From: Bacteroidota bacterium | GTDB taxonomy: Bacteria > Bacteroidota > Bacteroidia > JABDFU01 | Length of the DNA: 64,000 nucleotides | NCBI GenBank assembly: GCA_016183775.1 | Contig: JACPDY010000001.1 | Location: 2,190 to 66,189, forward strand | Direction of reading: 5' to 3' | Part shown: positions 1-64,000 of the stretch, in pieces | Layout: each line of letters starts with the position of its first letter | Numbering within the stretch: the stretch's first letter is position 1 | Notes under the pieces: generated by a model | What the model saw: only the letters and a program-made list of their open reading frames with translations | Database searches by the model: none | What the model was told of the DNA's origin: nothing | Position numbers and translations under genes: made by a program

Positions 1-1
1 A

Positions 2-589
2 ATTGGATTTAAAATTGTTGACGAAACAGAAAATCTCATTTCATTTAGAATCGGTTATTCAAAATTAATATTTAAATCAATAAACAATAATTTAAATCCT
101 AAATATCATTTTGCGTTTAACATTCCAACAAATAAAATAGAAGAAGCAATTGAATGGACTTCACAACGAGCAAAGCTAATTCATACAAAAAATGAAAGCA
201 TTATTACTGATTTTGAAAATTGGAATGCAAAGGCTATTTATTTTTTCGATAACAATCAAAATATTTTAGAATTCATAAGCAGAACAGATTTAAATAATCC
301 AACTGACAAAGAATTTTCAATTGAAACTGTATTAAACATTAATGAAGTTGGTCTTGTAGTTGATCGTCCAATAAAAATTGGAGAAGATATAAACAGAAAA
401 GTTGCAACAGATTTTTTTGCCAAAGGACCAAAACGAGATGACTTTGCCGCAGTAGGAGATGAAATAGGACTATTTGTAATATCAAATCCAAACAGAAAAT
501 GGTATCCAACAGAACAATTGGCAGAAAGGTGGAAAATAAAAACCGTGATAAAAATTGACGGCACAGAACATGAACTTGAATTTAATTAA
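2..589 (+). CDS. VOC (glyoxalase/bleomycin-resistance/dioxygenase) superfamily-like protein, 5' end outside window
   Basis: The frame is stop-free from nt 2 to the TAA at 587-589. It is absent from the ORF track because no start codon lies in the window. The translation (...KYHFAFNIPTNKIEEAIEW...NWNAKAIYFFDNNQNILEFISR...GLFVISNPNRKWYP...) resembles tandem VOC modules. The segment is markedly more AT-rich than the housekeeping genes. Confidence 0.45.
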   Translation: MGFKIVDETENLISFRIGYSKLIFKSINNNLNPKYHFAFNIPTNKIEEAIEWTSQRAKLIHTKNESIITDFENWNAKAIYFFDNNQNILEFISRTDLNNPTDKEFSIETVLNINEVGLVVDRPIKIGEDINRKVATDFFAKGPKRDDFAAVGDEIGLFVISNPNRKWYPTEQLAERWKIKTVIKIDGTEHELEFN

Positions 590-698
590 TCAAAAGGCTA
601 CAGTTAAAAGAGGGTTTGAAAAGCTCCCCACTTTTTGATTTCCAATATTTAAACTATTTTCAATCACATAAAACAAGTGGTTACAGTATATTTACTTT

Positions 699-3698
699 AT
701 GACTTTACATAGCCGGCCCACTAAACTTACTTCATTCATAATATATTTATCTGTTTTAATTGCTTCTCCAGTAATCTCTGCTGCGGGCAATACTTCAAAA
801 ACAATTGATTTGAAGTTAAATTCCAATGCATGCGGACGGATCCGGAATCACGCTGTTCAATTTCTTGAAAACAAAGGCCAAATGACTGATGTTAACGGAC
901 AACCTGTTCCATCTGTATTGTTTAAAACACAAGTCCCGGGTATGGACATGTATTTAACAGACAAAGGATTGACCTACATTTTCATTGACTCCCTGGGCGA
1001 AAAAGAAAACGAAGAAGTCGACGAAAAAAAACATGATGAAAAAAAAATTGAAAAGAGGTGGAGCCGTATTGACATGACTTTTTCAGGAGCATCCATCAAA
1101 AAGGAAAATACTATAAAAGAAAAACAGTCTTCGTCAAATTACAATTATTTCTATGGACATTGCCCCGAAGGCATTTATGGGGTAAAGCAGTATGAAAAAA
1201 TAACCATTAAAAATATTTACCCCGGAATAGATTGGGTATTGTATAATTCCGGAGAGAATGGATTTAAATATGATCTCATCGTTAATCCCGGTGCTAACCC
1301 CGATGCGATAGAACTTATATACTCATCATTAAATCCAATAACAATCGACTCAAGTGGAAATGTAAGATCAGAAACTGAATTAGGAACCTTAACTGAAAAC
1401 GCCCCGGTTAGCTTTCAAGATAAAACGGAGATACAAAGCCGGTTTATAAAAAGCAGAGTTGTGAAAAATGAAGCGGGCATTTATAACACGTATCTTAAAT
1501 TTTCTATTGGCAATTATGATTACAACAGACTACTTAGAATTGACCCTCAACTTGTTTGGGGTACATTTTATGGAGGCTTTGCTCACGAAGGGTTTATGAG
1601 TTTTGACACTGACGCAAGCGGAAATTTATATGTGACAGGATATTCCAATTCAGATAATTTCCCGGTATTAAACTCCGGTACATATTTTAGCGGCACTTTT
1701 GGCGGCAATTGGCCCGCAAATGATGCGGTAGTTCTGAAATTTTCAAACTCAGGTGTACTGCTTTGGGCAACCTATTTTGGAGGAAGTCAGAATGATGCAG
1801 GCAGTATAATAAAAATTGATGCGAATAATAATATATTAGTTACCGGCAATACAAATAGTACCGACTTCCCGGTTCTAAATCCTTTCCAACCAACAATTGG
1901 AGGCAGTTATGACGCTTTCGCAATAAAATTTAATAGTTCCGGAGCCTTGCAATGGGCAACATATTACGGAGGTTCGAATGATGAAAACAGGCACAATAAT
2001 ATTGCGGGAGGAATAACAACAGATAATGTGGGCAATGTTTTTATTGTCGGAAGTACACGGTCGACAAATTTTCCTGTCCAGAATTCGGGCACGTATTTTT
2101 CTGGTCTGTTAAAAGGAAGCAGCGATGGTTTTATTGTAAAGTTTAGCAGTACAGGAATGTGTTTGTGGGGAACCTACTACGGAGGCACTAATAATGATGA
2201 GATAAATTCAATTGCAACCGATGCATTAGGGGATATTTGCATAATTGGAACAACTCTTTCCGGAAATTTTCCTGTAAAAACATCGGGGGCAGCTTATTTT
2301 GATAATGCTGCAGCTGGCATGGATGCATTTGTTTCAAAATTTACAAATACCGGGATTCATACCTGGTCAACATATTTTGGAGGAACGAGCGGCATTGATG
2401 AAGGCATCTGTATTATAATTGATAGAACCGGAAACATTATTATTGAAGGAAATACAAGTTCATCGGATTTTCCACTTTTAAACCCGGGAGGATCCTCATA
2501 TTTCGACAATACCTATAATGGAGGTGTACAGGATGTCTATTTAGCAAAATTTTCCAGCATCGGTATTCTAACTTGGTCCACTTTTTATGGTGGGAATGGA
2601 AGAGATGGCCATTCTCTTTCAAAAACCTATGATAACCTTGCTGTTGATCAGTGTAACAATATATATTATTACTTTTCTACTACATCTACTGATATTAATT
2701 CACTTGATCAACAATGTGGTACTTTTTTTGATGGCACTTACGGTGGCGGTGGTTGCTGTAACAGCTTTGGAGATTGTTATATTACGGAGTTCTCTGCTTC
2801 ATGTAAATTACTTTGGGCAAGCTATGTTGGTGGTACTGAAGAAGATTTCAGAACACCTGTTGCTACAGACATTTACAACAACCTGTTTATTGGAGGAGAA
2901 TGGCCAAATTATACATCAAGTTCCGGCCTTCCTGTTTTAAATCCGGGTGGAGGAGCGTATTATAAAAACTCACCTGTTGCCGGTGATGACAGTTTTATCC
3001 TCAAGTTAATCCCGATATTACCAACCTATACACAATCTCAGGTCAACACATGCGCCTGCAACGGAACTGCGGCACTAAATATAACATGCGGCACTGCACC
3101 TTACAATTACGTATGGAGCAATGCCACTCAAACCATTGGTAGTAATTCAACAAGCAATTTCATAACAAATATTTGTGCGGGTGCTTATTGGGTGGAGGTA
3201 AAAGACGGTGCGTGTAACCGTGACACGCTTCACTTTACAATTAACGGAAGCAGCTTAACTTTAACTACCTCTCAAAATAACGCAACTTGCAGCAGCGCAG
3301 GTACAGCAACGGTATCCGTTTCCGCAAATGGAACTGCACCTTACACATATAGCTGGGCATCAGGTGGACAAACCACACAAACCTCAACAGGGCTATCTCC
3401 CGGAACATACACAGTTACGGTTTCCGACATAAATGGCTGCACCTCCACCTCAACAGTCACAATTTCTTCACCCCCACCCCTCACAGCTCAATTTACAAAA
3501 GGCACAGCTAACTGCCCGGGTTGCGGTTGTAAAGAATGGTTATTGGTAACTGCCGCTGGCGGCACAAGCCCTTATAGTTATACCTGGCCGGATGGATATG
3601 TTAACAGGTATAAAAACAACCTTTGTCCGGGAGTTTATTTGGTAAATGTTAAAGATAAGAACGGGTGCAGTGTAAATGTCAGCCTTACTTCACCATGA
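699..3698 (+). CDS. Giant secreted SBBP beta-propeller-repeat / SprB-repeat protein, paralog 1
   Basis: 999-aa ORF with an ATG start and a hydrophobic N-terminus (FIIYLSVLIASPVISAAG). It has the family N-domain motif FLENKGQMTD..G.PVP.VLF and ...GIDWVLYNS...GFKYD..V.PGA. Repeated blades follow the pattern W.TY.GG...D.G..I..D..GN..V.G.T.S..FP......DAF..KF (SBBP type). SprB-type repeats (C.....PY.Y.WS........L..G.Y.V.V.D..GC) follow, ending in the terminal CPGCGCKEW module. Confidence 0.9.
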   Translation: MTLHSRPTKLTSFIIYLSVLIASPVISAAGNTSKTIDLKLNSNACGRIRNHAVQFLENKGQMTDVNGQPVPSVLFKTQVPGMDMYLTDKGLTYIFIDSLGEKENEEVDEKKHDEKKIEKRWSRIDMTFSGASIKKENTIKEKQSSSNYNYFYGHCPEGIYGVKQYEKITIKNIYPGIDWVLYNSGENGFKYDLIVNPGANPDAIELIYSSLNPITIDSSGNVRSETELGTLTENAPVSFQDKTEIQSRFIKSRVVKNEAGIYNTYLKFSIGNYDYNRLLRIDPQLVWGTFYGGFAHEGFMSFDTDASGNLYVTGYSNSDNFPVLNSGTYFSGTFGGNWPANDAVVLKFSNSGVLLWATYFGGSQNDAGSIIKIDANNNILVTGNTNSTDFPVLNPFQPTIGGSYDAFAIKFNSSGALQWATYYGGSNDENRHNNIAGGITTDNVGNVFIVGSTRSTNFPVQNSGTYFSGLLKGSSDGFIVKFSSTGMCLWGTYYGGTNNDEINSIATDALGDICIIGTTLSGNFPVKTSGAAYFDNAAAGMDAFVSKFTNTGIHTWSTYFGGTSGIDEGICIIIDRTGNIIIEGNTSSSDFPLLNPGGSSYFDNTYNGGVQDVYLAKFSSIGILTWSTFYGGNGRDGHSLSKTYDNLAVDQCNNIYYYFSTTSTDINSLDQQCGTFFDGTYGGGGCCNSFGDCYITEFSASCKLLWASYVGGTEEDFRTPVATDIYNNLFIGGEWPNYTSSSGLPVLNPGGGAYYKNSPVAGDDSFILKLIPILPTYTQSQVNTCACNGTAALNITCGTAPYNYVWSNATQTIGSNSTSNFITNICAGAYWVEVKDGACNRDTLHFTINGSSLTLTTSQNNATCSSAGTATVSVSANGTAPYTYSWASGGQTTQTSTGLSPGTYTVTVSDINGCTSTSTVTISSPPPLTAQFTKGTANCPGCGCKEWLLVTAAGGTSPYSYTWPDGYVNRYKNNLCPGVYLVNVKDKNGCSVNVSLTSP

Positions 3699-3766
3699 TA
3701 CGACCATTGGGATAGCTTGCTGTGTCTGGCATTTGGCCATAAATATATTAAGCTTACCGGGAGCCT

Positions 3767-5323
3767 TTAACTGCCAACTGATCTCATTTTCTCTTTCACC
3801 ATTTCAGCAAATGTTTTATTTTTTATTTTGCTATCTATCCAGGAAATAATATCAAAAGGATCAAGAGCGGAGGATTCATAAGGGGATTTTAAAGCTTTTG
3901 TTATTTTGACCTTGAGTTTTTTAAATTCACTTAACTCCTCATTTGTATTGATCTTCGCATAGTTTTGAATAAAAGAAACAATTATAGATTCTACTTTATA
4001 AACCTTTTTTTGTTTTTTGAAATAGCGTTGTGCAGCGAGATTCATATATTCCAGATGATCATAGTTTTTTAATTCGAAATTATTGATGAGGTTTAAAATC
4101 TTCATTGAAATCATAATATCTTCTCTGAACATTTCCTTCGGCAGGTTGAATAACTCATTTATCCAATGTAAACTTTCTTTGTAGTACCCTACACCAAAAC
4201 AGGTATAGGCATAGTTACCAATGAAAACAAGAAGATATTCCTTGGCCATTTTATTTTTAAATTTCAAAAATGTGGGAAGAAACTGATTTCCCGCTGTCAT
4301 TCCATTAGCCAATTGCCCCATGTGATTTAGAAGAGAAAGCTCTTCTATGTAACCATATTGAATAACTTTTATATATGCATCGTCAGTTTCTTTAAGGTTA
4401 AAGGCTGATGGGATCGACTTTATTTTTTTTATGGTATTCAGTGCTTCGATATGGTTTTTAGTCAATATCTGATCAAGTAATAAATTGCCGATCGAGTCGA
4501 TATAAGCAGCCACTTCCTGTTTGTTGTTTTTATTAAGTTTTGTTTCTATTAAGGCTAAGCCTTTAAGTGCATATGTTCCTGCTTTTGCATGATCTCCAAT
4601 CAGGAAATAGTAATTTTGAAAAATGAAATACTTTAATTTTTTAGAAAAGCTTGTTGTTGTAATTGTTTCATCATTCATAAGCGGATGTCGGATGATATCG
4701 TCAAATAGTTTTTTTTCTTTCCCTGATCTTAATTCGTTTCCCTTTTCTTTCATGTGCATTTCAACTTTATGGGCAAGTTGTTTGTATTCATTTTCTGTTG
4801 AAAGAAGCCTGTGAATATTTTTTTCTTCTTCGAGTAGTTTGAATATTCTGCTATTTACCTGTTTTCTGTTTATAAAATACCTCAATAGTATTCTTCTTTC
4901 CAGCTGAGCAATGTATAATATAAGTTCAAATCTTTCAGAAGTGTATGCTGTTTTTTTTATTCTAAGAAGCCTACTGTATGCATCTTCATACATGGACTTA
5001 TTTATGAGGATTGTAATATGACCTATTCCTTGCATAATTACTGAATCGATCTGCTTCCCCTTGTCAAATAGCTCCAGACTTTCTAATATCTTTTGGTATA
5101 GATGATACTTGGTGCTGGGAATATTTTTAATGACACCCGACAAATCTTTATAAATATCTTTTTCGGAATAGTTCTCCTGGTTTTCAATGGCATCGAAAAG
5201 CGTTATGTAATGACTGAAGTCTTTGATGAGGTGTCTTGACACATAAAGCTTAAAATAACGCTTTTCAGACTTTGTCAGGGACTTTATAAGTCGGAATAGT
5301 GGATCATGGTTTAGTTTAGACAT
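3767..5323 (-). CDS. Uncharacterised all-helical (TPR-like) protein, paralog of 21349-22854; candidate regulator/partner of giant paralog 2
   Basis: 518-aa ORF. It shares the N-terminus LIKSL.KSEKR.FKL and the C-terminus W..SKI..K.FA..VKEK with the 501-aa ORF at 21349-22854. It is lysine/leucine-rich and helical in character, with no catalytic or HTH motif I can name. It is divergent from 5453-9514. Confidence 0.8.
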   Translation of the reverse strand: MSKLNHDPLFRLIKSLTKSEKRYFKLYVSRHLIKDFSHYITLFDAIENQENYSEKDIYKDLSGVIKNIPSTKYHLYQKILESLELFDKGKQIDSVIMQGIGHITILINKSMYEDAYSRLLRIKKTAYTSERFELILYIAQLERRILLRYFINRKQVNSRIFKLLEEEKNIHRLLSTENEYKQLAHKVEMHMKEKGNELRSGKEKKLFDDIIRHPLMNDETITTTSFSKKLKYFIFQNYYFLIGDHAKAGTYALKGLALIETKLNKNNKQEVAAYIDSIGNLLLDQILTKNHIEALNTIKKIKSIPSAFNLKETDDAYIKVIQYGYIEELSLLNHMGQLANGMTAGNQFLPTFLKFKNKMAKEYLLVFIGNYAYTCFGVGYYKESLHWINELFNLPKEMFREDIMISMKILNLINNFELKNYDHLEYMNLAAQRYFKKQKKVYKVESIIVSFIQNYAKINTNEELSEFKKLKVKITKALKSPYESSALDPFDIISWIDSKIKNKTFAEMVKEKMRSVGS

Positions 5324-5452
5324 AATATAAATATATACTAAAAACTATTAAAAATAGCTATTATATATATATTAGTTATTATAGACATAATATAATATTG
5401 CGTAACTTGTTTTGGAATCAGGATGTAGAAAGGTTTAACTTAGATTTATGGG

Positions 5453-8400
5453 ATGGAATTTTTAACTGATATCTCAGATTTAACCGGAGACAAAATGAAT
5501 ATAACATCAAATATAGCGACCTCGTTAAATACAAAGTGCTGTAATTTACAATCAGCTATTTTTATCAATATACTCATCCTTGTATTGTTTAGTTTAATTA
5601 TTGGTATATGTCCCGTATATGGTCAACGCTTCGCCAATGCAATTGGCACCGGAAAAGGAGGATCTGATACAGGAGTTAAAAGTGTTGCGAGAGGAAATGG
5701 GATGAGTTTCGCTCCAAATAAGGGACAGATTGTTGATATGGATGGCAAACTCAGGCCGGATGTATTATACCACGGGGGTGGGGGTGGAGCTGATGTATAC
5801 CTGCGTCTAACAGGGATGTCATACGTTTATACTAATATGGGTGAAGTAATTAATGAGGCGGATGAGTATGTGGAGAATTTAATTGAGTCAGGTATAATAA
5901 CCGAGTCGGATGAAAATGAGAAGAAGGAAGATTTTTTGCGTACGCAAAATGTAAAGATGCATAGGGTGGATATGGATTTCCTGAATTGCATGACAAGCAT
6001 AAGTTGTGTTAACGAAGATGAACTGGAAGGTTGCGAGAATTATTATTATGCACATTGCCCGCTTGGAGTAACCAATGTAAAGCAGTATAACAGGGTCACT
6101 TATAAAAATATTTATAAAAATATTGATGTGGTTTATTGCGGTGACCGACAAAATGGTATTAAATATGATCTGGTTGTACAACCACATGCTGATCCGAATC
6201 AGATACAGCTCAACTGGAAAGGCGCCGAGCATATATATATTGACCGACAAGGTGGCCTGGTGATCAAAACAAGTGTAAATGAATTTTATGAATCAATACC
6301 CAGGGTTTATCAGAATATAAATGGGCAAATTGTTGATGTTGATGCCAGGTATATTCTTAATGGAACCGTTGTGACCTTTGAACTTGGAACCTGGAACCCG
6401 GAGTTTCCTTTGATTATTGATCCCTGGGCAACCTATTTTTCAGGGACATCGGGTGCAATCCAATCCTGTTCAGGCAGCGATATTGCTACGGATGGATTTG
6501 GGAATGTAGCCTCAACAGGCTGGACAGCTTCAGGTAGTTTGCCGGTTAGTGCAGGTTCATTCCAGGCAAGTTACAGGGGTTCAGGTGATTGTTTTGTGAC
6601 CAAATTTTCCATTTCAGGGGCACGTATTTTTGGTACATACTTTGGCGGGTCGTCAAATGATTATGGTTTTGGTTTGACAATTGATGGCAATAATGATATT
6701 TTGGTTTCTGGAAAAACTCAATCCGGTAATTTTCCAACCATGAATGCCGGCGGAGGTGCTTATTTTCAGGCTGCCAGTGCAGGAGGATTTGACGCTTTCA
6801 TTGCCAAATTCACTCCTGCCGGGGTCCTCACATGGTCTACACTATATGGCGGCTCATTAGCTGATGAAGGAATAGATGTGAAAACCGATGGTGCAAACAA
6901 TGTAGTGCTTGTTGGAACAACGCAGTCTGTTAGCTTTCCCGTACAGGCACCTTATCAGGCGGTAATTGGTGCTGGTGCAACACAAAACGCATTTGTGGTA
7001 AAATTTAACAGTAATTGTGTAAGACAATGGGCAACCTATTACGGAGGATCAAGTCGTGACGGTGCAGTTGGGGTTGCCTGCAATGCGGTAGGAGATATTT
7101 TTGTTACCGGTTATACAAGCTCAACTAATTTTCCTGTAATGTCGGGTTATCAAATGACTTCCGGTGGATCTACAGATGCATTTGCATTGAAGTTATCAGG
7201 AGCAAATGGTTTTCCGGTTTGGTCTACTTATTATGGAGGTTCTGATATTGATCATAGTTTTTCTATAGCAGTGGATGGTGCAGGTGATGTTGTTTTTGTT
7301 GGAAACATGAGGTCTACTGGTTTTATTCAAAGTTCCGGGGCAAATCAAACTATTATAGGAGGAGGTATGGGCGATGCTTTTATAGCAAAGTTTAATACTT
7401 CTGGTAATCGTTTATGGGGAACATATCATGGCGGAAGTGATTGGGAAGTTTCAGCGGGATGCGCTATTGATGCGAACAACAATATTTATTGGTATGGAGA
7501 AATTGAGGACAGTCCACCCCGCAGTTTTTTTGTCAGCCAATGTGCGTATCAACCATATAGGTATCAACATCAACCGCAAATTGCCGGTCCGGATGACGAG
7601 GATTTTTATATTTCAAAATTTGATCCGAATGGAACACTTCTTTGTACAACTACCTTTGGCGGGCCCAATGAAGAGGATGGTGATCAGAATCCGCATACGG
7701 ATATTGCAATATTTGGCAAATATATTTATGCTACGGGTTGGGTCTCCGATAATTTCCCCGTTACTTCCGGGGCATTTCAAACCACATCGGTACCGAGGCC
7801 CAATGGTGGAAATGCATTCATTGCTCAATTGTGTATTAATATTTGTCAGCCTAAATTCATTGGCATTGATAATGTGGCAGCGAGTCAAACAATAGTTTGT
7901 CCTAATGTTCCAATCGCTTTTACATCAGCCGTAAATAAAACAACCTGCAGTGATACCACATTAAAATTTAAATGGACTTTTACCGGCGGCACACCGAACA
8001 CTTCAATTGTTCAAAATCCGACAATTACATATAGCACTCCCGGACTCTATACGGTAAAGTTGGTTGTAAATAATCTTTGTCAAACAGATTCTGTGATAAA
8101 AACAAATTATATCCTTGTTCAGCCATGCGCAATAAGTGCTTCAGCAACGGGCGCTACAGTTTGTCCGAATAGTTGCGCCAATATAACAGCTGCCGGCCTT
8201 AGCGGAACAAATCCGTATACTTACAAATGGAGCACAGGAGCTAATACTTCTGTAATTAATGTTTGCCCCGCTGCTACAACAGCTTACACAGTCACAGTAA
8301 CTGATGCCTCAGGAAACTCTGCTACGGTGGCGGCATTGGTAAATGTAAGATTCTCGGTCATTGCTACCACTTCAAGTTCAAATATTAAATGCAATAATGT

Positions 8401-9514
8401 TGTAAAGACAGGTGATGCATTTGTACAGGTTACCACAGGTGTCTGGTCATATTCATACAGTTGGAGTAATGGTTTCACTACACAGTGGGCTACAGGGCTT
8501 ACTGCGGGCAATCATACGGTTACGGTTACAGATGGGGATGGATGTAAAATAACCAAAGTGGTTACAATTGTTGATCCAAATCCGGTTGCATCTTTTACCA
8601 AACCAGCTACGATTTGTGTTGGATCAGGTTCCATATTTACTTTCACGGGAACAACAGGTGTAGATATGAGGTATAGCTGGACTGTCGGAGCTCCGGTTAA
8701 TGTAAGTGGCACTACTTCGAGTTTCTCATATACGTTTTTAACTGCAGGCTCATATAGTATTACTTATTCTGTTTCTAACCAAAATCCAAATTACATCGGC
8801 TGTAGTGCTTCAACTACAAACACAGTGACAGTAATTAGTTGTACAGGCCCCATCGTAACAGCAACGGGCAGTTCGGTTTGCCCTGGTTTTTGTGCTTCTG
8901 TTACTTCTATTGGCACCGGTGGTACTGTTCCGTATACTTATTCATGGAGCAATGGTGCCACTACACAAAATATAAATTCATGCCCGGCAACAACCACAAC
9001 TTACACAGTAATAATAAAAGATGCGGGTGGAAATACATCTACATCAAGTGCAGTTGTAACCGTCAACCCCGGAATTACCGTAACAACGGTTGCCACAACT
9101 ATAAATTGTAATGGCAGTACAGGATCTGTTTCTGCTTCAGGCAGTAATGGAACTTCACCGTATACATACGTATGGAGTAATGGTTCAACTGGGGCGGTGG
9201 TTTCTGGATTGGCTGGAGCCGGTTATACCATAACTGTAACTGATGGTAAAGGTTGTACGGGTGTTTCAACGGCCACAATAGTTTCGCCGCCGCCATTGGT
9301 CGGACAAATTACAAAGGGTACTGCAGCTTGCATGGGTTGTGGCTGTAAAGAATGGATTATGGTAACTGCCACGGGCGGAACAAGCCCGTATAGTTATACC
9401 TGGCCGGATGGATATATCAACAGATATAAAAATAACCTTTGCCCGGGAGCTTATTTGGTAAATGTTAAAGATAAGAACGGGTGTAGTGTAAATGTTAATG
9501 TCGCTACGCCCTGA
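5453..9514 (+). CDS. Giant secreted SBBP / PKD / SprB-repeat protein, paralog 2
   Basis: 1353-aa ORF. An alternative start at the ATG at 5495 (MNITSN...) sits closer to the hydrophobic segment FINILILVLFSLIIGICPVYG. It has SBBP-type blades, PKD-like segments (FKWTFTGGTPNTSIVQNPTITYSTPGLYTVKL), several SprB-type repeats, and the terminal CMGCGCKEW module. Confidence 0.9.
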   Translation: MEFLTDISDLTGDKMNITSNIATSLNTKCCNLQSAIFINILILVLFSLIIGICPVYGQRFANAIGTGKGGSDTGVKSVARGNGMSFAPNKGQIVDMDGKLRPDVLYHGGGGGADVYLRLTGMSYVYTNMGEVINEADEYVENLIESGIITESDENEKKEDFLRTQNVKMHRVDMDFLNCMTSISCVNEDELEGCENYYYAHCPLGVTNVKQYNRVTYKNIYKNIDVVYCGDRQNGIKYDLVVQPHADPNQIQLNWKGAEHIYIDRQGGLVIKTSVNEFYESIPRVYQNINGQIVDVDARYILNGTVVTFELGTWNPEFPLIIDPWATYFSGTSGAIQSCSGSDIATDGFGNVASTGWTASGSLPVSAGSFQASYRGSGDCFVTKFSISGARIFGTYFGGSSNDYGFGLTIDGNNDILVSGKTQSGNFPTMNAGGGAYFQAASAGGFDAFIAKFTPAGVLTWSTLYGGSLADEGIDVKTDGANNVVLVGTTQSVSFPVQAPYQAVIGAGATQNAFVVKFNSNCVRQWATYYGGSSRDGAVGVACNAVGDIFVTGYTSSTNFPVMSGYQMTSGGSTDAFALKLSGANGFPVWSTYYGGSDIDHSFSIAVDGAGDVVFVGNMRSTGFIQSSGANQTIIGGGMGDAFIAKFNTSGNRLWGTYHGGSDWEVSAGCAIDANNNIYWYGEIEDSPPRSFFVSQCAYQPYRYQHQPQIAGPDDEDFYISKFDPNGTLLCTTTFGGPNEEDGDQNPHTDIAIFGKYIYATGWVSDNFPVTSGAFQTTSVPRPNGGNAFIAQLCINICQPKFIGIDNVAASQTIVCPNVPIAFTSAVNKTTCSDTTLKFKWTFTGGTPNTSIVQNPTITYSTPGLYTVKLVVNNLCQTDSVIKTNYILVQPCAISASATGATVCPNSCANITAAGLSGTNPYTYKWSTGANTSVINVCPAATTAYTVTVTDASGNSATVAALVNVRFSVIATTSSSNIKCNNVVKTGDAFVQVTTGVWSYSYSWSNGFTTQWATGLTAGNHTVTVTDGDGCKITKVVTIVDPNPVASFTKPATICVGSGSIFTFTGTTGVDMRYSWTVGAPVNVSGTTSSFSYTFLTAGSYSITYSVSNQNPNYIGCSASTTNTVTVISCTGPIVTATGSSVCPGFCASVTSIGTGGTVPYTYSWSNGATTQNINSCPATTTTYTVIIKDAGGNTSTSSAVVTVNPGITVTTVATTINCNGSTGSVSASGSNGTSPYTYVWSNGSTGAVVSGLAGAGYTITVTDGKGCTGVSTATIVSPPPLVGQITKGTAACMGCGCKEWIMVTATGGTSPYSYTWPDGYINRYKNNLCPGAYLVNVKDKNGCSVNVNVATP

Positions 9515-9522
9515 TACAATTT

Positions 9523-12468
9523 TTATTTGATCGCGTTGTAGATCTCCTTTTGAATTTTACTGCGTATTCCCATTTTGGAAAGTTTGTTTATTTCTGCATC
9601 AGGATAAACACGGTTGGAAAGAAAAACATACACAAGATTCTTTGCGGGGTCGGCCCATGTAATTGTACCTGTAAATCCGGAATGACCATAGCTGAGATAC
9701 GACACACAATCACATACCGGGCTTTCTTTGGTTGAATTAGTCTCCGGTTTGTCAAATCCAACGGCTCTCCTGTTGTCGGTGCAATACTGGCAACGGGTGA
9801 ACTCACTTACTATTGCCGTATCAAGGTATCTGACACCTCCGTATTCTCCTTTTTGCATGAACATTTGCGTAAGTATGGCCAGGTCGTTCGCGTTGGCAAA
9901 TAGGCCTGCATGTCCTCCAACACCTCCCATCATTGCCGCGCCCTGATCATGAACATCACCATGGACCAATTGCTTGCGGAATTTCACATCATATTCGGTT
10001 GGTGGTATTCTGGTTAACTCAAATCGCGCACGTGGAAGATAACTCATGGTTGAAAGTCCGAGAGGAGTGTAAAAATTTTTTGACACATATTCATTCAATG
10101 GCATTCCTGTTTTTTGTTCAATGATTTTTTTGAGATAGTAATATCCCAGGTCGCTGTATTTGTACCGGCCGGCTTCTTTTACTTCGGAGTTGGCGATTTC
10201 TTTGTAAATAGTATCCGTGTAATTTTTTCGAATATACATATCGTTCGCCACACGTACAGGGAAAGAATCGCTTTGCGTTTTACTGTAGATGCCAGGTTTG
10301 TATTGTCCTTTTTTCACGGTATGTAGCCAGAAAGGGATCCAGTCGCGCAGTCCGGCCTGGTGTGCCATCATTTCCCGGATAATAATATTAGCCTTATTGG
10401 TTCCTTCGAGTTCCGGAAGATGATAGCACAACCGATCGTCTAATTTTATTTTATGTTCTTCAACCATTTTCATTAGTGAAGGTGCTGAAGCTGCAATCTT
10501 GGTTACCGAAGCCAGATCATATATATCGGTATTGGTCACAGCGCGCTTGTTCTCATAAGTATGATAGCCGAATGATTTCAGGTAGATTACTTTACCCTCT
10601 TTTGCGACAAGAATTTCACAGCCGGGGTAAGCTTTTTCTTTTATACCATACAATGCAATGGTGTCTATCCTGTCGAAATCAGAACTTGAAAGACCGAGTT
10701 CTTCAGGTATGGTATACTTAAAGCGTCCCAGGCCGGTTGTTTCAATGCCGGAACCAAATTTAAAATTTGCAGAAGCGGTAACCGGCAGTTTTCCATTTAC
10801 ACCGATTGCGCCAAAAATAAGTTGTGCGGAAAGGCTTTGAGTCAGCTCATTATCTTCATAAGATAAAATAACTCCATCCGCATTTTGAAGACTATCAATG
10901 CGTAGAAGAATATATGGATTGGCGCTTACATTGACAATAGTTTTGTTTTGCCTCATTACTTCTTGCAATACCTTTGAGGATTGATCAGTGAATCCAAAAT
11001 TTTTAACGGGCGAATTATTTGTGTTATTTACGTGAACGACAACGAGATTGTATGCTTTTAGCCATTTTACCACCGAATCGCATTCCGATGGTTTTGCGGT
11101 TCTGTCAAGGCCAAAATGTTTAACCGGTGCGTAGTACCCAAGCATTTCCTGGAATTGATTCGTGGTTTTATATCCAAGCGATAATGACGCGATCTTAAGG
11201 GTGTCCAATTTTTGTAATGGAATCACGTTGTTTTTATTTTGTAGTAATGTAAGTGAAGCTTCAACCAGCTTGCGGTTGATAAGGTCTGCTTGAGGTGTAT
11301 TCAGATCCTTTGTGAGATTTTTGAGTTCAATTGGAGAGTAATGATCAAGGCCGCACCATTGCTTGGCAAGCAGTATTTTTTTGCAGCGTTTGTCAATTTC
11401 TTCCTGTGTGATATCTCCTTTAGCGATCGCTTTTTTAATTTCAATGATCGCTGTTGGTACGTCTTCCGCAAATAATAACACATCATTTCCTGCCAGGAGC
11501 GCTTTCACATTTACAACTCCGGGAGGATAAAATTTGCTTACCCCCTTCATGTTAAGCGCATCTGTAAAAACAAGGCCGCTGAATTTTAATTCATCTTTAA
11601 GTAGACCTGTAACAATAGTTTTGGATAGGGTAGAGGCAGTGTTTTTTGTGGAGTCAAGTGAAGGAATAAATAAATGAGCTACCATTAAGCTGCCAAGTCC
11701 TTTTTCCATTAGTTGTTTAAATGGATACAGATCCAGTGAATCAAGCAGTTCTTTGGAGTGTTTGATAGTTGGTAATGTTTTATGTGAATCGCTGTCCGTA
11801 TCACCATGTCCTGGAAAATGTTTGGCATTTGCCATTACTCCATTGTCCTGCATCCCTTTCATGTACATTGTGGCTTTTCGGGCCACCAGGTATTTATTTT
11901 CACCGAATGAGCGGTTGCTGATAACCGGATTGAGCGGATTGCTGTTAATATCAACAACGGGCGCGAGATTAACATGTATTCCTAAGCGTTTGCATTGTCG
12001 TGCTATTTCGGCACCCATTTGGTAGATCAATGTATCATTTTGTATGGCACCGAGCGACATTTGCCGCGGAAACTGAGTTGTGCTGTCCAATCGCATAGCC
12101 AAACCCCATTCGCCATCAATTGAGATCATCAACGGAACTTTGGACAAGCTTTGGTATTCATTGGTCAGTATGGCTTCGCGTACCGGGCCTCCCTGGAAAA
12201 AAATAAGCCCGCCTATATGGTATTTGGAAACCAGTTCTTTTATATCATCTACATGGTTTTTGTCCTTGTTTGAATAGGCCGCCACCATAAAAAGCTGGGC
12301 AATGCGTTCATCCGGACTTAATGTTAGATAAACGGAATCTGCCCAGTGGGTATTGGTTAAGGCGTAAAACGGAACGGAGTTATCGGGGGCTTGCTTAAAG
12401 CCGGCAAACAGCAGCGCAGCTGCAGACAGAATGAATATTGAAACCCGCTGGTATACAATTTTTCGCAT
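9523..12468 (-). CDS. Glycoside hydrolase family 3 (NagZ-like beta-N-acetylhexosaminidase) fused to a serine beta-lactamase/PBP-like hydrolase domain
   Basis: GH3 motif KHFPGHGDTDSDSHK is present, and the C-terminal half has S-x-x-K (ASVTKIAA). The track ORF starts at 12573, but the ATG at 12466-12468 gives MRKIVYQRVSIFILSAAALLFAG, a proper signal peptide. The upstream extension has no such character. Confidence 0.85.
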   Translation of the reverse strand: MRKIVYQRVSIFILSAAALLFAGFKQAPDNSVPFYALTNTHWADSVYLTLSPDERIAQLFMVAAYSNKDKNHVDDIKELVSKYHIGGLIFFQGGPVREAILTNEYQSLSKVPLMISIDGEWGLAMRLDSTTQFPRQMSLGAIQNDTLIYQMGAEIARQCKRLGIHVNLAPVVDINSNPLNPVISNRSFGENKYLVARKATMYMKGMQDNGVMANAKHFPGHGDTDSDSHKTLPTIKHSKELLDSLDLYPFKQLMEKGLGSLMVAHLFIPSLDSTKNTASTLSKTIVTGLLKDELKFSGLVFTDALNMKGVSKFYPPGVVNVKALLAGNDVLLFAEDVPTAIIEIKKAIAKGDITQEEIDKRCKKILLAKQWCGLDHYSPIELKNLTKDLNTPQADLINRKLVEASLTLLQNKNNVIPLQKLDTLKIASLSLGYKTTNQFQEMLGYYAPVKHFGLDRTAKPSECDSVVKWLKAYNLVVVHVNNTNNSPVKNFGFTDQSSKVLQEVMRQNKTIVNVSANPYILLRIDSLQNADGVILSYEDNELTQSLSAQLIFGAIGVNGKLPVTASANFKFGSGIETTGLGRFKYTIPEELGLSSSDFDRIDTIALYGIKEKAYPGCEILVAKEGKVIYLKSFGYHTYENKRAVTNTDIYDLASVTKIAASAPSLMKMVEEHKIKLDDRLCYHLPELEGTNKANIIIREMMAHQAGLRDWIPFWLHTVKKGQYKPGIYSKTQSDSFPVRVANDMYIRKNYTDTIYKEIANSEVKEAGRYKYSDLGYYYLKKIIEQKTGMPLNEYVSKNFYTPLGLSTMSYLPRARFELTRIPPTEYDVKFRKQLVHGDVHDQGAAMMGGVGGHAGLFANANDLAILTQMFMQKGEYGGVRYLDTAIVSEFTRCQYCTDNRRAVGFDKPETNSTKESPVCDCVSYLSYGHSGFTGTITWADPAKNLVYVFLSNRVYPDAEINKLSKMGIRSKIQKEIYNAIK

Positions 12469-12631
12469 AAGGGATAAAGTTATCCAAATGGATACTTGAC
12501 AATTACGTTGGTGAATCCAACTTATTAACGCCAATTTGTGAATTGAGGGAATGTCCTCTTTCATTGGTCTCATTCGTTAGTTGAAACTATGCACTTTCAG
12601 TGCACGACTTTCAGTTTCTAAAAACATTATT

Positions 12632-12719
12632 TTCTCTGTGGCTCTCTGTGAAACTCCTTTTTCTCTGTGTAATTTTTTTTACACAGAGTTTCACAGAGGA
12701 GACACAGAGAATCACAGAG
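12632..12719. repeat. Composite dyad built from CTCTGTG / CACAGAG words (period about 10 nt)
   Basis: The left arm carries TTCTCTGTG at 12632, CTCTCTGTG at 12642 and TTCTCTGTG at 12661. After a T8 loop, CACAGAG occurs at 12682, 12692, 12703 and 12713. The arms nest as a long imperfect hairpin. It lies in the divergent spacer between the GH3 gene and mutL. Confidence 0.8.
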
Positions 12720-12835
12720 CATTTTTTATTTAGTATTGCGGAAAGAATTTCATCCTTTCTTTATCTCAACCTATGGACTTTCAGTTCTAGTGGTTTAGTT
12801 AATCAAATGAAGCAAAGTAAGGGTTGAATAAATTG

Positions 12836-12899
12836 CCACAAAGATACCAAGACACAAAGTTTTACGAAGATTTCTTTGTGCTTCCTGGTGCCTTTGTGG
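12836..12899. repeat. Dyad built from CACAAAG / CTTTGTG words
   Basis: CCACAAAG...CACAAAG (12836-12859) faces CTTTGTG...CCTTTGTGG (12874-12899), giving an imperfect hairpin. It lies in the same divergent spacer. Confidence 0.75.
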
Positions 12900-13045
12900 T
12901 CTTAGTGGCAAAATACTTTATGTTTTTCTTGCCAAAATCCTGATCTACGCAAATATTAATTTTCAACATTGCAGTTTTCGGTGCTCATTACACCGGAATT
13001 TCTCCTTCATAAGTAGTATATTTAACCTCATTTTTAAAACCAACA

Positions 13046-14878
13046 ATGTCCGATATAATTCAGCTTTTACCCGATTCAGTAGCCAACCAGATAGCGGCAG
13101 GTGAGGTTATTCAACGACCCGCTTCTGCTGTAAAGGAATTGTTGGAAAATGCCATCGATTCAGGTGCTGCTGATATCAAATTGATCGTAAAGGATTCCGG
13201 TAAAACACTGATACAGGTAATTGACAATGGTTGCGGTATGAGTGAAACTGATGCACGTATGAGTTTTGAGCGCCACGCCACATCTAAAATTAAAAAGGCT
13301 GATGATCTGTTTAATATACGTACCAAAGGTTTTAGGGGAGAGGCATTGGCGTCGATCGCGGCTATCGCGCATGTTGAACTAAAAACACGGCGGCCTAATG
13401 ATGAAATTGGTACGCGTATTGAAATGGAAGGAAGTGAAGTGAAAAGTCAAAATCCTTTTAATAGCCCTGTTGGAACAGCATTTTCAGTTAAAAATTTATT
13501 TTATAATGTCCCGGCCCGCCGGAATTTTTTGAAATCCGACCAGGTAGAGTTTCGTCATATACTGGAAGAATTTGAGCGGGTGGCCATACCTCATCCTGAA
13601 ATAGCTTTCTCATTGCATCATAATAACCAGATCGTTTTCCAACTGGAAAAGGGATCTTTGAAGCAGCGTATCGTTGCTTTGTTTGGCGGAAACTATAACG
13701 AACGCTTGGCGCCTATTGAGCAGGAAACAAACATTTTGAACCTTATCGGATACATCGGCAAACCGGAGTTCGCTAAAAAGACGAGGGGAGAACAGTTCTT
13801 TTTCATCAACAGGCGTTTTATAAAGAGTGCCTACCTGAATCACGCCGTGCAAGGGGCTTACGATGAATTATTGGCGAGGGATAGTTTCCCATCGTACTTC
13901 ATATTAATGGAGGTTGATCCGAAAACAATTGATATTAATATTCATCCCACCAAAACGGAAATAAAGTTTGAGGACGAGAAGTCGATCTACGCTATTTTAC
14001 GTTCAAGTGTTAAGCTTTCATTGGGAAAGCATAATATAACACCAACTATAGATTTTAACCAGGAAATGAGTTTTGCCAATATCCCCTTAAAGTCGGATAA
14101 GGATTTTATTCCCGAGCCAACTATAAAGGTTGATCCGGATTATAATCCTTTTAAAGCAAGTGGTAAAGCGACATCATCTTATAAGAAAAGCGAATCTGTT
14201 CTTAACTTATCAAATAAAGCCAACTGGGAAAAGTTGTACGAGTCAATAAAGACCGAAACTGAACAGCAGCAAAAGCCGGCGGAGAAAGCTCCGGAGATGA
14301 TACATATTGAAGAAGGCAGTCAGGTTTTCCAGTTGCATGGTAAATATATTTTATCTCCGATTAAGTCCGGGATCATGATCGTTGATCAGCAAGGTGCGCA
14401 CGAGCGTATTTTATATGAGCAATACGTGAATTCGATAGCGAATCACAAAGCCTCATCGCAGCAGGAATTGTTCCCTAAAACAATTGAGTTAAGTACAGGT
14501 GATGCGGAGTTGGTGAAGGAATTGTCAGCGGAAATTCATGGAGTTGGTTTCGATATCAGTGAGTTTGGTAAGAATACATTTGTGATTAATGGGATTCCCG
14601 CCGATGTTACAAGTGCCGATAGCATACAATTGCTCGAAGGTTTGCTTGAAACCTACAAACAGAATCTTATAGAAGTTAAAATAGACAAGCGCGAGAATAT
14701 AGCCAGATCAATGGCCAGGAACGCTGCTGTTAAGGTGGGAAGGTTACTTACCCAGGGTGAAATGCAGGGGCTTATTGATCGGCTGTTCGCATGTGCAATG
14801 CCATATACGTCACCTTCGGGCAAGCCGGTTGTTACAACAATGGCTGTTGCTGATATAGAAAAGTTGTTTAAAAAATAA
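13046..14878 (+). CDS. mutL: DNA mismatch repair protein MutL
   Basis: The N-terminus LPDSVANQIAAGEVIQRPASAVKELLENAIDSGA is the GHKL ATPase hallmark of MutL. The protein is 610 aa with a C-terminal dimerisation region. Confidence 0.96.
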   Translation: MSDIIQLLPDSVANQIAAGEVIQRPASAVKELLENAIDSGAADIKLIVKDSGKTLIQVIDNGCGMSETDARMSFERHATSKIKKADDLFNIRTKGFRGEALASIAAIAHVELKTRRPNDEIGTRIEMEGSEVKSQNPFNSPVGTAFSVKNLFYNVPARRNFLKSDQVEFRHILEEFERVAIPHPEIAFSLHHNNQIVFQLEKGSLKQRIVALFGGNYNERLAPIEQETNILNLIGYIGKPEFAKKTRGEQFFFINRRFIKSAYLNHAVQGAYDELLARDSFPSYFILMEVDPKTIDINIHPTKTEIKFEDEKSIYAILRSSVKLSLGKHNITPTIDFNQEMSFANIPLKSDKDFIPEPTIKVDPDYNPFKASGKATSSYKKSESVLNLSNKANWEKLYESIKTETEQQQKPAEKAPEMIHIEEGSQVFQLHGKYILSPIKSGIMIVDQQGAHERILYEQYVNSIANHKASSQQELFPKTIELSTGDAELVKELSAEIHGVGFDISEFGKNTFVINGIPADVTSADSIQLLEGLLETYKQNLIEVKIDKRENIARSMARNAAVKVGRLLTQGEMQGLIDRLFACAMPYTSPSGKPVVTTMAVADIEKLFKK

Positions 14879-14888
14879 TTGTGTAAGT

Positions 14889-15743
14889 ATGAGCTACCAG
14901 GAATACCGTCCGTCCAGTTTTCAGATATTACCCCCGGTAATTAAGAATATACTTATTATCAATGTTATATTTCTGTTTGCTCAATCTGTTCTTCGGAATG
15001 CATATAATATCGAATTAAGTGAATTTCTTGGTTTGCATTACTTTTTTGCAGATAAATTCAGGGTTTATCAGTTTATAACTTATATGTTCATGCATGGTGA
15101 TTTTTTTCACCTGTTATCAAACATGTTTGCTTTATGGATGTTTGGCTCCGTATTGGAAAATTTCTGGGGCCCCAAACGATTCCTGACTTTTTATTTAGTA
15201 ACCGGCCTGGGCGCCGCGCTTACTCATTACATTATTTTTTATTTTCAAATAACACCCACTGTTGATTTTGTTAATCAATACATAGCCAGTCCCGACCTCA
15301 GGCAATTTGAGGAGTTCTTTCAATCGGGTCATTTTAAAATAGTTTCAATTGAAATGAAAAGCCAGGTGGAAGCCCTCATTGCTCAATACAATGGTATGGA
15401 AGCTGCCGGTAACCAGGCGGGAATGCTGAGTGCTTCGCTTGAATTTATGAATAATTACAAAGATGAATTGTTGAATGCTCCCGTGGTGGTTGGGGCTTCC
15501 GGTTCTGTATTTGGTGTGCTGCTGGCTTTTGGTATGTTGTTCCCGAACACAATGTTGTATGTGTATTTTGCCATACCTATTAAAGCAAAATATTTTGTTA
15601 TTATTTATGGTGCCATTGAATTGTTTTCGGGTATACAGGGTGCAGTTGGCGACAATGTGGCTCACTTTGCGCATCTGGGTGGAATGCTTTTTGGCTTTAT
15701 ACTTATAAAATATTGGGGTAAAAATCACAGTCAATTCTATTAA
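14889..15743 (+). CDS. Rhomboid-family intramembrane serine protease
   Basis: Multi-TM protein with FMHGDFFHLLSNM, the catalytic GASGSVFG motif and AHLGG histidine. Confidence 0.85.
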   Translation: MSYQEYRPSSFQILPPVIKNILIINVIFLFAQSVLRNAYNIELSEFLGLHYFFADKFRVYQFITYMFMHGDFFHLLSNMFALWMFGSVLENFWGPKRFLTFYLVTGLGAALTHYIIFYFQITPTVDFVNQYIASPDLRQFEEFFQSGHFKIVSIEMKSQVEALIAQYNGMEAAGNQAGMLSASLEFMNNYKDELLNAPVVVGASGSVFGVLLAFGMLFPNTMLYVYFAIPIKAKYFVIIYGAIELFSGIQGAVGDNVAHFAHLGGMLFGFILIKYWGKNHSQFY

Positions 15744-15748
15744 AAGAT

Positions 15749-16621
15749 ATGTCCATCGTTGAAGATTTGAAAAATACGTTCAGGGGAAAGAATAACGGAT
15801 TAATGAAATTGATAGTCATTAACGTTATTTTATTTGTCGTATCGAACCTTTTTATAGGTATCACAAGGCTTTCCGGGGGCGCAGGAAGTGAGGTATATCA
15901 GTTATTCGGATTGACACCTGATCTTTCTTTTCTTCTTTCGCACTTTTGGACCCCTGTTACCTATATGTTCTTTCATAATGATGTGTTTCACATTCTTTTT
16001 AATATGCTTTGGTTATACTGGATGGGACAACTATTTGTGGAATTCATTGGAAGCAAGCAGCTGATCAGTACCTATTTATTGGGCGGTATAAGCGGCGGTA
16101 TTTTATTTATCGCAACCAGTTTTTTATTTCCTGAAGCATTATCCGGAGCTGTATTAATTGGAGCGTCTGCCGCTGTTATGGCTATTGTGGTGGCAATTGC
16201 TTTTTTAATTCCTAACTATACTATTCAATTACTTTTATTTGGTTCGGTAAAACTTAAATACCTGGCTTTGATTTCTTTTATTCTCTCTACATTGATTGAT
16301 TTTTACAATAATACTGGTGGAAAGGTGGCGCATATTGGGGGTGCATTGTATGGCTATATTTTTATTGTTCAATATCGCAAAGGAAGTGATATAGGTAAAC
16401 ACGTCAGTTCAATTATTGGTTGGGCCGGAAATTTATTTAAACCCCGCACCAGGATGAAAGTGGCGTACAAAAAGCCCGCCAGCGATGAAGTATATAACAC
16501 GAATAAGCTCGCCGCCGAAAGGTATATGAATGCCATACTGGATAAGATCTCCAAATCCGGGTACGATAGCCTTAGCAAGGAAGAAAAGGAATTTTTGTTT
16601 AAGCAAAGTGGTAAAAGATAG
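15749..16621 (+). CDS. Rhomboid-family intramembrane protease paralog
   Basis: FFHNDVFHILFNM, GASAAVMA and AHIGGALYG motifs. It is tandem to the first rhomboid. Confidence 0.8.
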   Translation: MSIVEDLKNTFRGKNNGLMKLIVINVILFVVSNLFIGITRLSGGAGSEVYQLFGLTPDLSFLLSHFWTPVTYMFFHNDVFHILFNMLWLYWMGQLFVEFIGSKQLISTYLLGGISGGILFIATSFLFPEALSGAVLIGASAAVMAIVVAIAFLIPNYTIQLLLFGSVKLKYLALISFILSTLIDFYNNTGGKVAHIGGALYGYIFIVQYRKGSDIGKHVSSIIGWAGNLFKPRTRMKVAYKKPASDEVYNTNKLAAERYMNAILDKISKSGYDSLSKEEKEFLFKQSGKR

Positions 16622-16674
16622 TTTCAAGTTTCAGGTTTCAAGTTAAAGCCAACCTGAAACCTCGAACTTGAAAC
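16621..16674. terminator. Inverted heptamer-array hairpin (GTTTCAR x3 / complement x3), terminator-like
   Basis: GTTTCAA GTTTCAG GTTTCAA GTT - aaagcc - AACCTGA AACCTCG AACTTGA AAC. It starts on the G of the rhomboid TAG stop codon. Confidence 0.7.
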
Positions 16675-16676
16675 TA

Positions 16677-16877
16677 ATTGATCGTATAATTTTAATTCTC
16701 AACTATACATTTATAATTTGCCTGTTAATTTCCTATTTCGCTCCCTCCATCGGTTCTGAGATTTTACATCATCGCATTTTTGGGCTTGGCTTATCCTATT
16801 CCTGTTTTTTATGAACATAGTATTTGTAATTTATTGGCTTATGCATTGGAATAAAAAATTTCCGGACATTTTGTTTT
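16677..16877 (+). pseudogene. Possible frameshifted 5' remnant of a membrane-anchored endonuclease/exonuclease/phosphatase-family gene
   Basis: Two frames read ...ILILNYTFIICLLISYFAPSIGSEILHHRIFGLG and LILFLFFMNIVFVIYWLMHWNKKF. This resembles, from memory, the TM N-terminus of the EEP gene that often follows the rhomboid pair in Bacteroidota. There is no start codon, and the frame is broken near 16790. The rest of the gene is absent. Confidence 0.3.
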
Positions 16878-16894
16878 GACCTTTAGTAAAATAT

Positions 16895-17182
16895 TTACCT
16901 CCTGTAAAATTTATAAAAGTCGGCACGTGATAATATTCTCTCTGCCCAAATGGTATTATTTTTTAAAATAAATCCCAGCCTGTAGTTCTCCTTTTCGCTG
17001 ATCTTTATTTTTATTCTGAAACGGATTTTGTATTCGTCAAGTGCTTTGTGACCCGGGATATCTGAAATGGTGCGAGCAGACCTGATCTGTTTGATGATGG
17101 TATAAATCTTTTCATTCAACTTTGGCTTCCCTTTTAATTTAACCAAGTCACGTTTGAATTTCGGCCTAAATCTTAGCTCCAT
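16895..17182 (-). CDS. RelE/ParE-superfamily type II toxin
   Basis: 95 aa. The pattern F.P.F.RDL.KL......KI...I..I......I.G.K.L.....FRI...... YRL.F......I....I..R..FY is typical of RelE/ParE toxins. It overlaps the upstream small gene by 17 nt. Confidence 0.7.
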   Translation of the reverse strand: MELRFRPKFKRDLVKLKGKPKLNEKIYTIIKQIRSARTISDIPGHKALDEYKIRFRIKIKISEKENYRLGFILKNNTIWAERILSRADFYKFYRR

Positions 17183-17378
17183 TTCGTTTCAACAGTTTTA
17201 AAATTTCCTGTTCCGAAACTTCACCGCCTTCGCGTTCGGCTTCATCTATCATTTTTGCGAACCATATATCTTCTTTATCGTCAGTCGATAAAACCTTAGA
17301 TTTCAAGTGGAATTTTTTAAACAAGGCCAGGAAAAATGATTTTTCCTTTTCGGGTATGTTTACGATCATTGTTGTCAT
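17166..17378 (-). CDS. Putative antitoxin of the RelE/ParE pair
   Basis: 70 aa with an acidic C-terminal half (DDKEDIWFAKMIDEAEREGGEVSEQEILKLL). It lies immediately upstream of the toxin and is translationally coupled to it. Confidence 0.6.
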   Translation of the reverse strand: MTTMIVNIPEKEKSFFLALFKKFHLKSKVLSTDDKEDIWFAKMIDEAEREGGEVSEQEILKLLKRNGAKI

Positions 17379-17491
17379 TGGCAGTACTTTTTAAGTATAT
17401 AAAGATAGTGAAAAATGGAAATACTTCCGTTTGAGTACCCAATCCCGCTTGCGTAAATCACCAAGCCCGATTTTTAGTACATTTGCTCCTC

Positions 17492-18835
17492 ATGAATCCC
17501 AATAAAACAGTTGCTTTTCATACGCTTGGCTGCAAGTTAAATTATTCCGAAACTTCGGCCATTGCGCGTACTTTTAAAAGTAAGGGGTATGCTGAAGTTG
17601 ATTTTAAAGATCATGCTGATGTTTATGTAATAAATACCTGTTCTGTTACTGAGAATGCCGATAAAGAATGCCGTTATATTGTAAATACTGCTCTCAGGAA
17701 TTCTCCTGATGCATTCATCGCAATTATTGGTTGCTATGCTCAGCTAAAACCCAATGAAATAGCAAATATTGAAGGGGTGGATCTGGTCCTTGGTGCTACT
17801 GAAAAATTTAAACTAATTAATTACCTGGATGATTTGCAAAAGAAGCAATATGCCGAAATTCATTCATGTGAAGTTAGCGATGCCGATCTCTTTGTCGACT
17901 CTTATTCATTAGGCAGTGGCCGCACACGCGCTTTTCTCAAAGTGCAGGATGGTTGTGATTATACGTGTTCGTATTGTACCATTCCATTGGCGCGTGGTGC
18001 CAGCAGGAGCGCTAGTGTCGCTAGTGTGGTTGGCAACGCGAAGAAAATAGCCGCCGAAGGTGCCAAAGAAATTGTTTTGACAGGAGTAAACATAGGTGAT
18101 TTTGGAATTCATCTTAATAATGGGCATGCGGATCGGAAAGAAAACTTCCTTGAACTGATCAAAGAACTGGATAAGGTGGAGGGAATTGAACGCTTCCGTA
18201 TTTCATCCATTGAGCCCAATCTGTTGAAGGATGAGATCATTGAATTTGTAGCTTCTTCAAAACGTTTTGTGCCGCACTTCCACATTCCACTTCAATCGGG
18301 TTCAAATAAATTACTGAAGCTTATGCGCAGGCGTTACATGCGCGAATTGTATGCAGAGCGAGTGAATAAAATAAAGTCAATAATGCCCGATTGCTGTATT
18401 GGCGTTGATGTGATCGTTGGTTTTCCCGGCGAAACTGAAACTGATTTCCTTGAAACATATAATTTCCTGAATGAGTTGAATGTTTCTTACCTGCACGTTT
18501 TTACTTATTCTGAGCGTGATAATACTGATGCGGTAAAACTGGATGGAGTTGTACCTGTTGCTGAACGTAAAAAACGTAATAAAATGCTGCGTATTTTATC
18601 CGCGAAAAAACTCCGGCAGTTTTATGAAGAGAATTTGAATGCAACACAAATTGTATTATTTGAAAGAGAAAGTAAAAATGGCTTCATGCATGGTTTTACA
18701 AAAAATTATGTAAAAGTTACAACACCATTTAATGAGCAATTAGTAAATCAATTGGTTCCCGTTAAGCTGACGGATATTGGCTCCGACGGAAATATAATTA
18801 TTGAACTGTTTGAAGAAAGTATTGTAAACACTTAA
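17492..18835 (+). CDS. mtaB: Radical-SAM methylthiotransferase, MtaB-type (tRNA t6A37 methylthiotransferase)
   Basis: The N-terminal UPF0004 domain begins FHTLGCKLNYSE, and the radical-SAM motif CDYTCSYC is present, followed by a TRAM-like C-terminus. The track start at 17483 is a TTG; the ATG at 17492 is preferred. Confidence 0.85.
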   Translation: MNPNKTVAFHTLGCKLNYSETSAIARTFKSKGYAEVDFKDHADVYVINTCSVTENADKECRYIVNTALRNSPDAFIAIIGCYAQLKPNEIANIEGVDLVLGATEKFKLINYLDDLQKKQYAEIHSCEVSDADLFVDSYSLGSGRTRAFLKVQDGCDYTCSYCTIPLARGASRSASVASVVGNAKKIAAEGAKEIVLTGVNIGDFGIHLNNGHADRKENFLELIKELDKVEGIERFRISSIEPNLLKDEIIEFVASSKRFVPHFHIPLQSGSNKLLKLMRRRYMRELYAERVNKIKSIMPDCCIGVDVIVGFPGETETDFLETYNFLNELNVSYLHVFTYSERDNTDAVKLDGVVPVAERKKRNKMLRILSAKKLRQFYEENLNATQIVLFERESKNGFMHGFTKNYVKVTTPFNEQLVNQLVPVKLTDIGSDGNIIIELFEESIVNT

Positions 18836-18841
18836 AAAAAT

Positions 18842-18926
18842 GGTTTCAGGTTTCAAGTTTCAGGTTGTTTAATAACTACAAACTGAACCTTGAACCTTGA
18901 ACCCTGAACCCTGAACCTTGAACCAC
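18842..18926. repeat. Inverted heptamer-array element (GGTTTCA x3-4 facing GAACCYT x6)
   Basis: GGTTTCA GGTTTCA AGTTTCA GGTTGTT ... GAACCTT GAACCTT GAACCCT GAACCCT GAACCTT GAACCAC. It fills almost the whole mtaB-lgt spacer and ends 1 nt before the lgt ATG (18928). Confidence 0.8.
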
Positions 18927-18927
18927 T

Positions 18928-20097
18928 ATGTACCCCAACCTATATTTCGCTTTCAAAGACATCTTCGGCATTGAACTGGATTTTCTAAAAATGTTTCAGA
19001 GTTTCGGTTTTTTTGTAGCAGTTTCTTTTTTATTGGCTGCTTATTTCTTTTCAATTGAATTGAAACGAAAGGAGAATGAAGGTTTACTCAGTTCCAGGCC
19101 AACACAGATATTAAAAGGCAAGAAGCCAACCACGGCCGACTATATAGTTTCCCTCCTGCTGGGTTTCGTATTGGGATATAAGCTGTTCTTTATCATTCTT
19201 CATTTTGGCGATTTCCTGGAAGATACACAGGGATTCATACTTTCATTGCAGGGAAATCTTATCGGAGGATTGATAGTTGCAGCAGTATTCTGGTTTCTGA
19301 AATACCGCGAAGCCCGGATGCTGGATGATAAGGAGCCACAATTGGAGGATAGCGTCATTCATCCTTACGAGCATGTGGGCAATATGACAACGATAGCCGC
19401 TATCGCCGGGATCATCGGCGCAAAAATATTTCATAACCTCGAGAACTGGGACCAATTTGCGGCAGATCCTTTGGGAGAATTGATGTCCTTCAGTGGTTTA
19501 ACCATGTATGGTGGCTTGATCTGTGGTGCAGCCGCAGTTATTTATTATGCCTACAAAAATAATATAGCTATAAGGCCGCTTATTGATGCCTGTGCACCAG
19601 GTCTTATGCTTGCCTATGGTGTTGGTCGAATTGGCTGCCAGGTGGCAGGTGATGGTGACTGGGGGATAGACAATCTTGCGGCAAAACCCGGTTGGTTAAA
19701 TTTTTTACCGGATTGGTTCTGGAGTTACAATTACCCGCATAATGTGAATGGAGTAGGGGTGCCTATCCCCGGTTGTGAAGGCAAATATTGCGAAATGTTG
19801 CTTAACCCGGTTTTTCCCACACCATTATACGAATCTATCGTATGTATTTCACTTTTCTTTGTGCTATGGAGCTTGCGCAAAAAGATAAAAGTACCCGGTG
19901 TGATGTTCTGTATTTATCTTATTCTTAATGGTGTTGAACGGTTCTTCATCGAAAAGATCCGTATCAATACCGAATATCATATTTTTGGATTCGGGATAAC
20001 ACAGGCTGAGATCATTTCCGCATTGTTAGTTATTGTTGGCATAACAGGTATTTGGTGGTTTAGAAAACACGTAAAGCAAGGGATGACATCGCTTTAA
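18928..20097 (+). CDS. lgt: Prolipoprotein diacylglyceryl transferase-like membrane protein
   Basis: Polytopic membrane protein with SGLTMYGGLICG and GRIGCQVAGDG segments. These match the Lgt G..F.GGL and GR.GN/C signatures. Confidence 0.65.
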   Translation: MYPNLYFAFKDIFGIELDFLKMFQSFGFFVAVSFLLAAYFFSIELKRKENEGLLSSRPTQILKGKKPTTADYIVSLLLGFVLGYKLFFIILHFGDFLEDTQGFILSLQGNLIGGLIVAAVFWFLKYREARMLDDKEPQLEDSVIHPYEHVGNMTTIAAIAGIIGAKIFHNLENWDQFAADPLGELMSFSGLTMYGGLICGAAAVIYYAYKNNIAIRPLIDACAPGLMLAYGVGRIGCQVAGDGDWGIDNLAAKPGWLNFLPDWFWSYNYPHNVNGVGVPIPGCEGKYCEMLLNPVFPTPLYESIVCISLFFVLWSLRKKIKVPGVMFCIYLILNGVERFFIEKIRINTEYHIFGFGITQAEIISALLVIVGITGIWWFRKHVKQGMTSL

Positions 20098-20113
20098 GCG
20101 CAATATCATTCCT
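20079..20113. repeat. Degenerate copy of the AGGGATGACATCGCT palindrome (see 41085-41120)
   Basis: The left arm AGGGATGACATCGCT is identical to 41086-41100. It encodes the last lgt codons (..GMTSL) and is followed immediately by the TAA stop (20095-20097). The right arm AGCGCAATATCATTCCT is a decayed complement. Confidence 0.6.
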
Positions 20114-20121
20114 TTATTAAA

Positions 20122-20916
20122 ATGAAACTCGAATCAATTTGCTTCAAAGTTTGTGAACTAACCGAACAGGTTGGTGGCTATATTAAGCAGGAGTTAACTA
20201 AAGTGCGATCGCAGCATGTGGAAGTAAAAGGGAAAAATGATTTTGTTACCTATGTTGATAAAGGTGCCGAACAATTATTAGTAGCCGGCCTTGGTAAACT
20301 TATTCCCAAGGCAGGTTTTATTGCGGAAGAAAACACATCGTCAGCCAAAGGAGAAACATATAATTGGGTCATTGATCCACTTGACGGCACAACCAATTTT
20401 ATTCATGGTTTGCCTTGCTATTCAATAAGCATAGGTCTTCTGAGGGATAATACACCTGTAATGGGAGTCGTCCACGAACTTAACCTCAGTGAATGTTTTT
20501 ACGCCTGGGGAAACAGCAAAGCTTATTGCAATAAAACTGAAATTAAGGTAACGCAGGCAGCTCTATTAAAAGACACATTGGTCGCTACGGGTTTTCCTTA
20601 CTATAATTACGATCGTCTGGATGAATACATGGAGTTTTTCAAGCACCTGATGAGGGAAACACATGGCTTGCGCAGGTTGGGTTCTGCCGCCGTTGACCTA
20701 GCTTATGTGGCCTGTGGGCGGTTCGACGCTTTTTATGAATACGGGCTTCGTCCCTGGGATGTGGCAGGCGGAGCGTTCATTGTTCAACAGGCGGGCGGGA
20801 AGATAACGGACTTTGGCGGAGGCGACAATTATATTTTTGGCAGGGAGCTGATTGCATGTACTCCGGGTATTCACAATGAGTTTATAAACAGTTTGCAGCA
20901 ATATTTCAAAAAATGA
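20122..20916 (+). CDS. Inositol monophosphatase family protein (SuhB/CysQ-like)
   Basis: Motifs WVIDPLDGTTNF and GSAAVDLAYVACGRFDAF. Confidence 0.88.
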   Translation: MKLESICFKVCELTEQVGGYIKQELTKVRSQHVEVKGKNDFVTYVDKGAEQLLVAGLGKLIPKAGFIAEENTSSAKGETYNWVIDPLDGTTNFIHGLPCYSISIGLLRDNTPVMGVVHELNLSECFYAWGNSKAYCNKTEIKVTQAALLKDTLVATGFPYYNYDRLDEYMEFFKHLMRETHGLRRLGSAAVDLAYVACGRFDAFYEYGLRPWDVAGGAFIVQQAGGKITDFGGGDNYIFGRELIACTPGIHNEFINSLQQYFKK

Positions 20917-21029
20917 AGAAATTTATTTTGGAAATCTACCACAAGTATAAAGATTATGTTCCCGCTGACTTGTGGGCCTTTTTAATTTTCATTATTATCA
21001 CGATCATCGGGCTTATTATAGTGCTTTGA
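20913..21029 (+). CDS. Possible 38-aa single-TM small protein
   Basis: ATGA overlap with the IMPase stop codon. The sequence MKKFILEIYHKYKDYVPADLWAFLIFIIITIIGLIIVL has a clean C-terminal TM helix. It is below the ORF-track size cut-off. Confidence 0.3.
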   Translation: MKKFILEIYHKYKDYVPADLWAFLIFIIITIIGLIIVL

Positions 21030-21070
21030 TATACCGGTTCTTAGTCAATTTAAGGATTTTTCATCCGCCA

Positions 21071-21095
21071 AACCTGCCTGACCGGCAGGCAGGTT
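21071..21095. repeat. Palindrome AACCTGCCTG-ACCGG-CAGGCAGGTT
   Basis: Perfect 10-bp stem with a 5-nt loop. A near-identical copy lies inside the CDS at 54033-54057. Confidence 0.85.
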
Positions 21096-21295
21096 GGTTT
21101 AGAACCGTTTATGCCGAACATTAAAATCCTTTAACCCAACTTATGCAGTAGAAGGGAGTAAAGCGACTGAACTATTTATGCCCTTTTCGGGTATCTGCAT
21201 TAGTTGGGTTTATCCCGATTTACTTGTGCCCATGGGTAGAAAATCACCTTGAAGGTTGAATGAAATGAAGCCTGAAAGCCTGATTTTCTTAATCG

Positions 21296-21324
21296 CTATG
21301 CATTAGAGATTTTCTAATGCATAG
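21296..21324 (-). terminator. Hairpin downstream of the 21349-22854 gene
   Basis: CTATGCATTAG-agatttt-CTAATGCATAG, an 11-bp perfect stem that ends 25 nt before the stop codon at 21349 (i.e. downstream on the - strand). There is no strong U-tract. Confidence 0.45.
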
Positions 21325-21348
21325 TTTGGGGTAGTAAAAGGAGTGTGA

Positions 21349-22854
21349 TCACGAATTTTTTTCCAAGGCTTTTTCTTTCACCACTTTGGCAAAATGTTTT
21401 CCTGTTATTTTACTTTCCGCCCAACATAATATAAAATCAGTCTGTGATCTTTTCTCTTCGGATTCTTTTTTTCTGATCTTTTCTACTTCATCTCTGAATA
21501 TGATCAGTTCGGCTATAAGTTCTTTTTTGCTATTGATCTTCGGGATCTTTTTCCTGATAAAATTCAGGATAGCATGATCCGTTTTGTATAAAATATTTCT
21601 TTTCTGTAAATACCGGAAAGTCGATCTAACTGCATATTGAAGTAATTCCGCATGTCCGAGCTCATAATAAATAATTATGCTGAGCACTTTTGCCATGGAA
21701 TAAACATCGCTTCTGTAATCTATGTTCTGCCGGTTTATTATGTTGTTTATATGTTTGATGGCCATATTGTACTCCTCTGATCCGAAATAAACGATCGAAA
21801 TGGAATAATTAATATGTATAAAATCGGACAGGGTGTATCGGGTGCCTTCATAAATGTGAAACTTTGATTTTATTTGTTTCACTACCTCTATCCCTTTTTC
21901 GAATTTCCCCTGATTATTATAATGCACTAATTCGACAGAGTTAGTAATAATAAATAACCTGTTCCTGGCATTTTCATTTAATGAAGGGAAATTTTCAGGT
22001 AGCGCTTTTAACTTTTGTATGGTCTGAAATGCCTCATCAAATTTTTTGAGTTGATTTTGGCTATTGATCAGATTTCCCAGACAGGCTATATATCTTTCCG
22101 GTATAAGCTCAATATTGTGAGGATGTTTTTCCATCAAGGATACCAGCTTCTTTCTGAAATTATATATCTGAATACGATCCCCTGTATATTCATAATACTG
22201 GCAATAACATAAGTAAAAGCTGAAAAGTGCCTGGTAGGTTTGAGCTTCTTTTTCATCGCTCAGTAAACGATCTTTCATCGCTCTTTTTTTAGTGCTGTCC
22301 GGACCCAGGTATAATTGATGATCCAATAGCAGGTATTCGGTTTGGTTTTTATATTTTTCGACTGTGCTAAGCATTGTTTTGATGACCTGTTCGACTTGTA
22401 CAAAGGGGACATTGTAGTAATTCTTTCTTCGCATTAGCCGGTCTTCCAACTCCATGATCTGAAGTAATGATAACAGCTGCCCATATTTCTCAGCTTTCTT
22501 TTTCGCCTTCGCCACCATTTTCTCAGCCTGCTCCAGCAAACCTTTATCGCGTAATATTTCTATGTAATCAATTTCCGCTTTTAACTTATTTGTAAATGAA
22601 ATATTGGCATTATACGTCCTGAGGCTTCTTAGTATCGCATTATACAGTCTGACTTTTATTACCGAGAGATCCGAAATGTATTTTTCGGTTTTTATTAATT
22701 TTTCCTCATCATATTCCTTTTGTTGTTCAATTACGTCAAAAAAACGCACATAATTGTTTTCGTCGCCTTTACCATGCATTGATGTAAATAATTTAAAATG
22801 TCTTTTTTCCGACTTGCTTAATGACTTAATAAGGGCGAAAAGTTCTTTTGACAC
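21349..22854 (-). CDS. Uncharacterised all-helical (TPR-like) protein, paralog of 3767-5323; candidate regulator/partner of giant paralog 3
   Basis: 501-aa ORF with a GTG start. It has the same N- and C-terminal signatures as 3767-5323 and is divergent from 23096-26392. Confidence 0.8.
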   Translation of the reverse strand: MSKELFALIKSLSKSEKRHFKLFTSMHGKGDENNYVRFFDVIEQQKEYDEEKLIKTEKYISDLSVIKVRLYNAILRSLRTYNANISFTNKLKAEIDYIEILRDKGLLEQAEKMVAKAKKKAEKYGQLLSLLQIMELEDRLMRRKNYYNVPFVQVEQVIKTMLSTVEKYKNQTEYLLLDHQLYLGPDSTKKRAMKDRLLSDEKEAQTYQALFSFYLCYCQYYEYTGDRIQIYNFRKKLVSLMEKHPHNIELIPERYIACLGNLINSQNQLKKFDEAFQTIQKLKALPENFPSLNENARNRLFIITNSVELVHYNNQGKFEKGIEVVKQIKSKFHIYEGTRYTLSDFIHINYSISIVYFGSEEYNMAIKHINNIINRQNIDYRSDVYSMAKVLSIIIYYELGHAELLQYAVRSTFRYLQKRNILYKTDHAILNFIRKKIPKINSKKELIAELIIFRDEVEKIRKKESEEKRSQTDFILCWAESKITGKHFAKVVKEKALEKNS

Positions 22855-23095
22855 GATTTGGAAATGAAGTAAATTCGTTTAAAAATAAGCATTAATAGCT
22901 TAAAAAATGAGTTTATTTACATAATTAAATTAATAATTCTGAATTAGAAAAGAAGTTTAATTGAAAAATTTAATTGACTCTCGCATATATGTTTCTTAAC
23001 TTTCAGAAATAGAAAATTAAAAATGTGGAATTAAAGCCTGTAAGTTTAGCTTTGGATAACTCCGTCGGACAATTAAATTTTAAAAACATATCCGG

Positions 23096-26000
23096 ATGAA
23101 AACAAAATTAGCCTTCGCCTTCTTATTAGTGGAAAAGCTGATTGTCACATCGGCATGTGCTCAAAATATGGACGATCTTTTCATGATAGGTCAGGCGTCT
23201 TATCGACAAGACGATATGTTTAATGAATTAAGCGAATCAGAGAAAGCCGGAATTTATAATAATATTGCAGCAACACCCATTGCATTCAGAAAAAATGAAG
23301 GCCAATGGGATAATAGAACTTCTTCAAATGAGGAGCGGATATTGTATCAGGGATCTTCTCCCGGATGGAATGCGAATATTTATTTCATGAAGCATAAACT
23401 CAGTTTTGGTTTCATGAGAGAAAAAGAAGAACATGGTATTGACAGTATTACCGGCCAAATGCGTAAAGAGAGCTATGAATACTTAATATGGAATCTGCAC
23501 TTTAAAGGGGCTAATCCAGAAGTAAATATAACTGCTGAAGGGAAGGAAGGCAGTCGTACCAATTATTTAATTGGGAATGATTTTAGTAAACACGTCACTA
23601 ATGTTTCCGACTACAGAATGATAAAATACAATGATTTGTATGAGAATATTGATCTGCGTTATTACAGCACAGGTAAAAATTTCAAGTACGATTATATTTT
23701 AAAACCGGGATCGGATATAAGTAAGATACAAATGACATGTGAGGGTATTAAAAATGTACACATTAATGGAGAAGGACAATTAGAAATTAAAACAACTTGG
23801 GGAACATTGGTTGAGGAAATGCCCGAATCGTATCAAATTATTAATGGGGGGAAGAAAAATATAAAAATAATTTATCGGGTGTTGAATGATACCACATTTG
23901 GTTTTAACGCAACTGAAGAATATAACAGATCGTTTCCGGTTATTATTGACCCCATTATTTATAAATGGGGAACCTATCTTGGAAGTACCACAACTAATGT
24001 AGGTTTTGGTTACTCGAGAGATATAACAGTGGACAGCAAGGGTTATGTATATGGAACAAGTTTTTACAATCTTTCATTCCCAACTACCGCAGGTGTTTAT
24101 GATCAAACTTATAATGGGGCTTCTTGTGGGGCCTGCCCTACTGGTCAGGATTATTATTTAGGTGATATTATAGTTTATAAGCTTAAGCCCGATGCAAGTG
24201 CTCTCGTGTGGGCAACTTATATAGGAGGTTCTAAAGACGAGTGGGGAGTGGGTATTGCTGTTGATGAAGCCACAAATGAAGTGATCATAAGAGGAATGAC
24301 ATCATCAAGCAATTTTCCTACTACCGCAGGAGCTTATGATAATAGTTTTAACGGGGTTACAGATGCAGTAGTTTGTAAATTAAATGCAACTGCGGGGAAC
24401 ACATTGATCTATTCAACATACATTGGAGGAACTGATGCAGATGAAACGATCGGATTTAATATTAATGATATCGGGTATAACCAAAGTACTAAAAATGTAT
24501 ATGTGGTAGATTATACACTATCAACTGATTTTCCAATGACTCCGGGTTGTTATGATCCGACTTACAATGGAGGAGGGGATGCTGTAGTTTTTGTTTTAAA
24601 TCCGGGTGGCAATGGGAATGCTGATCTTAAATATGCGTCATACCTGGGAGGTACAGGGCTGGACCGTCCATTTAGCATAGGATACCATCAAAATTATGGT
24701 AAAATGGCTGTCACAGGGATTACTCGTTCTACAGATTATCCGGTAACTGTCAATGCTCACAAAAATACATTTCAGGGTGGGTTGCAGGATGCCTTTATGT
24801 TTATATTAAATCCTGCCGGTAGTGGTGCAGGTGATTTGATCTATTCGACATATGTCGGCGGGAGTGATAATGATTATTCACAGACCATACATGTAAATTC
24901 GATTGGAGAATCTGCAATTTCGGGTTTTACTAACTCAAACAATTTTTCGGCTATTACAGCCGGCTCCTATGATCCTTCTTTCAACACTTGTGTTGTTTCG
25001 GGAAACTCCAACATTTTTATGGTTAAGTTTAATCCAATAGGAAATGTTGTATTTGGCACCTTCTTTGGTGACGGGGCATGGTCAGCCGGTAATGGGATAT
25101 GGGTAACAGAGTCAGGTGAAGTTTTCCTTTCGGGTGAAGTAGGAGACGGTTCGGGAGGTTGTAATATACCTACAACCCCTTGCGCATATGATAATTCCTT
25201 AGCTGGGAGCTCTGACCAATTCTTAGCAAAATTTAATGCTTCGGGAAGTAATTTACTATATGCAACATATATTGGCGGTGGCAGAGCTGATTACCACGCT
25301 TCCGGACTCTTTTATAGCGGCGACTGTTCACAAGAAGTTTATATAGCTGGGGCTAGCCATTCATTTGATTTTCCTGTTACTGCAGGCGTGGTTCAACCTG
25401 TACATAATGATCCAACCGGGTTATTGGACAAACCTGTGGTGTATAAATTCAAGCCGGTAATAACACCAAACTTTACAAATTCTGCCGGTACTCAATGCAA
25501 TTCACCAATTCTGTTTACTGATCTGTCTGCGGGTAATTGTATATGGAAAGCAGGCGCATGGTTACCAACCACCTGGCAATGGAGTTTTGGAGATGGAGGA
25601 GCATCTACTCAACAGAATCCCTCACACATTTATACCACGACAGGAACGTATACTGTAAAATTAATAGTTGGGTGTCCAATGGATAGCATTATTAAAACTA
25701 TTACTGTCACAGGAGTTTGCGGTATGACGGTTACAGCAACAACTGCAAACGTCTGCTCCGGGTCTTGTGCAGCTGTAACATCAAGCGCTGCCGGAGGCGC
25801 AGTTCCTTACACCTATCTCTGGAATACAGGATCTACTGCTCAGAACATAAATCCTTGTCCTGTTTCAACAACCACATATACGGTAACAATAACTGACGCA
25901 GGAGGAATAACAGCTACTTCAACAGCTGTAGTTACGGTTAACCCGGTTGTAAGTGTAACTGCTACACCAACAAATATCAGCTGTAGCGGTACTGCCAATG

Positions 26001-26392
26001 GCAGTGTTCTGGCAAATCCCGGGAGTGGTACGTCACCTTATACTTATAACTGGAGCAATGGCCAAGCCACTCAAGCTGTCTCAGGTTTGTCTCAGGGAAA
26101 TTATACAGTAACGGTAACCGACAATAAGGGATGCAAAGCAACTGCTGCAACAATCATAATTTCACCCCCCGTTATTACGGGTCAATTTGCCAAAGGTACT
26201 TCTGCTTGCACGGGTTGTGGTTGCAAAGAATGGATATTGGTTAGCGCCACAGGAGGTACAAGCCCATACAGCTATTCATGGCCTGATGGATATGTGAACA
26301 GATATAAAAATCAACTTTGCCCCGGAACTTACTCGGTAAATATTAAAGACAAAAATGGATGTAGTATCAATGTTAATCTCAGCGCGCCTTGA
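23096..26392 (+). CDS. Giant secreted SBBP / PKD / SprB-repeat protein, paralog 3
   Basis: 1098 aa with the signal-like N-terminus MKTKLAFAFLLVEKLIVTSACAQ. It has SBBP-type blades (W.TYIGG..D...), a PKD domain (WQWSFGDGGASTQQNPSHIYTTTGTYTVKL), a Cys-variant repeat (VCSGSCAAVTSSAAGGAVPYTYLWN...NINPCP), a SprB repeat, and the terminal CTGCGCKEW module. Confidence 0.9.
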   Translation: MKTKLAFAFLLVEKLIVTSACAQNMDDLFMIGQASYRQDDMFNELSESEKAGIYNNIAATPIAFRKNEGQWDNRTSSNEERILYQGSSPGWNANIYFMKHKLSFGFMREKEEHGIDSITGQMRKESYEYLIWNLHFKGANPEVNITAEGKEGSRTNYLIGNDFSKHVTNVSDYRMIKYNDLYENIDLRYYSTGKNFKYDYILKPGSDISKIQMTCEGIKNVHINGEGQLEIKTTWGTLVEEMPESYQIINGGKKNIKIIYRVLNDTTFGFNATEEYNRSFPVIIDPIIYKWGTYLGSTTTNVGFGYSRDITVDSKGYVYGTSFYNLSFPTTAGVYDQTYNGASCGACPTGQDYYLGDIIVYKLKPDASALVWATYIGGSKDEWGVGIAVDEATNEVIIRGMTSSSNFPTTAGAYDNSFNGVTDAVVCKLNATAGNTLIYSTYIGGTDADETIGFNINDIGYNQSTKNVYVVDYTLSTDFPMTPGCYDPTYNGGGDAVVFVLNPGGNGNADLKYASYLGGTGLDRPFSIGYHQNYGKMAVTGITRSTDYPVTVNAHKNTFQGGLQDAFMFILNPAGSGAGDLIYSTYVGGSDNDYSQTIHVNSIGESAISGFTNSNNFSAITAGSYDPSFNTCVVSGNSNIFMVKFNPIGNVVFGTFFGDGAWSAGNGIWVTESGEVFLSGEVGDGSGGCNIPTTPCAYDNSLAGSSDQFLAKFNASGSNLLYATYIGGGRADYHASGLFYSGDCSQEVYIAGASHSFDFPVTAGVVQPVHNDPTGLLDKPVVYKFKPVITPNFTNSAGTQCNSPILFTDLSAGNCIWKAGAWLPTTWQWSFGDGGASTQQNPSHIYTTTGTYTVKLIVGCPMDSIIKTITVTGVCGMTVTATTANVCSGSCAAVTSSAAGGAVPYTYLWNTGSTAQNINPCPVSTTTYTVTITDAGGITATSTAVVTVNPVVSVTATPTNISCSGTANGSVLANPGSGTSPYTYNWSNGQATQAVSGLSQGNYTVTVTDNKGCKATAATIIISPPVITGQFAKGTSACTGCGCKEWILVSATGGTSPYSYSWPDGYVNRYKNQLCPGTYSVNIKDKNGCSINVNLSAP

Positions 26393-26529
26393 TCCGATCC
26401 TGATAGCTACCTCCTATAATAGCTATTTGATTTCCTGATCAAAATAGTTGGAGTATATGTGAAAAACTATGTTGATAGACTAATAATTTCCCTGCATATT
26501 ACACTCCATTTTTATCTTTTCTTTGAAGT

Positions 26530-27990
26530 ATGACCCCAACCCTCATTATTGGATGTGTTGCAGTTTACTCCGCCTTGCTCTTTTTTATAACCTGGCTCAC
26601 CACACGCAAGGCCAATAATGCAAGTTATTTTATCGGTAATAAGGCCTCCAGGTGGTATGTGGTTGCTTATGGAATGATCGGTGCTTCGTTATCGGGCGTT
26701 ACTTTTATGTCGGTTCCGGGCTGGGTAGGCACGACACAGTTTTCTTACCTGGTTGTAGTGTTTGGTTATTTTGTGGGATATATAATCATTGCGACTGTAT
26801 TGATGCCGATGTACTACCGACTTAACCTCACTTCTATTTACGGATTCCTGGAGCAGCGTTTCGGTTTTTGGTCGTATAAAACAGGTGCGTTCTTTTTTAT
26901 CCTGTCACGAACTATTGGCGCATCTTTCAGGATGTTTCTTGTTATTAATGTATTGCAAACATTTGTTTTCGATGCAATGGGTGTTCCCTTTATTGTAACT
27001 GTAGGCACTTTCATCGTGCTTATTTTGTTGTATACCTACGAAGGCGGCATAAAAACAATTGTATGGACTGATACATTGCAAACCACGTTTATGTTACTTG
27101 CTGTGGTAATCTCAGTCACACTTATCGTAAAAGAGTTGAACATCCCGTTTATAGATGTACTAAGAAGTGTAAATGCCAGCGATTATTCCAAAGTAATTTT
27201 TACCGATTGGCACGACAAGCGGTTTTTCATTAAACAATTTTTAAGCGGTATTTTTATTTGTATTGCTATGACCGGCCTCGACCAGGAAATGATGCAGAAA
27301 AACCTGAGCTGCAAAAATCTGAAAGATGCTCAGAAGAATATGTTCAGTTTCAGTGCGATAATGGTGTTTGTTAACCTGCTCTTTTTATTGCTTGGGGCCA
27401 CCTTGTATTTTTATGCCGAAGCTAAGGGAATTGCGCTGCCAACGAAAACGGATGATATTTTCCCCACTATGGCTTTGCAGCATTTCGGAACATTTGCAGG
27501 TATTGTGTTTGTAATCGGTATTATTTCCGCGGCTTATCCGAGCGCTGACGGAGCGCTTACATCTCTCACAACCTCTGCCTGCATCGACTTCCTTGATTTT
27601 CAGAAGCGTGATGATGAACAGAAAAAAAAGAAAACAAGACATCTGGTCCATTTGGCTTTCGCTATGCTATTACTTGCAGTTGTTGTTTTGTTCCGTGCTA
27701 TCAATAATGAGGCGGTGATCGGAAAGTTATTTACGGTTGCGGGTTACACCTATGGGCCTTTACTTGGGCTTTTTGCCTTTGGTTTGTTTGTTAAAACATC
27801 TGTAAAGGATAAGTTGGTTCCATATATATGTGTTGCATCTCCGATAGTGTGTTATTTTCTTAGCGAGCATTCGGAACAACTTTTTAATGGTTATAAATTC
27901 GGTTTTGAGCTATTATTGTTAAATGGACTTATAGTATTTGCAGGACTTTTGCTTATCCGTAAACCGCAAACAGAATCAACAACAAGTTGA
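26530..27990 (+). CDS. Sodium:solute symporter (SSS) family transporter
   Basis: 486 aa with about 13 TM segments. The GG.KT..WTD..Q signature region (YEGGIKTIVWTDTLQT) is present. Confidence 0.78.
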   Translation: MTPTLIIGCVAVYSALLFFITWLTTRKANNASYFIGNKASRWYVVAYGMIGASLSGVTFMSVPGWVGTTQFSYLVVVFGYFVGYIIIATVLMPMYYRLNLTSIYGFLEQRFGFWSYKTGAFFFILSRTIGASFRMFLVINVLQTFVFDAMGVPFIVTVGTFIVLILLYTYEGGIKTIVWTDTLQTTFMLLAVVISVTLIVKELNIPFIDVLRSVNASDYSKVIFTDWHDKRFFIKQFLSGIFICIAMTGLDQEMMQKNLSCKNLKDAQKNMFSFSAIMVFVNLLFLLLGATLYFYAEAKGIALPTKTDDIFPTMALQHFGTFAGIVFVIGIISAAYPSADGALTSLTTSACIDFLDFQKRDDEQKKKKTRHLVHLAFAMLLLAVVVLFRAINNEAVIGKLFTVAGYTYGPLLGLFAFGLFVKTSVKDKLVPYICVASPIVCYFLSEHSEQLFNGYKFGFELLLLNGLIVFAGLLLIRKPQTESTTS

Positions 27991-28017
27991 ATTTGTTTAC
28001 TTTTACTATCAATTCAC

Positions 28018-29898
28018 ATGTGCGGTATCACCGGTATAATAGCCTTTACTGAAAAAGGCAAACAACAGATGCGTCTCATCAATGCGTCGGTAAATACCTT
28101 GATACGACGTGGACCTGATGGGGAAGGTATATATACACATAGTAATGTCGCCCTTGGTCATCGCCGCCTTTCCATAATTGATACAACGAATGCTGCTTCA
28201 CAACCTTTCACCGATCATTCAGGCAGGTATACAATTATTTATAACGGAGAATTCTTTAATTATAAAGAATACAGGGATAAGCTTCTTCAAAAAGGTATTC
28301 CGCTCCGATCATCAAGTGATACAGAGGTATTACTCTATTCGTTCATTGAATATGGAGCAGCTTGTCTGGAAAAGATAAATGGCTTTTTTTCATTAGCCAT
28401 ATATGATAAGCAGGAGCAAAGTGTATTTATTGCGCGCGACAGGTATGGAGTAAAGCCGCTGCTGGTTTACCAAAATGAAAATATTTTTGCTTTTGCTTCC
28501 GAAATGAAAGCTCTGCTCACCTATGGTATTCCCCGCGAGCTTGATCCTGTTTCTCTTTTCACTTATTTGCAGCTGAATTATATTCCTTCTCCGAATTCAA
28601 TATTTACAGGTGTTTCAAAGTTGGAGCCCGGCCATTATATGACAATAAAGAACGGACAAGTGCAGAAGAATTGCTATTATAAAATCCCTTATTGTGAGAA
28701 CATTACTGTAGCAGCTGATTATGATACCGCTCAAAAACAATTAGCCGGTCTTCTTGAAGAATCCGTACAAAAGCGTTTGATCTCGGATGTGCCGTTGGGC
28801 TGCTTTTTAAGTGGTGGTATTGATTCCTCAGTCATTGCAGTATTGGCGGCGAGGCATACGACTCATTTAAAAACATTTTCGATCGGCTATAAAGAGGAAG
28901 CTTTGTTTGATGAAACACATTATGCACAACTTGTCGCAAAAAGGCATAAGACTGATCACACTGTTTTTTTGCTCAGCAATGATGATCTCTTTGGGAATCT
29001 TTACCAGGTACTTGATTACCTGGATGAACCCTTTGCTGATTCATCAGCGCTCGCGGTACATATTTTAAGTATGCATACCCGGAAACATGTTACCGTTGCA
29101 CTTTCTGGTGATGGGGCGGACGAACTCTTTGCCGGTTACAATAAACATGCTGCAGAATTTAAAATGCGGAATAACAGATCACTTGCATCGTTTGCAGGTT
29201 TAACCAAACCTTTGTGGGGTATTTTACCTGGATCCCGTGGCTCGTCACTTGGCAATAAAGTGAGGCAGCTTGAGAAGTTCAGCATGGGTGCACGATTGTC
29301 GGAAAAGGAAAGATACTGGAGTTGGGCCGGTTATGCGGATGAAAGCACTGTTTGCAAAATTTTTAAAACAAAATTCAGTAACGATCTGTATAACGACCGC
29401 AAACGGGGGTTGTTAAAAAACATTAATAATGATTTTAATTCTGTTTTACTGACCGATATGAACCTGGTACTGCAAAATGATATGCTTACAAAGGTTGATT
29501 CGATGTCAATGGCGAATAGCCTCGAGGTACGTACTCCTTTCCTGGATTATAATGTTGTAAACTTCGCTTTTGGTTTGCCGGCAAATTATAAGATAAATAA
29601 TAACAGCAGGAAGCGTATACTTAAAGACGCATTTCGATCACAATTACCTGCTGAAATATTCAAAAGAGGAAAACATGGCTTTGAAGTGCCTTTGTTAAAA
29701 TGGTTCAGAACAGATCTTAAATCGATGATAACAGACGATCTTTTAAGCGAAGGTTTTATACGCGAACAAGGTTTGTTTGATTATGTAAGTGTAAAATTAT
29801 TGCTTCGTCAACTTTTTTCTTCCAGCCCCGGTGATTCAACAGCAAGGGTTTGGGGATTGATCGTTTTTCAATATTGGTGGAAAAAATATATGTGTTAA
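28018..29898 (+). CDS. asnB: Asparagine synthase (glutamine-hydrolysing) family amidotransferase
   Basis: The N-terminal nucleophile MCGI is present, with HRRLSIID in the Ntn amidotransferase domain and the SGGIDSS PP-loop. Confidence 0.9.
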   Translation: MCGITGIIAFTEKGKQQMRLINASVNTLIRRGPDGEGIYTHSNVALGHRRLSIIDTTNAASQPFTDHSGRYTIIYNGEFFNYKEYRDKLLQKGIPLRSSSDTEVLLYSFIEYGAACLEKINGFFSLAIYDKQEQSVFIARDRYGVKPLLVYQNENIFAFASEMKALLTYGIPRELDPVSLFTYLQLNYIPSPNSIFTGVSKLEPGHYMTIKNGQVQKNCYYKIPYCENITVAADYDTAQKQLAGLLEESVQKRLISDVPLGCFLSGGIDSSVIAVLAARHTTHLKTFSIGYKEEALFDETHYAQLVAKRHKTDHTVFLLSNDDLFGNLYQVLDYLDEPFADSSALAVHILSMHTRKHVTVALSGDGADELFAGYNKHAAEFKMRNNRSLASFAGLTKPLWGILPGSRGSSLGNKVRQLEKFSMGARLSEKERYWSWAGYADESTVCKIFKTKFSNDLYNDRKRGLLKNINNDFNSVLLTDMNLVLQNDMLTKVDSMSMANSLEVRTPFLDYNVVNFAFGLPANYKINNNSRKRILKDAFRSQLPAEIFKRGKHGFEVPLLKWFRTDLKSMITDDLLSEGFIREQGLFDYVSVKLLLRQLFSSSPGDSTARVWGLIVFQYWWKKYMC

Positions 29899-29932
29899 AG
29901 TAAATTTAATATTGGGAGGTAAAAAGTATTTT

Positions 29933-30031
29933 GAATAATGAATATCGAACAAGGAATAATGAATTTCGGGGTTCACCCGCACTTTTTTGTTTTTTCATTA
30001 TTCGAAATTCCTTGTTCGATATTCGTTATTC
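29933..30031. repeat. Inverted heptamer-array element, GAANNNN family (5 x 7 nt per arm)
   Basis: GAATAAT GAATATC GAACAAG GAATAAT GAATTTC (29933-29967) faces ATTATTC GAAATTC CTTGTTC GATATTC GTTATTC (29997-30031). The outer ~24 bp pair, with one G-T. It lies in the asnB-GT4 spacer. Confidence 0.85.
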
Positions 30032-30089
30032 AATTTTATTGCAATTGCCAGCAAATATTGAGAAATAACATTAAGTAGTTCGCAACCTT

Positions 30090-31274
30090 ATGCCAAAAGT
30101 ATTACGTATCATCAACCGTTTCAATCTTGGAGGCCCGACATATAATGTCGCATACCTGACTAAATATCTGGCACCCGAATTTGAGACATTGCTAATTGGC
30201 GGCATGAAAGATGAATCAGAAGCAAGCTCAGATTACATTGTGAAAAAACTGGGTATTGATCCGGTCATCATTCCTTCAATGAAGCGTTCGATCAATCCTT
30301 TCAATGATTTTGTGGCGTACAGAGAGCTGAAAAAAATCATCAAAGACTTTAAACCTGATATTGTACATACTCATGCGGCAAAAGCCGGAACCCTGGGAAG
30401 GTTGGCGGCATTTTCGTGTAATGTTCCTGTCGTGGTTCATACTTTTCACGGGCATGTGTTTCATAGTTATTTCGGTTCTTTCAGAACAACCATCTTTAAA
30501 GCTATTGAGCGTCAGTTAGCCAGATGTACCACAGCTATTATTGCTATTAGTGATAAACAGAAAGATGAATTGGCCAACCTCCATAAAATTGCACCTGCTG
30601 AAAAAATAAAAGTCATTCCTCTGGGTTTTGATCTGGACCGTTTTCGGGAGAATGGGGAGCAAAAGCGTACTTCATTCAGAAAACAGTATAATATTGATGA
30701 TGATGAGATCGCCGTTGGAATTATCGGACGACTTGTTCCTGTGAAGAATCATAAATTATTCCTACAGGCCATTCAATATGTTTTAAATAATACAACAAAA
30801 AAAGTAAGAGCTTTCATTATTGGCGACGGAGAAGAGAAGCCCGCTATTATTGAACAGGCGAAAACTCTTAAACTGAAGTATTTTGAAGGTAGCCAAAGTT
30901 CTTCTAAGGCAGCCTTGACTTTTACCTCGTGGATAATGGATGTTGATTGGGCACTTGCCGGCTTGGATATTTTATGTTTAACCTCATTTAACGAGGGAAC
31001 TCCGGTAAGCCTGATTGAAGCTCAGGCAGCAGGTAAACCTATTGTTTCAACCAATGTTGGTGGTATTGAAAATATTGTGCTGGAGGGTCAGACAGCGCTT
31101 CTTGCCGGCGTAGAAGAACCTGAAAAGTACTGCGACCAGTTGTTAAAATTGGTCGAAAATGACAATCTTCGTCAACAATTCAGCTTAAAAGGCTGGAATT
31201 TTGTAAAAGAAAAATTTCATTATACCCGGCTTATTTCCGAAATGCAGACACTTTACCATACTTTACTCCATTGA
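30090..31274 (+). CDS. Glycosyltransferase family 4 (GT-B, RfaG-like)
   Basis: 394 aa with the C-terminal E..G....EA.A.G.P.V....GG..E motif region (FNEGTPVSLIEAQAAGKPIVSTNVGGIENIV). Confidence 0.85.
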   Translation: MPKVLRIINRFNLGGPTYNVAYLTKYLAPEFETLLIGGMKDESEASSDYIVKKLGIDPVIIPSMKRSINPFNDFVAYRELKKIIKDFKPDIVHTHAAKAGTLGRLAAFSCNVPVVVHTFHGHVFHSYFGSFRTTIFKAIERQLARCTTAIIAISDKQKDELANLHKIAPAEKIKVIPLGFDLDRFRENGEQKRTSFRKQYNIDDDEIAVGIIGRLVPVKNHKLFLQAIQYVLNNTTKKVRAFIIGDGEEKPAIIEQAKTLKLKYFEGSQSSSKAALTFTSWIMDVDWALAGLDILCLTSFNEGTPVSLIEAQAAGKPIVSTNVGGIENIVLEGQTALLAGVEEPEKYCDQLLKLVENDNLRQQFSLKGWNFVKEKFHYTRLISEMQTLYHTLLH

Positions 31275-31390
31275 AGGTAATTTATTACAGGCTGTAAATG
31301 AGCAAATTAATAATTTTTGAGTACTTTTGGGTCCGTTTTAGCCTACATCAATAATTTAACCTGATGTCATACTAGTATTTCACTATAGCT

Positions 31391-32155
31391 ATGAAAAAAA
31401 TAGTACCCTTTCTTCTTGTCGCAATTGTGTTCACCGGCTGCAGAATCATGAATCCCAGTTTGATGCTGAAAACCCCCAAAGGCTATCAATATTCTCAAAT
31501 GAAAGATACTGTTGCTAACCTGGAGTATAGGATATCCCCGAATGATGTTATTGAATTAAGGGTATTTTCAAATGACGGGTTTAAACTTACCGATGTTACA
31601 AGTACAAATACTCCGGGCTTTATTAATGTAAATCAGGGAACTCTTCCTTATACAGTTGACGTCGAGGGGAATGCAAAGCTCCCTGTGCTTGGAAATATTT
31701 CACTGAAGGGACTTACAATACGTGAGGCTCAACTGATGCTCGAAGAGAAGTATAGTTTATACTATATCAGGCCTTTTATTTTGTTGAAGGTCACAAGCCG
31801 CAGGGTAATTATATTCCCGGGCACCGGCGGTACAAGCAAGGTCATCATCCTTGATCATAATAATATTACATTATTGGAAGGCCTGGCTATGGCCGGGGGA
31901 TTATCATACGACGGAAAAGCGTATCAGATAAAACTGATCAGGAGGACTCCCGGTAAGCCGTCCGAAGTATATCATATAGATCTTTCTACGATTGATGGAC
32001 TAAAACAAGGGAATATCGTTTTGCAATCAAATGATATTATTTATGTTCAGCAACGTATCAGGATCAGTCAGGGAATTGTTACTGAACTCAGTCCGATCAT
32101 CAGTATCATATCTTCTTTTCTTTTGGTGTACACAGTAATAAACCTGAGAAAATAA
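31391..32155 (+). CDS. wza: Polysaccharide export outer-membrane protein (Wza-like: Poly_export + SLBB)
   Basis: Lipoprotein signal ...VFTGC, then YRISPNDVIELRVF (Poly_export), then an SLBB-like segment ending ...TLLEGLAMAGGL. Confidence 0.8.
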   Translation: MKKIVPFLLVAIVFTGCRIMNPSLMLKTPKGYQYSQMKDTVANLEYRISPNDVIELRVFSNDGFKLTDVTSTNTPGFINVNQGTLPYTVDVEGNAKLPVLGNISLKGLTIREAQLMLEEKYSLYYIRPFILLKVTSRRVIIFPGTGGTSKVIILDHNNITLLEGLAMAGGLSYDGKAYQIKLIRRTPGKPSEVYHIDLSTIDGLKQGNIVLQSNDIIYVQQRIRISQGIVTELSPIISIISSFLLVYTVINLRK

Positions 32156-32175
32156 TTCAAATTATCTGATCCAAC

Positions 32176-34644
32176 ATGTTTCAGGACGTCACCAGTTCGC
32201 AGCAAAATCTCGATCAGTATAAAGAGCGATTAGAGAAAATAGGCTCCGAATTTGAATTGGGATTGTTCGTTCATATACTTACCAAAAGTATTATATGGAT
32301 ACTGCTTTTTTTGGTGATCTCAATATTTTCCTGTTTCCTGTATTTGCGATATGCACAGCCTATATATGAATCCTCCACTATTTTACAGTTGCGATCAGAT
32401 AACACTCCGAATAAGTTACTCAATTTTCAATCTATAGGAGCAGAAGAAAGTAATCCTATTCCTCAGGCCATAGAATTTTTGCGTTCGCGCGATTTCATGA
32501 AGCGGGCCCTTTCCAAACTTCCATTGCAGGTGGGCTATTTCAGTGAAGGCACTTTCAAAAGTATGGAATCATATACATCAACACCCTATACTGTTGAAAT
32601 ATCGAATAGTGTTCCTTCGGTCCAGGGTGTTAAAATACATATCGAGTTCCATGACAAAACATCCGGACAAATATCATTCACTACAAATGAAGTAAACCAT
32701 AGTTTTGCTTTTAAAGAGAACCTTTGGCTGACTACGCCGTTTTTTTCTTTTAAGGTCACCATCCGTGATTATAATTCTATTGCTGATCAGCAAAGTATTG
32801 TAAAGAAAACATCTTTCTTTTTTACTATTAACTCCATGGAGAGTGTGGTAAACCAGTGTTTTCCCAAGTTGGAAGTAAAGTTATTGAGTGATGCGGCAAA
32901 GACTATTAGAATAGCGTACAAGGGAGCTAATCCGGTAAAAGCAACAGACATTATTGAATCAATTGCCGATGAATTTATTCTTTCAGATATTGAACGTAAA
33001 AGTGAAAGTGCTGAAAAAATACTCAGTTTCATTGATGCACAGCTTGAGATTTCGGGTAAAAAACTGCACGATGCGGAGGCTTCCTTGCAGGAGTTTAAAA
33101 AGGCAAATCCCTCTCAGGAAAATGAGGTTGTTGCTACTGCCAAAGCATCCAGGGTTAGTGAACTTGAAGATAAAATTGTGTCCAACCAGATACAGGTTGA
33201 GCTCCTGGAAAATGTGGTCAAAAAGGTAGAGATGTCGCAATCAATTGATGCATATAACCTTTTGTCGATCCTGGCAGGTACTGAGTATGAACTTGCGATT
33301 CGCATTCCGGTTGATAACCTCCAGAAGTTGTTGGTGAAGAAGGAGGAGCTGCTTTATGAGGTTACACCGAACAGTGAAACGATAAAGACCATAAATTTCC
33401 AGATAGAAATTCAGAAAAAGCTGCTGATAGAACCAATCCGTTCGCTTGAACAGCGCATAAAGGATAAGGTTGGCAATCTTCAGACCAAGTCGGATGAGTT
33501 GAGGGCTAATTTTTATGCGGTTCCCGAAAATGAACTGGAATATGCTAAACTTCAGCGCTTATATAATATCAATGAAAAGTATTACATCCTTTTGCTGGAG
33601 AAGAAAACAGAATACTCCATATCCAAAGAAGGTAATGTTTCTAAGAATATATTCCTTGAAAAACCCGTAGTTCCAAAGGCTCCTGTTTCTCCGAACAGGA
33701 CTGTCGCGCTTAGTATATCTATTTCGCTCGGGTTTTTTTGCAGTTTATTGCTTGTTTTTATCCGTTACCTGCTGCATAACGATATCAACTCCTTGCACCA
33801 GATATCCAAACAAACAAATAGTTCTATCTCCGCACTGGGTATCATTCCCAGGTATAAAAAGGATATTCCGGTATCCCAGTTACTGGTTGATAAGAATCCC
33901 AAGTCTCTTATTGCTGAAGCTTTTCGTTCAGTCAGAGCTAATTTGCAATTCATTTCCACTGAAACCGGACCCAAGATCATGGCTGTGACATCCACGATCT
34001 CCGGTGAGGGAAAAACATTTGTGGCGATCAACCTTGCAGGTATCATAGCCTACTCAGGCAAAAAAGTTATTATCCTTGACCTTGATATGCGTAAACCAAA
34101 GATCCACCTTGGGTTCAATGTGCAAAATATCAAAGGAATGAGTACCATGCTGATCGGAAAAGACAGCCCTCTTGAATGTATCCAGCACAGTTCTCTTGAG
34201 AATCTTGATTTCATTACCGCAGGCCCTATTCCGCCAAATCCGTCAGAACTCATCCTCAGTAAACGTATGGATGAATTACTTACTTACCTGAAAGAATTGT
34301 ATGACATGATCATTATTGATAACCCTCCGATCGGCCTTGTTACGGATGGCATATCCATGATACAGCGGGCAGATTACCCGATATACATATTTCGTGCAGA
34401 ATATTCAAAAAGAAATTTTATTCAAAACCTTGATCGGCTATATAACGAAAATCATATCAAGCGCCTTTCTATTATTCTTAATGGTGTTGATGTTGAGGGT
34501 AACCGCTATGGGTACTATAACTATGGTTACGGTTACGGTTACGGCTATGGTTACGGTTATGGCTATGGCTACTATGACGAGCAGCATACAAAGGCCGGCA
34601 GGTCTTTTTTAAAGCGATTCCTGAATTGGTTCAAACGAGGATAG
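32176..34644 (+). CDS. wzc: Chain-length determinant / BY-kinase (Wzc-like tyrosine autokinase)
   Basis: Wzz-type N-terminal domain with two TM segments, a coiled-coil periplasmic region, Walker A TSTISGEGKT and Walker A'/B (ILDLDMRKP, IIIDNPP). The C-terminal tyrosine cluster is YGYYNYGYGYGYGYGYGYGYGYY. Confidence 0.88.
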   Translation: MFQDVTSSQQNLDQYKERLEKIGSEFELGLFVHILTKSIIWILLFLVISIFSCFLYLRYAQPIYESSTILQLRSDNTPNKLLNFQSIGAEESNPIPQAIEFLRSRDFMKRALSKLPLQVGYFSEGTFKSMESYTSTPYTVEISNSVPSVQGVKIHIEFHDKTSGQISFTTNEVNHSFAFKENLWLTTPFFSFKVTIRDYNSIADQQSIVKKTSFFFTINSMESVVNQCFPKLEVKLLSDAAKTIRIAYKGANPVKATDIIESIADEFILSDIERKSESAEKILSFIDAQLEISGKKLHDAEASLQEFKKANPSQENEVVATAKASRVSELEDKIVSNQIQVELLENVVKKVEMSQSIDAYNLLSILAGTEYELAIRIPVDNLQKLLVKKEELLYEVTPNSETIKTINFQIEIQKKLLIEPIRSLEQRIKDKVGNLQTKSDELRANFYAVPENELEYAKLQRLYNINEKYYILLLEKKTEYSISKEGNVSKNIFLEKPVVPKAPVSPNRTVALSISISLGFFCSLLLVFIRYLLHNDINSLHQISKQTNSSISALGIIPRYKKDIPVSQLLVDKNPKSLIAEAFRSVRANLQFISTETGPKIMAVTSTISGEGKTFVAINLAGIIAYSGKKVIILDLDMRKPKIHLGFNVQNIKGMSTMLIGKDSPLECIQHSSLENLDFITAGPIPPNPSELILSKRMDELLTYLKELYDMIIIDNPPIGLVTDGISMIQRADYPIYIFRAEYSKRNFIQNLDRLYNENHIKRLSIILNGVDVEGNRYGYYNYGYGYGYGYGYGYGYGYYDEQHTKAGRSFLKRFLNWFKRG

Positions 34645-35187
34645 ATGGATATCATTAAAACTCCGCTTGAAGGATTGTTGGTCTTAAAACCTAAGGTTTT
34701 TGAGGACACAAGGGGGTGTTTTTATGAGTCGTATAATAAAGTTGTTTTTGACGAAAAGTTACCTCCGGTTACTTTTCTTCAGGACAATCAGTCTCATTCA
34801 AAAAAAAATGTCGTGCGGGGTTTGCATTTTCAGTCTCCGCCCTTTGCACAGGTTAAACTTGTGCGCGTTGTGAAAGGTGCCGTAATTGACATTGCTGTGG
34901 ATATCCGCAAAAACTCATCAACTTACGGAAAGCATTTTAAAGTCGAGCTGAATGAACACGACCAAACTATGATCTGGATCCCGGAGGGTTTTGCGCATGG
35001 TTTTGCCGCATTGGCTGATGACACTGTTTTTGTGTATAAATGTTCTAACCTGTATAGTAAATCAAGCGAGGTATGTATTGTGTGGAATGACCCGGATCTG
35101 GGTATTGACTGGGAAATCGACCAACCCTTAATTTCTGAAAAGGATCAGCAGGGTATATCCTTTAAGGAGTATCAGGGTTTGTTTTAA
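34645..35187 (+). CDS. rfbC: dTDP-4-dehydrorhamnose 3,5-epimerase
   Basis: Motifs RGLHFQ, VDIRKNSSTYGKH and IPEGFAHGF. Confidence 0.92.
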   Translation: MDIIKTPLEGLLVLKPKVFEDTRGCFYESYNKVVFDEKLPPVTFLQDNQSHSKKNVVRGLHFQSPPFAQVKLVRVVKGAVIDIAVDIRKNSSTYGKHFKVELNEHDQTMIWIPEGFAHGFAALADDTVFVYKCSNLYSKSSEVCIVWNDPDLGIDWEIDQPLISEKDQQGISFKEYQGLF

Positions 35188-35234
35188 GCCCCTATTTGAC
35201 TACCTTTGCAGCCCTTGATGGGATTATTTTTTCG

Positions 35235-36320
35235 ATGGAAAATACCAGGCTATTGTCCTACATATTGTTTTTCGTGATCATTACAGTATTTTCGATATTG
35301 CTGAATGGATTATTGTTGAAATTCTCAAAAACACTCGGGATACGGAACGAAAAGGATACCATCATCCGCTGGAATACCCAGTCAAAGCCTTCTGTTGGCG
35401 GAATTTCATTTTACGTTGCATTCCTCTTAAGTATTTCCGGCTTTTCTTTTTTTTACGGAAATGTTTCCATCATAGGCAATGATCAGTTCCTTGGCATAGT
35501 AGCATCATGCACGGTCGCATTCCTGATGGGTTTAGCCGATGATGCGTATAATACCAAGCCGTTATTGAAATTCCTGGCACAGGTTCTGTGCGCATTGATC
35601 TTAATAATTTCAGGAATAGGCATACATATTTTTCCGAATGTATGGGCGAATTACCTGTTCACCATATTCTGGGTGGTGGGTATGATGAATTCAATCAATA
35701 TGCTCGACAATATGGACGCCATTACTGCAACCGTATCTGTAACTATTATTATTGCTGCACTATTGATCATTGCCATGAATCATGACTTTTCAACGAATAT
35801 CCACGTACTCCTGCTTTTTGGTATTATGGGCGCACTGATCGGTTTCCTGTATTATAACTGGTATCCCTCCAAATTATTTATGGGAGATACCGGCAGCCAG
35901 TTTCTTGGCGTATTTCTCGCTGCTATCGGGATCCTTTATTTCTGGAATTCATCTGATTCAACCGGCCACCTGGTTCAATCGAAGCAATTCTTTGTGAGCA
36001 TCCTGTCGTTCATTATTCCCATTTGTGATACTACAACTGTTGTCATCAATCGGTTGATGCGTAAGCAATCACCTTTTATCGGCGGGAAAGATCATACCAC
36101 ACATCATCTGTCTTATATGGGCCTCTCTGATACGCAGGTTTCTCTTGTATTTGCAGGCCTTTCATTTATTTCCATGCTATGCACGATTTTTATCATCTAT
36201 TATATAGCTGATTGGGGGTATATTCACATTGCCATTTTCGGAGTATATTTTCTTTTCGTTTTTGGGCTGCTGTTCTATATTTCAAAAATATCAAAACCTA
36301 AAACCTTTGATACCAGGTAA
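35235..36320 (+). CDS. Polyprenyl-phosphate N-acetylhexosamine-1-phosphate transferase (MraY/WecA family, initiating glycosyltransferase)
   Basis: Multi-TM protein with GLADDAYNTKP, NSINMLDNMD and MGDTGSQFLG motifs. The track start at 35196 is a TTG; the ATG at 35235 is preferred. Confidence 0.8.
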   Translation: MENTRLLSYILFFVIITVFSILLNGLLLKFSKTLGIRNEKDTIIRWNTQSKPSVGGISFYVAFLLSISGFSFFYGNVSIIGNDQFLGIVASCTVAFLMGLADDAYNTKPLLKFLAQVLCALILIISGIGIHIFPNVWANYLFTIFWVVGMMNSINMLDNMDAITATVSVTIIIAALLIIAMNHDFSTNIHVLLLFGIMGALIGFLYYNWYPSKLFMGDTGSQFLGVFLAAIGILYFWNSSDSTGHLVQSKQFFVSILSFIIPICDTTTVVINRLMRKQSPFIGGKDHTTHHLSYMGLSDTQVSLVFAGLSFISMLCTIFIIYYIADWGYIHIAIFGVYFLFVFGLLFYISKISKPKTFDTR

Positions 36321-37404
36321 GATCATAGATGCGGTTAAAATATTTTGGAACCGGTCAAAAAGATCACTTCTCGCTTTTTGTTGTTTCCTGCTGCTTTTTG
36401 TAGTTGTAAAGGTGTTTAATTTTTCAACCGGCGCGGGTAATTCGGATACAGGAAGCAAGGATTATTTCAATTCACATTTTAAAACAGTTGGAATAAATAT
36501 TCCAAAGGACTTGAGTTTTTCGGGTGAAAAAGTTCCGCTGAACGATTTTGCGATCGTTGAATCGCTTGACAGGGAGCTCCTTGTCAATACCTATTGGCAA
36601 TCACAAACACTTCTGTTATTCAAACGTGCAAACCGCTGGTTCCCGATCATTGAACCAATACTTAAGCGTAACGGGATCCCCGATGATTTTAAATATATTG
36701 CGGTTGTTGAAAGTGGTCTCCTTAATATTATTTCTCCCGCTAAGGCAACAGGTTACTGGCAAATTGTGGAAGAGACAGGTAAAACATACGGTCTTGAGAT
36801 AAATGATATGGTTGATGAACGTTACAGTATGGAGAAATCTACTGAGGCCGCCTGTAAATACTTCAGGGAAGCATATAAAAAGTTTAACAATTGGACACTT
36901 GCTGCTGCTTCATACAATATGGGTATTAGTGGTGTTGCCGTTCAACTGGAGAAGCAAAAGGTGAATAATTATTATGATCTGTATTTAAATGACGAAACGG
37001 CGCGTTATATGTTCCGTGTACTTGCCGTAAAAGATATTTTATCGCGTCCAAAGGCTTATGGTTTTATGCTTCGCAAACAGGATCTTTACCGGCCTATTCC
37101 TACAAGGAATGTGGCGGTTGATTCATCGGTAACTGACCTCGCTGATTTTGCCCTGAGCCAGGGGATCAATTACAAATTACTTAAACTGCTTAATCCCTGG
37201 CTCAGATCTTCATCATTAATTAATGAAGGAAGAAAAGTGTATCAGGTTGAACTTCCCGGTAAAGGCGTCAATATTTTTGAGTGGGATGAGTTCGCTGACC
37301 AGGGGCTAGCATCAACACAGGCAGATAGCGCAGAAATATTTTCGAAAATCGATTCTGTTCGTGATTCAACAATAAAAGGTTCTGCATCTGACAATGGACT
37401 CTAA
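36229..37404 (+). CDS. Lytic murein transglycosylase (SLT family 1, MltD-like)
   Basis: SLT motifs AVVESGL (catalytic E-S), ATGYWQI and AASYNMG. The start is uncertain: the TTG at 36229 overlaps the upstream gene by 92 nt, and there is no in-frame ATG before the TM segment [14 protein letters not shown]. Confidence 0.75.
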
Positions 37405-40270
37405 AGCGCCGTCCCATAATGAAAACGAAGTACTGCAGATTTTCGGTGCGCGCGTGCATAATCTTAAAAATATTGATATAACCATACCCCGCAATAAATT
37501 AGTTGTCATTACCGGCTTAAGCGGAAGCGGAAAATCATCATTGGCCTTTGATACTATTTATGCCGAAGGGCAGCGCAGGTATATCGAAACATTTGCTTCT
37601 TACGCGCGCCAGTTTTTGGGTAATATGGAACGCCCGGATGTAGATAAGATTACGGGACTAAGTCCTGTTATTTCCATTGAGCAAAAAACTGTAAATAAAA
37701 ATCCCCGGTCAACCGTTGGTACTATTACTGAAATATATGATTTCCTGCGATTGCTTTATGCGAGGACCTCGGACGCTTATTCATATATTACCGGCGAAAG
37801 AATGATACGTTATTCCGATGACCAGATCATTAATCTGATTTCGAAAAAATATGTCGGGCAAAAAATACTTGTTTTAGCACCAATTGTTAAGGGACGGAAG
37901 GGACACTACCGCGAATTGTTTGAACAAATACGCAAACAGGGTTTTTTGCGTGTGCGGGTCGACGGTGAAGTCATGGAAATGACAGCGCGGATGCAGTTGG
38001 ATCGGTACAAGATCCATGATATTGATATTGTGATTGACCGGATTGATGTCAAACCCGATGGTCGTCAACGGATATCTGAATCGGTTCAATTGGCCATGAA
38101 GCATGGGAAGGGAATAATAATGATATTGCCTTACGATTCCAATAAGATCAATAATGAGTATGGTAAAGCGCAGCATTTCAGCCGGTTTTTAATGTGCCCT
38201 GCATCAGGCATATCGTATGATGAACCTCAACCCAACCTGTTCTCTTTTAATTCACCCTATGGTGCCTGTCCAAAGTGTAACGGGCTTGGTGTTATATCGC
38301 AAATTGATCTGAATAAAATAATTCCGAACAAGAAACTCAGCATTAGAAAAGGGGCTATACTTCCTGTCGGAATGTATAAAAACAGTTGGATATTTCGTCA
38401 GTTGGAAGCTATTGGTGATAAATATGGTTTTACACTTGATACGCCGGTGGAGGATATTACAGAGGATGCATTCAACATTATTTTATTTGGCTCGGAGGAG
38501 GTGTTTAAGGTAAAAATTTATTCGGAAGGGAATTCTACAAGCTATTCACTGAACTTTGAAGGTATTGTGAACTTTCTTACCCGTCAGCAGGAAGACGAAC
38601 AGTTGTCGCCTTCCATGGAGAAATGGCTGCAGGGTTTTATGGATATTGTAGTTTGTCCGAAATGTAATGGAGCGCGCTTAAAGAAAGAAGCGCTTTATTT
38701 TAAGGTGGCTGATAAGAATATTGCTGAGCTATCGGAGATGAGTATTTCGGAATTGCAAAAATGGTTTGCCAACATTGAGAACCGTATCAGTGAAAAAAAC
38801 AGGAAGATAGCTCATGAAATTCTGAAAGAGATACGTTCGCGGCTCTCCTTTTTGCTTGATGTTGGTTTGGATTATCTTTCCGTCAATCGCACTTCACGCA
38901 GTTTGTCAGGTGGTGAAGCACAGCGGATTCGCCTGGCAACGCAGATCGGCTCACAGCTTGTTGGTGTATTATACATTTTGGATGAACCCAGTATTGGGCT
39001 GCATCAACGTGACAATTACCGTTTGATACAGGCATTGAAAAATTTACGCGACATTGGCAATTCCGTTATCGTAGTTGAGCACGATAAAGAGATGATCCTT
39101 GCCGCTGATCATGTTATTGATATTGGTCCCAAAGCCGGTATCCATGGCGGGCATATTGTTGCCCAGGGGTCGCCGGAGGAATTACTTAAATATAATACCC
39201 TTACTTCTGAGTATATTACTGAAAGAAAGACTATTGCTATACCATCTTCGCGGCGACCGGGTTCAGGAAAGTCGCTTTTATTGCAAGGTGCAACCGGGCA
39301 TAATTTAAAAAATGTCACCATTGAATTACCCCTGGGAAAATTTATTTGTGTTACAGGTGTGTCGGGAAGCGGGAAATCATCGCTCATAAATGAAACATTG
39401 TATCCGCTTTTAAATAATTATTTCTATCGCTCAAGCAGGAGGGTTCTGCCATACAAGAATATAAGAGGTTTGGAGTATCTTGATAAAGTGATTGATATTG
39501 ATCAGTCTCCAATAGGACGTACTCCGCGCTCAAATCCGGCAACCTATACCACTATTTTTTCCGATATACGTAATCTGTTTGCTGAAACCCAGGAAGCAAA
39601 GATCCGTGGCTATAAGCCGGGACGGTTTTCCTTTAATGTAAAGGGTGGCCGCTGTGAAACCTGCCAGGGCGCTGGTTTACGGACCATCGAAATGAATTTT
39701 TTACCTGATGTATATGTGAATTGTGAAACGTGTAATGGCAAACGCTATAATCGTGAGACCATTGAAATACGATATAAAGGGAAGTCAATAAGCGACGTAC
39801 TTAATATGACGATTGATCAGGCGGTGGAGTTTTTTGAAAGTATTCCGTCGATCATCCAGAAAATACGAACTTTGAAAGAAGTCGGGCTTGGTTATATTAC
39901 TCTTGGTCAGCAAAGTACAACCTTATCAGGCGGCGAGGCCCAACGTGTAAAACTGGCCACAGAATTATCAAAACGTGATACAGGAAATACCTTTTATATC
40001 CTGGATGAACCTACTACGGGACTTCATTTTGAAGATATTCGTATATTGCTGGACGTGCTGAATAAATTGGCGGATCATGGTAATACAGTTTTAGTGATCG
40101 AACACAATATGGACATTATTAAAGTTGCTGATCATATTATTGATCTTGGTCCGGAGGGTGGGAGTGGGGGTGGAACAATTATATGTGAAGGAACTCCTGA
40201 GCAAGTAATAAAGAATAAACAGAGTTACACAGCTCAATACCTGAAAAAAGAATTTGTAATGGTTTCCTGA
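37394..40270 (+). CDS. uvrA: Excinuclease ABC subunit A
   Basis: [13 protein letters not shown].....[26 protein letters not shown], zinc-finger CPKCNG and CETCQG, and two ABC signatures LSGGEAQR. Confidence 0.97.
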
Positions 40271-40300
40271 ATTAACAAGTTGATATAAATAGACTATACC

Positions 40301-41017
40301 ATGAGCATAAATCAAAACGAAGAAAAGATCCGTAAAGCGTTTGCCGATAAAACCTGGCAGGAAGTTAAAGCTACCGACTCCTGGAAAATATTTAAAATAA
40401 TGTCGGAGTTTGTTAATGGGTTTGAGAAGATGGGAAAGATCGGGCCCTGTGTTTCCGTATTCGGATCCGCGCGTACCAAACCTGAAAGTGAGTATTATAA
40501 ACTTGCCGAAGAGATCGCTTTTAAACTTACACGCGAAGGATACGGTGTTATAACAGGCGGAGGTCCCGGAATTATGGAAGCCGCCAATCGGGGTGCAAAA
40601 GCCGGCGGCGGAAAATCAGTTGGTTTAAATATTGTTCTGCCTTTTGAACAGTCTTCAAATCCGTTTATTGATAAAGATAAAATAATCGATTTCGATTATT
40701 TTTTTGTGCGCAAAACTATCTTCCTTATGTATTCACAGGGTTTTATCGCGTTGCCGGGAGGCTTTGGTACGCTGGATGAATTATTCGAAGCCCTTACATT
40801 GATACAAACCACTAAAATAGCTCACTTCCCAATTGTACTTGCCGGAAAAAAATACTGGACAGGATTATTGGATTGGATTAAAACCACCATGCTTCTGGAA
40901 GAACATAACATCAGTGCTGAAGATCTTGATCTGTTTAAAGTAGTTGATTCGGCTGATGAAGCGGTGAAAGTAATTGTTGATTTTTATGCGCAATATTTGC
41001 TTAAACCCAATTTCTAA
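40301..41017 (+). CDS. LOG-family (TIGR00730-type) nucleotide phosphoribohydrolase
   Basis: GGGPGIMEAANRGA and PGGFGTLDELFE motifs. Confidence 0.85.
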   Translation: MSINQNEEKIRKAFADKTWQEVKATDSWKIFKIMSEFVNGFEKMGKIGPCVSVFGSARTKPESEYYKLAEEIAFKLTREGYGVITGGGPGIMEAANRGAKAGGGKSVGLNIVLPFEQSSNPFIDKDKIIDFDYFFVRKTIFLMYSQGFIALPGGFGTLDELFEALTLIQTTKIAHFPIVLAGKKYWTGLLDWIKTTMLLEEHNISAEDLDLFKVVDSADEAVKVIVDFYAQYLLKPNF

Positions 41018-41084
41018 CGGTTTATTAATTTCGTTACATCTTTTGATCAGGGCTGCCAGTTTAATACTCACACTGCAATGATTT

Positions 41085-41120
41085 CAGGGATGACATCGCT
41101 TCCAAGCGATGTCATCCCTG
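41085..41120. terminator. Perfect 16-bp palindrome CAGGGATGACATCGCT-tcca-AGCGATGTCATCCCTG between convergent genes
   Basis: It lies between the LOG-family stop codon (41017) and the giant gene A stop codon (41125). The left arm recurs at 20079. Confidence 0.6.
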
Positions 41121-41124
41121 ATTA

Positions 41125-44100
41125 TTATGGAGCTGTCAGGCTGATGTTAACACTGCATCCGTTTTTATCCTTCACGTTTATGGAATATATTCCCGGGCAA
41201 AGTTGATTTTTATACCGGTTCGCATAGCCATCCGGCCATGTGTAGCTGTATGGGTTAGTACCTCCTGCAGCATTTACCATTATCCATTCTTTACAGCCAC
41301 AACCACTACAGCTTGCCGTACCCTTTGTAAATTGTCCGGCTAAAGGAGGTGGAGAAAGTATCGTAGCTATTGATATTGCACTGCAGCCTTTACTATCAGT
41401 TACTGTAACGGTATAATTTCCCGCGCTCAAACCTGAAACCTGGAACCCGGAACCCAATCCATTACTCCAGTTATAAGCAAAGGGTGAAGTCCCTCCTCCT
41501 GGATTTGCGAATGAGCTACCGTTTGTACCACCATTACAAGTTATGTTGGTTGGTGTTATGGTTACAGTAACAGCAGGATTAACTGTAACTACTGCTGTTG
41601 AGGAGGACGTATTACCCCCGGAGTCAGTTACAGTTATGGTGTAAATTGTGGTTGTAACAGGACATGGATTTATATTTTGTGTAGTGGCGCCATTGTTCCA
41701 CAAATAGGTATAAGGACCTGTGCCGCCTGTGCTACTTGATGTAATTGCTGCGCAGGAACCCGGACATACCGAGCTGCCGGTAGCTGTAACTGTTGGGCCA
41801 TTACAATTGGTGATAGTAATGTTCAGTGTTATTGTGCTGCTGCAGCCTGCATTCGTTACTGTATGGGTAACACTATATACCCCGGCAGTTAAAAAAGTAT
41901 AAGAGAAATTTGCGGTTGTACCGCTTACATTTGCAGGTGTTAATGGAGAAATTACCCAGCTATACGTGCCTATTGATCCTATATTGGTAAAGGTTACCGC
42001 GGCGCCCAGGCAAGCAGGAGAATTTGTAAATGCAGCAGAAACAGGACTTGTGCCTGTAATGGAATATGATCTGGTCGCAGTACACCCATTGACATCCGCT
42101 ACTGTTACCGTATAGTTGCCGGTAGCAAGGCCGGAAGCATTTTGTGTAGTAAAGCCATTGCTCCAATTATAGGTATAAGGTACTCCTGCATTTCCATTTA
42201 CCGTTACTGATGCGCTGCCACTTGTGGTACAAGTGATATTTGTGCTTGATCCTGTAAGTGACAGTGGAAATACCGGAGTAACTGTTCCTGTAACACTACA
42301 TCCGTTAGCATCTGTTACAGTAACCGTATATGGATTGATATTTAATCCGTTGGCTGTTGCTGATGCCTGGCCATTGCTCCATAAATAGGAGTAAGATGGT
42401 GTTCCGTTTGTAGGGTATACAGTTGCAGTACCACTATTATTCCCGCATGACCATTGCGTTGTAAAACCCGCAACCAGTTGCAGAGGCTGGGTGATAGTTA
42501 CAGTTTGTTTGGCTGTGCAGCCGTTTTTATCAGTTACTGTTACTGTATAGGTCCCCGCTCCAATGTTGTTTGCTACAGATGTAGTTTGTGAGTTACTCCA
42601 CAAAAAAGTATACGGAGTAGTACCTCCTGAAGGGTTTGCTGATGCAGTTCCGGTCATGCTTCCATAGCAAAGTGTATTACTTGCAGTTGTTGTTAATGTT
42701 ATTCCGCCCGATGGAACTATAGTTACTGATTGTGAGCCGCCACAACCGCCATTGTCTGTAACAGTTACTGTATAGGAACCTGCTCCCAGGCCGCTGGATG
42801 TACTGGTAGTTTGCCCGTTACTCCATATATAAGTATACGGTGCTGTGCCGCCCGTTGTACCTACTGTTGCTGTTCCGTTGGAGAAAGAGCAGGTATTGGA
42901 AGTGGGTGTAGTAACCAGTGTTAATACACTTCCTGCTCCGGTTATAGTGTAATAAACAGTATCACGATTAATTATACATGAAGCATCTTTTACTTCCGTC
43001 CAATAATTACCCGGGCAAAGTCCCGTAACAGTATTACTGTTGGTACTTGCGTTTATCGTGCTGCTGCCATTGCTCCAGGCATAACTGTAATTTGGAATAG
43101 CGCAATTTACAACCACGGTGGCACTGCCATTACAGCCACAACCAGTAACATTAACCTGGCTTTGTATATAAGCAGGTTTTTCCGGAATGAATTTTGCGAT
43201 ATATACATCATCATCTCCGTTATGTGAATTATCAAAATAAGCTCCGCCACCCGGGTTAGTTGTGGGATAAGTTGCATTGTTTACAACTCCTCCCGAAGTT
43301 GCATCCGACTCATGTCCCACGGAACTCCACTCTCCGGCAATAAATAAATTTCCATTGTTGTCTGTTGCCAATGGACAGCGAAAGTCACTTCCGTTGCCTC
43401 CAAAATGTGTAGTCCAATCCAATACCCCGGAATTAGAGAAGCGCGTTATGAAAATATCGTATGACATAAAAGGACTCGTATTTCCGCTTGACATATTGAA
43501 GCCACCTTTGTATGATGCACTATATGAACAAGAAAGAGATTTAACCGGGATATTAGTCGACGAGGTTTCAAAAGTAACATATACCCTATTGCAATTGTCT
43601 ATTGCAATATTGGAATTTGTTGAGCCAGAATATTGATTGGCTAACATTGATTCAATTCCTGTGCCGCCATAATAAGTTGCCCAAAGCAATACTCCGCTAT
43701 TGTTGAATTTCAAAATAAAAGCGTCAGATTGGCCAGCATTGGTGTTTTGAAAATATGTACCACCACCTGGATTGACAAGGCGGCCTAATGCATTTAAGTT
43801 TGTTGAAGTGGTACCCCCTGAAGCAAAAATGTTACCCGCTCTATCAATAGCTAATGAAAAACTTATACTAAAGTTTATCCCAAAGGCAGAAACTTCATTG
43901 TTGTTTCCTCCATAGTAAGTTGCCCAAAGCAATACTCCGCTATTACTGAATTTTAAAATAAATGCATCATCCAGGCCCGCATTGGTATTTTGAAAATACG
44001 CGCCACCTCCGGGATTGACCAGGCGGCCCAATACATTCAGATCCGTTGAGCTGGTCCTTCCAATAACTACAATGTTACCCATGTTGTCAACAGCAACAGA

Positions 44101-45621
44101 ACTCGCCAAGTCTCCTCCCGTACCGCCATAATAAGTACCCCATAATAAAACTCCCGCATTTGAAAACTTAACTATAAATGCATCCCTGCCTCCGCCACTC
44201 CCCTGGAAGTATGTTCCGGCATTTAGTAAATTTAAATTAGGGCCATCAGCTCCTCCAACTACATATACATTGCCACTATTATCTACTGCAACCGAAGTAG
44301 CCTTTTCCCATCCGAGGGCATTGACATTGGTATCCCCATAAGAGGTACTCCATATTAATGTTCCGCCGGAATTAAATTTCAGGATCAATGGATCATATCC
44401 ACGTATGCCGGGTTGAAAATATGCACCGCCGCCTGGATTTACCATGCGCCCCAGTGTATTTAAATCTCCTGCACAAGTCCATCCTACAACGAATACATTT
44501 CCTGTGGCATCAAAGGCAATACCATATAGCTCTGTATGACAGCTTCCGCCGTAATAAGTAGCCCATTGCATCACCCCATTATTGCTAAATTTGAGAATAA
44601 GGCCATGATAATTATATCCGACAGGGCCTACATTTTGAAAATATGCGCCGCCACCCTGATCAAGTAAAGTAAGGCCGGGACTTAAGGTGTAAGCCGCAAC
44701 ATATATATTTCCATTTACATCTGCTGAAATATCAATAGCTCCCTCATTTTGATTTGAACCATAAAATGTTGCCCATGAAAGCTGTGGATCAATGATCAAA
44801 GTCTGATGCTGCATATTAATACATCCCGGATCAATTTGATACGAAATTTCTGTTTCAAACCCTTCGTCGGTATTGTTAGGGCTGCATCTGTTAACTTTTG
44901 TTTTATTAAACCGTGTTGCAATTATCTTCCCCGTTTCCTTTACATAGCTCACAGGATTTTTTTCTGTCAATAGTCCTAAAGGAGTTTCAATTTTTATATT
45001 GCCTTGTTCATCAATTTCCAATTTGTTTTTTGAACGATAAAGCAGTCGGATTTGATTGCGGTCAGCACCCGGATGTACTACAAAATCATATTTAAATCCC
45101 GATTCATTTGTATTATACAGCACCCAGTCAACTCCGGGATAAACATCCTGAATGATTATTTTGTCGTATTCCCTGACAGTAACTCCACCATAAACATTAC
45201 CGGAGTAAAACTGTTTAAAATAAGCCGAAGCCCCGTCTTTTATTATCTTCTCACTTTTAATAATTCCTCCCTTAAGATCCATATCCACGCGGACTCTGTT
45301 TGTATTTAAGGTCAAGAGATCACTTGCGGCTCTATTCGTTTCCCTTTCTCCTTCAGCTTCTTCTTTCTCAAATAACATAAATGTTAATCCTTTTTCGGTA
45401 ACATATAGGTCAATATTAGGGGCTTCGGCTTTAAACAATACAAAAGGTATCGACTTGCCGTTGATGTCAGTCATCTGCCCTTTGTTTTCCAGGAATTTTA
45501 CAGGTTGGTTGTGGAGCCATTGCTGCGCCTGCTTTTTGAGTTCAGTTTCGTTCTCTGTTTTTGCCGCAAACAAGGATAGGCCTGTGAGAAAAAAAGAGAG
45601 GTATGTGAAATTTTTTTTCAT
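41125..45621 (-). CDS. Giant secreted SBBP / SprB-repeat protein, tandem copy A (last of three)
   Basis: The ATG at 45619-45621 gives MKKNFTYLSFFLTGLSLFAAKTENE..., so the track ORF is extended by 8 codons. It has the N-domain FLENKGQMTDINGKSIPFVLF, about 10 SBBP-type blades, about 8 SprB-type repeats, and the terminal CSGCGCKEW module. Confidence 0.9.
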   Translation of the reverse strand: MKKNFTYLSFFLTGLSLFAAKTENETELKKQAQQWLHNQPVKFLENKGQMTDINGKSIPFVLFKAEAPNIDLYVTEKGLTFMLFEKEEAEGERETNRAASDLLTLNTNRVRVDMDLKGGIIKSEKIIKDGASAYFKQFYSGNVYGGVTVREYDKIIIQDVYPGVDWVLYNTNESGFKYDFVVHPGADRNQIRLLYRSKNKLEIDEQGNIKIETPLGLLTEKNPVSYVKETGKIIATRFNKTKVNRCSPNNTDEGFETEISYQIDPGCINMQHQTLIIDPQLSWATFYGSNQNEGAIDISADVNGNIYVAAYTLSPGLTLLDQGGGAYFQNVGPVGYNYHGLILKFSNNGVMQWATYYGGSCHTELYGIAFDATGNVFVVGWTCAGDLNTLGRMVNPGGGAYFQPGIRGYDPLILKFNSGGTLIWSTSYGDTNVNALGWEKATSVAVDNSGNVYVVGGADGPNLNLLNAGTYFQGSGGGRDAFIVKFSNAGVLLWGTYYGGTGGDLASSVAVDNMGNIVVIGRTSSTDLNVLGRLVNPGGGAYFQNTNAGLDDAFILKFSNSGVLLWATYYGGNNNEVSAFGINFSISFSLAIDRAGNIFASGGTTSTNLNALGRLVNPGGGTYFQNTNAGQSDAFILKFNNSGVLLWATYYGGTGIESMLANQYSGSTNSNIAIDNCNRVYVTFETSSTNIPVKSLSCSYSASYKGGFNMSSGNTSPFMSYDIFITRFSNSGVLDWTTHFGGNGSDFRCPLATDNNGNLFIAGEWSSVGHESDATSGGVVNNATYPTTNPGGGAYFDNSHNGDDDVYIAKFIPEKPAYIQSQVNVTGCGCNGSATVVVNCAIPNYSYAWSNGSSTINASTNSNTVTGLCPGNYWTEVKDASCIINRDTVYYTITGAGSVLTLVTTPTSNTCSFSNGTATVGTTGGTAPYTYIWSNGQTTSTSSGLGAGSYTVTVTDNGGCGGSQSVTIVPSGGITLTTTASNTLCYGSMTGTASANPSGGTTPYTFLWSNSQTTSVANNIGAGTYTVTVTDKNGCTAKQTVTITQPLQLVAGFTTQWSCGNNSGTATVYPTNGTPSYSYLWSNGQASATANGLNINPYTVTVTDANGCSVTGTVTPVFPLSLTGSSTNITCTTSGSASVTVNGNAGVPYTYNWSNGFTTQNASGLATGNYTVTVADVNGCTATRSYSITGTSPVSAAFTNSPACLGAAVTFTNIGSIGTYSWVISPLTPANVSGTTANFSYTFLTAGVYSVTHTVTNAGCSSTITLNITITNCNGPTVTATGSSVCPGSCAAITSSSTGGTGPYTYLWNNGATTQNINPCPVTTTIYTITVTDSGGNTSSSTAVVTVNPAVTVTITPTNITCNGGTNGSSFANPGGGTSPFAYNWSNGLGSGFQVSGLSAGNYTVTVTDSKGCSAISIATILSPPPLAGQFTKGTASCSGCGCKEWIMVNAAGGTNPYSYTWPDGYANRYKNQLCPGIYSINVKDKNGCSVNISLTAP
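41430..41457. repeat. In-CDS heptamer array AACCTGA AACCTGG AACCCGG AACCCAA
   Basis: Four units. This is the complement of the GGGTTCC/GGTTTCA family, and it encodes ..GSGFQVSGLS.. in the penultimate SprB repeat of gene A. It could be partly explained by Gly/Ser codons. Confidence 0.5.
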
Positions 45622-45641
45622 GGGTATAGTATTGTCCTTAA

Positions 45642-48600
45642 TCACGGTGCTGTAAGATTAACGTTAACACTGCAGCCATTTTTATCTTTTACATTTATAG
45701 AATATGTCCCAGGGCAAAGTTGATTTTTATACCGGTTCACATATCCATCCGGCCAGGTGTAGCTATAGGGCTCTATACCCCCTGTTGCATTTATCATTAT
45801 CCATTCTTTACAACCACAACCAATACAGTTGGCCGTGCCTTTGGTAAATAATACTGAAAGGGGAGGAGGAGAAGTTATCGCTGTAGTTGAAGTTGCGGTG
45901 CAACCTTTGCTGTCTGTCAACGTGATGGTATAATTTCCAGCACTCAAACCTGAAACAGTTGAACCTGAAACTAAATTACTCCAGCTGTATGTAAACCCGG
46001 GCGTACCACTGGTTGGATTTGCATTCGCGTTGCCGTTTGTACCACCATTGCAGCTTATGTTGGTTGCAGTTGTGTTAACAGTTACTGCAGGGTTAACTGT
46101 TACTACTGCTGTTGAAGTGGATGTATTTCCACCGGTATCTTTTATTGTTACCGTGTAGGTAGTAGTAACTAAAGGGCATGGTGCCGGTGTATTGTTTTGT
46201 GTGGTCACACCGTTGCTCCATAGGTAGGTATATGGAGGGGCTCCTCCTACAGCACTCGCTGTTATTGTTGCGCACACGCCCGGACAAACAGATGCGCCTG
46301 TGGTAGTTATAGCTGGGCTATTGCAGTTTGTAACATTTATATATTGGGTAACTGCGTTTGTGCAGCCGGCATTAGTTACAGTATGAGTAACGCTGTAAGT
46401 TCCGGCGGTTAAAAAAGTGGTGCAGAAGTTTGTTGTTGTTCCGCTAACATTCACAGGAGCTTCGATAGTCCATGAATGAGTGCCTGCAGAACCGGTATGG
46501 GTAAAACAGGATGGTTGATTTAAACAAACAGGTGGGCTGGTAAAGGTTGCAGAAGCCGCGCTTGATCCTGTTATGGTAACGGAACGGGTAACAGTACAGC
46601 CATTCCCATCGGTTACTGTAACTGTATATGTTCCCGCCGCAAGGTTTTTATTCAGGCAGGGGTTGCCACAATTTCCTCCTACTGTTGAACCGTTGCTCCA
46701 ACTGTAAGTATAAGAGTATAATGTGGGACCTGAAGCAGTTACCCCTGCGTAACTGTATCCGGTACAGGCAATGTTTTCGCTACTGGTACTAACAGACATT
46801 GGTTCATAAATTGATGTGAGTTCAGATGAGGCACATCCTTTGGAGTCGGTAATGGTAACAGAATAGGCTCCCAAACCTAAACCGGTTGCCGTTGGTGATG
46901 TGGAGCCGGTACTCCATGTGTACAAATAAGGAGGAAATCCACCTGATGCGCTTGCTGTGGCTGTACCCAAATTTGCCGCACAAACCGGTTGGGTAATTTT
47001 CGGAAGAAGCGGAGTGGGCTGACTTAGTACAATGGTGGATACTGAGACACAGGAACCCGTATTTACTGTTACAGTATATGTTCCGGCTTGTAAGTTTGTT
47101 GCCTGATTTGAGACCGATGAAGTAATGGCCTTAGTGCCATTGCTCCAGCTATACGTATAAGGTCCGGCGGGCCCGTTGCTGACTGTTACTATTGCGCCTC
47201 CTGTTGCGCCGAAACATTTGATACTTGGGTTTTCAACAATGGAGGCAGACATACTGCATCCGCAATTAATATCGCTGAGAGAAAACCTGGCCGTATCCTT
47301 ATTTCCGCAGGCGGAAGTTACTTCAACCCAGTAATTACCCGCACACAAGCCGGATATGCTGTCGGAGGTAACTGCGGTATTTAAAACTGTGCGTCCGGTA
47401 CTCCATATATAGCTTATTCCTGGCATATCGCATTGGGCGGTTACCTTTACTTTTCCGTTACAAGCATTGCATCCAATAGGATTATGTTGTTCGCTTTCCA
47501 GCGTCGTGGAAGATTCCGGTTTAAAACCAAGTTTGGCAATATACATATCATCCCTGCCACCATTGAATGAATTATTGAAATAGGTTCCGACACCGGCATT
47601 TGCAAGCGGATAAGTAGTGTTGCTTACTGCTGCGGAATTGAATTCAGTCCACTCTCCGCCCACAAACAAATTTCCGACATTGTCTAACGTTATCGGACTT
47701 CGAAAATCATTTCCATTGCCGCCAAAATAGGTACCCCATTGTAAAACTCCTGTATTGGAAAAACGAGCTAAGTAAATATCATTACTCCCGTTAGAAGTGC
47801 CGTCAAAATAAGCGCCTGAAAGAAATTGCACAGGAATGTCGGATGACCCTGTTTCAAACGACACAAAGAGGTGCCCGCATTCATCTGTTTGTATATTGTT
47901 ATGAGTTAAGAGTTCTGCGGGCCCCCGCGCAAGAATTGAAGGCAGTAGGCCAAGTGAGTATTCTGCCGAACTTCCCCCGTAATAAGTTGCCCAAAGACGC
48001 ATTCCGTTGTTGTCGAATTTAAGGATAAATGCATCGGAGTAGCCACTTAATGTTGATTTATAGTAGGAGTTTCCGCCTGGACTAAGGGTAGGCAGATCGG
48101 TTGATTTGGTTGAACCTGTTATAAAAACATTACCGCTACAATCGGTGGCAATAGAATAGCCATAATCATTTCCCTTTCCGCCATAAAAAGTCGCCCACAA
48201 GCGCACCCCATTATTACTGAATTTTAAAATGATAACATCTCCATTAAATACACCGGCGTAATTAGATCCTCCTCCATAACTTTGGGAATATGTTCCTGCC
48301 GGGGTGTATATAGGGAAAGACGATGAATTTAGGGAGGGGTTTTCAAAAACTCCGCTTACTCCTGTTATAAATACATTTCCAAAATTATCAACAACAATTG
48401 AATGCCCTGCCTCATCTTCATTTCCGCCATAACAAGTTGCCCATAGGAGTATACCTGTGTTGTTAAATTTTAGAATGAATAAATCCATCATACCAGAACT
48501 GTTTGGTACCTGAAAATAGGCCCCTCCTCCCGGATTATAAGTTGGAAATTGTGGGGGATTTCCTACTGTCATCATTGAGTTTGTCCATCCCGTTACAAAT

Positions 48601-50081
48601 ACATTTCCCATGTTGTCTGTTACGATAGAATTTCCCCAGTCAGTATTCCCACCACCATATAAAGTGGCCCAAAGGCGAATTCCGGAATTACTGAATTTAA
48701 GGATAAAAACATCGGTTTTATTAGAAAAACCATTGCTGAAATATGCACCACCAGCGGGATTGTACGTGGGGAATGGAGCGACATTGTCAACCCGTTCTGA
48801 GCGCCCTGTTACAAAAATATTTCCCATATTGTCCGTTGCCATAGACTGTGGCATTTCAAACCCGTTTCCTCCATAAAAAGTAGACCAAAGAAGAACACTT
48901 CCAGAAGTAAATTTCATTATAACTAAGTCAAATCCTTGAAATCCTCCCGCATACACTCCGTCAAAATAGGCTCCGCCGCCGGGGTTTAATGTGGGGAAAC
49001 TATTTTGTCCGGCATTCGGTCCGCTAGCCGTGTAAGCACAAATAAATAGATTGCCGGCTGCATCAGTGGCAACATCCATGATACCTCCATCTTGAGCACC
49101 TGCGCCATCTAGAAGAGTACTCCAAATAAGCTGTGGGTCGATGATTAAAGTAGATGTGAGATATGAGATGTGAGATAAGAGATGAAACGAAACAGAAGTT
49201 TCGTACCCTTCATCAACCTGCGTTGGTCGGCAAGAGTTTACATTTGTTTTTACAAATTTAGTTCTGATGCTCTCCCCTGTTTCTTTAATGTAACTAACCG
49301 GCGCGTTTTCTGTTAATGTGCCGTAAGGCGTTTTTATTTCAATGTTTCCCTGTTCATCAAACCGAAGTTTTTTTCCTGAGCGGTAAAGCAATTTAATGTT
49401 CGCTGGAACAGCACCGGGATGTACTTCAAAATCATATTTAAATCCTTTGTTATTGCTGTTATAAAATATCCAGTCGATGCCTGGATATACATTTTTAATA
49501 ATTATTTTGGAGTATGTGTGTACATCTGTCACTCCATTGGGACAATGTCCCAGAAAATATTGGTTAAACATTAAAGACTTGCCTTCCGTAACAATGTTTT
49601 CTTTTTTAATGCTGGCACCCTCCAGGTCCATGTCAATCCGGCTCCAGTTAAATGATTTAAATTCTTCTTCCCCTGTACTGAGCGTAGTCAAAGCATCTTC
49701 TTCTATTGATCCGTACGGTTCGCCTTGTTTATTTTTTTCTTTATTATTGCCTCGGTGTAATCCTTCCGGTTCTTTTTCTTCCTCATCTTTTGTCACACTG
49801 AGCCCCGTCGAAGCGTCTTTTATATCTTCCATGAAACAATAAGTAAGTCCTTTTTCTGTAACAAAGAGGTTCATGCCTGGTGCGGTTACCTGGTATAAAA
49901 CAAAGGGTACAGGTTTTCCCTGCATGTCTGTCATCTGTCCTTTGTTCTCTGTAAATTGTACGGGTTGTTCTTTCAGCCATTGCTGTGCCTGCTTTTTGAG
50001 TTCAGCTTCGTTCTCTGTTTTTGCTGCAAACAATGAAAGGCCTGCGAGAAAAAAAAGTAGGTATGTGAAAAGTTTTTTCAT
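45642..50081 (-). CDS. Giant secreted SBBP / SprB-repeat protein, tandem copy B
   Basis: 1479 aa with the signal MKKLFTYLLFFLAGLSLFAAKTENE and the same architecture as A and C. A 20-nt spacer separates it from gene A. Confidence 0.9.
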   Translation of the reverse strand: MKKLFTYLLFFLAGLSLFAAKTENEAELKKQAQQWLKEQPVQFTENKGQMTDMQGKPVPFVLYQVTAPGMNLFVTEKGLTYCFMEDIKDASTGLSVTKDEEEKEPEGLHRGNNKEKNKQGEPYGSIEEDALTTLSTGEEEFKSFNWSRIDMDLEGASIKKENIVTEGKSLMFNQYFLGHCPNGVTDVHTYSKIIIKNVYPGIDWIFYNSNNKGFKYDFEVHPGAVPANIKLLYRSGKKLRFDEQGNIEIKTPYGTLTENAPVSYIKETGESIRTKFVKTNVNSCRPTQVDEGYETSVSFHLLSHISYLTSTLIIDPQLIWSTLLDGAGAQDGGIMDVATDAAGNLFICAYTASGPNAGQNSFPTLNPGGGAYFDGVYAGGFQGFDLVIMKFTSGSVLLWSTFYGGNGFEMPQSMATDNMGNIFVTGRSERVDNVAPFPTYNPAGGAYFSNGFSNKTDVFILKFSNSGIRLWATLYGGGNTDWGNSIVTDNMGNVFVTGWTNSMMTVGNPPQFPTYNPGGGAYFQVPNSSGMMDLFILKFNNTGILLWATCYGGNEDEAGHSIVVDNFGNVFITGVSGVFENPSLNSSSFPIYTPAGTYSQSYGGGSNYAGVFNGDVIILKFSNNGVRLWATFYGGKGNDYGYSIATDCSGNVFITGSTKSTDLPTLSPGGNSYYKSTLSGYSDAFILKFDNNGMRLWATYYGGSSAEYSLGLLPSILARGPAELLTHNNIQTDECGHLFVSFETGSSDIPVQFLSGAYFDGTSNGSNDIYLARFSNTGVLQWGTYFGGNGNDFRSPITLDNVGNLFVGGEWTEFNSAAVSNTTYPLANAGVGTYFNNSFNGGRDDMYIAKLGFKPESSTTLESEQHNPIGCNACNGKVKVTAQCDMPGISYIWSTGRTVLNTAVTSDSISGLCAGNYWVEVTSACGNKDTARFSLSDINCGCSMSASIVENPSIKCFGATGGAIVTVSNGPAGPYTYSWSNGTKAITSSVSNQATNLQAGTYTVTVNTGSCVSVSTIVLSQPTPLLPKITQPVCAANLGTATASASGGFPPYLYTWSTGSTSPTATGLGLGAYSVTITDSKGCASSELTSIYEPMSVSTSSENIACTGYSYAGVTASGPTLYSYTYSWSNGSTVGGNCGNPCLNKNLAAGTYTVTVTDGNGCTVTRSVTITGSSAASATFTSPPVCLNQPSCFTHTGSAGTHSWTIEAPVNVSGTTTNFCTTFLTAGTYSVTHTVTNAGCTNAVTQYINVTNCNSPAITTTGASVCPGVCATITASAVGGAPPYTYLWSNGVTTQNNTPAPCPLVTTTYTVTIKDTGGNTSTSTAVVTVNPAVTVNTTATNISCNGGTNGNANANPTSGTPGFTYSWSNLVSGSTVSGLSAGNYTITLTDSKGCTATSTTAITSPPPLSVLFTKGTANCIGCGCKEWIMINATGGIEPYSYTWPDGYVNRYKNQLCPGTYSINVKDKNGCSVNVNLTAP
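49151..49185. repeat. In-CDS 5 x 7-nt array, TGAGATN family
   Basis: GTAGATG TGAGATA TGAGATG TGAGATA AGAGATG. It is read on the - strand as ..LLSHISYLTST.. in the linker before the first propeller blade of gene B. Confidence 0.85.
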
Positions 50082-50103
50082 GGGTATAGCATTGTCTTAT
50101 TAA

Positions 50104-53100
50104 TCAGGGTGCTGTAAGATTAACATTCACACTGCATCCATTCTTATCCTTAATGTTAATTGTATATGTTCCCGGACAAAGCTGATTTTTATACCTGTTC
50201 ACATATCCATCCGGCCATGTGTAGCTGTATGGATTTGTACCTCCTGCAGCGTTAATAATTATCCATTCTTTGCATCCACAACCACTGCAGCTTGCTGTTC
50301 CTTTTGTAAATTGTCCTGACAAGGGTGGAGGAGAAGTTATAGTGGCTGTTGATGTTGCTGTACAACCTTTGCTATCTGTTACTGTAACTGTGTAGATCTG
50401 AGATGTGAGATTTGAGATCTGAGATGTTGTTCCGCCATTACTCCAGGTGTAAATAAATCCTGGCGTACCATTGTTTGGATTTGCATTCGCGCTGCCGTTT
50501 GTGCTACCGTTGCAGTTTATGTTGGTTACAGTTGTGCTTAAGCTAACAGAAGGATTAACATTGACTACTGCGGTTGTAGTAGATGTATTTCCGCCGGAGT
50601 CGGTTACGGTTACAGTATATATTGTAGTTGCAGCAGGGCAGGGGTTTATATTTTGTGTAGTTGCGCCGTTATTCCACAAATAGGTATAAGGGCCGGTGCC
50701 GCCTGTACTACTTGATGTTATTGCTGCACAGGAGCCCGGACATACAGAGGTGCCGGTAGCTGTAACCGTTGGGCCATTACAATTAGTTCCATTTATATAT
50801 TGGGTTACTGTATTGGTGCATCCTGCGTTTGAAACTGTATGGGTAACACTATAGGTACCTGCGGTTAAAAAGGTATAACAAAAATTTGTTGTTGAGCCGC
50901 TTACACTCACAGGTGGTCCAATGGACCACGTATGTGTGCCTGCAGAACCCGTATGTGTAAAACAAGTGGCCTGATTTATGCAGGCTGGCGGGGCAGTAAA
51001 AGTTGCTGAAGCTGCACTTGATCCTGTAATGGTAACCGAACGGGTAACTGTACATTCATTACCATCGGTTACTGTAACTGTATATGTTCCCGCCGCGAGG
51101 TTTTTATTCAGGCAGGGGTTGCCACAATTTCCTCCTACTGTAGAGCCATTACTCCAGCTGTAAGTATAAGGGGATGTGCCAAAATTAGTGGTTATGCCTG
51201 CATAACTGTACCCGCTACAGGTAATATTTCCGCTGCTAGGACCCACAAGCATTGGTTCCTTAATTGATGTGAGTTCAGATGAAGTGCATCCTTTGGAGTC
51301 GGTAATGGTAACTGTATATGTTCCCAGATTTAATCCAGTTGCTGCTGGTGATGTGGAGCCGGTACTCCATGAGTACAAATAAGGAGGGGATCCACCTGTG
51401 GCGCTTGCTGTGGCTGTACCTAAATTTGCCGCGCAAACCGGCTGGGTAATTTTAGGGATAACAGGAAGTGGTTGACTTAGCGTTACGGAGGATACGGAGA
51501 CACAGGAACCGGTAATTACTCTTACAGTATATGTTCCGGCTGGCAAGTTTGTTGCCTGATTTAAGGTCGAAGAAGTAATGGCGTTAGTGCCATTACTCCA
51601 ATTATAGGTATAAGGGCCGCCGGGCCCGTTGCTTACTGTTACTATCGCGCCTCCTGTTGTGCCTATACATTTGATACCGGGGCTTTCAATAATGGAGGCA
51701 GACATACTGCATCCGCAATTAACATTGCTAAGTGAAAACCAGGCTGTGTCTTTTTCCCCGCAGGCGGAAGTTACTTCAACCCAGTAATTACCCGCGCATA
51801 AACCGGATATACTATCGGATGCCGCCGTGATGTTCAAAACAGTTCGTCCGGTACTCCATACATAACTTAAGCCGGCCATATCGCATTTGGCGGTTACTTT
51901 TGCTTTTCCGTTGCAGGCGCTGCATCCCACAGGATTATCCTGCCGGCTTTCCAGCTTATTTATTTCCGGCTCAAAACCAAGTTTGGCAATATACATGTCA
52001 TCCCTGCCGCCATTGAATGAATTATCATAATAAGCCCCTCCACCCGGAGTTGTAAGCGGATAGGTAGCATTGTTTATTGATGGGATATTATTAATAGTCC
52101 ACTCTCCGGCAACGAACAAATTTCCGAAATCATCTAACGCTATTGGGCTTCGAAAATCATTCCCATCGCCGCCGAAATAGGTACCCCATTGTAAAACTCC
52201 TGTATTGGAAAAACGGGCCAGGTAAATATCGTTATACCCGTTAAAAGTTCCGTCAAAATAGGCTCCTGAAAGAAATTGCACAGGAATGTCGGATGACCCT
52301 GTTTCAAACGACACAAAGAGATGCCCGCATTCATCCGTTTGTATATTGCTCCAGGTTGGTATAGCCGGTACAACACCATCATCGTATTCATTCATAGCAC
52401 CCCCATAATAAGTTGCCCAAAGCCTTTTTCCGGCGTTGTCGAATTTAAGGATAAACGCATCGTTGCTGCCACTTAATATTGATTTATAGTAGGAATTTCC
52501 GCCGGTATTAAGGGTAGGTAGATCGGTTGATTTAGTTGAACCTGTTACAAAAACATTACCGCTGCAATCGGTGGCTATGGAATTGCCAACATCAGAATCA
52601 GAACCGCCATAAAAAGTTGCCCAAAGCTGAACGCCACTGCTGCTGAATTTTAAAATAAAAGCGTCTCCACCATACAATCCATAACACATGCAAACAGTTG
52701 AGAATGGGCCCCCGCCATAAGCCTGAAAGTATGCCCCTGCCGGGCCCGGATTGGTGGGGAAATTATTTGATGGCGTTTTAGTTGCACCTGTTTTTCCTGT
52801 TACAAATACATTTCCAATTCCATCCACAGCTATGGAGTTGCCGGTATCTTCCGCAGAACCGCCATAAAAGGTTGCCCATTGCCTTATTCCCGAATTTGTG
52901 AATTTCAGAATAAACGCATCTGTTCCATTGGCTGCGTTTGCTCCCTGGAAGTATGCTCCTCCCAAGGCGTTTTGAGTTGGGAAAGTAGTTTGGGGAGGGG
53001 TATTATAATGAGAGATTGTGTACCCTGTCACAAACACATTTCCCGCATTATCCGTAATTATAGAATTTCCTCGGTCATCTCCACCACCTCCGTAATAGGT

Positions 53101-54429
53101 GGCCCACAGACGAACTCCGGCATTATTGAATTTCAGAATAAAGACGTCGGAACCATTCATAGTCCCGGAACCTCCTGCAAATGCCCCCTGGAAGTATGCT
53201 CCCGCACCTGGATTTTGAGTGGGAAAATTCGCTGTTGATGAATTATAAATGGGGTCATATCCGGATCCCGTATACCCCGTTACAAAAACATTTCCGGCAT
53301 TGTCAACAGTTATGGAATTGGCGAGATCTTTTTCGCCGCCACCATAATAAGTTGACCAAAGGCAAACACCTGATGGATTAAATTTTAAAATCACTGCATC
53401 TAAATATGCGAAAAAAGCCCCCCCTCCGTACACTCCCTGAAAATAAGCGCCGTTTCCGGGATTTATTGTAGGAAAAGTATTCTGAGTCACGTTGCCACCT
53501 GTATAACCACAAATAAATAGATTGCCAGCTGCATCAGTAGCAATATCCATGAAACCTCCATCCTGACTGGTCCAACTGGGAGAACTTGCGCCATCGTAAA
53601 ATGTTGACCAAACAAGTTGAGGGTCGATGATTAGGGTTCCGGGTTCAAGGTTCCGGGTTCCGTGTTCTAAATTAAATACAACTTGTGTTTCGTACCCTTC
53701 ATCAACCTGTGTGGGGCGGCAAGTAGTTACTTTTGTTTTTACAAATTTAGTTCTGATGTTCTCACCGGTTTCTTTAATGTAACTTATCGGCGCGTTTTCG
53801 GTTAATGTGCCGTATGGTGTTTGTATTTGTATATTGCCTTCTTGGTCAAAATGAAGGCGCTTGCCGGACCGGTAAAGTAATTTAATACTACCGGGATCAG
53901 CCCCGGGATGTACAGCAAAATCATATTTAAATCCTTTTTCGCCGCTGTTGTAAAATACCCAGTCAATACCGGGATAGATTTCTTTAATAGTAATTTTTGT
54001 ATAACTATGCACATCCAATACCCCATCTGGACAACCTGCCTTGCCGGCAGGCAGGTGACCCAGGTAGTACTGGTTAAAAGAATTTGATCTGCCTTCGGTT
54101 ATAATATTCGATTTTTTAATAGAAGCTCCTGCAAGGCCCATGTCAATGCGGCTCCAGTTAAATGGTTTAAATTCGCCTTCCTCCTCCGTAGGTACGGGTA
54201 ATCCCGTTTTTTCTTCGCGTTCGTTTTCCATGCTGAGCGCCGTCGAAGCATCTTTTACTTCTTCCATAAAGCAATACGTAAGTCCCTTTTCAGTAATAAA
54301 AAGATTCACGCCCGGTGCTCCGACCTGGAAAAGAACAAATGGTACAGGTTTGCCATTCATATCTGTCATAATAGTGGAGAGCATTAATATTCCATATTTG
54401 CAGGAAATATTTAAAAATCTATGGTTCAT
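50104..54429 (-). CDS. Giant SBBP / SprB-repeat protein, tandem copy C, 5'-truncated (no signal peptide; possible silent or pseudogene copy)
   Basis: The reading frame is intact, but similarity to copy B begins exactly at the Met codon at 54367-54369 (MTDMNGKPVPFVLFQ...). The 20 upstream codons (MNHRFLNISCKYGILMLSTI) are unrelated. The signal peptide and the AAKTENE...QAQQWL...F.ENKGQ segment are missing. Confidence 0.75.
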   Translation of the reverse strand: MNHRFLNISCKYGILMLSTIMTDMNGKPVPFVLFQVGAPGVNLFITEKGLTYCFMEEVKDASTALSMENEREEKTGLPVPTEEEGEFKPFNWSRIDMGLAGASIKKSNIITEGRSNSFNQYYLGHLPAGKAGCPDGVLDVHSYTKITIKEIYPGIDWVFYNSGEKGFKYDFAVHPGADPGSIKLLYRSGKRLHFDQEGNIQIQTPYGTLTENAPISYIKETGENIRTKFVKTKVTTCRPTQVDEGYETQVVFNLEHGTRNLEPGTLIIDPQLVWSTFYDGASSPSWTSQDGGFMDIATDAAGNLFICGYTGGNVTQNTFPTINPGNGAYFQGVYGGGAFFAYLDAVILKFNPSGVCLWSTYYGGGEKDLANSITVDNAGNVFVTGYTGSGYDPIYNSSTANFPTQNPGAGAYFQGAFAGGSGTMNGSDVFILKFNNAGVRLWATYYGGGGDDRGNSIITDNAGNVFVTGYTISHYNTPPQTTFPTQNALGGAYFQGANAANGTDAFILKFTNSGIRQWATFYGGSAEDTGNSIAVDGIGNVFVTGKTGATKTPSNNFPTNPGPAGAYFQAYGGGPFSTVCMCYGLYGGDAFILKFSSSGVQLWATFYGGSDSDVGNSIATDCSGNVFVTGSTKSTDLPTLNTGGNSYYKSILSGSNDAFILKFDNAGKRLWATYYGGAMNEYDDGVVPAIPTWSNIQTDECGHLFVSFETGSSDIPVQFLSGAYFDGTFNGYNDIYLARFSNTGVLQWGTYFGGDGNDFRSPIALDDFGNLFVAGEWTINNIPSINNATYPLTTPGGGAYYDNSFNGGRDDMYIAKLGFEPEINKLESRQDNPVGCSACNGKAKVTAKCDMAGLSYVWSTGRTVLNITAASDSISGLCAGNYWVEVTSACGEKDTAWFSLSNVNCGCSMSASIIESPGIKCIGTTGGAIVTVSNGPGGPYTYNWSNGTNAITSSTLNQATNLPAGTYTVRVITGSCVSVSSVTLSQPLPVIPKITQPVCAANLGTATASATGGSPPYLYSWSTGSTSPAATGLNLGTYTVTITDSKGCTSSELTSIKEPMLVGPSSGNITCSGYSYAGITTNFGTSPYTYSWSNGSTVGGNCGNPCLNKNLAAGTYTVTVTDGNECTVTRSVTITGSSAASATFTAPPACINQATCFTHTGSAGTHTWSIGPPVSVSGSTTNFCYTFLTAGTYSVTHTVSNAGCTNTVTQYINGTNCNGPTVTATGTSVCPGSCAAITSSSTGGTGPYTYLWNNGATTQNINPCPAATTIYTVTVTDSGGNTSTTTAVVNVNPSVSLSTTVTNINCNGSTNGSANANPNNGTPGFIYTWSNGGTTSQISNLTSQIYTVTVTDSKGCTATSTATITSPPPLSGQFTKGTASCSGCGCKEWIIINAAGGTNPYSYTWPDGYVNRYKNQLCPGTYTINIKDKNGCSVNVNLTAP
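50392..50426. repeat. In-CDS 5 x 7-nt array, TGAGATN family
   Basis: GTAGATC TGAGATG TGAGATT TGAGATC TGAGATG. It encodes ..TSQISNLTSQIY.. in the penultimate SprB repeat of gene C. Confidence 0.85.
53634..53668. repeat. In-CDS 5 x 7-nt array, GGGTTCM family
   Basis: GGGTTCC GGGTTCA AGGTTCC GGGTTCC GTGTTCT. It encodes ..EHGTRNLEPGT.. at the site homologous to 49151-49185. Confidence 0.85.
54033..54057. repeat. In-CDS copy of the AACCTGCCT..CCGGCAGGCAGGT palindrome (in-frame 21-nt insertion)
   Basis: AACCTGCCTTGCCGGCAGGCAGGTG matches 21071-21095 at 22 of 25 positions. It adds LPAGKAG inside the otherwise conserved GHCP.G motif. Confidence 0.85.
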
Positions 54430-54467
54430 GCCCTTTTGATTTTACTTCGTAAATTTCATAGTATATT

Positions 54468-54686
54468 TTACCACATCCTAAACAAATCTTCGTACATCAT
54501 TGAATGTGGCCGGTTATAAATATCTTCCGGCACTTTCATTTTTGATTTCTTAAAGGCGGATAATGTTTTCGATGAAGTCCGGGGCTTAACTTTTCTTCCA
54601 TTTAATTTTTTTTCTTTTTTCATTTGCACATTTGTTGTTTTACGAATAAAGTTATGGTTTTCTTGCATGACTGATATTATATACAA
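54468..54686 (-). CDS. Small basic hypothetical protein
   Basis: 72-aa ORF, lysine-rich (KKEKKLNGRKVKPRTSSKTLSAFKKSKMK). It has no recognisable family, several possible internal starts, and sits between the protease and giant copy C. Confidence 0.3.
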   Translation of the reverse strand: MYIISVMQENHNFIRKTTNVQMKKEKKLNGRKVKPRTSSKTLSAFKKSKMKVPEDIYNRPHSMMYEDLFRMW

Positions 54687-54710
54687 ATGGTTAAATCCAT
54701 TTATATCTGG

Positions 54711-57700
54711 CTAATATATTATAACCTTTTTTACGATTTCATTTTTTGTATTTTTTAATCTAACCTGATAAATCCCACTGCCGGATGTTGCAATATTTAT
54801 TTGTTTGGAATAAATGCCGCTGAAGTCAGGTAATAATTCGCAGTAAACTAATTGTCCAAGCATGTTTTTTATTTCAATGGTATAGTTTGATAGAGCCGTA
54901 GCATGAACGTATATCGCAAAATTACCATCTGTAGGGTTTGGATAAATGTTCAGAAGAGGTATGTCAGAAAAGGAATCAATCCCTACAGTTGACATTATTA
55001 CGGGTGATGATGGTGCGGAAGAGCAGCCATTTGTAGTCACAACAACCGTATAACTTCCGTTCTGCGCCACAGTATGCGTTTGGTTGGTAGCCCCCGGTAT
55101 AGAATTTCCATTTAAATACCATTGATTTCCGGTAGCGGAACTTGATGTCAACACACTTCCCGCCTGCGAGATCACCGGTGTGGCAGGGATCGCGTTGATG
55201 GTCATTGTAACACCTGTACTTGTGGCTGTTACCGGGCTCGCGCAAGCAGCATTCGATGTGAGCACACAGGTAACAACCTGTCCATTGGTCAACGTACTTG
55301 TTGTAAATGTTGCGCTATTGGTGCCCGCATTAACTCCATTTATTTTCCACTGGTAAGCAGGTGTGGTTCCGCCATTGGTTGGCGCAGCGGTAAATGTTAG
55401 CGAAGTGCCTGCACAGGTCGGATTAGTACCTGTTGTTAAAGAAGCAGCGACATCAGGTGTTACAGATGAATTAATTGTCATTGTTACACCTGTACTTGTA
55501 GCAGTGGCCGGATTTGCGCAGATAGCATTAGAAGTTAGTACACAGGTTACAACTTGTCCATTTGTAAGAGTACTTGATGTAAATGTTGTGCTATTGGTTC
55601 CTGCATCAACTCCGTTTACTTTCCATTGATAAGCAGGCGTTATTCCACCGTTTGTTGGTGTTGCGGTAAATGTTACCAACGCACCGGCACATGCCGGGTT
55701 ATTACCCAATGTTATAGCAGATGAAACAGCAGGTGTTACAGATGGGTTGATTGTCATTGTTATACTGTTGGAGGTTGCAGGATTGCCCGTAACACCGGGA
55801 AGGTTCGAGGTCATTTCGCATGTAACTGCCTGTCCGTTTGTTAAAGTTGCAGTTGTATACGTTGGACTGTTTGTGCCTACATTGACTCCATTTACTTTCC
55901 ATTGGTAAACAGGTGTTGTTCCACCGTTTGAAGGGGTAGCTGTAAAGGTAACAGAAGATCCTGAACACGCAGGATTTACTCCTGTTGTTTGTACTACTGA
56001 AACAGCAGCGGCCATATTTGTTCCGGCAATAATTATATCATCCAGATATAAATTGTTGCCTGCACCTCCCTTATTCATAAAAATAAATATAGCGGTTGAA
56101 CTCGCTGCTACTGATGGTGGCAGGAGGTAGGCTTCATTGCGCCACTGTGTTGTCCCTGAAGGAATAAACGGAGATGTTGTGGTTCCTGCTACTGTAGCCA
56201 GCGTGCTGCCCCATTTTTTATATAATAGCCCATATGTTTTGCCGCAATCGGTGGAAACCAATACCAGCAGTGTATCTGCCGGATAACCTGTTTGGGGTTG
56301 ATATGCAACCTGAAATGATATGGCAGGATTGCTTGCTGTGGTAAGGTCAAGTACGGGGGTACTCATGTAATCTGTTGTCCCATAAAAAGGGTCATAATAG
56401 TTTAGCATGAGGGCACTGCGACTGCCTGAATATTTTGCAACAGTCGTTGGAGCCCATGTTAATTCCCCATCTGGATTGCTCAACCCCCAATCGGGTGGGG
56501 GGAAGGTTCCTTCAAAGCCTTCTGTAAAAGGCAAGGCAGCACCTGTTTGCACCACATTAATGGTTGATTTTAATGTGTCATTGCTTATAAAACCGTCAAC
56601 TCCACCGTTAGGGGCGGAAGTGTAAGCTGTAAACGTATGTTTCCCATATGCAAATGTTGTAGCCGGTAAAGTAACAGCAGTGGCAGAACCCGAAGCCAGG
56701 CTGCCTGTCCAGTTATGCACGGAGGGTGAATTATTATCCACTTTGTAATTTATTTTTAAAGAAGAGAGTGCGGAAGTTCCAACATTTCTGATCACCACCT
56801 GCATCGCCAGAGATGTAGTACATGTAGTGCCGGAACTAAGTCCGATCGGAGATGCATTTAGTGAAAACACAGTTCCTTGTGCACACTGCAGGGCAGCCAA
56901 CGCGTCAATTCGTCCTGTTCCCATCAATCCGGCATACGAGGGATTAAGCGCATCTATATTTGTTGTAGTAGACTTGAGACAATTAATAGCCTGCTCCTGC
57001 GTTAGGTTTGGATTTACCGAAAGTATCAGCCCTAGTAAACCGCTTACTGCCGGTGCTGCCATGGAAGTTCCGGTATAGCTGGTGTACGAATTTGTGGGTA
57101 TTGTGCTGTAAATACCAGTGCCGGGTGCTGAAACATCTACCCAGCTGTTATACGTTGAAGAGGATTCTTTAATATCGGAGCTGTTTGTAGCAGTAACACA
57201 CACTACATTATTCATTGCTCCCGGATATACTTTATTATTGATGCCGCTATTTCCGGCTACAGCCACAACAATAGAACCCCTGTTATACGCCCAGTCAATA
57301 ATGGCCTGCCTGGTTGTTGAATAAGAAGCGGAGCCAAAAGAACAATTAATTACTCTCGCGTTGTTTAATGCTGCGTAATAAATACCGGGTGTTGCACTGG
57401 TCATTACATCGGAAGCATCAGGTGCTGCTTTTACGCACATTAATTTTATGTTTGAACCTATTGAGGCAATTCCAATCCCGTTATTGCTTTTTGCCGAAAC
57501 GATTCCGGCCACGTGTGTACCATGACTAAAGCTTGTATTAGGAGGGTTAGGGTCATTGTTGCCATCAGCGAGGTCATACCCGTTAATATCGTCAATATAT
57601 CCGTTGTTATCATTGTCAATGCCGTCACCGGCTATCTCTCCCGGATTTACCCAGATATTCGGCTGCAGATCGGGGTGTGTGGTTTGTATGGCATTATCAA

Positions 57701-58220
57701 CTATGGCTACAACTATGTTCGCGTTTCCTGTGGAAATATCCCATGCCGCTGCTGCATTTATCTTGGCGAGTGACCATTGTGAGCCATAACTCGGATCGTT
57801 AGGTGTGAAACAGGCATAATCTTTTGGTTCCCTTTCCACATACTCCGCAATACCTGAGCCTTCAAGTCGTTCGAGTAGATCACTCACTTTGCTATGGTCA
57901 GCAAATTCAATACTTAGTATGCGGCTAATGTCATCTGATCCGGATTTATGAAAAGGAGATCGGACCCTTTTAATGGCATATTGATCTGTTATTCTTGAAA
58001 TAACAGGAACGTCCGATATTTTTATTTCATCCGAAACGGGACTAATAGTATGGGGTATTGTTTGGCCCGGCTTTAGTTTTAGCCATATTTTGCCTTCAAC
58101 ATAATCAGCTTGTATACTTTGTGCACTGCAAAGGGGTGTTCCGAATAATGTAAATAGTAATCCTAAAATAGTTAACATATTTACAAATGGGGTGCGGCTC
58201 GTGCTCGTATTTGCTTTCAT
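54711..58220 (-). CDS. Secreted subtilisin-family (S8) serine protease with type-A T9SS C-terminal sorting domain
   Basis: It has a signal peptide and the catalytic triad motifs VAIVDNAI (D), HGTHVAGIV (H) and GTSMAAPAVSG (S). There are three consecutive ~78-aa repeats (NP.C.G....FTA.P.NGG.TP.YQWK.NGV..GTNS..F....L.NGQ.VTC). The C-terminus IYPNPTDGNFAIY...GIYQVRLKN...VKKVIIY matches the Por_Secre_tail pattern. Confidence 0.92.
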   Translation of the reverse strand: MKANTSTSRTPFVNMLTILGLLFTLFGTPLCSAQSIQADYVEGKIWLKLKPGQTIPHTISPVSDEIKISDVPVISRITDQYAIKRVRSPFHKSGSDDISRILSIEFADHSKVSDLLERLEGSGIAEYVEREPKDYACFTPNDPSYGSQWSLAKINAAAAWDISTGNANIVVAIVDNAIQTTHPDLQPNIWVNPGEIAGDGIDNDNNGYIDDINGYDLADGNNDPNPPNTSFSHGTHVAGIVSAKSNNGIGIASIGSNIKLMCVKAAPDASDVMTSATPGIYYAALNNARVINCSFGSASYSTTRQAIIDWAYNRGSIVVAVAGNSGINNKVYPGAMNNVVCVTATNSSDIKESSSTYNSWVDVSAPGTGIYSTIPTNSYTSYTGTSMAAPAVSGLLGLILSVNPNLTQEQAINCLKSTTTNIDALNPSYAGLMGTGRIDALAALQCAQGTVFSLNASPIGLSSGTTCTTSLAMQVVIRNVGTSALSSLKINYKVDNNSPSVHNWTGSLASGSATAVTLPATTFAYGKHTFTAYTSAPNGGVDGFISNDTLKSTINVVQTGAALPFTEGFEGTFPPPDWGLSNPDGELTWAPTTVAKYSGSRSALMLNYYDPFYGTTDYMSTPVLDLTTASNPAISFQVAYQPQTGYPADTLLVLVSTDCGKTYGLLYKKWGSTLATVAGTTTSPFIPSGTTQWRNEAYLLPPSVAASSTAIFIFMNKGGAGNNLYLDDIIIAGTNMAAAVSVVQTTGVNPACSGSSVTFTATPSNGGTTPVYQWKVNGVNVGTNSPTYTTATLTNGQAVTCEMTSNLPGVTGNPATSNSITMTINPSVTPAVSSAITLGNNPACAGALVTFTATPTNGGITPAYQWKVNGVDAGTNSTTFTSSTLTNGQVVTCVLTSNAICANPATATSTGVTMTINSSVTPDVAASLTTGTNPTCAGTSLTFTAAPTNGGTTPAYQWKINGVNAGTNSATFTTSTLTNGQVVTCVLTSNAACASPVTATSTGVTMTINAIPATPVISQAGSVLTSSSATGNQWYLNGNSIPGATNQTHTVAQNGSYTVVVTTNGCSSAPSSPVIMSTVGIDSFSDIPLLNIYPNPTDGNFAIYVHATALSNYTIEIKNMLGQLVYCELLPDFSGIYSKQINIATSGSGIYQVRLKNTKNEIVKKVIIY

Positions 58221-58435
58221 ATTTTTTTTGGTTTAAATATTTTTTGGCTTATTTGTCTTTGTATTTTTCTGAAAGTTACCTTATAAGGCAGCTTAGCGCA
58301 ATAGGGGTTACCCCTCATTTTAATGTAAAAAAATCTAACTTCAACAGCCGGCCGGGTTGTACAACGGAACTCCGGAGAAGAGCATGGCTAAAATTTGCAG
58401 TAGAATAGTAAATTTTCCGAAAGGGCTCCTCTGAG

Positions 58436-58525
58436 GAATAGCGAACATCAGTACATTAGAATAACGAATGAAGAAGGTGAAAAATTAATTTTGTATTTTA
58501 CTTCGTTATTCTTCATTCGTTATTC
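58436..58525. repeat. Inverted heptamer-array element, GAANNNN family
   Basis: GAATAGC GAACATC ... GAATAAC GAATGAA GAAGGTG faces TTACTTC GTTATTC TTCATTC GTTATTC. It shares the unit GTTATTC/GAATAAC with 29933-30031 and lies in the divergent spacer between the protease and the histidine kinase. Confidence 0.8.
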
Positions 58526-58643
58526 GATCGATCGTTTTTTATTTTACTCCTAACAAAAATTGTAGAGCCGGAAAATCTAATAACCGCTGTTAGTTTGCAG
58601 ATAATGGCAGTTCCTTATCTTTACACGAAAGAGGACTATTCAG

Positions 58644-60542
58644 ATGATTTCATCCAATCGAATACTATTTTATCTATTTTCTTTTTTTATGAGTTTTAAT
58701 GCTTTAATTAAGGCCGATTCAACTCTTAGAGCATCTTTACCATTGAGTCCATTACCTTTCAATTTGGATACTCAGGAAGTGCGAAAATTTGTTGACAGTA
58801 CAATGAAGTGCTATCGGATAGGGCAATTTGAATCGGCAATGAAATATGTCAAATTGATTTCAATAATTTCTGAAAAAATAAACTATAGTGAAGGAAAGGC
58901 TCTCGCGGCAAGATGGACCGGATCCATTTATAGGGAACAAGGAGAACTAAATCTGGCTAAAGAACATTTTAAAAAAGCATTGAAATTATATGAAGAGATA
59001 AATAATTACAAGGGCATTGTAAAATTAAATAATATTTTGGGCGACTATTATTATAATATGAGCGACTTTACTATTTCGCTCGAACATTATATTAAAGCAC
59101 TGAATATAAATGAATTTAAAAAGGATATGGATGGGCTTTCGATTTCATACAACAATATTGGTCGAATATACTACTCTCAGGAAAACTATGATATGGCTTT
59201 GCGTTATTATGCAAAATCTATTGAAATAAAAAAAGCGTTTCATCATAAAGCCAGCTTAGCCAATACATATAATAATGTGGCGCGAACCTATTTAAAAATG
59301 CTCCGGTATGATTCAGCCTATTATTATTTTGATCAAGCCTGGATTATATACAATTTGACCGGAGAAAAGGTCGGAGAAGCTGATTCTCACATGTCAATTG
59401 GAAATGTGCAATACGAAACAGGGGACTATTTAAGTGCAATTATTTCGCAGAACAAAGCACTTAGTATTTATGAAACAAATGGTGATTTATTAAGGATCGC
59501 TATTTGTCAACTTGCACTGGGCAAAGCCTTTTTTAAGTTACATGATTTAAAAAAGGCGGAGACTTATTTTAACAAAGCATTAGCCGGGAGCATTAAATAC
59601 AAGTTAAAAAAAACTGCTATGGAAGTTTATTTGAATTTAGCACATCTTAAGGATGCCGAAGCAGAATACAAACTGGCACTCGGGTATTATAAACTATACT
59701 CCGAAATGAAAGATTCTATTTTCAAGGAAGAAACAAGGAATAAGATCATTGAAATAAATGAAAGGTACGAGAATACAAAGAAAGATAAAGCCATTGCTGA
59801 ATTGAACCAGGAGAAAAGCAGAATAATTGCAGAAAATAATTTAAAAACTATTGAGCGGGAGAACAGGACAAAAATACTTTTCACTATTATGTTATCTCTT
59901 TCCATAATGCTTTTGATCTTTTACAGATTTCTCAATATAAAACAGCAAAAGGAAAGGCAAAAGGAATTTACAATGCAGTTAATTGAATCGCAGGAAGATG
60001 AACGCAAACGGATATCGAAAGATCTGCATGATGGCATAGGACAAAATTTACTTGTTATAAAAAATTCATGCAAAGAACAATTACCTTTAATAGAATCAAC
60101 AATTGAGGACTTGAGAAATATTTCAAGAAATATGCATCCTGTGCAACTTGAAAAATTAGGATTTATAAAGGCAACTGAAAGTGTTATCGTGGAAGCAAAA
60201 CAAAACAGCACTATTTTATTTACCTATGAACTGGATGATGTAGATGCAATGTTAACACCAAGCCGAAAGATAAATTTATTCAGAATAATTCAGGAATGCA
60301 TCAGCAATATTATTAAGCACTCCGGAACATCTGCCGCTAAAATATCCGTATTAATAAGCAAAAACAATATTGTAACTTCTATATACGACAAAGGAAAGGG
60401 TTTTGATATAAAAGAAACAAAAAAGAGAAAGTCATTGGGCTTAACTTCTATTGCTGAAAGGGTTGAACTGATGGATGGGAAATTAAATATCAGCAGTAAT
60501 AGTAAAGGGACGCGAATAGAAATAATACTTAAGCATGCCTGA
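58644..60542 (+). CDS. TPR-repeat sensor histidine kinase (HisKA_3 / NarL-partner type)
   Basis: N-terminal signal/TM, about 8 TPR-like repeats, one TM segment (ILFTIMLSLSIMLLIFYRF), an H-box ERKRISKDLHDGIGQNL and a HATPase_c domain. Confidence 0.88.
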   Translation: MISSNRILFYLFSFFMSFNALIKADSTLRASLPLSPLPFNLDTQEVRKFVDSTMKCYRIGQFESAMKYVKLISIISEKINYSEGKALAARWTGSIYREQGELNLAKEHFKKALKLYEEINNYKGIVKLNNILGDYYYNMSDFTISLEHYIKALNINEFKKDMDGLSISYNNIGRIYYSQENYDMALRYYAKSIEIKKAFHHKASLANTYNNVARTYLKMLRYDSAYYYFDQAWIIYNLTGEKVGEADSHMSIGNVQYETGDYLSAIISQNKALSIYETNGDLLRIAICQLALGKAFFKLHDLKKAETYFNKALAGSIKYKLKKTAMEVYLNLAHLKDAEAEYKLALGYYKLYSEMKDSIFKEETRNKIIEINERYENTKKDKAIAELNQEKSRIIAENNLKTIERENRTKILFTIMLSLSIMLLIFYRFLNIKQQKERQKEFTMQLIESQEDERKRISKDLHDGIGQNLLVIKNSCKEQLPLIESTIEDLRNISRNMHPVQLEKLGFIKATESVIVEAKQNSTILFTYELDDVDAMLTPSRKINLFRIIQECISNIIKHSGTSAAKISVLISKNNIVTSIYDKGKGFDIKETKKRKSLGLTSIAERVELMDGKLNISSNSKGTRIEIILKHA

Positions 60543-61191
60543 AATAAAAGTTATAATTGCCGACGATCATCCGCTATTCCGCTTAGGATTGGTGAGTGCT
60601 GTAAAACAAAGCAGTAATATAATTTTGTGTGGAGAAGCTGAAAATGGAGGGGAGGCTTTAAGTTTAATTCGTGTACATGAACCTGATGTAGCTATACTTG
60701 ACGTTGAAATGCCATTAATGAATGGATTGCAGGTTTGCGAAACGGTTTGTGCGGAAAAAATAAAAACCAAAGTCTTGATTTTAACCTTCTTTAAAGAGAA
60801 AGATTTGTTTGAAAATGCAATGAGTATTGGTGCCTGGGGATATTTGTTAAAAGATAATGCCATAAATGAATTGGTTGCTGCAATTGAAGCAATTGCTAAA
60901 GGGGATAAATACATTAGCCCTACTTTAAAAAGTAATTTAATAAAAGCAAAAAGTCATCTTGTGAATGATCCTGTAGTGGCTGAAATGATAAACAAGTTAA
61001 GTATTACTGAAAAGAATATTTTGCTACTCATTGCTGAAGAAAAAACCACAAAAGAGATCGCAGCGGAATTGTTTGTCTCTGAAAAAACTATCGAAAACCA
61101 TAGGTACAATATAGTCAGGAAATTAAATTTGGAAAGCGGCAAAAATAATTTGCTGAAGTTTGCTCTTTCCAATAAGGCATATTTTAAATAG
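60535..61191 (+). CDS. LuxR/NarL-family response regulator
   Basis: Receiver domain (IADDHPLFRLGL, phospho-Asp in ILDVEMP) and a C-terminal LuxR HTH (TEKNILLLIAEEKTTKEIAAELFVSEKTIENHRYNIVRKL). It overlaps the kinase gene by 8 nt. Confidence 0.9.
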   Translation: MPEIKVIIADDHPLFRLGLVSAVKQSSNIILCGEAENGGEALSLIRVHEPDVAILDVEMPLMNGLQVCETVCAEKIKTKVLILTFFKEKDLFENAMSIGAWGYLLKDNAINELVAAIEAIAKGDKYISPTLKSNLIKAKSHLVNDPVVAEMINKLSITEKNILLLIAEEKTTKEIAAELFVSEKTIENHRYNIVRKLNLESGKNNLLKFALSNKAYFK

Positions 61192-61385
61192 TGATCTTAC
61201 CCCTCCTTATTAACACACCGCTGTTTGTAAGTTAGAAACTGTATTCGTTTCCTAACCTTCATTTTAAAATAGTTTTGTAAGGATTTGTTTCAACAATGGT
61301 TGGACCGTTTGTTTGCGTGAATAAAAGATGCATTTAAATTAATGAAATTGTGTCAAAAATATTTTTAACGCGAATTTTTAAAAAC

Positions 61386-62693
61386 ATGACACGAAAAAAA
61401 CTAGGAATCGCATTAGTGCTGGTTTTTATCTGCAGTGTGGGGTATTCACAAGTCGTTCCGGCTACATTTGGTAAACTTCCAATATTAACAGGTGGTATTG
61501 GTGTCCTTATTTTTAACGGCGATATAGGTAATAACAGTGATCTTAGTTCCTATAGCAGGATCAGGGCCGGGTATAACCTTACAGTTGAACAGCGTTTTGG
61601 AAAGCTGATTGGTGTGGCATTCACAGGTGCGTTTGGTAAACTGGCTCAAAGTGAGCGTTCCAAAACAAGCAACAATAACTTTGAATCAAAAATTATGCAG
61701 GGCGATCTTAGCCTGGTTCTCCATACTGACAAGATCTTTGAGAATTCAAGCCTAACACCATACGTTGCCGCCGGAATTGGCTATCTCTTATTTGACCCGC
61801 ATGGTGATCTGTATGATAAGAATGGCTTGAAATATAATTATTGGTCGGATGGAAGTATCCGGGATAAAACAGAATCCCCCGTAAATATTCCAGTTGCAAA
61901 AACATTGCAGCGGGATTATACTTACGAAACCCAACTGAAAGACAGCACTACAAATTACACGCGCAGTACGTTAACCGTTCCTTTAACTTTTGGTTTTAAC
62001 TTTAAGATACTTGACAACTTCGAAGCCAGCCTTGGAGGAACATACTTCTTCACGTTTACTGATCATATCGATAATATTAAAGCGGGGAGCGGTAACGATT
62101 CCTATTTCTATACCCGTGTTGGTCTCAGTTATATTTTTGGTCATGGTGAAAGAACAGCTGATCCAAAGCGGTACGAAAACGTAGATTTTGGAAAAATTGA
62201 TGATGTTGATAGTGATGGAGATGGTGTAAAAGACATCCGGGATAAATGTGCGGGAACAGATAAAGGTGTTAAAGTTGATTCAGATGGCTGTCCGTTTGAT
62301 ACCGATAAAGATGGTGTCCCTGATCATTTGGATAAAGAAGCGAACTCCCAAAAAGGAGCTGTTGTTGATGCCAATGGTGTTACACTTACCGATCAGATGT
62401 TAGCAGAAAAGCAGGCAGCATGGGAGGCTGCGGCTGCCGAACGCAGCGAATCATTTAATGCAAATCCTTCACAGATGAGCATAGAGCAAATTGAAAAAAG
62501 TGCTCAGGAAGTCAGAAGTCAGTCTGGTTCCCAAAAAACTTTACCTGTTGAGTTTCAGTCAGCCGATTTTGATAAAAATGGTTTTATTACGGTAAGTGAG
62601 ATCAACCAGGTGGTGGATGGATTTTTTACCGGGGAGAATGATTTTACTGTGGAAAGGATCAATCGTCTGATTGACTTTTTCTTTGAACAATAA
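61386..62693 (+). CDS. Outer-membrane beta-barrel protein with thrombospondin type-3 (Ca-binding) repeats and a C-terminal EF-hand-like loop
   Basis: The ATG at 61386 gives the signal MTRKKLGIALVLVFICSVGYSQ. The N-terminal half has alternating beta-strand character. Then come DSDGDGVKDIRDKC...DSDGCPFDTDKDGVPDHLDKE (TSP3-type) and DFDKNGFITVSEI (an EF-hand loop). No OmpA_C domain is present. Confidence 0.7.
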   Translation: MTRKKLGIALVLVFICSVGYSQVVPATFGKLPILTGGIGVLIFNGDIGNNSDLSSYSRIRAGYNLTVEQRFGKLIGVAFTGAFGKLAQSERSKTSNNNFESKIMQGDLSLVLHTDKIFENSSLTPYVAAGIGYLLFDPHGDLYDKNGLKYNYWSDGSIRDKTESPVNIPVAKTLQRDYTYETQLKDSTTNYTRSTLTVPLTFGFNFKILDNFEASLGGTYFFTFTDHIDNIKAGSGNDSYFYTRVGLSYIFGHGERTADPKRYENVDFGKIDDVDSDGDGVKDIRDKCAGTDKGVKVDSDGCPFDTDKDGVPDHLDKEANSQKGAVVDANGVTLTDQMLAEKQAAWEAAAAERSESFNANPSQMSIEQIEKSAQEVRSQSGSQKTLPVEFQSADFDKNGFITVSEINQVVDGFFTGENDFTVERINRLIDFFFEQ

Positions 62694-62708
62694 CCAAACA
62701 ACAAAAAT

Positions 62709-64000
62709 ATGATCCGATATGCTGTTCTGCTTATAAACATGCTTGGTCTCTTCATCTATAATTTGTTTGTTGCAGATGGGGTAACAGTAACCCAGGCGGT
62801 TCCGGCTGAATTAAAACCCGGCAGTGAATATACAATTGAACTTACCATAAATAAAGGAGCCATAGGCGGTTTCGCCAAACTTCAGCAGGAACTTCCTGAA
62901 GGTATTACTGCGACTGCAGTAGATAGTAAAGGGGCTTCTTTCTCTTTCAGCGGCAATGCGGTTAAATTTATATGGACTTCACTTCCCGCTGAACCTGAGT
63001 TTAAAATAAATTATAAGATCGCTGTTGCCGCAAATGCCCCAACGGGCGAAAAAATGATTGCCGGAAAATTTTTTTATGTCACTGATAATGTAAAGCAATC
63101 CGTTGAGATACCTGAAAGTAAATTGAATATAAGTAACGGATCTCCGGTCGTATCAGCTAATGAAACAACCACCCCTGTCCCTGACACTCCTGATGAAACG
63201 GAAACAGATACCGAACAAGACGAAACGGAACAACCTCAAAATCTTGTTGAGCCACCAAAGGAAGAAGTTGTAAAGGAAGAACCCGAAACTCCGGCTCAAA
63301 ACAATACCGATAATAATACCCCGACAAATACTCCTTCAGAAACCGCAACACAAAGTGAGAAGAATTCTTCTGTGTCTTCTCCGTCTCCCGTAACCGGAAA
63401 TGGACTGAACTGTGTGAGAAAGATAACTGCAAGTGGAGAAAATGAATACACGGTGGAATTATTTATTACACGCGGTAATATAACCGGATTCGGAAAAATA
63501 CAGGAAAACCTGCCTGCCGGTTTAACCGCTTCTCCGGTGCAGGGCAGCGGATCATCATTTAGTTTTGCCGATCAAAAAGTGAAATTAGTTTGGGTCAGCT
63601 TCCCGACCGATGCCGAGTTTAAGGTAGTTTACAAACTTACCGGTACACCCGCTGCGAATTCATCCATTGACGGATTACTTTCATATATTGAAAATGATGA
63701 AACTAAAAAGATCATTATTGCAGCTACTCCCATTTCTGCGGGTGATCAGAATACAACACAGGTTAATGAGCCGGTCAAAACAGTTACAGATGAATCTCGG
63801 AATACAACAGCCGAAAGTAATCTCACAACACCTGTTGTTCCGCAGGGCCAGGCAAGTGTAAATTATAAAGTGCAGATATGCGCCCTCCGTCAGACTCCGG
63901 TTGAGGCCTCGTATTTTACAGCACGTTTTGGTTTTGGTAAAGTTGATACTGAATTGCATGAAGGTTGGTCAAAATATACGGTTGGAGGGTTTAATGAGTA
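62709..64000 (+). CDS. Protein with two copies of an unnamed ~100-aa domain, an acidic Pro/Thr/Glu linker and a C-terminal SPOR-like peptidoglycan-binding domain; 3' end outside window
   Basis: The frame is open from the ATG at 62709 to the window edge, so it is not in the ORF track. There are two repeats (E.T.EL.I..G.I.GF.K.Q..LP.G..A.......SFSF....VK..W.S.P...EF...YK). The end, VNYKVQICALRQTPVEASYF...GWSKYTVGGF, resembles SPOR. Confidence 0.7.
   Translation, partial: MIRYAVLLINMLGLFIYNLFVADGVTVTQAVPAELKPGSEYTIELTINKGAIGGFAKLQQELPEGITATAVDSKGASFSFSGNAVKFIWTSLPAEPEFKINYKIAVAANAPTGEKMIAGKFFYVTDNVKQSVEIPESKLNISNGSPVVSANETTTPVPDTPDETETDTEQDETEQPQNLVEPPKEEVVKEEPETPAQNNTDNNTPTNTPSETATQSEKNSSVSSPSPVTGNGLNCVRKITASGENEYTVELFITRGNITGFGKIQENLPAGLTASPVQGSGSSFSFADQKVKLVWVSFPTDAEFKVVYKLTGTPAANSSIDGLLSYIENDETKKIIIAATPISAGDQNTTQVNEPVKTVTDESRNTTAESNLTTPVVPQGQASVNYKVQICALRQTPVEASYFTARFGFGKVDTELHEGWSKYTVGGFNE

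Follow-up and report, generated by a model that had tools for sequence, protein, structure and literature searches.

The giant proteins encoded in the stretch of DNA analysed here (the window; 64,000 nucleotides of a Bacteroidota bacterium, contig JACPDY010000001.1) all end in one cysteine-rich module, hereafter the tail, which, judged from its sequence, may be an export or anchoring domain peculiar to its lineage, taking the place of the canonical T9SS CTD at the C-terminus. The probability of this reading is put at about one half. The tail shows the features by which a sorting domain is recognised operationally, being terminal, multicopy, present on three architectures and alternating with the type A (PF18962) and type B (PF13585) CTDs; its passengers are all adhesin-like.

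The tail on the six giants of the window

Translation of the six intervals listed in Table 1 bore out the claim of an earlier note on this DNA that the six giants share one end module of 68 residues, with the stop codon immediately after it. That note had counted six cysteines in the module, but the invariant ones are five (C8, C11, C13, C45 and C59). Invariant columns make up 43 of the 68, and of the motifs described as identical in all six proteins, CGCKEW, NRYKN and KDKNGCS are so, while PYSYTWPDGY is not, since g3 reads PYSYSWPDGY. When the window was searched by tblastn with one tail as the query, the six tails were recovered at 75-100% identity and 118-146 bits, whereas the internal SprB repeats all remained at or below 44% identity and 42 bits; this bimodal distribution of scores indicates that the window holds exactly six tails, and that they are a class apart. 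The unit common to different architectures begins approximately 4-6 residues upstream of the tabulated intervals, at L.GQ[FY]TKGT, giving a length of 68-72 residues when the extension is included, and in g4 the conserved linker PPPLAGQ stretches the tail to about position 41361. The likely start of g4 is the ATG at 45621. The N-termini of tail proteins look, by reading, like Sec signal peptides, with the exception of g6, for which no signal peptide was found in any upstream frame.

Table 1. Giants, tails and neighbouring features of the window, with positions counted from its first nucleotide
Feature	Position	Strand	Remarks
g1, 999 aa	699..3698	+	signal peptide, DUF7948, SBBP propeller, SprB repeats, tail
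g1 Cys-rich C-terminal module	3492..3695	+	translation, alignment, tblastn
RusR-like gene, 518 aa	3767..5323	-	BT2802 family below threshold, without signal peptide; divergent from g2, just after g1
g2, 1353 aa	5453..9514	+	DUF7948, SBBP, PKD, SprB repeats, tail
g2 Cys-rich C-terminal module	9308..9511	+	translation, alignment, tblastn
Second RusR-like paralogue, 501 aa	21349..22854	-	divergent from g3
g3, 1098 aa	23096..26392	+	DUF7948, SBBP, PKD, SprB, tail
g3 Cys-rich C-terminal module	26186..26389	+	translation, alignment, tblastn
g4, 1506 aa as listed	41125..45645	-	DUF7948, SBBP, six SprB repeats, PKD, tail
g4 tail, 68 codons	41128..41331	-	stop at 41125-41127; translation, alignment, tblastn
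g5, 1479 aa	45642..50081	-	DUF7948, SBBP, SprB repeats, tail
g5 Cys-rich C-terminal module	45645..45848	-	translation, alignment, tblastn
g6, 1441 aa	50104..54429	-	DUF7948, SBBP, SprB repeats, tail, as in g5
g6 Cys-rich C-terminal module	50107..50310	-	translation, alignment, tblastn
Type A CTD of S8 protease	54717..54947	-	residues 1092-1168 of gene 54711-58220

Distribution, carriers and gene neighbourhood

The lineage that carries the tail is narrow and consists of uncultured Bacteroidia, and 2 of 185,579 GTDB species representatives have it. A UvrA search for the taxonomic position of the lineage gave MAGs of Bacteroidota or Bacteroidia, the best at 94%, a placement as far as class. Beyond the six giants of the window, at least 80 tail proteins were found in a few related genomes; MAG-335 has 45 or more copies and SJ452 has 21 or more. 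Database counts of tails are lower bounds, because the word-index search, which gave seven fragments, overlooked 16 or more full-length carriers, recovered by a later search.

The distinct full-length tails number 86, in addition to several truncated ones, and all are strictly terminal. In 65 of 65 specific matches from two GTDB genomes, nothing separates the final Pro from the stop codon (TGA in 38, TAA in 25 and TAG in 2), and a 66th match, fragment L067, ends one residue short of its stop. The position is also terminal in 16 full-length database proteins, seven fragments, the six giants of the window and one metagenome locus (L072), from a metagenome scan that provided at least this one clear further tail. 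Stop-codon read-through or recoding was considered and rejected, since all three stop codons are in use and second in-frame stops lie close behind. Homologues at internal positions had been proposed as evidence against a dedicated terminal module. Generic homologues of the fold are indeed internal, as are the generic SprB matches in the two genomes (33-43% identity), but no internal instance was encountered of the subfamily defined by CxxCGCKEW ... RYKN.LCPG ... DKNGC ... P-stop, and the objection therefore does not apply to it.

At least three passenger architectures bear the tail, and these include DUF7948+SBBP propellers, Kelch propellers with PKD and SprB, and proteins with an unassigned N-terminus and PKD/Ig_7; the domain before the tail is SprB or PKD-like. 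SBBP paralogues account for 21 of the 34 partial carrier proteins and 7 of the 10 complete ones, and tail-bearing proteins are named in NCBI only as 'SBBP repeat-containing protein'. When the 120 top-ranking homologues of the g4 passenger are sorted by their C-termini, PF18962 is present in 26, PF13585 in 40 and the tail in 16, and no protein combines two of them. In the 16 database proteins with the tail, the passenger shares 39-46% identity with g4. Every passenger found is adhesin-like, with a propeller and an Ig stalk, and no enzyme is among them. The S8 protease encoded beside the giants carries a type A CTD, as previously recognised (46.7 bits to PF18962 and 43.1 bits to TIGR04183), which indicates that T9SS cargo is encoded in the genome. 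Together, the uniformly adhesin-like passengers and the adjacent enzyme on a type A CTD indicate that the tail is not a general secretion signal.

Downstream of approximately 60 tails, no PorP/SprF-like or other candidate partner recurs within 3 kb (ORFs of at least 120 aa, clustered), the only recurrent ORFs being further giants (37) and RusR-like genes (19), and no PorP/SprF-like gene lies beside g1-g6 in the window. RusR-like homologues adjoin tail-bearing giants at 17 loci in other genomes, and many tail-bearing genes have their own RusR-like regulator.

SprB ancestry, fold and selective constraint

The description of the module in the earlier note as a specialised SprB-type repeat with additional cysteines is supported by hhalign, which aligned the tail with a neighbouring SprB domain at 97.8% (E 1e-12), and by a tail-profile HMM search, in which 42,433 proteins were matched, the foremost being SprB-repeat giants, each matched over 22-87 stretches. 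The best 150 of these matches are all multi-repeat proteins; the search is thus swamped by generic SprB giants, and shows membership of the fold family rather than the distribution of the subfamily. Pfam SprB (PF13573) scores 17-23 bits against the six tails, below its gathering score of 28, with profile positions 17-35 matched. The core C...GG..PY.Y.W......L..G.Y.[VI].[VI].D.NGC is common to the tail and to SprB repeats such as those of Flavobacterium SprB and of GhpA, the grappling-hook protein of Aureispira. By sequence similarity, the tail subfamily is sharply separate from the internal SprB repeats, though homologous to them. Generic SprB repeats occur in tandem at internal positions and show poor conservation, whereas the tail is single-copy, always the last domain and 60-100% identical, and is distinguished by CxxCGCKEW, WPDGY.NRYKN.LCPG, a terminal ...P-stop and five cysteines rather than two or four. 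SprB repeats with four cysteines (C..GC...LC.G...NGC) occur elsewhere, and relative to those the tail has one extra Cys.

An AF2 model of the g4 tail alone (pLDDT 80.9) has six beta strands, and the tail is predicted to be a small Ig-like beta sandwich. GhpA (PDB 9flw, 9flp) is the best PDB match to a two-domain model by fold, and also by sequence. In a Foldseek search of the PDB with the tail-only model nothing was found at E<=0.001, GhpA ranking 12th (E 0.063), and with both models the matches were only to generic folds of the Ig, PKD, intimin and phage-decoration kinds, without any prominence of T9SS CTD structures.

The conservation of the tail reflects strong purifying selection at the protein level. 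Mean pairwise amino acid identity is 0.80 over the last 68 columns compared with approximately 0.40 over most of the proteins, in line with the contrast first described. The accompanying claim of higher nucleotide conservation holds for the values themselves (0.73-0.83 in the tail and 0.43-0.56 elsewhere in the giants), but only as a by-product of amino acid constraint, synonymous sites being saturated throughout (pS 0.69 in the tail and 0.69-0.75 in other regions). The pN of the tail is 0.11, compared with 0.29-0.42 in neighbouring and N-terminal regions. The 3' ends could also be kept alike by concerted evolution or gene conversion, or by an element acting at the nucleotide level (a recombination signal or an RNA signal, for example), and the raised nucleotide identity and the frequent breaks of MAG contigs just upstream of the tails are consistent with this. 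Since the pS of the tail equals the saturated level seen elsewhere in the genes and non-synonymous change alone is suppressed, gene conversion is excluded and a nucleotide-level signal refuted, leaving this explanation hardly credible.

Across the 86 tails, 28 positions are at least 95% conserved, charged and polar ones included. It has to be considered whether such conservation could arise if the tail were simply the last, capping repeat of a recently expanded paralogue family, held by ancestry and fold constraint with no separate function. The homology to adjacent SprB repeats and the preponderance of SBBP paralogues among the carriers are compatible with this, as is the gradual climb of conservation in SBBP paralogues across the last ~400 aa toward the tail, but pN is 3-4 times lower in the tail than in neighbouring repeats despite the saturated synonymous sites, and Kelch-type and other proteins, in which different domains precede it, carry the tail as well. 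Between genomes the tails are 60-87% identical, above the identity of the passengers to g4, and tandem Ig domains are not known normally to require a cap. A capping repeat is accordingly regarded as unlikely.

Known sorting domains and the proposed role of the tail

The tail is not a type A or type B T9SS CTD, in agreement with the earlier note. The six tails alone had no match in NCBIfam at E<=10, and none of the six giants reached the threshold of the type A or type B models, the sole type A match in any giant being internal (g5 residues 984-1018; 17 bits compared with a threshold of 23). With hhalign, the tail gave 0.8% against a 26-sequence type A profile and 0.3% against a 40-sequence type B profile, while type A against type B, the positive control, gave 93%. 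The type A CTD (PF18962/TIGR04183) is comparable to the tail in being a terminal domain of homologous passengers, with a length of approximately 70-80 aa and an Ig-like beta-sandwich fold, and in occurring in many copies per genome, presumably all served by one shared partner; PorV is the common partner of type A CTDs (PMC12618676). The tail differs from it in being Cys-rich and in giving no motif match. The type A CTD of PorZ has been solved (PDB 5M11) and belongs to the Ig-like beta-sandwich fold class (PMC10202324), which is also the class of the predicted tail model. The type B CTD (PF13585/TIGR04131), in which SprB-repeat and SBBP proteins usually end, resembles the tail in its place on DUF7948+SBBP(+SprB) passengers, its similar size and its adhesin-like cargo. 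Type B substrates are often linked to PorP/SprF-like shuttle genes (PMC12618676), and in this respect the tail genes, which have no adjacent PorP/SprF-like gene, are unlike many of them. The type C CTD (ChiA-type, cl41395) is a precedent for T9SS signals outside types A and B (PMC10202324); the tails, as stated, matched none of the models searched in NCBIfam at E<=10.

Tripartite signals (LPXTG, PEP-CTERM, MYXO-CTERM and GlyGly-CTERM) are short and consist of a motif, a transmembrane helix and a basic cluster placed at the extreme C-terminus. The tail, which ends ...KDKNGCSVNVNLTAP-stop, has no hydrophobic stretch and no Arg/Lys cluster, and it matched no NCBIfam model. MYXO-CTERM and related Cys-containing signals (bioRxiv 10.1101/2023.06.07.544157) are like the tail in being C-terminal and lineage-restricted, with invariant Cys residues and many copies per genome. 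Unlike them, the tail is a folded 68-aa beta domain, as predicted, ending ...NVNLTAP, without a hydrophobic helix or basic cluster.

The suggestion of the earlier note that the module looks like a sorting, anchoring or maturation signal is strengthened, at the level of sequence, by 86 terminal instances, dozens of copies per genome, at least three architectures and mutual exclusion with types A and B, and such a role stays probable only to the degree given above: equal sequence statistics would be expected of a conserved end domain that binds a ligand or drives oligomerisation. The tail could thus be a functional end domain, acting as a ligand- or metal-binding tip or in the oligomerisation or disulfide cross-linking of stalks, with export driven otherwise; cross-linking might, for example, involve the fifth cysteine or the CGC as a redox motif. 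An odd number of invariant cysteines, one more than in the 4-Cys SprB repeats, invariant charged and polar residues, adhesin-like passengers throughout and the lack of similarity to known sorting domains are all in keeping with this explanation. It is nonetheless considered rather improbable, as homologous passengers elsewhere have a T9SS CTD at exactly the position of the tail, the tail proteins have no other recognisable outer-membrane export signal, and ligand binding in such proteins usually belongs to the variable propeller head. An even number of cysteines outside the tail, expected if exactly one were free, was seen in 6 of 6 window proteins and in only 20 of 32 overall, which is chance level, so that this test for one free Cys failed.

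The tail is thus regarded as a discrete Ig-like domain that evolved from an SprB-type repeat and that, within a single narrow lineage of Bacteroidia, now serves as a dedicated module at the C-terminus. Tens of proteins per genome share it, and these are putatively exported by Sec and combine a head formed by a beta-propeller with a stalk of Ig domains. On the preferred reading, that of an export or anchoring domain, it may serve as the shared export and/or surface-anchoring tag of these giants. One common partner would recognise it, in place of the type A or B CTD of homologues elsewhere, and this partner may belong to the T9SS or be a surface anchor. Among the invariant residues, the polar ones K3, K14, E15, R39, N42, D55 and N57 possibly form the partner interface, and the extra Cys cluster (CxxCGC plus C45) may stabilise the domain or mediate attachment. 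A more specific proposal, put forward tentatively and on the doubtful side, is that the tail constitutes a fourth class of T9SS targeting domain, unrelated to types A, B and C and recruited from an SprB stalk repeat, with CxxCGC/C45 allowing a dedicated surface anchor to capture the protein covalently, by disulfide or thiol-dependent bonding. If so, Ig domains of the cargo itself would be a source from which new T9SS signals can evolve.

The genomic recognition of T9SS cargo rests almost entirely on models of type A and B, and rarely type C, CTDs. If the canonical CTD has been exchanged for an end domain derived from SprB, a large family of proteins would escape T9SS cargo prediction, and the exchange would provide a natural test of which features are recognised by the translocon or its shuttles. 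The small size and sharp definition of the tail (68-72 aa) make it amenable to reporter fusion. If it is instead an anchoring or cross-linking domain, it would define how 20-45 or more propeller-headed proteins are mounted on the cell surface in a lineage of uncultured Bacteroidia.

A cysteine-rich SprB-type domain

The six giant surface-type proteins (g1-g6) share an architecture of DUF7948, an SBBP beta-propeller and then PKD and SprB repeats, and translation confirmed that each closes with a 68-aa Cys-rich tail, a stop codon following immediately. In these six tails 43/68 columns are invariant. The earlier note had counted six tail cysteines and reported PYSYTWPDGY as identical in all copies, but only five cysteines are invariant (C8, C11, C13, C45, C59) and g3 reads PYSYSWPDGY. 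Mean pairwise amino-acid identity is 0.80 over the last 68 columns versus ~0.40 along most of the giants, and among the SBBP paralogues of the window it climbs gradually across the last ~400 aa. Searching the window with one tail by tblastn gave a bimodal result, with six matches at 75-100% identity (118-146 bits) and all internal SprB repeats at ≤44% identity and ≤42 bits.

Family scans, hhalign and structure prediction identify the tail as an SprB-type Ig-like domain, and not as a diverged type A (PF18962/TIGR04183) or type B (PF13585/TIGR04131) C-terminal domain (CTD) of the T9SS. Tails alone score 17-23 bits against Pfam SprB (PF13573), below the gathering score of 28, the remaining Pfam matches being weak and scattered; NCBIfam models gave none at E<=10, and the full-length giants reached no threshold with either set of CTD models. 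By local hhalign the tail matched the adjacent SprB domain at 97.8% (E 1e-12), bearing out the SprB likeness proposed earlier, versus 0.8% for a type A profile (26 sequences) and 0.3% for a type B profile (40 sequences); type A against type B, as positive control, gave 93%. That the tail might be a type A or B CTD in diverged form was therefore rejected, and the earlier statement that the tails lack both patterns stands. A six-tail profile matched 42,433 of 1.84 billion representative proteins, and its best 150 matches were all giants built of SprB repeats, in each of which 22-87 stretches aligned to most of the profile. AlphaFold2 (28-sequence alignment) modelled a six-strand beta domain (pLDDT 80.9), whose PDB matches by Foldseek were all generic folds (Ig, PKD, intimin and phage-decoration) with E above 0.001. 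For a two-domain model the top structural match was GhpA, the grappling-hook protein of Aureispira, through its Ig repeats; GhpA is also the top PDB match by sequence. Because 4-Cys SprB repeats (C..GC...LC.G...NGC) are present in other proteins, two disulfides may be proposed, C8/C59 and C45 with C11 or C13, a pairing that may leave one cysteine peculiar to the tail; a Cys parity test meant to back it failed (20/32).

The fold family is already known. The strictly terminal, Cys-rich SprB subfamily is covered by no Pfam or NCBIfam model, has no name in NCBI annotation and is absent from the T9SS literature searched, including the review PMC10202324.

Terminal position, distribution and constraint

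Among 185,579 GTDB species, each represented by a single genome, a scan for DKNGCS[VI]N and CxxCGCKEW found the subfamily in only two, the Bacteroidia MAGs MAG-335 (JAEUTS01; at least 45 loci) and SJ452 (JADLGT01; at least 21 loci). The stop codon directly follows the final Pro in 65/65 specific matches from these MAGs, and a 66th, the fragment L067, ends one residue short of its stop; tails are followed variously by TGA, TAA or TAG. A third MAG (HYU69) and one JGI metagenome contribute 16 full-length database proteins in which the tail is likewise terminal, as it is in seven database fragments and in one metagenome contig among the matches listed, so that the strict C-terminal position claimed earlier holds. 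Elsewhere among the Bacteroidota, five generic pattern matches with 33-43% identity lie inside their proteins. The HYU69 carriers (NCBI MBI2269361 and others) are annotated solely as 'SBBP repeat-containing protein'. Altogether, 86 distinct full-length tails have 28 positions conserved at ≥95% (f.KGta.C..CGCKEW.m..a.gGt.PY.Y.WpdGy..RYkN.LCPG.Y..n..DkNGCs.n.....P), and the lineage bearing them is uncultured, the closest UvrA homologues coming entirely from Bacteroidota MAGs.

Contig breaks within ~200 codons upstream of the tail are very frequent in MAGs. Probably it is the conserved C-terminal cassette that breaks up assemblies; the number of tails counted in a MAG is therefore a minimum, and many entries in databases represent only parts of proteins. 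In the metagenome locus L073 (Ga0206857_1043, 3001-3159), an SprB-repeat giant of another organism has a tail-like repeat near its end (CKDTIW...ICSG...DKNGC, 43% identity) with a canonical type A CTD directly after it, an arrangement that may be similar to the one in which the terminal tail originated.

Nei-Gojobori counts on a codon alignment of the window giants gave a saturated tail pS of 0.69, level with other regions (0.69-0.75), and a pN of 0.11 versus 0.29 in the penultimate SprB domain, 0.31 in a further region compared and 0.42 in the N-terminal region. The nucleotide-level conservation noted earlier is thus real as raised identity but not as an independent constraint, being a by-product of selection on amino acids. 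This pattern excludes recent duplication and gene conversion, and likewise a DNA- or RNA-level signal.

Gene neighbourhood

Features of the window, and loci elsewhere
Feature	Position or loci	Strand	Description
g1	699-3698	+	large ORF with tail
g2	5453-9514	+	large ORF with tail
g3	23096-26392	+	large ORF with tail
g4	41125-45645	-	large ORF with tail
g5	45642-50081	-	large ORF with tail
g6	50104-54429	-	large ORF with tail
RusR-like protein	3767-5323	-	~500-520-aa family
RusR-like protein	21349-22854	-	~500-520-aa family
GH3/beta-lactamase-fold fusion	9523-12573	-	1016 aa; convergent with g2
Inverted repeat	~41084-41120	-	right after g4 stop
S8-g6-g5-g4 block	41125-58220	-	co-directional
S8 protease	54711-58220	-	type A CTD, choice-of-anchor J domain
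TPR-histidine kinase	58644-60542	+	divergent from block
218-aa ORF	60535-61191	+	adjoins kinase
447-aa protein	61350-62693	+	weak PorG match
RusR-like loci elsewhere	L001, L008, L010-L012, L015, L016, L019, L023, L031, L033, L044, L048, L049, L051, L055, L063		
Contig break upstream of tail	L001, L010, L016, L019, L023, L036, L044, L045, L048, L050, L051, L053, L058, L059, L062-L064, L066		

Clustering of ORFs within 3 kb downstream of ~60 tails returned only two recurrent families, another giant in tandem array (37 ORFs, a few being split pieces of one gene) and a ~520-aa protein on the opposite strand (19 ORFs, 18 loci). Unlike many type B loci, which have a PorP/SprF-like gene (PMC12618676), tail loci have no such recurrent gene in this span. 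Members of the ~520-aa family (cytoplasmic; mutual identity 22-33%; no signal peptide) score 144-150 bits against the BT2802 (RusR) family, below the cutoff of 550, and are candidate remote relatives of RusR, itself a candidate transcriptional activator (bioRxiv 10.1101/574913). The gene forms a divergent pair with a giant, which suggests that each giant gene or cluster has its own dedicated regulator.

Other features of the window may be noted. The 218-aa ORF may be the response regulator of the kinase, and the perfect GC-containing repeat CAGGGATGACATCGCTT...AAGCGATGTCATCCCTG has the appearance of a terminator for the S8-g6-g5-g4 block. For g4, the GTG listed as its start lies within an overlap with the stop of g5; a more likely start is the ATG at 45621 (MKKNFTYLSFF..., paralleling the g5 N-terminus), with which ~20 nt would separate the two genes. 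The g6 protein is without the signal peptide and the ~50 N-terminal residues present in g4/g5; no upstream frame encodes them (54300-54720, minus strand), and this copy may be truncated at its 5' end or not exported. The fusion joins N- and C-terminal glycoside hydrolase family 3 domains to a beta-lactamase fold, and the 447-aa protein has sub-threshold matches to T9SS PorG (37 bits, cutoff 130), DUF6089 and PagL-type outer-membrane beta-barrels.

Passengers and the role of the tail

Ten complete carriers in MAG-335 and SJ452 have three architectures: seven DUF7948 proteins (six with SBBP repeats), three with a Kelch propeller ahead of PKD and SprB domains, and, in one complete carrier, an unassigned N-terminus with PKD/Ig_7. 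SBBP repeats occur in 21/34 partial carriers. The domain before the tail is SprB or, in L034, L039 and L060, PKD-like, and the unit common to different architectures starts at 'L.GQ[FY]TKGT'. Nearly all complete carriers have N-termini that resemble Sec signal peptides. That the tail is merely the last repeat of a paralogue family is improbable, fitting poorly with both the pN/pS contrast and the Kelch-type carriers.

Among the best 120 homologues of the g4 passenger (the first 800 aa as query), 26 end in PF18962 and 40 in PF13585, while 16 have the Cys-rich tail as their very last residues; no homologue has two of these, and the remainder are short or partial. The passenger family therefore 'chooses' among type A, type B and tail. 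The S8 protease is type A cargo, as had been claimed, and T9SS signals already comprise the unrelated-looking classes A, B and C (PMC10202324).

The tail resembles no known sorting signal in Pfam/NCBIfam scans or by hhalign against types A and B. Its statistics, namely a strictly terminal position, dozens of copies per genome, constraint far above that of the cargo, unrelated heads, interchange with CTDs and restriction to one lineage, nevertheless fit a C-terminal sorting or anchoring domain. That tail cargo is so far adhesin-like only counts against this reading. The main rival, in which the tail would be an end domain that binds ligand or metal, oligomerises or cross-links through disulfides, predicts identical sequence patterns and is considered the less likely, if tenable, explanation. 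On these sequence patterns, a lineage-specific export or anchoring tag is favoured, at a probability of about 0.5. Such a tag would be bound by a single partner common to all carriers and would stand in for a canonical CTD, most simply acting through the T9SS.

Follow-up and report, generated by a model that had tools for sequence, protein, structure and literature searches.

A mosaic tandem array of three large SBBP repeat-containing protein genes in a groundwater Bacteroidota bacterium, probably patched together by a few ancient recombination events

The window, by which I mean the whole 64,000-nucleotide stretch of DNA analysed here from an uncultured groundwater Bacteroidota bacterium, carries a tandem array of three paralogous genes of about 4.4 kb each, which lie co-directionally on the minus strand and follow one another in the transcription order C, B, A (Table 1). 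An earlier note on this DNA had presented the array as a head-to-tail triplication, and much of its description stands: ORF calls confirm the three co-directional reading frames and their coordinates, both spacer sequences that it quoted match the window exactly, and every protein motif that it listed is present in the translations. The paralogs are indeed three and in tandem, but the recency that the word triplication implies does not hold, A being only 43-45% identical in amino acids to B and C, about the same distance as that to homologs from other genomes. The two spacers differ by only two substitutions and one 2-nt indel, copy A has an alternative GTG start at 45645, and the hairpin behind A is the only strong terminator-like structure within the cluster; C, B and A are probably co-transcribed, and no RNA runs holding the array locus were found. 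Copy C as given in the window appears truncated at its 5' end and seems to be without a signal peptide. This truncation is an assembly deletion: the window misses 111 nt, in frame, between 54369 and 54370, the insert is found in a contig from X2 with matching loose ends in X1 and X3 (three samples from the same site), and the completed C encodes both a signal peptide and the ENKGQ motif. Once the gap is restored A, B and C are all complete ORFs, and a practical by-product of the analysis is therefore a corrected error that had made C look truncated or silent.

Table 1. Features of the array, with their coordinates in the window
Feature	Coordinates	Strand	Remarks
Copy C	50104..54429	-	First gene of the array; domain order DUF7948, SBBP beta-propeller, SprB/PKD-like repeats, conserved terminal module; from ORF, translation and Pfam
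C/B spacer	50082..50103	-	22 nt; reads GGGTATAGCATTGTCTTATTAA
Copy B	45642..50081	-	Middle gene, 1479 aa, with signal peptide; from ORF and Pfam
B/A spacer	45622..45641	-	20 nt; reads GGGTATAGTATTGTCCTTAA
Copy A	41125..45621	-	Last gene, 1498 aa from the ATG at 45621
Hairpin	41084..41121	.	17-bp stem, directly past the stop codon of A
A-B 5' block	A 45486..45621; B 49946-50081	-	Signal peptide and AKTENE.ELKKQAQQW
Older B-C block	B 48210..49907; C 52636-54342	-	Nearest pair in protein; dS 0.8 to saturated
Younger B-C block	B 46481..48210; C 50937-52636	-	dS 0.26-0.9; nucleotide identity 0.74-0.89
B/C identical run	47818..47870; second copy 52268-52320	+	53 nt; exactly two occurrences
A-C block (Cys-variant repeat)	A 41533..41887; C 50509-50863	-	About 350 nt
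C-specific penultimate-repeat variant	50352..50412	-	GGTTSQISNLTSQIY; same variant type in other genomes
Terminal module of B	45645..45848	-	68 aa; counterparts A 41128-41331, C 50107-50310

All three proteins belong to the Bacteroidota DUF7948-SBBP-SprB family of "SBBP repeat-containing proteins", the name under which the closest of 847 homologs are annotated by their sources: Pfam places DUF7948 (PF25778) at the N-terminus (E 1.9e-38 in A, 1.8e-43 in B and 6.8e-38 in C), followed by SBBP repeats (PF06739) and then SprB repeats (PF13573), each above the gathering threshold in all three copies. Among 5.8 billion proteins and the GTDB genomes, no ortholog of A, B or C exceeds 47% identity. Pfam and NCBIfam gave no C-terminal match in A, B or C to the type A (Por_Secre_tail, TIGR04183/PF18962) or the type B (PF13585/TIGR04131) T9SS sorting domain; the upstream S8 protease carries PF18962, and PF13585 is present in many more distant homologs and absent from the closest ones. 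The terminal module is Cys-rich, SprB-like and family-specific, with a pattern invariant in all six paralogs of the window and in other MAGs, and the terminal region forms Ig-like beta-sandwiches in the predicted model, and among PDB folds the last 140 aa match a fragment of Aureispira GhpA best (9flw; E 1.4e-3, 22% identity). The family product would thus be a large secreted or surface adhesin-like protein with a signal peptide, DUF7948, an SBBP beta-propeller, a stalk of SprB and PKD-like Ig folds and the invariant terminal module, and A, B and C are presumably located at the cell surface. SprB and RemA of Flavobacterium johnsoniae are likewise giant T9SS surface proteins with SprB repeats (PF13573), Ig-like stalk domains and multiple paralogs per genome, and A, B and C share with such adhesins the SprB repeats, the Ig-like stalk and the several paralogs in one genome; they differ in having the 68-aa module in place of a detected type A or B sorting domain, and the N-terminal DUF7948 and propeller are not known from SprB. 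Groundwater and soil Bacteroidota carry this family in abundance, and it has no recognisable T9SS sorting domain.

The earlier note had also seen nearest neighbours alternating along a single alignment, and this is what sliding windows and synonymous sites show. B and C are the nearest pair over columns 0-4100 of the codon alignment, A and C at about columns 4110-4490 (nucleotide identity 0.79-0.85 vs 0.63-0.72 for the other pairs), and short AB and AC patches lie downstream of that block. Informative sites of all kinds cluster beyond chance (p<=2e-4); synonymous sites alone give patterns that differ between regions (chi2=60.8, p=3e-10) with an AC cluster at p<=1e-4; and with paralog D2 as the fourth taxon the splits (chi2=53.7, p=5e-8) and a PHI-like test (p<=0.002) agree. 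Synonymous divergence of A from B and C is saturated except for A-C in columns 4130-4490 (dS 0.6-0.8), while dS between B and C exceeds 1 in columns 0-2000 and falls to 0.26-0.9 in columns 2000-4050, a roughly five-fold change along the gene. When A is painted against 116 external homologs and the array, an external protein is nearest over aa 31-1230; B takes that place only at aa 1-60 (80%), and over aa 1231-1320 it falls to C (87-92%, the best external match reaching 75%). A single tree with uniform relative branch lengths misfits the array.

Could such a misfit arise with no recombination at all, from a history of ((B,C),A) throughout that is distorted by regional constraint, lineage acceleration (for example in fast C-terminal repeats of B) and ancestral retention? 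Rate shifts specific to a lineage or region could contribute to the non-synonymous patterns, and the C-terminal 270 aa or so are 70-90% conserved even between genomes that are otherwise at most 47% identical. The earlier note had taken the A-C pairing in the terminal module as evidence of exchange, a reading that falls: the residues that A and C share there (GQFTKGTASCSGCGCKEW, AAGGTNPYSY) occur also in P0044, P0011 and P0040 of other genomes and are therefore retained ancestral states, and A-C dS in the module is 1.18. Similarly, 20 of the 54 states common to A and C in the Cys-variant block match both D2 and D3, that is, the outgroup state. In that block A and C do pair most closely with B apart, as had been noted (84% nucleotide and 87-92% amino acid identity; dS 0.6-0.8 vs 1.6-2.9 for the other pairs), and they appear as sisters with UFBoot 89, with four-taxon splits of 10 for BC, 14 for AC and 4 for AB; for the block alone, however, the B-C tree is not rejected (AU p of 0.04-0.27 in 5-taxon nucleotide segments and 0.13 in the 17-20-taxon run), so the case for the A-C patch is carried mainly by distance and dS contrasts. 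(On 84-103-taxon protein segments AU was uninformative, as the constrained searches beat the quick free search, and 17-20-taxon ML with AU was used instead.) Against a history free of recombination stand the heterogeneity and AC cluster at synonymous sites, a third-position identity in the block of 0.64 for A-C vs 0.45 for B-C and 0.43 for A-B, the five-fold shift in B-C dS, and the A-B 5' block, where 89% nucleotide identity and a dS of 0.24 over 30 codons lie beside sequence that is saturated from codon 51 on. The sisterhood of B and C has support of 96-100 in the N-domain, the last propeller blades and the PKD-like segment, whereas in the penultimate repeat the two fall into different clades, each including proteins from other genomes, and B-C monophyly is rejected (delta lnL 27.6, AU p=0.041, with a taxon set picked after the first tree had been seen). 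Taken with these observations, a recombination-free history is unlikely. The AB patch is the C-specific repeat variant GGTTSQISNLTSQIY, which is also found in P0023 and P0044 of other genomes.

One might also suspect that the assembler switched between paralogs or strains within conserved repeats and so built chimeric genes, particularly as the array is rich in repeats, Logan contigs fragment across it, and the window does contain one real error, the 111-nt deletion at 54369/54370. Yet the contigs of X1-X3 show 0 differences to the window across the array, and independent Logan contigs of X1, spanning 40800-43934, 44561-46635 and 47841-50215, cover both junctions and the A side of the A-C block with unique flank. 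Collapse or switching among the three copies is in fact ruled out, because the blocks are 79-89% identical and not 100%, and I give an artefact of this kind hardly any credence as the source of the mosaic.

The array is thus, in all likelihood, an old tandem array in which a few ancient homologous-recombination events among paralogs left a patchwork. The mechanism and the direction of transfer I infer: the blocks would have arisen when copies that were misaligned or lay side by side underwent gene conversion or unequal crossing-over, and paralogs not in the array may have supplied some of the segments. No fewer than four histories can be read from the alignment. B and C have about aa 56-1255 in common, in two sub-blocks of different age; A and B have in common the spacer together with the first 30-50 codons (dS 0.24-0.5); A and C have in common the 350 nt or so of the Cys-variant repeat; and the penultimate repeat is of one type in B and of another in C, each type being found also in proteins from other genomes. 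Following each event, the copies would have gone on diverging under purifying selection. A single unequal crossover joining the A 5' end to the C body to give B was rejected as the sole event, since B and C show no special similarity over their final 68 codons (dS 1.75) and B-C dS exceeds 1 over the first 2 kb. The earlier claim of repeated segmental exchange consequently survives in the alternation and its significance, loses the terminal-module pairing, and for the A-C block is qualified by a topology that does not reject B-C. A precedent exists in the Staphylococcus aureus lpl cluster, where co-directional tandem paralogs for exported proteins show incongruent histories of the 5' and 3' parts of one ORF, neighbours have in common a unit that runs across the gene boundary, from the spacer into the 5' end of the following ORF, and recombination at conserved segments has been proposed to explain this (Tsuru and Kobayashi, 2008; PMC2568036). 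The present array resembles it in being made of co-directional tandem paralogs with incongruent histories within one ORF, and may also resemble it in the spacer and 5' end of the next ORF that A and B share. It differs in genes about 10 times longer, in phylum and protein family, in the old age of all events, and in a cross-junction sharing confined to the spacer and the first 30-50 codons, the upstream 3' ends having dS >1. No new mechanism is revealed.

It was further proposed that such exchange is a plausible route to surface-protein variation. An active system of that kind would involve frequent gene conversion among the copies or from a silent donor, yielding many expressed variants. Programmed gene conversion in Neisseria pilE/pilS, Borrelia vlsE and Anaplasma msp2 works with a single expression site and silent partial cassettes, and the likeness to the array lies in the segmental, non-reciprocal-looking exchange among paralogous surface-protein sequences. 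The co-directional copies with a common junction, the signal peptide seemingly missing from C in the window and the short-timescale exchange between neighbours in a related lineage (below) would all suit active diversification, as would run X4, in which the sequence ahead of the ATG of a 99%-identical A is unrelated and little of B and C is seen, a contig-based observation that speaks of presence only and hints at rearrangement of the array from strain to strain. However, the truncation of C is an assembly deletion, there is no arrangement of one expression site with silent cassettes, and every exchanged block is old, dS ranging from 0.24 to 0.9 with a minimum of 0.24, so that exchange is ancient here rather than occurring every generation. 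The long identical homology arms of the programmed systems are also missing: the identical run in B and C, given earlier as 52 nt and present in both, is in fact 53 nt, and it reaches 56 nt in the alignment, the longest identical tract of all and mildly above chance in an 82%-identical region (p=0.014). The array has no inverted repeats of at least 30 nt, for which reason an invertible element was rejected as well, and no recombinase was found among the nearby ORFs scanned against Pfam. Contigs of X1-X3, which drop rare variants and show presence rather than absence, contain no alternative junctions or within-population variants, and their odd joints have flanks of only 20-33 nt, at the level of repeat noise. 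All three copies are under purifying selection (B-C dN/dS about 0.2), and B and C have similar numbers of private changes (370 against 332). Active diversification is accordingly very unlikely, the proposed route to variation is not borne out, and the array represents ordinary tandem-family evolution, not an active variation switch.

What emerges is a large adhesin-like family, as yet uncharacterised, whose tandem arrays recombine patchily, and mostly in the C-terminal repeats, as they evolve; this pattern helps in annotating the family and in choosing segments for comparison between genomes. More tentatively, and I consider this rather doubtful, the C-terminal Ig-like repeats may be cassettes open to exchange. 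A restricted number of old repeat types (such as GSGFQVSGL, LVSGSTVSGL and GGTTSQISNL) would then be shuffled among tandem and dispersed paralogs, perhaps even between genomes, and the PKD-like segment and the invariant terminal module, both strongly conserved, would flank them as homology arms. If true, uncultured groundwater Bacteroidota would have a combinatorial set of surface adhesins at their disposal. Contigs of the relatives in X4, X5 and X8 extend over no more than 42941-45621 of A and miss the 3' third with the A-C block, and in X5 the homology to A ends at 45533. For P0018 and P0007 no encoding contig is recorded. A related tandem pair from another metagenome (P0013/P0006 at L005, with a 12-nt spacer) may, together with the window array, offer two snapshots of such shuffling: the C-terminal 150 aa or so of P0006 are closer to the neighbouring paralog than to the ortholog P0007 (p<=1e-4). 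Patchy recombination has thus occurred more than once in the family, and the exchange in this pair is more recent than in the window array.

The tandem paralogous large-protein genes A, B and C are, judging from the sequence comparisons set out here, best read as an old array in which a small number of ancient exchanges between copies, by gene conversion or unequal crossing-over, would have been followed by divergence of the copies under purifying selection (B-C dN/dS about 0.2). Each of the three, in this sequence from a groundwater metagenome, encodes an N-terminal DUF7948 domain, SBBP beta-propeller repeats, SprB repeats with a PKD-like segment and a C-terminal 68-aa Cys-rich module of the same pattern in all three copies, and no T9SS sorting domain of type A or type B was detected in any of them. 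The spacers between C/B and B/A, 22 nt and 20 nt long, differ from each other by two substitutions and a 2-nt indel, and an S8 protease gene with a T9SS tail lies upstream of the array on the same strand. Because the sole strong hairpin is found 3' of A and the layout is same-strand, co-transcription of the array is plausible.

Features of the array and related elements (window positions)
Feature	Position	Strand	Remark
Copy C	54429-50104	minus	long ORF, first in transcription order
Copy B	50081-45642	minus	long ORF, second in transcription order
Copy A	45621-41125	minus	long ORF, third in transcription order
Last 140 aa of A	41128-41547
Last 140 aa of B	45645-46064
Last 140 aa of C	50107-50526
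Stretch in the terminal module of B	45676-45843		about 170 nt
Direct-repeat stretch of C	50352-50412
Strong hairpin	41084-41121		after A
Additional paralog (D1)	699-3698
Additional paralog	5453-9514
Additional paralog	23096-26392

An earlier note had described the array as a triplication with mosaic similarity, a signature of gene conversion, and its coordinates, spacers and quoted motifs all proved correct when the window was re-read, as did an identical run in B and C (53 nt as quoted, 56 nt in the alignment). Across the 3999 ungapped columns of a codon alignment of A, B and C, 989 informative sites unite B and C against A, 370 unite A and C against B and 332 unite A and B against C; these sites are clustered (p<=2e-4, permutation), and the nearest pair in sliding windows is B-C to about column 4100, A-C at 4110-4490 (the Cys-variant block) and short mixed patches beyond, bearing out the alternation of nearest neighbours that had been claimed. 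With the count restricted to synonymous differences, at codons where the amino acids are identical, the patterns vary by region (chi2 = 60.8, p = 3e-10; AC cluster p<=1e-4), with BC / AC / AB counts of 48 / 26 / 37 in columns 189-2000, 103 / 20 / 22 in columns 2000-4050 and 13 / 23 / 9 in columns 4130-4490, and parsimony-informative splits vary by region when the dispersed paralog D2 is added as a fourth taxon (p = 5e-8). In that analysis a PHI-like incompatibility statistic, the type of recombination test that the note proposed, also fell below the permuted values (p<=0.002).

The divergence between A and either B or C is saturated in dS nearly throughout. A-C drops to 0.6-0.8 only in columns 4130-4490, and A-B, saturated from codon 51, is 0.24 for the initial 30 codons, a block of 89% nt identity that runs on into the shared spacer. 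For B-C, dS exceeds 1 along the first ~2 kb, lies at 0.26-0.9 between columns 2000 and 4050, and is once more above 1.2 from about column 4000. A single unequal crossover fits the duplicated junction and the A-like 5' end of B, but as the whole history it is rejected, since the tails of B and C and their first 2 kb are too diverged. Trees by segment place B and C as sisters in three regions, the DUF7948 domain, the final propeller blades and the PKD-like segment (support 96-100), and A and C as sisters in the Cys-variant block (SH-aLRT 87, UFBoot 89; RELL 0.80 for AC trees), where the tests do not reject a tree constrained to B-C (AU 0.13 with proteins, 0.04-0.27 with nucleotides of five taxa). 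In the penultimate SprB repeat, C clusters with the external homologs P0047, P0079, P0065 and P0096 (UFBoot 98) and B with P0055, P0011, P0062, P0010 and P0032; with taxa chosen after the first tree, forcing B+C together costs 27.6 lnL (AU 0.041), and AU is 0.014 with A+C forced and 0.027 with A+B+C forced. [quoted passage not shown]

When A, B and C were painted in 60-aa windows against 116 homologs from other metagenomes, external proteins came out nearest to A across aa 31-1230; B is nearest to A only at aa 1-60 (80%), and C is nearest at aa 1231-1320 (87-92% versus 75% for the best external protein). Over the last ~220 aa of B, external proteins are nearer than C. At 41-47%, A is therefore no nearer to B and C than to homologs from elsewhere, and nonetheless groups with B and C in two segments of the trees. 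Even across genomes, conservation of the C-terminal ~270 aa is 70-90%, so the residues shared by A and C in the terminal module are ancestral and the pairing there does not hold as the exchange that had been proposed. The unusual GGTTSQISNLTSQIY variant of C is likewise an old type, present in P0023 and P0044 as well. The TSQISNL/TSQIYTV stretch of C carries a 13-nt direct repeat, 21 nt apart (ACATCTCAGATCT); a fresh local rearrangement is ruled out, because the same amino-acid variant occurs in proteins of other genomes, and it is thus an old repeat type. Separately, the paralog D1 has a very close homolog, P0093, in another public assembly (tree distance 0.06-0.14), and no homologs of A, B or C as close as this were found.

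In the window, homology of C to B starts only at MTDM and the signal peptide is apparently missing, which gives C the look of a 5'-truncated copy. This is contradicted by public contigs from the same groundwater study: a contig of sequencing run X2 has an in-frame insert of 111 nt (37 codons) precisely at 54369/54370, contigs of runs X1 and X3 continue into the same insert, and its recoverable 60 nt read in frame ...LSTI-LLFTLSAFAG...PVQFLENKGQ-MTDM. The missing 111 nt encode the remainder of the signal peptide together with PVQFLENKGQ; the real C thus has a signal peptide of its own and bears the family's ENKGQ motif, the window junction is an in-frame assembly deletion or a rare variant, and the main argument for C as a silent cassette falls.

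The contigs of X1-X3 otherwise have zero differences to the array and span both gene junctions, and the joints listed in them have flanks of 20-33 nt, usual for repeat noise. Run X4, from another groundwater study, has a 99%-identical A with unrelated sequence directly upstream of the ATG (45621-45660), and its contigs contain almost nothing of B or C; run X5 has a 93% relative of A whose homology is lost at codon ~30 (45533), approximately the extent of the strongest A-B block. Together X4 and X5 hint at strain-level differences in array content or arrangement, a hint drawn from contigs, which cannot prove absence. As no long identical tracts among A, B and C, no inverted repeats, no recombinase among the neighbouring genes scanned and no variant contigs of the array were found, there is no sign that the suggested route to surface-protein variation is a programmed or currently active system; no RNA data were found for the array.

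On many MAG contigs the family is represented by two to four genes. Contig L005 (72-8192) encodes the tandem paralogs P0013 then P0006, 12 nt apart, which we compared with the orthologous pair P0015 and P0007 of another MAG: identity between P0006 and its ortholog P0007 is 80-100% over most of the length of P0006 and 57-59% in its last ~150 aa, where P0006 is 70-82% identical to the neighbouring paralog (clustering p<=1e-4). This C-terminus is itself mosaic, part resembling the neighbour and part the GSGF(Q/R)VSGL type of copy A; segmental replacement of C-terminal repeats therefore recurs in the family, and in the L005 lineage it is more recent than in the window array.

The last 140 aa of the three copies form two Ig-like beta-sandwiches in an AlphaFold model (pLDDT 80). 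Its top match in the PDB is a piece of GhpA, the grappling-hook protein of Aureispira, with the adhesin SiiE next, and the predicted fold fits an extracellular adhesin-like stalk. The ~170-nt stretch in the terminal module of B reaches a summed contig depth of 200-300 at >=80% identity in groundwater and soil metagenomes, with matches from dozens of distinct contigs; in these environments the module is very widespread and conserved at the nucleotide level.

Follow-up and report, generated by a model that had tools for sequence, protein, structure and literature searches.

Two sister genes of a Bacteroidota bacterium carry arrays of heptamers at the same linker site, in unrelated words, and both arrays are translated. 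The question that this locus raises is what such sequences are and whether they were placed there as ready-made DNA. The two genes, B and C, lie next to a third copy, A, in the 64-kb stretch of DNA that was analysed (hereafter, the window; Table 1). They belong to a family of large, multi-copy Bacteroidota surface-type proteins that is represented by six copies in the window; approximately 158,000 clusters at 50% identity fit the domain-plus-propeller profile. An exact-sequence search with gene C returned no match, and the best database match to the window genes is 48% identical. Gene C is devoid of the signal peptide and of approximately the first 45 residues that are found in A and B. The closest relatives, which were reached through UvrA (94% and 85% identical), have contigs that are collinear with the window on either side of positions 41018-61203, and orthologues of A, B and C were found in none of them, the whole 41018-61203 segment being absent. 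A, B and C are thereby located inside a 20-kb accessory segment that is missing from the closest relative, L080. A fold search with the N-domain and propeller matched CylK-type propeller enzymes only weakly and was uninformative on the linker.

Table 1. Genes, coding arrays and intergenic hairpins, in window coordinates.
Feature	Position	Strand	Description
Gene A	41125..45645	-	DUF7948, SBBP propeller, SprB/PKD repeats; linker at ~44793-44834, non-periodic
Gene B	45642..50081	-	DUF7948, SBBP, SprB; signal peptide present
Gene C	50104..54429	-	DUF7948, SBBP, SprB
Linker of gene C	53632..53673	-	42 nt, 6 heptamers, 14 codons; periodic across the entire linker; coding strand AATTTAG AACACGG AACCCGG AACCTTG AACCCGG AACCCTA; encodes NLEHGTRNLEPGTL
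Linker of gene B	49146..49184	-	39 nt; periodic across the entire linker; coding strand CATCTCT TATCTCA CATCTCA TATCTCA CATCTAC TTTA; encodes HLLSHISYLTSTL
Linker array of dispersed paralog 5453-9514	6372..6402	+	TGACCTT TGAACTT GGAACCT GGAACCC GGA; encodes FELGTWNPE
Second coding array of gene C	50391..50425	-	Last SprB repeat; CATCTCA GATCTCA AATCTCA CATCTCA GATCTAC; encodes TSQISNLTSQIY
Array of gene A	41429..41455	-	Last SprB repeat; coding strand GGGTTCC GGGTTCC AGGTTTC AGGTTT; encodes GSGFQVSG
Intergenic hairpin	16620..16676	+	Inverted heptamer arrays; (A/G)GTTTCA x3.6 pairs with AACCTGA-type units; -28.4 kcal/mol, z = -7.1
Intergenic hairpin	18842..18924	+	GGTTTCA x3.6 pairs with TGAACC(T/C) x5.9; arms unequal; folding z = -4.0

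Inspection of the two linkers confirmed the features given in the preliminary description, namely five imperfect heptamers each at 53634-53668 in C and 49151-49185 in B, at a common site defined by the anchors GTCGATGATTA and TTTCGTACCC, and read from the minus strand as EHGTRNLEPGT and LLSHISYLTST, respectively. TRF recovered both arrays with a period of 7, at 53634-53667 (4.9 copies) in C and at 49152-49183 (4.6 copies) in B, the latter being described alternatively by a period of 14 (2.4 copies, 94% matches), and a separate periodicity scan found them as well. The linker of C is bounded by a conserved F codon and by IIDP. The location of the site between two domains, as initially proposed, agrees with the DUF7948/SBBP propeller boundary and with the AF2 model, in which the gene C stretch is a loop that joins strand E221-230 to strand E242-248. 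Copy A is non-periodic at this site, as had been described. The three dispersed paralogs had also been described as ordinary here, which is wrong for one of them, since paralog 5453-9514 carries an array whose word family and reading frame are those of gene C (GT.N.EP).

The B and C copies lie in intact ORFs and are in frame, their periodicity being interrupted by point substitutions. The longest perfect period-7 tract measures 14 nt in C and 13 nt in B, less than two units in each case, and neither array is the kind of long, perfect tract associated with hypermutability. As the arrays in the window are imperfect, slippage is expected to be slow.

We compared the site in 88 homologues from metagenomes. 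Between DUF7948 and the SBBP propeller, the linker has a fixed length of 39-42 nt (13-14 codons) with or without an array, and those of A, L006 and L001 equal that of C. The arrays are thus not insertions, but fill a linker of fixed length. Arrays of period 7 or 8 occur in 10 of the 88 homologues within a single 50-nt bin upstream of 'xIDP', and this bin holds 10 of the 21 non-triplet arrays found between -750 and +3000 nt of the anchor (P = 5e-14). Other loops of these proteins that are variable in length and of low model confidence (among them residues 249-262, residues 304-314 and an acidic stretch at the N-terminus) carry arrays in none of the 88. In the DUF7948-SBBP family, the arrays consequently concentrate at one interdomain loop, with approximately 60% of the closest subfamily, copy A included, being array-free.

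The words vary among homologues and include ATCT-, GGAAC- and CCAAACT-types, as well as an octamer in L003; L004 and L052 have one word in common at the linker, with register and frame also shared. The word of B, NNNATCT, is present in L008, L009 and L018 in the same register and frame and with the same ATCT cores, and that of C, GGAACNN, recurs in L062, L079 and paralog 5453-9514, again in the same register and frame. The initial view that periodic DNA had been written into the linker twice is not in agreement with the equal length of linkers with and without arrays, nor with these shared words, which suggest inheritance or an exchange among paralogs and not a new writing event. L062 carries two adjacent sub-arrays, (AACTTGG)3 and (AACTTTC)2, in what looks like a snapshot of word turnover. 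Among four family-(i) genes, identical codons are used at 4 of 5 conserved residues within the array versus 12 of 72 in the flanks (Fisher P = 0.006); in other words, synonymous sites are saturated in the flanks and conserved in the array, in genes that are approximately 45% identical at the protein level. An echo of the period is visible in the proteins themselves, with at least three lag-7 identities in the linker of 7 of 135 representative homologues versus 1.7% of background windows.

Heptamer arrays are also present at other sites of the window. Period-7 arrays number 8 as compared to 0.10 expected from dinucleotide shuffles (shuffle maximum 1) under a single scoring scheme, while in the same scan of 64 kb the remaining periods among 4-13 were not enriched, period 14 being a harmonic. 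Of about 60 short-period arrays counted across 792 kb of related loci, 37 have a period of 7. Tandem DNA with this period is produced in the lineage at a level far beyond chance, and the suggestion that a class of short periodic DNA was involved has held up well: this is a heptanucleotide tandem class that is genome-wide and, indeed, clade-wide. Within the window, the GAACCNN family is found at six loci and ATCTCAN at two, both far in excess of shuffles. GGAACCC occurs in the linker of C, in paralog 5453-9514, in the SprB repeat of A (in the opposite orientation) and in a hairpin arm at 18884. The recurrence of C's word in the arms of both intergenic hairpins, as GGTTC/GAACC, had been pointed out previously and is correct. 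The first of these hairpins follows directly 3' of the stop codon of ORF 15749-16621, and the second lies between ORF 17483-18835 and lgt (18928).

A similar pattern is observed in the last SprB repeat. Here gene C carries the word of the B linker (ATCTCAN), 1.2 kb away, while gene A has an array at the equivalent position with a GGTTC word; ATCTCAN in C thus replaces the GGTTTCA-type array of A, which is degenerate in B, with no change in length. The two ATCTCA arrays, in the linker of B and the SprB repeat of C, share a length of 35 nt and a terminal ATCTAC, with identical letters at 30 of the 35 positions. Reuse of the same word variants (GGAACCC and ATCTCA) at unrelated sites of the genome, in both orientations, hints at copying between loci or at a word-specific factor. 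The unrelated words of the sister paralogs B and C are unexplained by local slippage alone.

A one-unit change had been expected to shift the reading frame, and this is what is seen in three independent homologues (L062, L077/L078 and L079), all of which are frameshifted exactly at the array and lie one heptamer off the canonical length; the frames on either side of the array are offset by exactly one unit in L062, L078 and L079. Two of these three genes came from a targeted look at linker-truncated proteins. Deleting one unit from L062 regains both the frame and the linker length of C. L077 and L078 represent one allele in two samples, called as ORFs 6001-6951 and 6948-8858, in which one additional unit mends the frame, and one additional unit in L079 (ORFs 2911-3738 and 3720-5432) gives back the 42-nt linker. 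Perfect tracts of 25-26 nt are present in relatives L004, L062 and L078, and the out-of-frame alleles hold two of the three longest perfect tracts. A difference in unit number was also observed outside genes: an intergenic (ATTACTC)n numbers 16 units in L060 as against at least 18 in L059, on contigs that are 99.945% identical. No ON/OFF pair of one same locus was found among the homologue loci compared, and the frameshifted metagenome contigs may represent pseudogenes or, with lower probability, errors of assembly. The tentative proposal of a contingency switch is nonetheless strengthened by these frameshifts at the array, each of one unit, in three homologues from other metagenomes.

Several further candidates were set aside. 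In L074-L076 (proteins P0016, P0009 and P0004), which are also truncated at the linker, the contigs are short and continue into unrelated DNA, probably as assembly ends or chimeras, and they were not counted as frameshifts. L006 is frameshifted by a single-base change at 'DFVVHPG', away from the array. Programmed ribosomal frameshifting was rejected for the split genes, which would need shifts in opposite directions and have no canonical slippery site.

Taken together, we consider it reasonably probable that the arrays are persistent coding heptanucleotide microsatellites that fill an interdomain loop, are maintained by slippage and are able to switch the gene off. The array may go back to a single birth, or to a small number of births, in the ancestor of the long-linker subfamily; the NJ tree has too little resolution to tell a single origin from recurrent ones. 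Replication slippage would then preserve periodicity through gain and loss of units, homogenisation and slow drift of the word, to which short-patch conversion between paralogs, via the conserved flanks GGNTAYGARAC and ATHATHGAYCC, may add. As a 7-nt unit does not preserve the triplet frame, gain or loss of one unit would truncate the protein after the N-domain (OFF), while changes of three units, or compensating changes, would keep the frame (ON). B and C are probably slow or locked-ON versions, and relatives with perfect arrays a more active mutational switch. Switching may be selected as phase variation, or it may merely be tolerated in a dispensable family.

The strongest competitor, which we nonetheless regard as unlikely, is that the arrays are a neutral by-product of the slippage tendency of the lineage, surviving wherever any sequence of the right length is tolerated, and that the frameshifted copies are ordinary pseudogenes of a redundant family, with neither a switching function nor selection for the array. 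Arrays do occur in many contexts, namely in the hairpins, in a T9SS protein (L022), where the signal peptide holds one, and between the exonuclease and PHP domains of an essential DnaE-type polymerase (L016). In the polymerase ON/OFF switching cannot be useful, so that an array can be coding without being a switch. The degeneracy of B and C, the very large size of this multi-copy family and the absence of the accessory segment from the closest relative are in line with such an origin. However, a by-product of this kind does not account for the absence of arrays from the other variable loops of the same proteins, nor for the conservation of periodicity and synonymous sites across such divergent proteins; decay ought to have removed the arrays.

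A more far-reaching version of the microsatellite reading, in which we place less trust than in the neutral account and which we offer tentatively, would see the linker as a family-wide hypermutable cassette. A heptamer array would have been kept throughout the history of the subfamily while its word turned over at fixed length (6 x 7 nt = 14 codons), under second-order selection for ON/OFF variation of the surface repertoire (in response to phages or grazers, for example), and a further process would spread word variants between coding loops, SprB repeats and terminator hairpins.

It is improbable that ready-made periodic DNA, mobile or templated and of the class seen in hairpin arms, was put into the linker twice with different words. 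The presence of the GGAACCC and ATCTCA variants at unrelated loci of one genome, the common length and ATCTAC end of the two ATCTCA arrays with their 30 matches, and the exchange of words in the SprB repeat of C at constant length could all be read in this way. Nevertheless, the footprint of a mobile element was sought and rejected: linkers have 13-14 codons with or without an array, and there is neither lengthening nor any target duplication, terminal repeat or flanking repeat. Both words recur in other metagenomes, in homologues that have them at the same site, register and frame, and the identity at 30 of 35 positions is almost wholly due to the shared 6-of-7 word. No transposase, reverse transcriptase or integrase was detected among the 24 largest ORFs scanned. 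A diversity-generating retroelement was likewise discarded, there being no reverse-transcriptase domain in these 24 ORFs, and the changes that separate the two ATCTCAN arrays (T>A, T>G, C>A, T>C and C>G) are not adenine-specific.

Slightly further down we place a role of the periodic DNA or RNA itself, as a binding site for a repeat protein or as an interdomain translational pause, with selection acting on the nucleic acid. Conservation of the ATCT-core synonymous sites and the reuse of related words in terminator-like hairpins would fit, and TAACTGA heptamer repeats, which are found in Beggiatoaceae, in cyanobacteria and in a few Bacteroidetes, have been proposed to be regulatory (PMC4679880). 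Against this, homologues use several unrelated words, so that no single binding motif is kept, and the array-free majority of the closest subfamily, copy A included, does without any array. Moreover, structure prediction gave no RNA fold for the coding arrays (folding z = 0.2 and 0.3), and an Rfam search of the window returned zero matches.

Lastly, convergence, with selection on the loop peptide and a periodicity of the DNA that only reflects codon usage, is largely refuted and highly improbable, for although the residue pattern F-x-[FL]...[ST]-[ST]-x-L-x-IDP is kept with and without an array, different words encode unrelated peptides, the array keeps identical codons at four- and six-fold degenerate sites while conserved residues in the flanks use all synonymous codons, and a 7-nt period reads one word in all three frames, which peptide-level selection cannot produce. 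The preliminary description had considered that distant orthologues might encode the same peptide non-periodically; relatives proved to be periodic with conserved synonymous sites, which favours an element over codon usage.

The locus is of interest in several respects. To our knowledge, simple-sequence-repeat phase variation has been described almost exclusively in host-adapted pathogens, mostly with units of 1-5 nt, and heptamers, the commonest long repeat class of bacteria, have no established role. The locus provides a defined site at which a very large family keeps a heptamer tract in the same position, natural alleles that are one unit out of frame, and an arithmetic rule, 6 x 7 = 14 x 3. 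It opens the questions of whether environmental Bacteroidota vary their surface repertoire by heptamer slippage and of how a non-triplet microsatellite survives within a gene. Should switching not be adaptive, it would still illustrate cleanly how a mutational process specific to one lineage can colonise a permissive linker. In practical terms, gene callers should be aware that such array-bearing genes get split in two.

The linker arrays come closest to a known kind of locus, the simple-sequence-repeat frameshift loci of slipped-strand phase variation. In H. influenzae, hmw1A of strain PittAA carries (AATTTTG)14 located 3.5 kb inside the gene, with a frameshift, and an AACAACC tract lies within an HI1369 homologue (PMC2651432). 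As in these heptamer loci, a non-triplet, 7-nt tandem unit lies within the reading frame of a large surface- or adhesin-type gene of a multi-copy family, and out-of-frame alleles differ by a whole unit. Unlike them, the tracts described here are short (4-7 units) and mostly imperfect, occupy a conserved interdomain loop and not the 5' end or promoter, and are conserved in position throughout a subfamily of free-living or environmental Bacteroidota. Non-triplet coding repeats with frameshift variants between strains are also a feature of surface-protein genes of Burkholderia mallei/pseudomallei. We know of no described conserved position within a domain architecture for these repeats, and they differ from the present ones in phylum and in unit.

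A second comparison is with the long simple sequence repeats of prokaryotes (LSSR), among which heptamers predominate according to Mrazek et al. 2007, as cited in PMC4679880 and PMC4692102. The arrays reported here resemble heptamer LSSR and the cyanobacterial STRR in their many loci per genome, their period-7-specific excess and few word families, in being mostly intergenic and often near gene ends, and in an origin and spread that are unexplained. The words differ, however, and dimers of TAACTGA and of the STRR1-3 units CCCCAGT, TTGGTCA and CAACAGT were absent from both strands of the window; the intergenic arrays described here are inverted pairs that form hairpins, and a sizeable coding share centres on one protein family. 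Direct repeats of TAACTGA have been reported in Beggiatoaceae, cyanobacteria and five Bacteroidetes (MacGregor 2015, PMC4679880). They, too, are heptamers in Bacteroidetes (Flexibacter litoralis, Gramella forsetii and Aequorivita), and a few of these arrays are located inside ORFs. They nevertheless consist of one fixed word that is mostly found just 5' of start codons, while the arrays described here use variable words within a coding loop.

The linker between the DUF7948 domain and the SBBP propeller, bounded by a conserved Phe codon and the 'IIDP' motif (ATH-ATH-GAY), spans 42 nt in gene C, or six heptamers and fourteen codons, and 39 nt in gene B. The arrays described earlier in both linkers were recovered with their anchors and translations, and were also detected by TRF. 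A uniform scan of the window with dinucleotide-shuffle controls yielded 8 period-7 arrays against 0.10 expected, and no enrichment of the other periods from 4 to 13. The dispersed paralogs had been described as lacking an array at this site, but one of them, 5453-9514, does carry one, in C's word and C's frame. The preliminary description also envisaged that ready-made periodic DNA had been inserted into the linker; length is, however, equal with and without an array, being unchanged in copy A and in array-free homologues of other genomes (L006, L001 and others). Judging from these lengths, the linker arrays are not insertions, and a mobile-element footprint was rejected on the same ground. 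In AlphaFold's prediction for residues 25-460 of C (mean pLDDT 72), the array stretch is a loop between two beta strands.

A tblastn search of the window and of 73 loci, obtained by scanning genome and metagenome collections, placed 88 distinct 'xIDP' anchors. For each anchor, non-triplet short-period arrays were scored over the interval -750 to +3000 nt. Of the 21 arrays scored, ten share one 50-nt bin immediately upstream of the anchor (for a given bin, P = 5e-14); a second loop at ~-290 nt accounts for four more, and the other seven are dispersed. Except for paralog 5453-9514, the array-bearing genes all belong to the long-linker subfamily, roughly 40% of which has a linker array; the sampled copies of the short-linker 'DYNSTQTL' subfamily had none. 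At least three lag-7 identities were present in the linker peptide of 7 of 135 representative homologues, versus 1.7% of control windows.

A second recurrent site lies ~290 nt upstream of the linker, in the loop that separates 'IDWVLY' from 'G[FL]KYDF', where arrays of ACTAAAG/GACTCGA heptamers and AAAGTTGG octamers do make their loop longer. A third lies in SprB repeats, in their 'WSNG..T..I.NL..G.Y' loop: at one position the arrays of A and C differ in word, and ATCAACA- and AAATCAC-type arrays in the relatives L003 and L071 give similar peptides (SSINNLQSTIY, KSQITNL).

On the coding strand, word family (i), NNNATCT, is found in B and in the relatives L008, L009 and L018 in a single register, always finishing in ACATCT[GA]; its peptides (FHLPSAISHPTSAL and similar) correspond to (CATCTGC)n translated in three frames. 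Family (ii), GGAACNN, is shared by C, paralog 5453-9514, L062 and L079, all of which read G-T-x-N, family (iii), CCAA[AC]CT, by L004 and L052, and family (iv) is the octamer CATTCNCT of L003. Whether relatives encode the peptide non-periodically was a check put forward earlier, and its outcome favors a DNA-level feature. The four family (i) genes have five array residues in common; for 4 of these the codon is the same throughout (TCT, ATC, ACA, TCT) and the fifth codon differs only at the heptamer's variable position, whereas just 12 of 72 conserved-residue codons are identical in the flanks (array versus flanks, P = 0.006). Thus, the periodic DNA, and not the peptide alone, is conserved or continually regenerated.

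Heptamer unit changes do happen and break the gene, as read from assembled alleles of the relatives. The L062 linker, (AACTTGG)3(AACTTTC)2..., separates upstream and downstream frames that differ, and removing one unit gives a linker of C's length with a similar peptide, FNLELGTFNFPLSTL. L077 and L078, from two samples, have in common the allele (AATTCAA)3.6, with the gene called as two overlapping ORFs; one additional unit gives a 39-nt linker. The L079 gene (GGAACTT GAAACTT GGAACTT GGAATTT) is likewise called as two ORFs, and one more unit brings its linker to 42 nt. Of the twelve linker arrays tabulated, the three with the longest perfect tracts include two of these out-of-frame alleles. 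Two metagenome contigs from elsewhere in the clade, L059 and L060, likewise assemblies, are 99.945% identical over 9.1 kb and differ by at least two units in a perfect (ATTACTC)n. In three short metagenome contigs (L074, ~1400-1440; L075, ~4180-4200; L076, ~1290-1358), family homology ends in or just after the linker and is followed by unrelated DNA; these are probably assembly breaks at conserved flanks, rearrangement at the linker being the less probable reading.

We favor, with moderate confidence, a description of the linker as a coding heptanucleotide microsatellite, kept periodic by slippage, in which a one-unit change truncates the protein. Slippage would maintain periodicity and allow words to drift, and the two adjacent sub-arrays of L062 resemble word turnover in progress. 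Gain or loss of one unit would end translation after the N-domain. Copies B and C are interrupted and in frame, and are probably stable. Conversion between paralogs via the conserved flanks may carry arrays from copy to copy. All three tandem genes have a clear mosaic structure, with B-C nucleotide identity ranging from ~0.2 to 0.94 along the alignment and a C-terminal tract (~50610-50790) in which A and C are 85-90% identical and B and C only ~60-70%, a pattern that indicates gene conversion among the paralogs.

Within the slippage description, the odds are roughly even that switching is selected, as phase variation, or merely tolerated. Tolerance is argued most strongly by heptamer arrays in a DnaE-type polymerase linker (L016, peptide EKTEISSLKTQISNLN) and in a signal peptide (L022), and is most strongly opposed by the fact that other variable loops of these proteins never bear arrays, whereas in this loop they have persisted across deep divergence. 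Three observations are not explained by local slippage alone: the unrelated words of the sister paralogs B and C, the recurrence of identical word variants, in both orientations, at unrelated sites of the source genome, and the SprB loop as a third recurrent array site. The GGAACCC variant is shared by the linkers of C and paralog 5453-9514, the last SprB repeat of A and the hairpin arm at 18884, and the ATCTCA variant is found in the B linker and, 1.2 kb off, in C's last SprB repeat, where it stands in for a GGTTTCA-type array with length unchanged. These observations leave some room for the earlier idea that array words are copied between loci. A TAACTGA or STRR array was ruled out by word, and a DGR target was rejected for the linker arrays, the 24 largest ORFs scanned having shown no reverse-transcriptase domain.

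Intergenic heptamer arrays are inverted pairs and form strong hairpins (z -4 to -8.5) immediately downstream of stop codons. The proposed kinship of the linker words with the hairpins at 16620 and 18842 was borne out: the arms of both consist of GGTTTCA/TGAACCY-family heptamer arrays in inverted orientation, and folding is strong (z = -7.1 and -4.0). Some arms are unequal (25 nt versus 41 nt at 18842/18884), and these hairpins look like terminator stems made of tandem repeats.

Genes A, B and C are arranged in tandem with a single shared domain layout. A and B have a signal peptide, which is absent from C; C is without approximately the first 45 residues of A/B, homology beginning at MTDMNGKPVPF (54300-54710, 5' end of C), and no signal peptide was found in any frame upstream of its start. 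C is possibly a copy that is truncated at its 5' end, not exported, or silent. The C-termini of all three (41125, 45642, 50104) are an SprB-type repeat (...NLTAP), with no Pfam match to a CHU_C or Por_Secre_tail sorting domain at E <= 0.001, unlike the L079 homologues, in which CHU_C is present.

The A-B-C cluster, the subtilase and a two-component pair make up a 20.2-kb segment (41018-61203) that is missing from the closest relative contig, L080, which has ~78 nt in its place. L080 is 87% identical to the window in nucleotide sequence and collinear at 32437-41017 and 61204-63997, with UvrA 94% identical; neither a tRNA nor an obvious flanking repeat was found at the segment boundaries. The remaining window is ordinary Bacteroidota chromosome, with mutL, two rhomboid genes, lgt, asnB, capsule genes, uvrA, the T9SS subtilase and a radical-SAM methylthiotransferase-like gene (UPF0004 and radical SAM domains). 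Within the subtilase gene, TRF detected a 276-nt unit repeated twice at 78% identity (55201-55762), which presumably reflects duplication of an Ig/PKD-like domain. A (GGTTAC)n hexamer tract (34522-34572) at the 3' end of a Wzz/GNVR/AAA_31 gene (32176-34644) would encode a Gly-Tyr run, which we take to resemble the tyrosine-rich tail of BY-kinases.

Positions of genes and arrays in the window and in relative loci (L-handles)
Feature	Source	Positions	Remarks
Gene A	window	41125-45645	minus; ~1,450-1,500 residues; DUF7948 N-terminal, SBBP beta-propeller repeats, SprB/PKD repeats
Gene B	window	45642-50081	minus; size and domains as A
Gene C	window	50104-54429	minus; size and domains as A
Further family members	window	699-3698, 5453-9514, 23096-26392
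S8 subtilase	window	54711-58220	T9SS tail; within segment 41018-61203
TPR histidine kinase	window	58644-60542	within segment 41018-61203
ORF	window	60535-61191	within segment 41018-61203
C linker	window	53632-53673	array 53634-53668
B linker	window	49146-49184	array 49151-49185
Array of paralog 5453-9514	window	6372-6402
Second-loop arrays	L042	2275-2307, 6425-6452
Second-loop array	L037	~6307-6327
Second-loop array	L047	591-610
SprB-loop arrays	window	50391-50425, 41429-41455	C and A, respectively
SprB-loop arrays	L003	12940-12969, 13390-13418
SprB-loop array	L071	10477-10495
Intergenic inverted-pair hairpin arrays	window	16620-16676, 18842-18924, 29932-30031
Intergenic inverted-pair hairpin array	L040	6139-6238
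Intergenic inverted-pair hairpin array	L063	68-137
(ATTACTC)n	L060	230-342	16 units; ~75 nt upstream of ATG
(ATTACTC)n	L059	1-127	at least 18 units, contig begins inside array; ~75 nt upstream of ATG
Heptamer array	L016	886-930	linker from RNase_T exonuclease to PHP
(TTTTTCA)4.5	L022	4259-4290	hydrophobic core of signal peptide, T9SS-sorted protein

Among long simple repeats in bacteria, heptamers are the most common, and they are known from a few Bacteroidetes (PMC4679880, PMC4692102). Intragenic heptanucleotide tracts with frameshifts have been described for two H. influenzae genes, hmw1A and one encoding a TonB-dependent receptor (PMC2651432). The linker arrays have the structure of such SSR frameshift loci; they differ in that the tracts in the window are imperfect. 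One unusual feature relative to known SSR loci is a tract that keeps its position and its length throughout an entire protein subfamily of environmental bacteria.

Follow-up and report, generated by a model that had tools for sequence, protein, structure and literature searches.

A 21-nucleotide in-frame insertion in a Bacteroidota surface protein gene and its relation to a dispersed family of GC-rich palindromes

Palindrome copies in the window

The DNA analyzed here (the window, a continuous stretch of 64 kb) comes from a groundwater Bacteroidota bacterium, in which genes for giant surface proteins have been duplicated. One of these, gene C (positions 50104 to 54429, minus strand), encodes a surface protein of 1441 aa with SBBP/SprB repeats and, at its N terminus, a DUF7948 domain (Pfam). 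At positions 54035 to 54055, it contains the 21-nt palindromic unit CCTGCCTGCCGGCAAGGCAGG (minus strand), which is inserted in frame and encodes (H)LPAGKAG, with the insert forming residues 126 to 132 of the product. In a DNA alignment with the three paralogs in the window, gene C is longer by exactly 21 bases, located between GGGTCA and TTGTCC, just as an earlier note on this DNA had proposed in describing a change of the GHCP.G motif. A six-frame search of the window shows the replacement of GH/CPxG by GH-LPAGKAG-CPDG in gene C, and the same search, along with the DNA alignment, recovers the unmodified motifs that the note had listed for the empty sites: GHCPNG in paralog B (49533 to 49550, minus strand), GHCPEG in paralog 1 (1155 to 1172, plus strand), and AHCPLG in paralog 2 (6050 to 6067, plus strand). 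The 25-nt stretch flagged in that note (54033 to 54057, AACCTGCCTTGCCGGCAGGCAGGTG) does include a real in-frame insertion, but only its 21-nt core, at 54035 to 54055, is inserted DNA. The outer AA and TG, two bases per side, are host flank that matches TTGTCC and GGGTCA, and the paralogs read TTGTCC or TTGCCC there. The inserted bases bear no relation to the flanking host sequence, and the copy folds on the mRNA strand with −23.5 kcal/mol. The empty-site DNA of paralog B, GGGACA/TTGTCCC, is a 13-nt quasi-palindrome.

All homologs of gene C come from Bacteroidota. The nearest one outside the paralogs is 58% identical, and no close orthologue is on record. Contiguous xH-CPxG is found in the ~68 homologs with a parsable motif, none of which carries the insert. 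Neither these homologs nor paralogs B, 1, and 2 have the 21 nt, and the insertion in gene C is therefore derived. Two further SBBP homologs (P0017 and P0072) carry the palindromic unit at other positions, as independent insertions. In the AlphaFold2 model, residues 122 to 136 of the gene C product are in a coil with pLDDT values of 66 to 74, compared with 92 to 97 in the neighboring blocks, which places the insertion site in what is predicted to be a loop of DUF7948, in line with the loop placement raised in the earlier note. A signal peptide is present in B and absent from gene C. Gene C may be a decaying gene, in which case its tolerance of the insert would be trivial. A Logan contig from sequencing run X1 covers positions 53700 to 54366 with no differences, and in runs X2 and X3 the Logan contigs are interrupted at the palindrome of the gene C site.

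The second copy, CCTGCCTGACCGGCAGGCAGG (21073 to 21093), belongs to the same palindrome family as the gene C insert and sits between two convergent genes, an IMPase gene (20122 to 20916, plus strand) and an ORF at 21349 to 22854 (minus strand). A/T bases of the host flanks lengthen its stem to 10 bp, so that positions 21071 to 21095 read AACCTGCCTGACCGGCAGGCAGGTT, with a loop of ACCGG. The earlier report of a 25-nt palindrome shared by this spacer and the coding sequence (CDS), with a 10-bp spacer stem and 22 of 25 positions identical, was accurate. The two copies are in fact closer than this count suggests, because both consist of the perfect 20-nt palindrome CCTGCCTGCCGGCAGGCAGG and a single central base (A in the spacer, T in the CDS). 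When the whole window was shuffled 100 times with dinucleotide composition preserved, no match of this type with ≤3 mismatches appeared, and a search for further copies within 4 edits found none in the 64 kb, leaving 2 copies in total. The predicted RNA fold of the spacer copy (−21.3 kcal/mol, z = −3.9) is a strong GC-rich stem-loop with no T tract after it, on which the terminator scan makes no call; the Rfam 15 covariance models gave no match with E ≤ 1 in the region from 20880 to 21380. Around this copy lies a larger repeated segment (21028 to 21116) with the outer inverted repeat CGGTTCT/AGAACCG. The segment is multi-copy in the source metagenome, where its summed contig depth reaches 125 to 200× versus a baseline of 7.4×. 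The palindrome is found on at least 9 other contigs of that metagenome, some of them with partly matching flanks; the flanks of the spacer copy were not found in any of the family loci examined.

Distribution of the palindrome family

A perfect palindrome of 20 nt, CCTGCCTGCCGGCAGGCAGG, forms the core of the family, and copies with variant centers range from 19 to 22 nt; the search pattern had fixed arms, so that this center-biased variation is partly built in. Among the matches listed, the perfect 20-mer accounts for 55 of 130 copies, and the same 21-mer as in gene C (CCTGCCTGCCGGCAAGGCAGG/CCTGCCTTGCCGGCAGGCAGG) is present at six other genome loci. Members of the family occur on at least 120 genome contigs. 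About ten phyla are represented, including Patescibacteria, Bacteroidota, Ignavibacteriota, Omnitrophota, Planctomycetota, Nitrospirota, Chloroflexota, Acidobacteriota, and Proteobacteria, a spread whose apparent extent could be raised by contamination of metagenome-assembled genomes. The carriers include cultured isolates, and the assemblies come from many studies and sequencing technologies. The family pattern is found in 101 viral contigs, whereas five control palindromes, matched to it for composition and structure, are found in 4, 6, 7, 9, and 11, that is, 9 to 25 times more rarely; judging by these controls, chance accounts for a few matches per pattern. In all, there are more than 220 genome and viral loci, several of which carry 2 to 6 copies, with up to 6 copies on one 29.5-kb phage contig. 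The palindrome described earlier as both intergenic DNA and a frame-preserving CDS insertion is indeed both, and it is part of a dispersed family that occurs far above the level of the control palindromes.

Copies of the unit are found in unrelated proteins, pseudo-tRNA fragments, phage genes, and noncoding DNA, and some of them have decayed (e.g., L247 and P0122). Pfam-confirmed hosts of in-frame copies, among them a number of housekeeping proteins, include MurB, TrmD, FtsK, ATP-dependent DNA ligase, and an RfbB-like dehydratase, as well as pseudouridine synthase, RsmI, RecO, and HisRS. All of these copies use the LP... frame (LPAGRQA, LPAGKAG, and similar); the unit is stop-free in the gene C frame (LPAGKAG) and in the other frames translated. 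The 21-nt forms are enriched in coding sequence (5/9 versus 17/121, p = 0.007, among the matches listed). Among Patescibacteria, lineages differ in whether one and the same loop of FtsK holds one copy, two copies, or none, and this loop is a hot spot of insertion. The FtsK palindrome is still perfect in patescibacterial lineages with a 14 to 19% protein difference, which suggests that the sequence was maintained as DNA, homogenized by gene conversion, or inserted anew.

Insertion sites and GIY-YIG neighbors

In three comparisons of filled sites with intact tRNA sequences (L087, L203, and L043), exactly 20 nt have been inserted and no target-site duplication (TSD) is seen in any of the three. 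In these alignments, insertion of the palindrome is exact and proceeds without target duplication, and the three cases rule out TSD as a general rule. Direct repeats of 7 to 8 nt flank 6 of 240 copies, a small excess over the ~0.04 expected by chance. In several loci (L032, L104, L045, L097, L052, and L249), one copy is nested within another, one base off its center; copies of the palindrome insert into each other. The flanks contain no consistent target motif, and palindromic target sites as a general rule are excluded by flank complementarity at the level of chance. Empty sites fold slightly better than controls (p = 0.011), and the periodicity of the flanks is limited to a weak period-7 excess.

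The three copies compared with intact tRNAs lie inside pseudo-tRNA fragments that adjoin genes for small GIY-YIG nucleases. Such ORFs are found ~20 to 70 nt from copies at four loci only, these three and L327, with the whole palindrome on one side of the ORF, within the tRNA fragment. No GIY-YIG gene was found in the 64-kb window.

Comparison with known repeats

REPs are palindromic repeats of 20 to 40 bp that are found mostly between convergent or unidirectional genes; in other cases, the whole repeat is part of a translated ORF, with enzymes of DNA repair and RNA modification as notable hosts (Di Nocera et al. 2013, PMC3733652). The family described here is similar to REPs in that its palindromic unit falls within the same size range and in that its copies, too, are both intergenic, between convergent genes, and within ORFs of known proteins. 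However, REPs carry a GTAG or CGTC tag, whereas neither this tag nor any other conserved tetranucleotide was found over 258 flanks of the family copies. The two copies in the window are flanked by gccaaa/.../ttgg and ggacaa/.../tgac, and GTAG precedes copies only in phage contig L175. Further, REPs are specific to a species or genus, and their inverted dimers contrast with the single copies of this family, whose identical core is common to about ten phyla and phages. REPs are also characterized by many copies in a single genome and by association with a RAYT/Y1 transposase gene.

The Rickettsia palindromic elements (RPEs) are said to have been described by Ogata et al. in 2000 as repeats that sit in frame in unrelated protein genes, which tolerate them. 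RPE-1 is ~100 to 150 bp long and encodes tens of residues, and its hosts are Rickettsiales. The parallel with RPEs drawn in the earlier note is supported as far as behavior is concerned: a palindromic repeat is found in frame in many unrelated protein genes, gene C with its 21-nt insert being one of them. Membership in the RPE family, judged from the descriptions, was rejected on size (20 to 21 nt and 7 residues, unlike RPE-1), lineage (Bacteroidota and many other phyla rather than Rickettsiales), and lack of a tag. RPE-1, -4, and -6 are also discussed in PMC3733652.

GC clusters of yeast mitochondria have been described (Wu and Hao 2015, PMC4478555) as GC-rich palindromes in AT-rich genomes that encode no enzyme, proliferate, pass between species, and merge or nest into new units. 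The likeness lies in a GC-rich palindrome with no encoded enzyme and in nested copies; the clusters differ in being organellar and longer (GC42 has 42 nt), as opposed to a bacterial and phage unit of 20 to 21 nt, and in the target-site duplications reported for them, none being seen in the three exact cases here. Palindromic repeats with coding potential have reportedly been found in Methanocaldococcus jannaschii by Suyama et al. in 2005. Prokaryotic MITEs are non-autonomous elements of 50 to 500 bp with terminal inverted repeats and target-site duplications. Like the M. jannaschii repeats and MITEs, members of the family are short non-autonomous inverted repeats that can sit in coding sequence, but the unit is a bare 20-nt palindrome. 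Identity with MITEs was rejected on account of its 20- to 21-nt length and the absence of TSD in the three comparisons of filled and empty sites.

Elements of this kind are already in print, as intragenic REPs, RPEs, and mitochondrial GC clusters; literature searches by DNA string, peptide string, and topic gave no description of this particular family, which is untagged and crosses phyla.

Proposed explanation

We consider the gene C insert and the spacer copy to be members of one dispersed, ultra-short, GC-rich palindromic repeat family, with the gene C copy being derived and in frame (probability of about 0.85). One 21-nt unit would have entered codon His-125 of gene C after the B/C duplication, without target-site duplication. 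With its length of 3 × 7 nt, its stop-free frame, and a loop of DUF7948 as its predicted site, the insert would simply be read as LPAGKAG and tolerated. The spacer copy sits where such repeats are typically found, in a cluster of hairpins flanked by convergent genes, and probably functions there as an RNA hairpin of the 3′-end or terminator type. The unit itself would be non-autonomous, its spread depending on a process that acts in trans and is driven by a nuclease or by break and repair. As the enzyme, a small GIY-YIG nuclease of the Slx1/UPF0213 type is the leading candidate, because its gene repeatedly adjoins copies in pseudo-tRNA fragments. This mechanism is offered tentatively, with the odds against it. 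Somewhat less probable still is the most far-reaching version, in which CCTGCCTGCCGGCAGGCAGG would be one horizontally spreading 20-nt “nano-element” that has only itself for terminal repeats and does not duplicate its target, present in about ten phyla and in phages, moved in trans by tRNA-homing GIY-YIG (Slx1/UPF0213-type) modules, and colonizing essential genes as 21 nt, or as 20 nt with a +1 base close by to compensate, both forms being open in the frames translated.

If a 20-nt palindrome truly moves, it would be near the lower size limit of mobile DNA, and selfish hairpins would be a source of protein loops, including those in the essential FtsK, MurB, and TrmD, in distant bacteria and phages. 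The suspected link of small GIY-YIG nucleases to both tRNA genes and GC-rich palindromes becomes testable, and the sequence and its peptide signature LPAG[RKQE][QA][AG] could serve as searchable markers for horizontal spread. For genome annotation, 7-residue inserts of this type would be best viewed as repeat-derived, rather than as lineage-specific functional motifs.

Alternative explanations

Chance resemblance, with the CDS palindrome arising locally, e.g., by template switching at the quasi-palindrome GGGACATTGTCCC, would fit an insertion exactly at the center of the 13-nt quasi-palindrome still seen in paralog B, a hairpin whose information amounts to only about half its length, and a window with only two copies. 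It is strongly disfavored by the identical 21-mer CCTGCCTTGCCGGCAGGCAGG in six other genomes among the matches listed and the family's >220 loci, by the rarity of the five control palindromes, and by inserted bases that are unrelated to the host flanks. Even less credible is an LPAGKAG sequence that was present in the ancestor of the protein family and lost by all its other members. The distance to the nearest non-paralog and the lack of a close orthologue of C leave some room for it, but the contiguous motif of the ~68 homologs and three window paralogs would require many independent deletions of exactly 21 nt; the homolog survey and the wide occurrence of the family also contradict the earlier note's alternative of a two-copy element with ancestral loss. 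An assembly or sequencing artefact, which the contig ends of runs X2 and X3 at the palindrome might suggest, is equally hard to credit, given the run X1 contig that spans the site, the presence of the family in cultured isolates as well as in assemblies that span many studies and technologies, and the preserved reading frame.

Two other possibilities, both improbable, concern the nature of the unit. It could be a functional element under selection, whether as an RNA structure within the gene, as a palindrome that binds a protein, or as a loop of use to the product (LPAG(K/R)...), as the strong fold on the gene C mRNA strand and the perfect FtsK palindrome of diverged Patescibacteria would allow, but the unit is also found in unrelated proteins, pseudo-tRNA fragments, phage genes, and noncoding DNA, copies have decayed, and they share no functional context. 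Alternatively, the palindrome could be what is left of a larger element after the loss of its GIY-YIG cargo, namely, its two terminal inverted repeats joined together. The GIY-YIG ORFs close to copies at four loci are consistent with such an origin, as is variation mainly at the center, which the fixed-arm search pattern partly built in. However, GIY-YIG cargo was found in 0/10 matches to CCTGCCTGCC-N(225-286)-GGCAGGCAGG in viral contigs and in 1/148 matches of a metagenome scan with N(240-270), the single case being two full palindromes flanking a tandem module, and the GIY-YIG loci have the palindrome whole, on one side of the ORF. Many of the other matches in the half-site scans were (CCTG)n microsatellites or chance matches in GC-rich DNA.

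Two copies of one palindrome

The palindrome occurs twice in the window, in a spacer at 21071-21095 (AACCTGCCTGACCGGCAGGCAGGTT) and within the coding sequence of the giant gene C at 54033-54057 (AACCTGCCTTGCCGGCAGGCAGGTG); these are the only sequences in the 64 kb within 4 edits of the consensus. They are identical at 22 of 25 positions, and each consists of the perfect 20-nt palindrome CCTGCCTGCCGGCAGGCAGG with one extra central base. Dinucleotide-preserving shuffles of the window (G+C content, 40%) gave no match as good as this pair. The view of the earlier note that the same palindrome is both intergenic DNA and an in-frame insertion in gene C, much like the Rickettsia palindromic elements (RPEs), is supported. 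The main point is that the unit is identical across phyla and present within essential genes.

The product of gene C (50104-54429, minus strand) is a surface protein with SBBP/SprB repeats and a DUF7948 domain at its N terminus. Its nearest relative anywhere is paralog B (64% identity over the N-terminal 320 residues), followed by a protein with 58% identity. By six-frame search, the motif reads GH-LPAGKAG-CPDG in C, compared to GHCPNG in paralog B and GHCPEG and AHCPLG in the two remaining paralogs; in the DNA alignment, C is longer by exactly 21 bases, which lie between GGGTCA and TTGTCC. The length claimed for the insertion therefore stands, but the inserted piece is not the whole 25-mer: because the alignment has exactly 21 extra bases, the inserted DNA is the 21-nt core at 54035-54055, and the outer 2 bases on each side belong to the host. 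The xH and CPxG parts are contiguous in the approximately 68 homologs with a parsable motif, and only C has residues in between; by this comparison, the insertion in C is derived. In an AlphaFold2 model of residues 1 to 320 (52 sequences; mean pLDDT, 79), LPAGKAG (residues 126 to 132) lies in a coil (residues 122 to 136) flanked by two strands, with a local pLDDT of 66 to 74 versus 92 to 97 on both sides, so that the insertion site is modeled as a loop.

Homology to B begins in C at MTDMNGKPV. C lacks the signal peptide and approximately 45 N-terminal residues that are present in B and may therefore be a decaying copy. In the 5' region of the gene (54370-54429 and upstream to 54710), one contig in sequencing run X3 has 111 additional letters between 54369 and 54370, and run X1 has a loose end at 54370 whose minus strand resembles a signal peptide sequence. 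These observations point to structural polymorphism or 5' truncation of C.

The spacer copy lies between a convergent IMPase gene and an open reading frame (ORF) without assignment. It folds strongly (-21.3 kcal/mol), with neither a T tract nor an Rfam match at the copy, and likely serves as a 3'-end or terminator-type hairpin, a role that has been proposed for REPs (PMC3733652). It is enclosed in a stretch of approximately 90 nt (21028-21116) with an outer inverted repeat, which is multicopy in the source metagenome (summed depth of 125-200x versus a baseline of 7.4x). Segments 21028-21060, 21172-21219, and 21284-21331 of the IMPase spacer, including a hairpin at 21296-21324, are multicopy as well (up to 200x versus 7.4x); repeated hairpin units form a patchwork in this spacer. 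The inverted repeat at 41084-41121 (TCAGGGATGACATCGCTT / AAGCGATGTCATCCCTGA; 18 bp, perfect, with a loop of 2 nt), located directly downstream of giant gene A, represents a palindrome family other than the in-frame one.

Size and spread of the family

The pattern CCTGCCT-N(1-4)-CGGCAGGCAGG was found in at least 120 contigs of the genome collection. The matches listed come, largely on the basis of metagenome-assembled genomes, from Patescibacteria, Bacteroidota, Ignavibacteriota, Omnitrophota, Planctomycetota, Nitrospirota, Chloroflexota, Acidobacteriota, and Gamma- and 'Delta'-proteobacteria, and they include the cultured isolates Winogradskyella echinorum, Olivibacter oleidegradans, Arenibacter, and Gracilimonas. 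Of the 130 copies listed, whose flanks are unrelated, the perfect 20-mer accounts for 55 and CCTGCCTACCGGCAGGCAGG for 22; the remainder are 19- to 22-nt center variants. In the viral collection, the pattern is present in 101 contig stretches, compared to 4, 6, 7, 9, and 11 for five control palindromes matched in composition and design, two of which are likewise built from tetranucleotide repeats. Several loci carry 2 to 6 copies, and in the source groundwater metagenome, seen as assembled Logan contigs, the palindrome is found on at least 9 other contigs. It is therefore a member of a large and specific family.

Short palindromic repeats within ORFs have been described before, for example, the intragenic GTAG/CGTC REPs, among them RPE-4 and RPE-6 of Rickettsia, and the longer RPE-1 (PMC3733652); yeast mitochondria contain mobile palindromes, also GC rich, that merge and pass between species (PMC4478555). 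In contrast to these systems, the core of the present family is a bare 20-nt palindrome that has no tag, leaves no duplication, and is shared unchanged by about ten phyla and by phages. The family was not found described in the literature searched, whether under its DNA sequence, its peptide, or the subject.

Among the copies seen, a REP-type tag occurs at only two, both on one 29.5-kb phage contig with at least 6 copies (L175, 2648-2667 and 10690-10709; L186; L191), where GTAG precedes the palindrome and a longer repeated unit surrounds it. Other phage contigs have tandem arrays of the 21-nt unit CCATGCCTACCGGCAGGCAGG (L214, 3923-4142; L212, 4725-4758; L152, 6703-6943); the one in L214 comprises at least 11 copies, reaches the contig end, and has several open frames.

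In-frame copies in other proteins

In credible genes, the unit has the same reading frame throughout, xC CTG CCT GCC GGC AGG CAG Gxx, which yields LPAGRQ(A/G/V) from the 20-nt form and LPAGKAG, LPAGQAG, LPAGEAG, or LPVRQAG from the 21-nt forms. Nine hosts were confirmed with Pfam. In seven of them (MurB, TrmD, FtsK, an RfbB-like dehydratase, a pseudouridine synthase, RsmI, and RecO), the insert falls within the stretch matched by the domain; it lies past the matched domains in an ATP-dependent DNA ligase and on the N-terminal side of the domains in HisRS. Among the matches listed, the 21-nt forms are enriched in coding sequences (5/9 versus 17/121 for the others; p = 0.007). LPAGQAG is found at other positions in two further SBBP-family proteins on other contigs, one of which shares a sequencing run with a contig of the window's organism; the copy in L246 reads aCTGCCTGCCGGACAGGCAGGt, and the one in L247 is decayed.

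Insertion and its candidate enzyme

At four loci, the D-arm of a tRNA 5' fragment contains the palindrome, and a small GIY-YIG ORF directly follows the fragment (L087, 2105-2480; L043, 3446-3900; L203, 494-870; L327, 1-420). In the first three, an intact or second tRNA copy comes after the ORF, and in L327 the fragment-palindrome-ORF unit is in tandem. L035 and L069 look like remnants of such modules without the ORF, and L089 (860-1100) shows the module's arrangement, although its GC-rich palindrome is another one. Comparison of the tRNA fragment with the adjacent intact tRNA in L087, L203, and L043 revealed an exact 20-nt insertion with no target duplication in all three cases. A GIY-YIG gene is found within 8 kb of a copy at a few further loci. 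Because it directly adjoins a copy at only these four loci, and none was found in the window, the mechanism is one that we infer, with the small GIY-YIG nuclease as the candidate enzyme for insertion. The idea that the palindrome consists of both ends of a cargo-carrying element joined together was also tested, in viral and metagenome contigs, and is unsupported for this family.

In patescibacterial FtsK (L030, 5955-5974; L250; L249; L251), a loop between RDIKSYN and LPYLLIVIDE is empty in most relatives and filled in others, by the perfect palindrome in several lineages or by 21-nt variants; in L249, it is doubly filled, with one unit nested in another. Removing the 20 nt from L030 gives AACGGCGG, the same as in the empty relative L251. 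This suggests, but does not prove, that the frame was kept because a 20-nt insertion was offset by a +1 base approximately 20 nt downstream. The perfect palindrome is retained where the proteins differ by 14 to 19%, which is suggestive of re-insertion, gene conversion, or DNA-level constraint. Nesting is recurrent (L032, L104, L045, L097, L052), with the inner copy one base off the center of its host.

The flanks of the copies contain no conserved target motif, and their complementarity is no better than chance; the adjoining base is seldom T on the 5' side and seldom A on the 3' side. Empty sites fold only slightly better than controls. Direct repeats of 7 to 8 nt flank 6 of 240 copies (L071, L105, L111, L130, L166, and L219; imperfectly, also L017), versus approximately 0.04 expected by chance. 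The flanks also show a weak period-7 signal, and many of the Bacteroidota copies are next to short heptamer-like tandem repeats.
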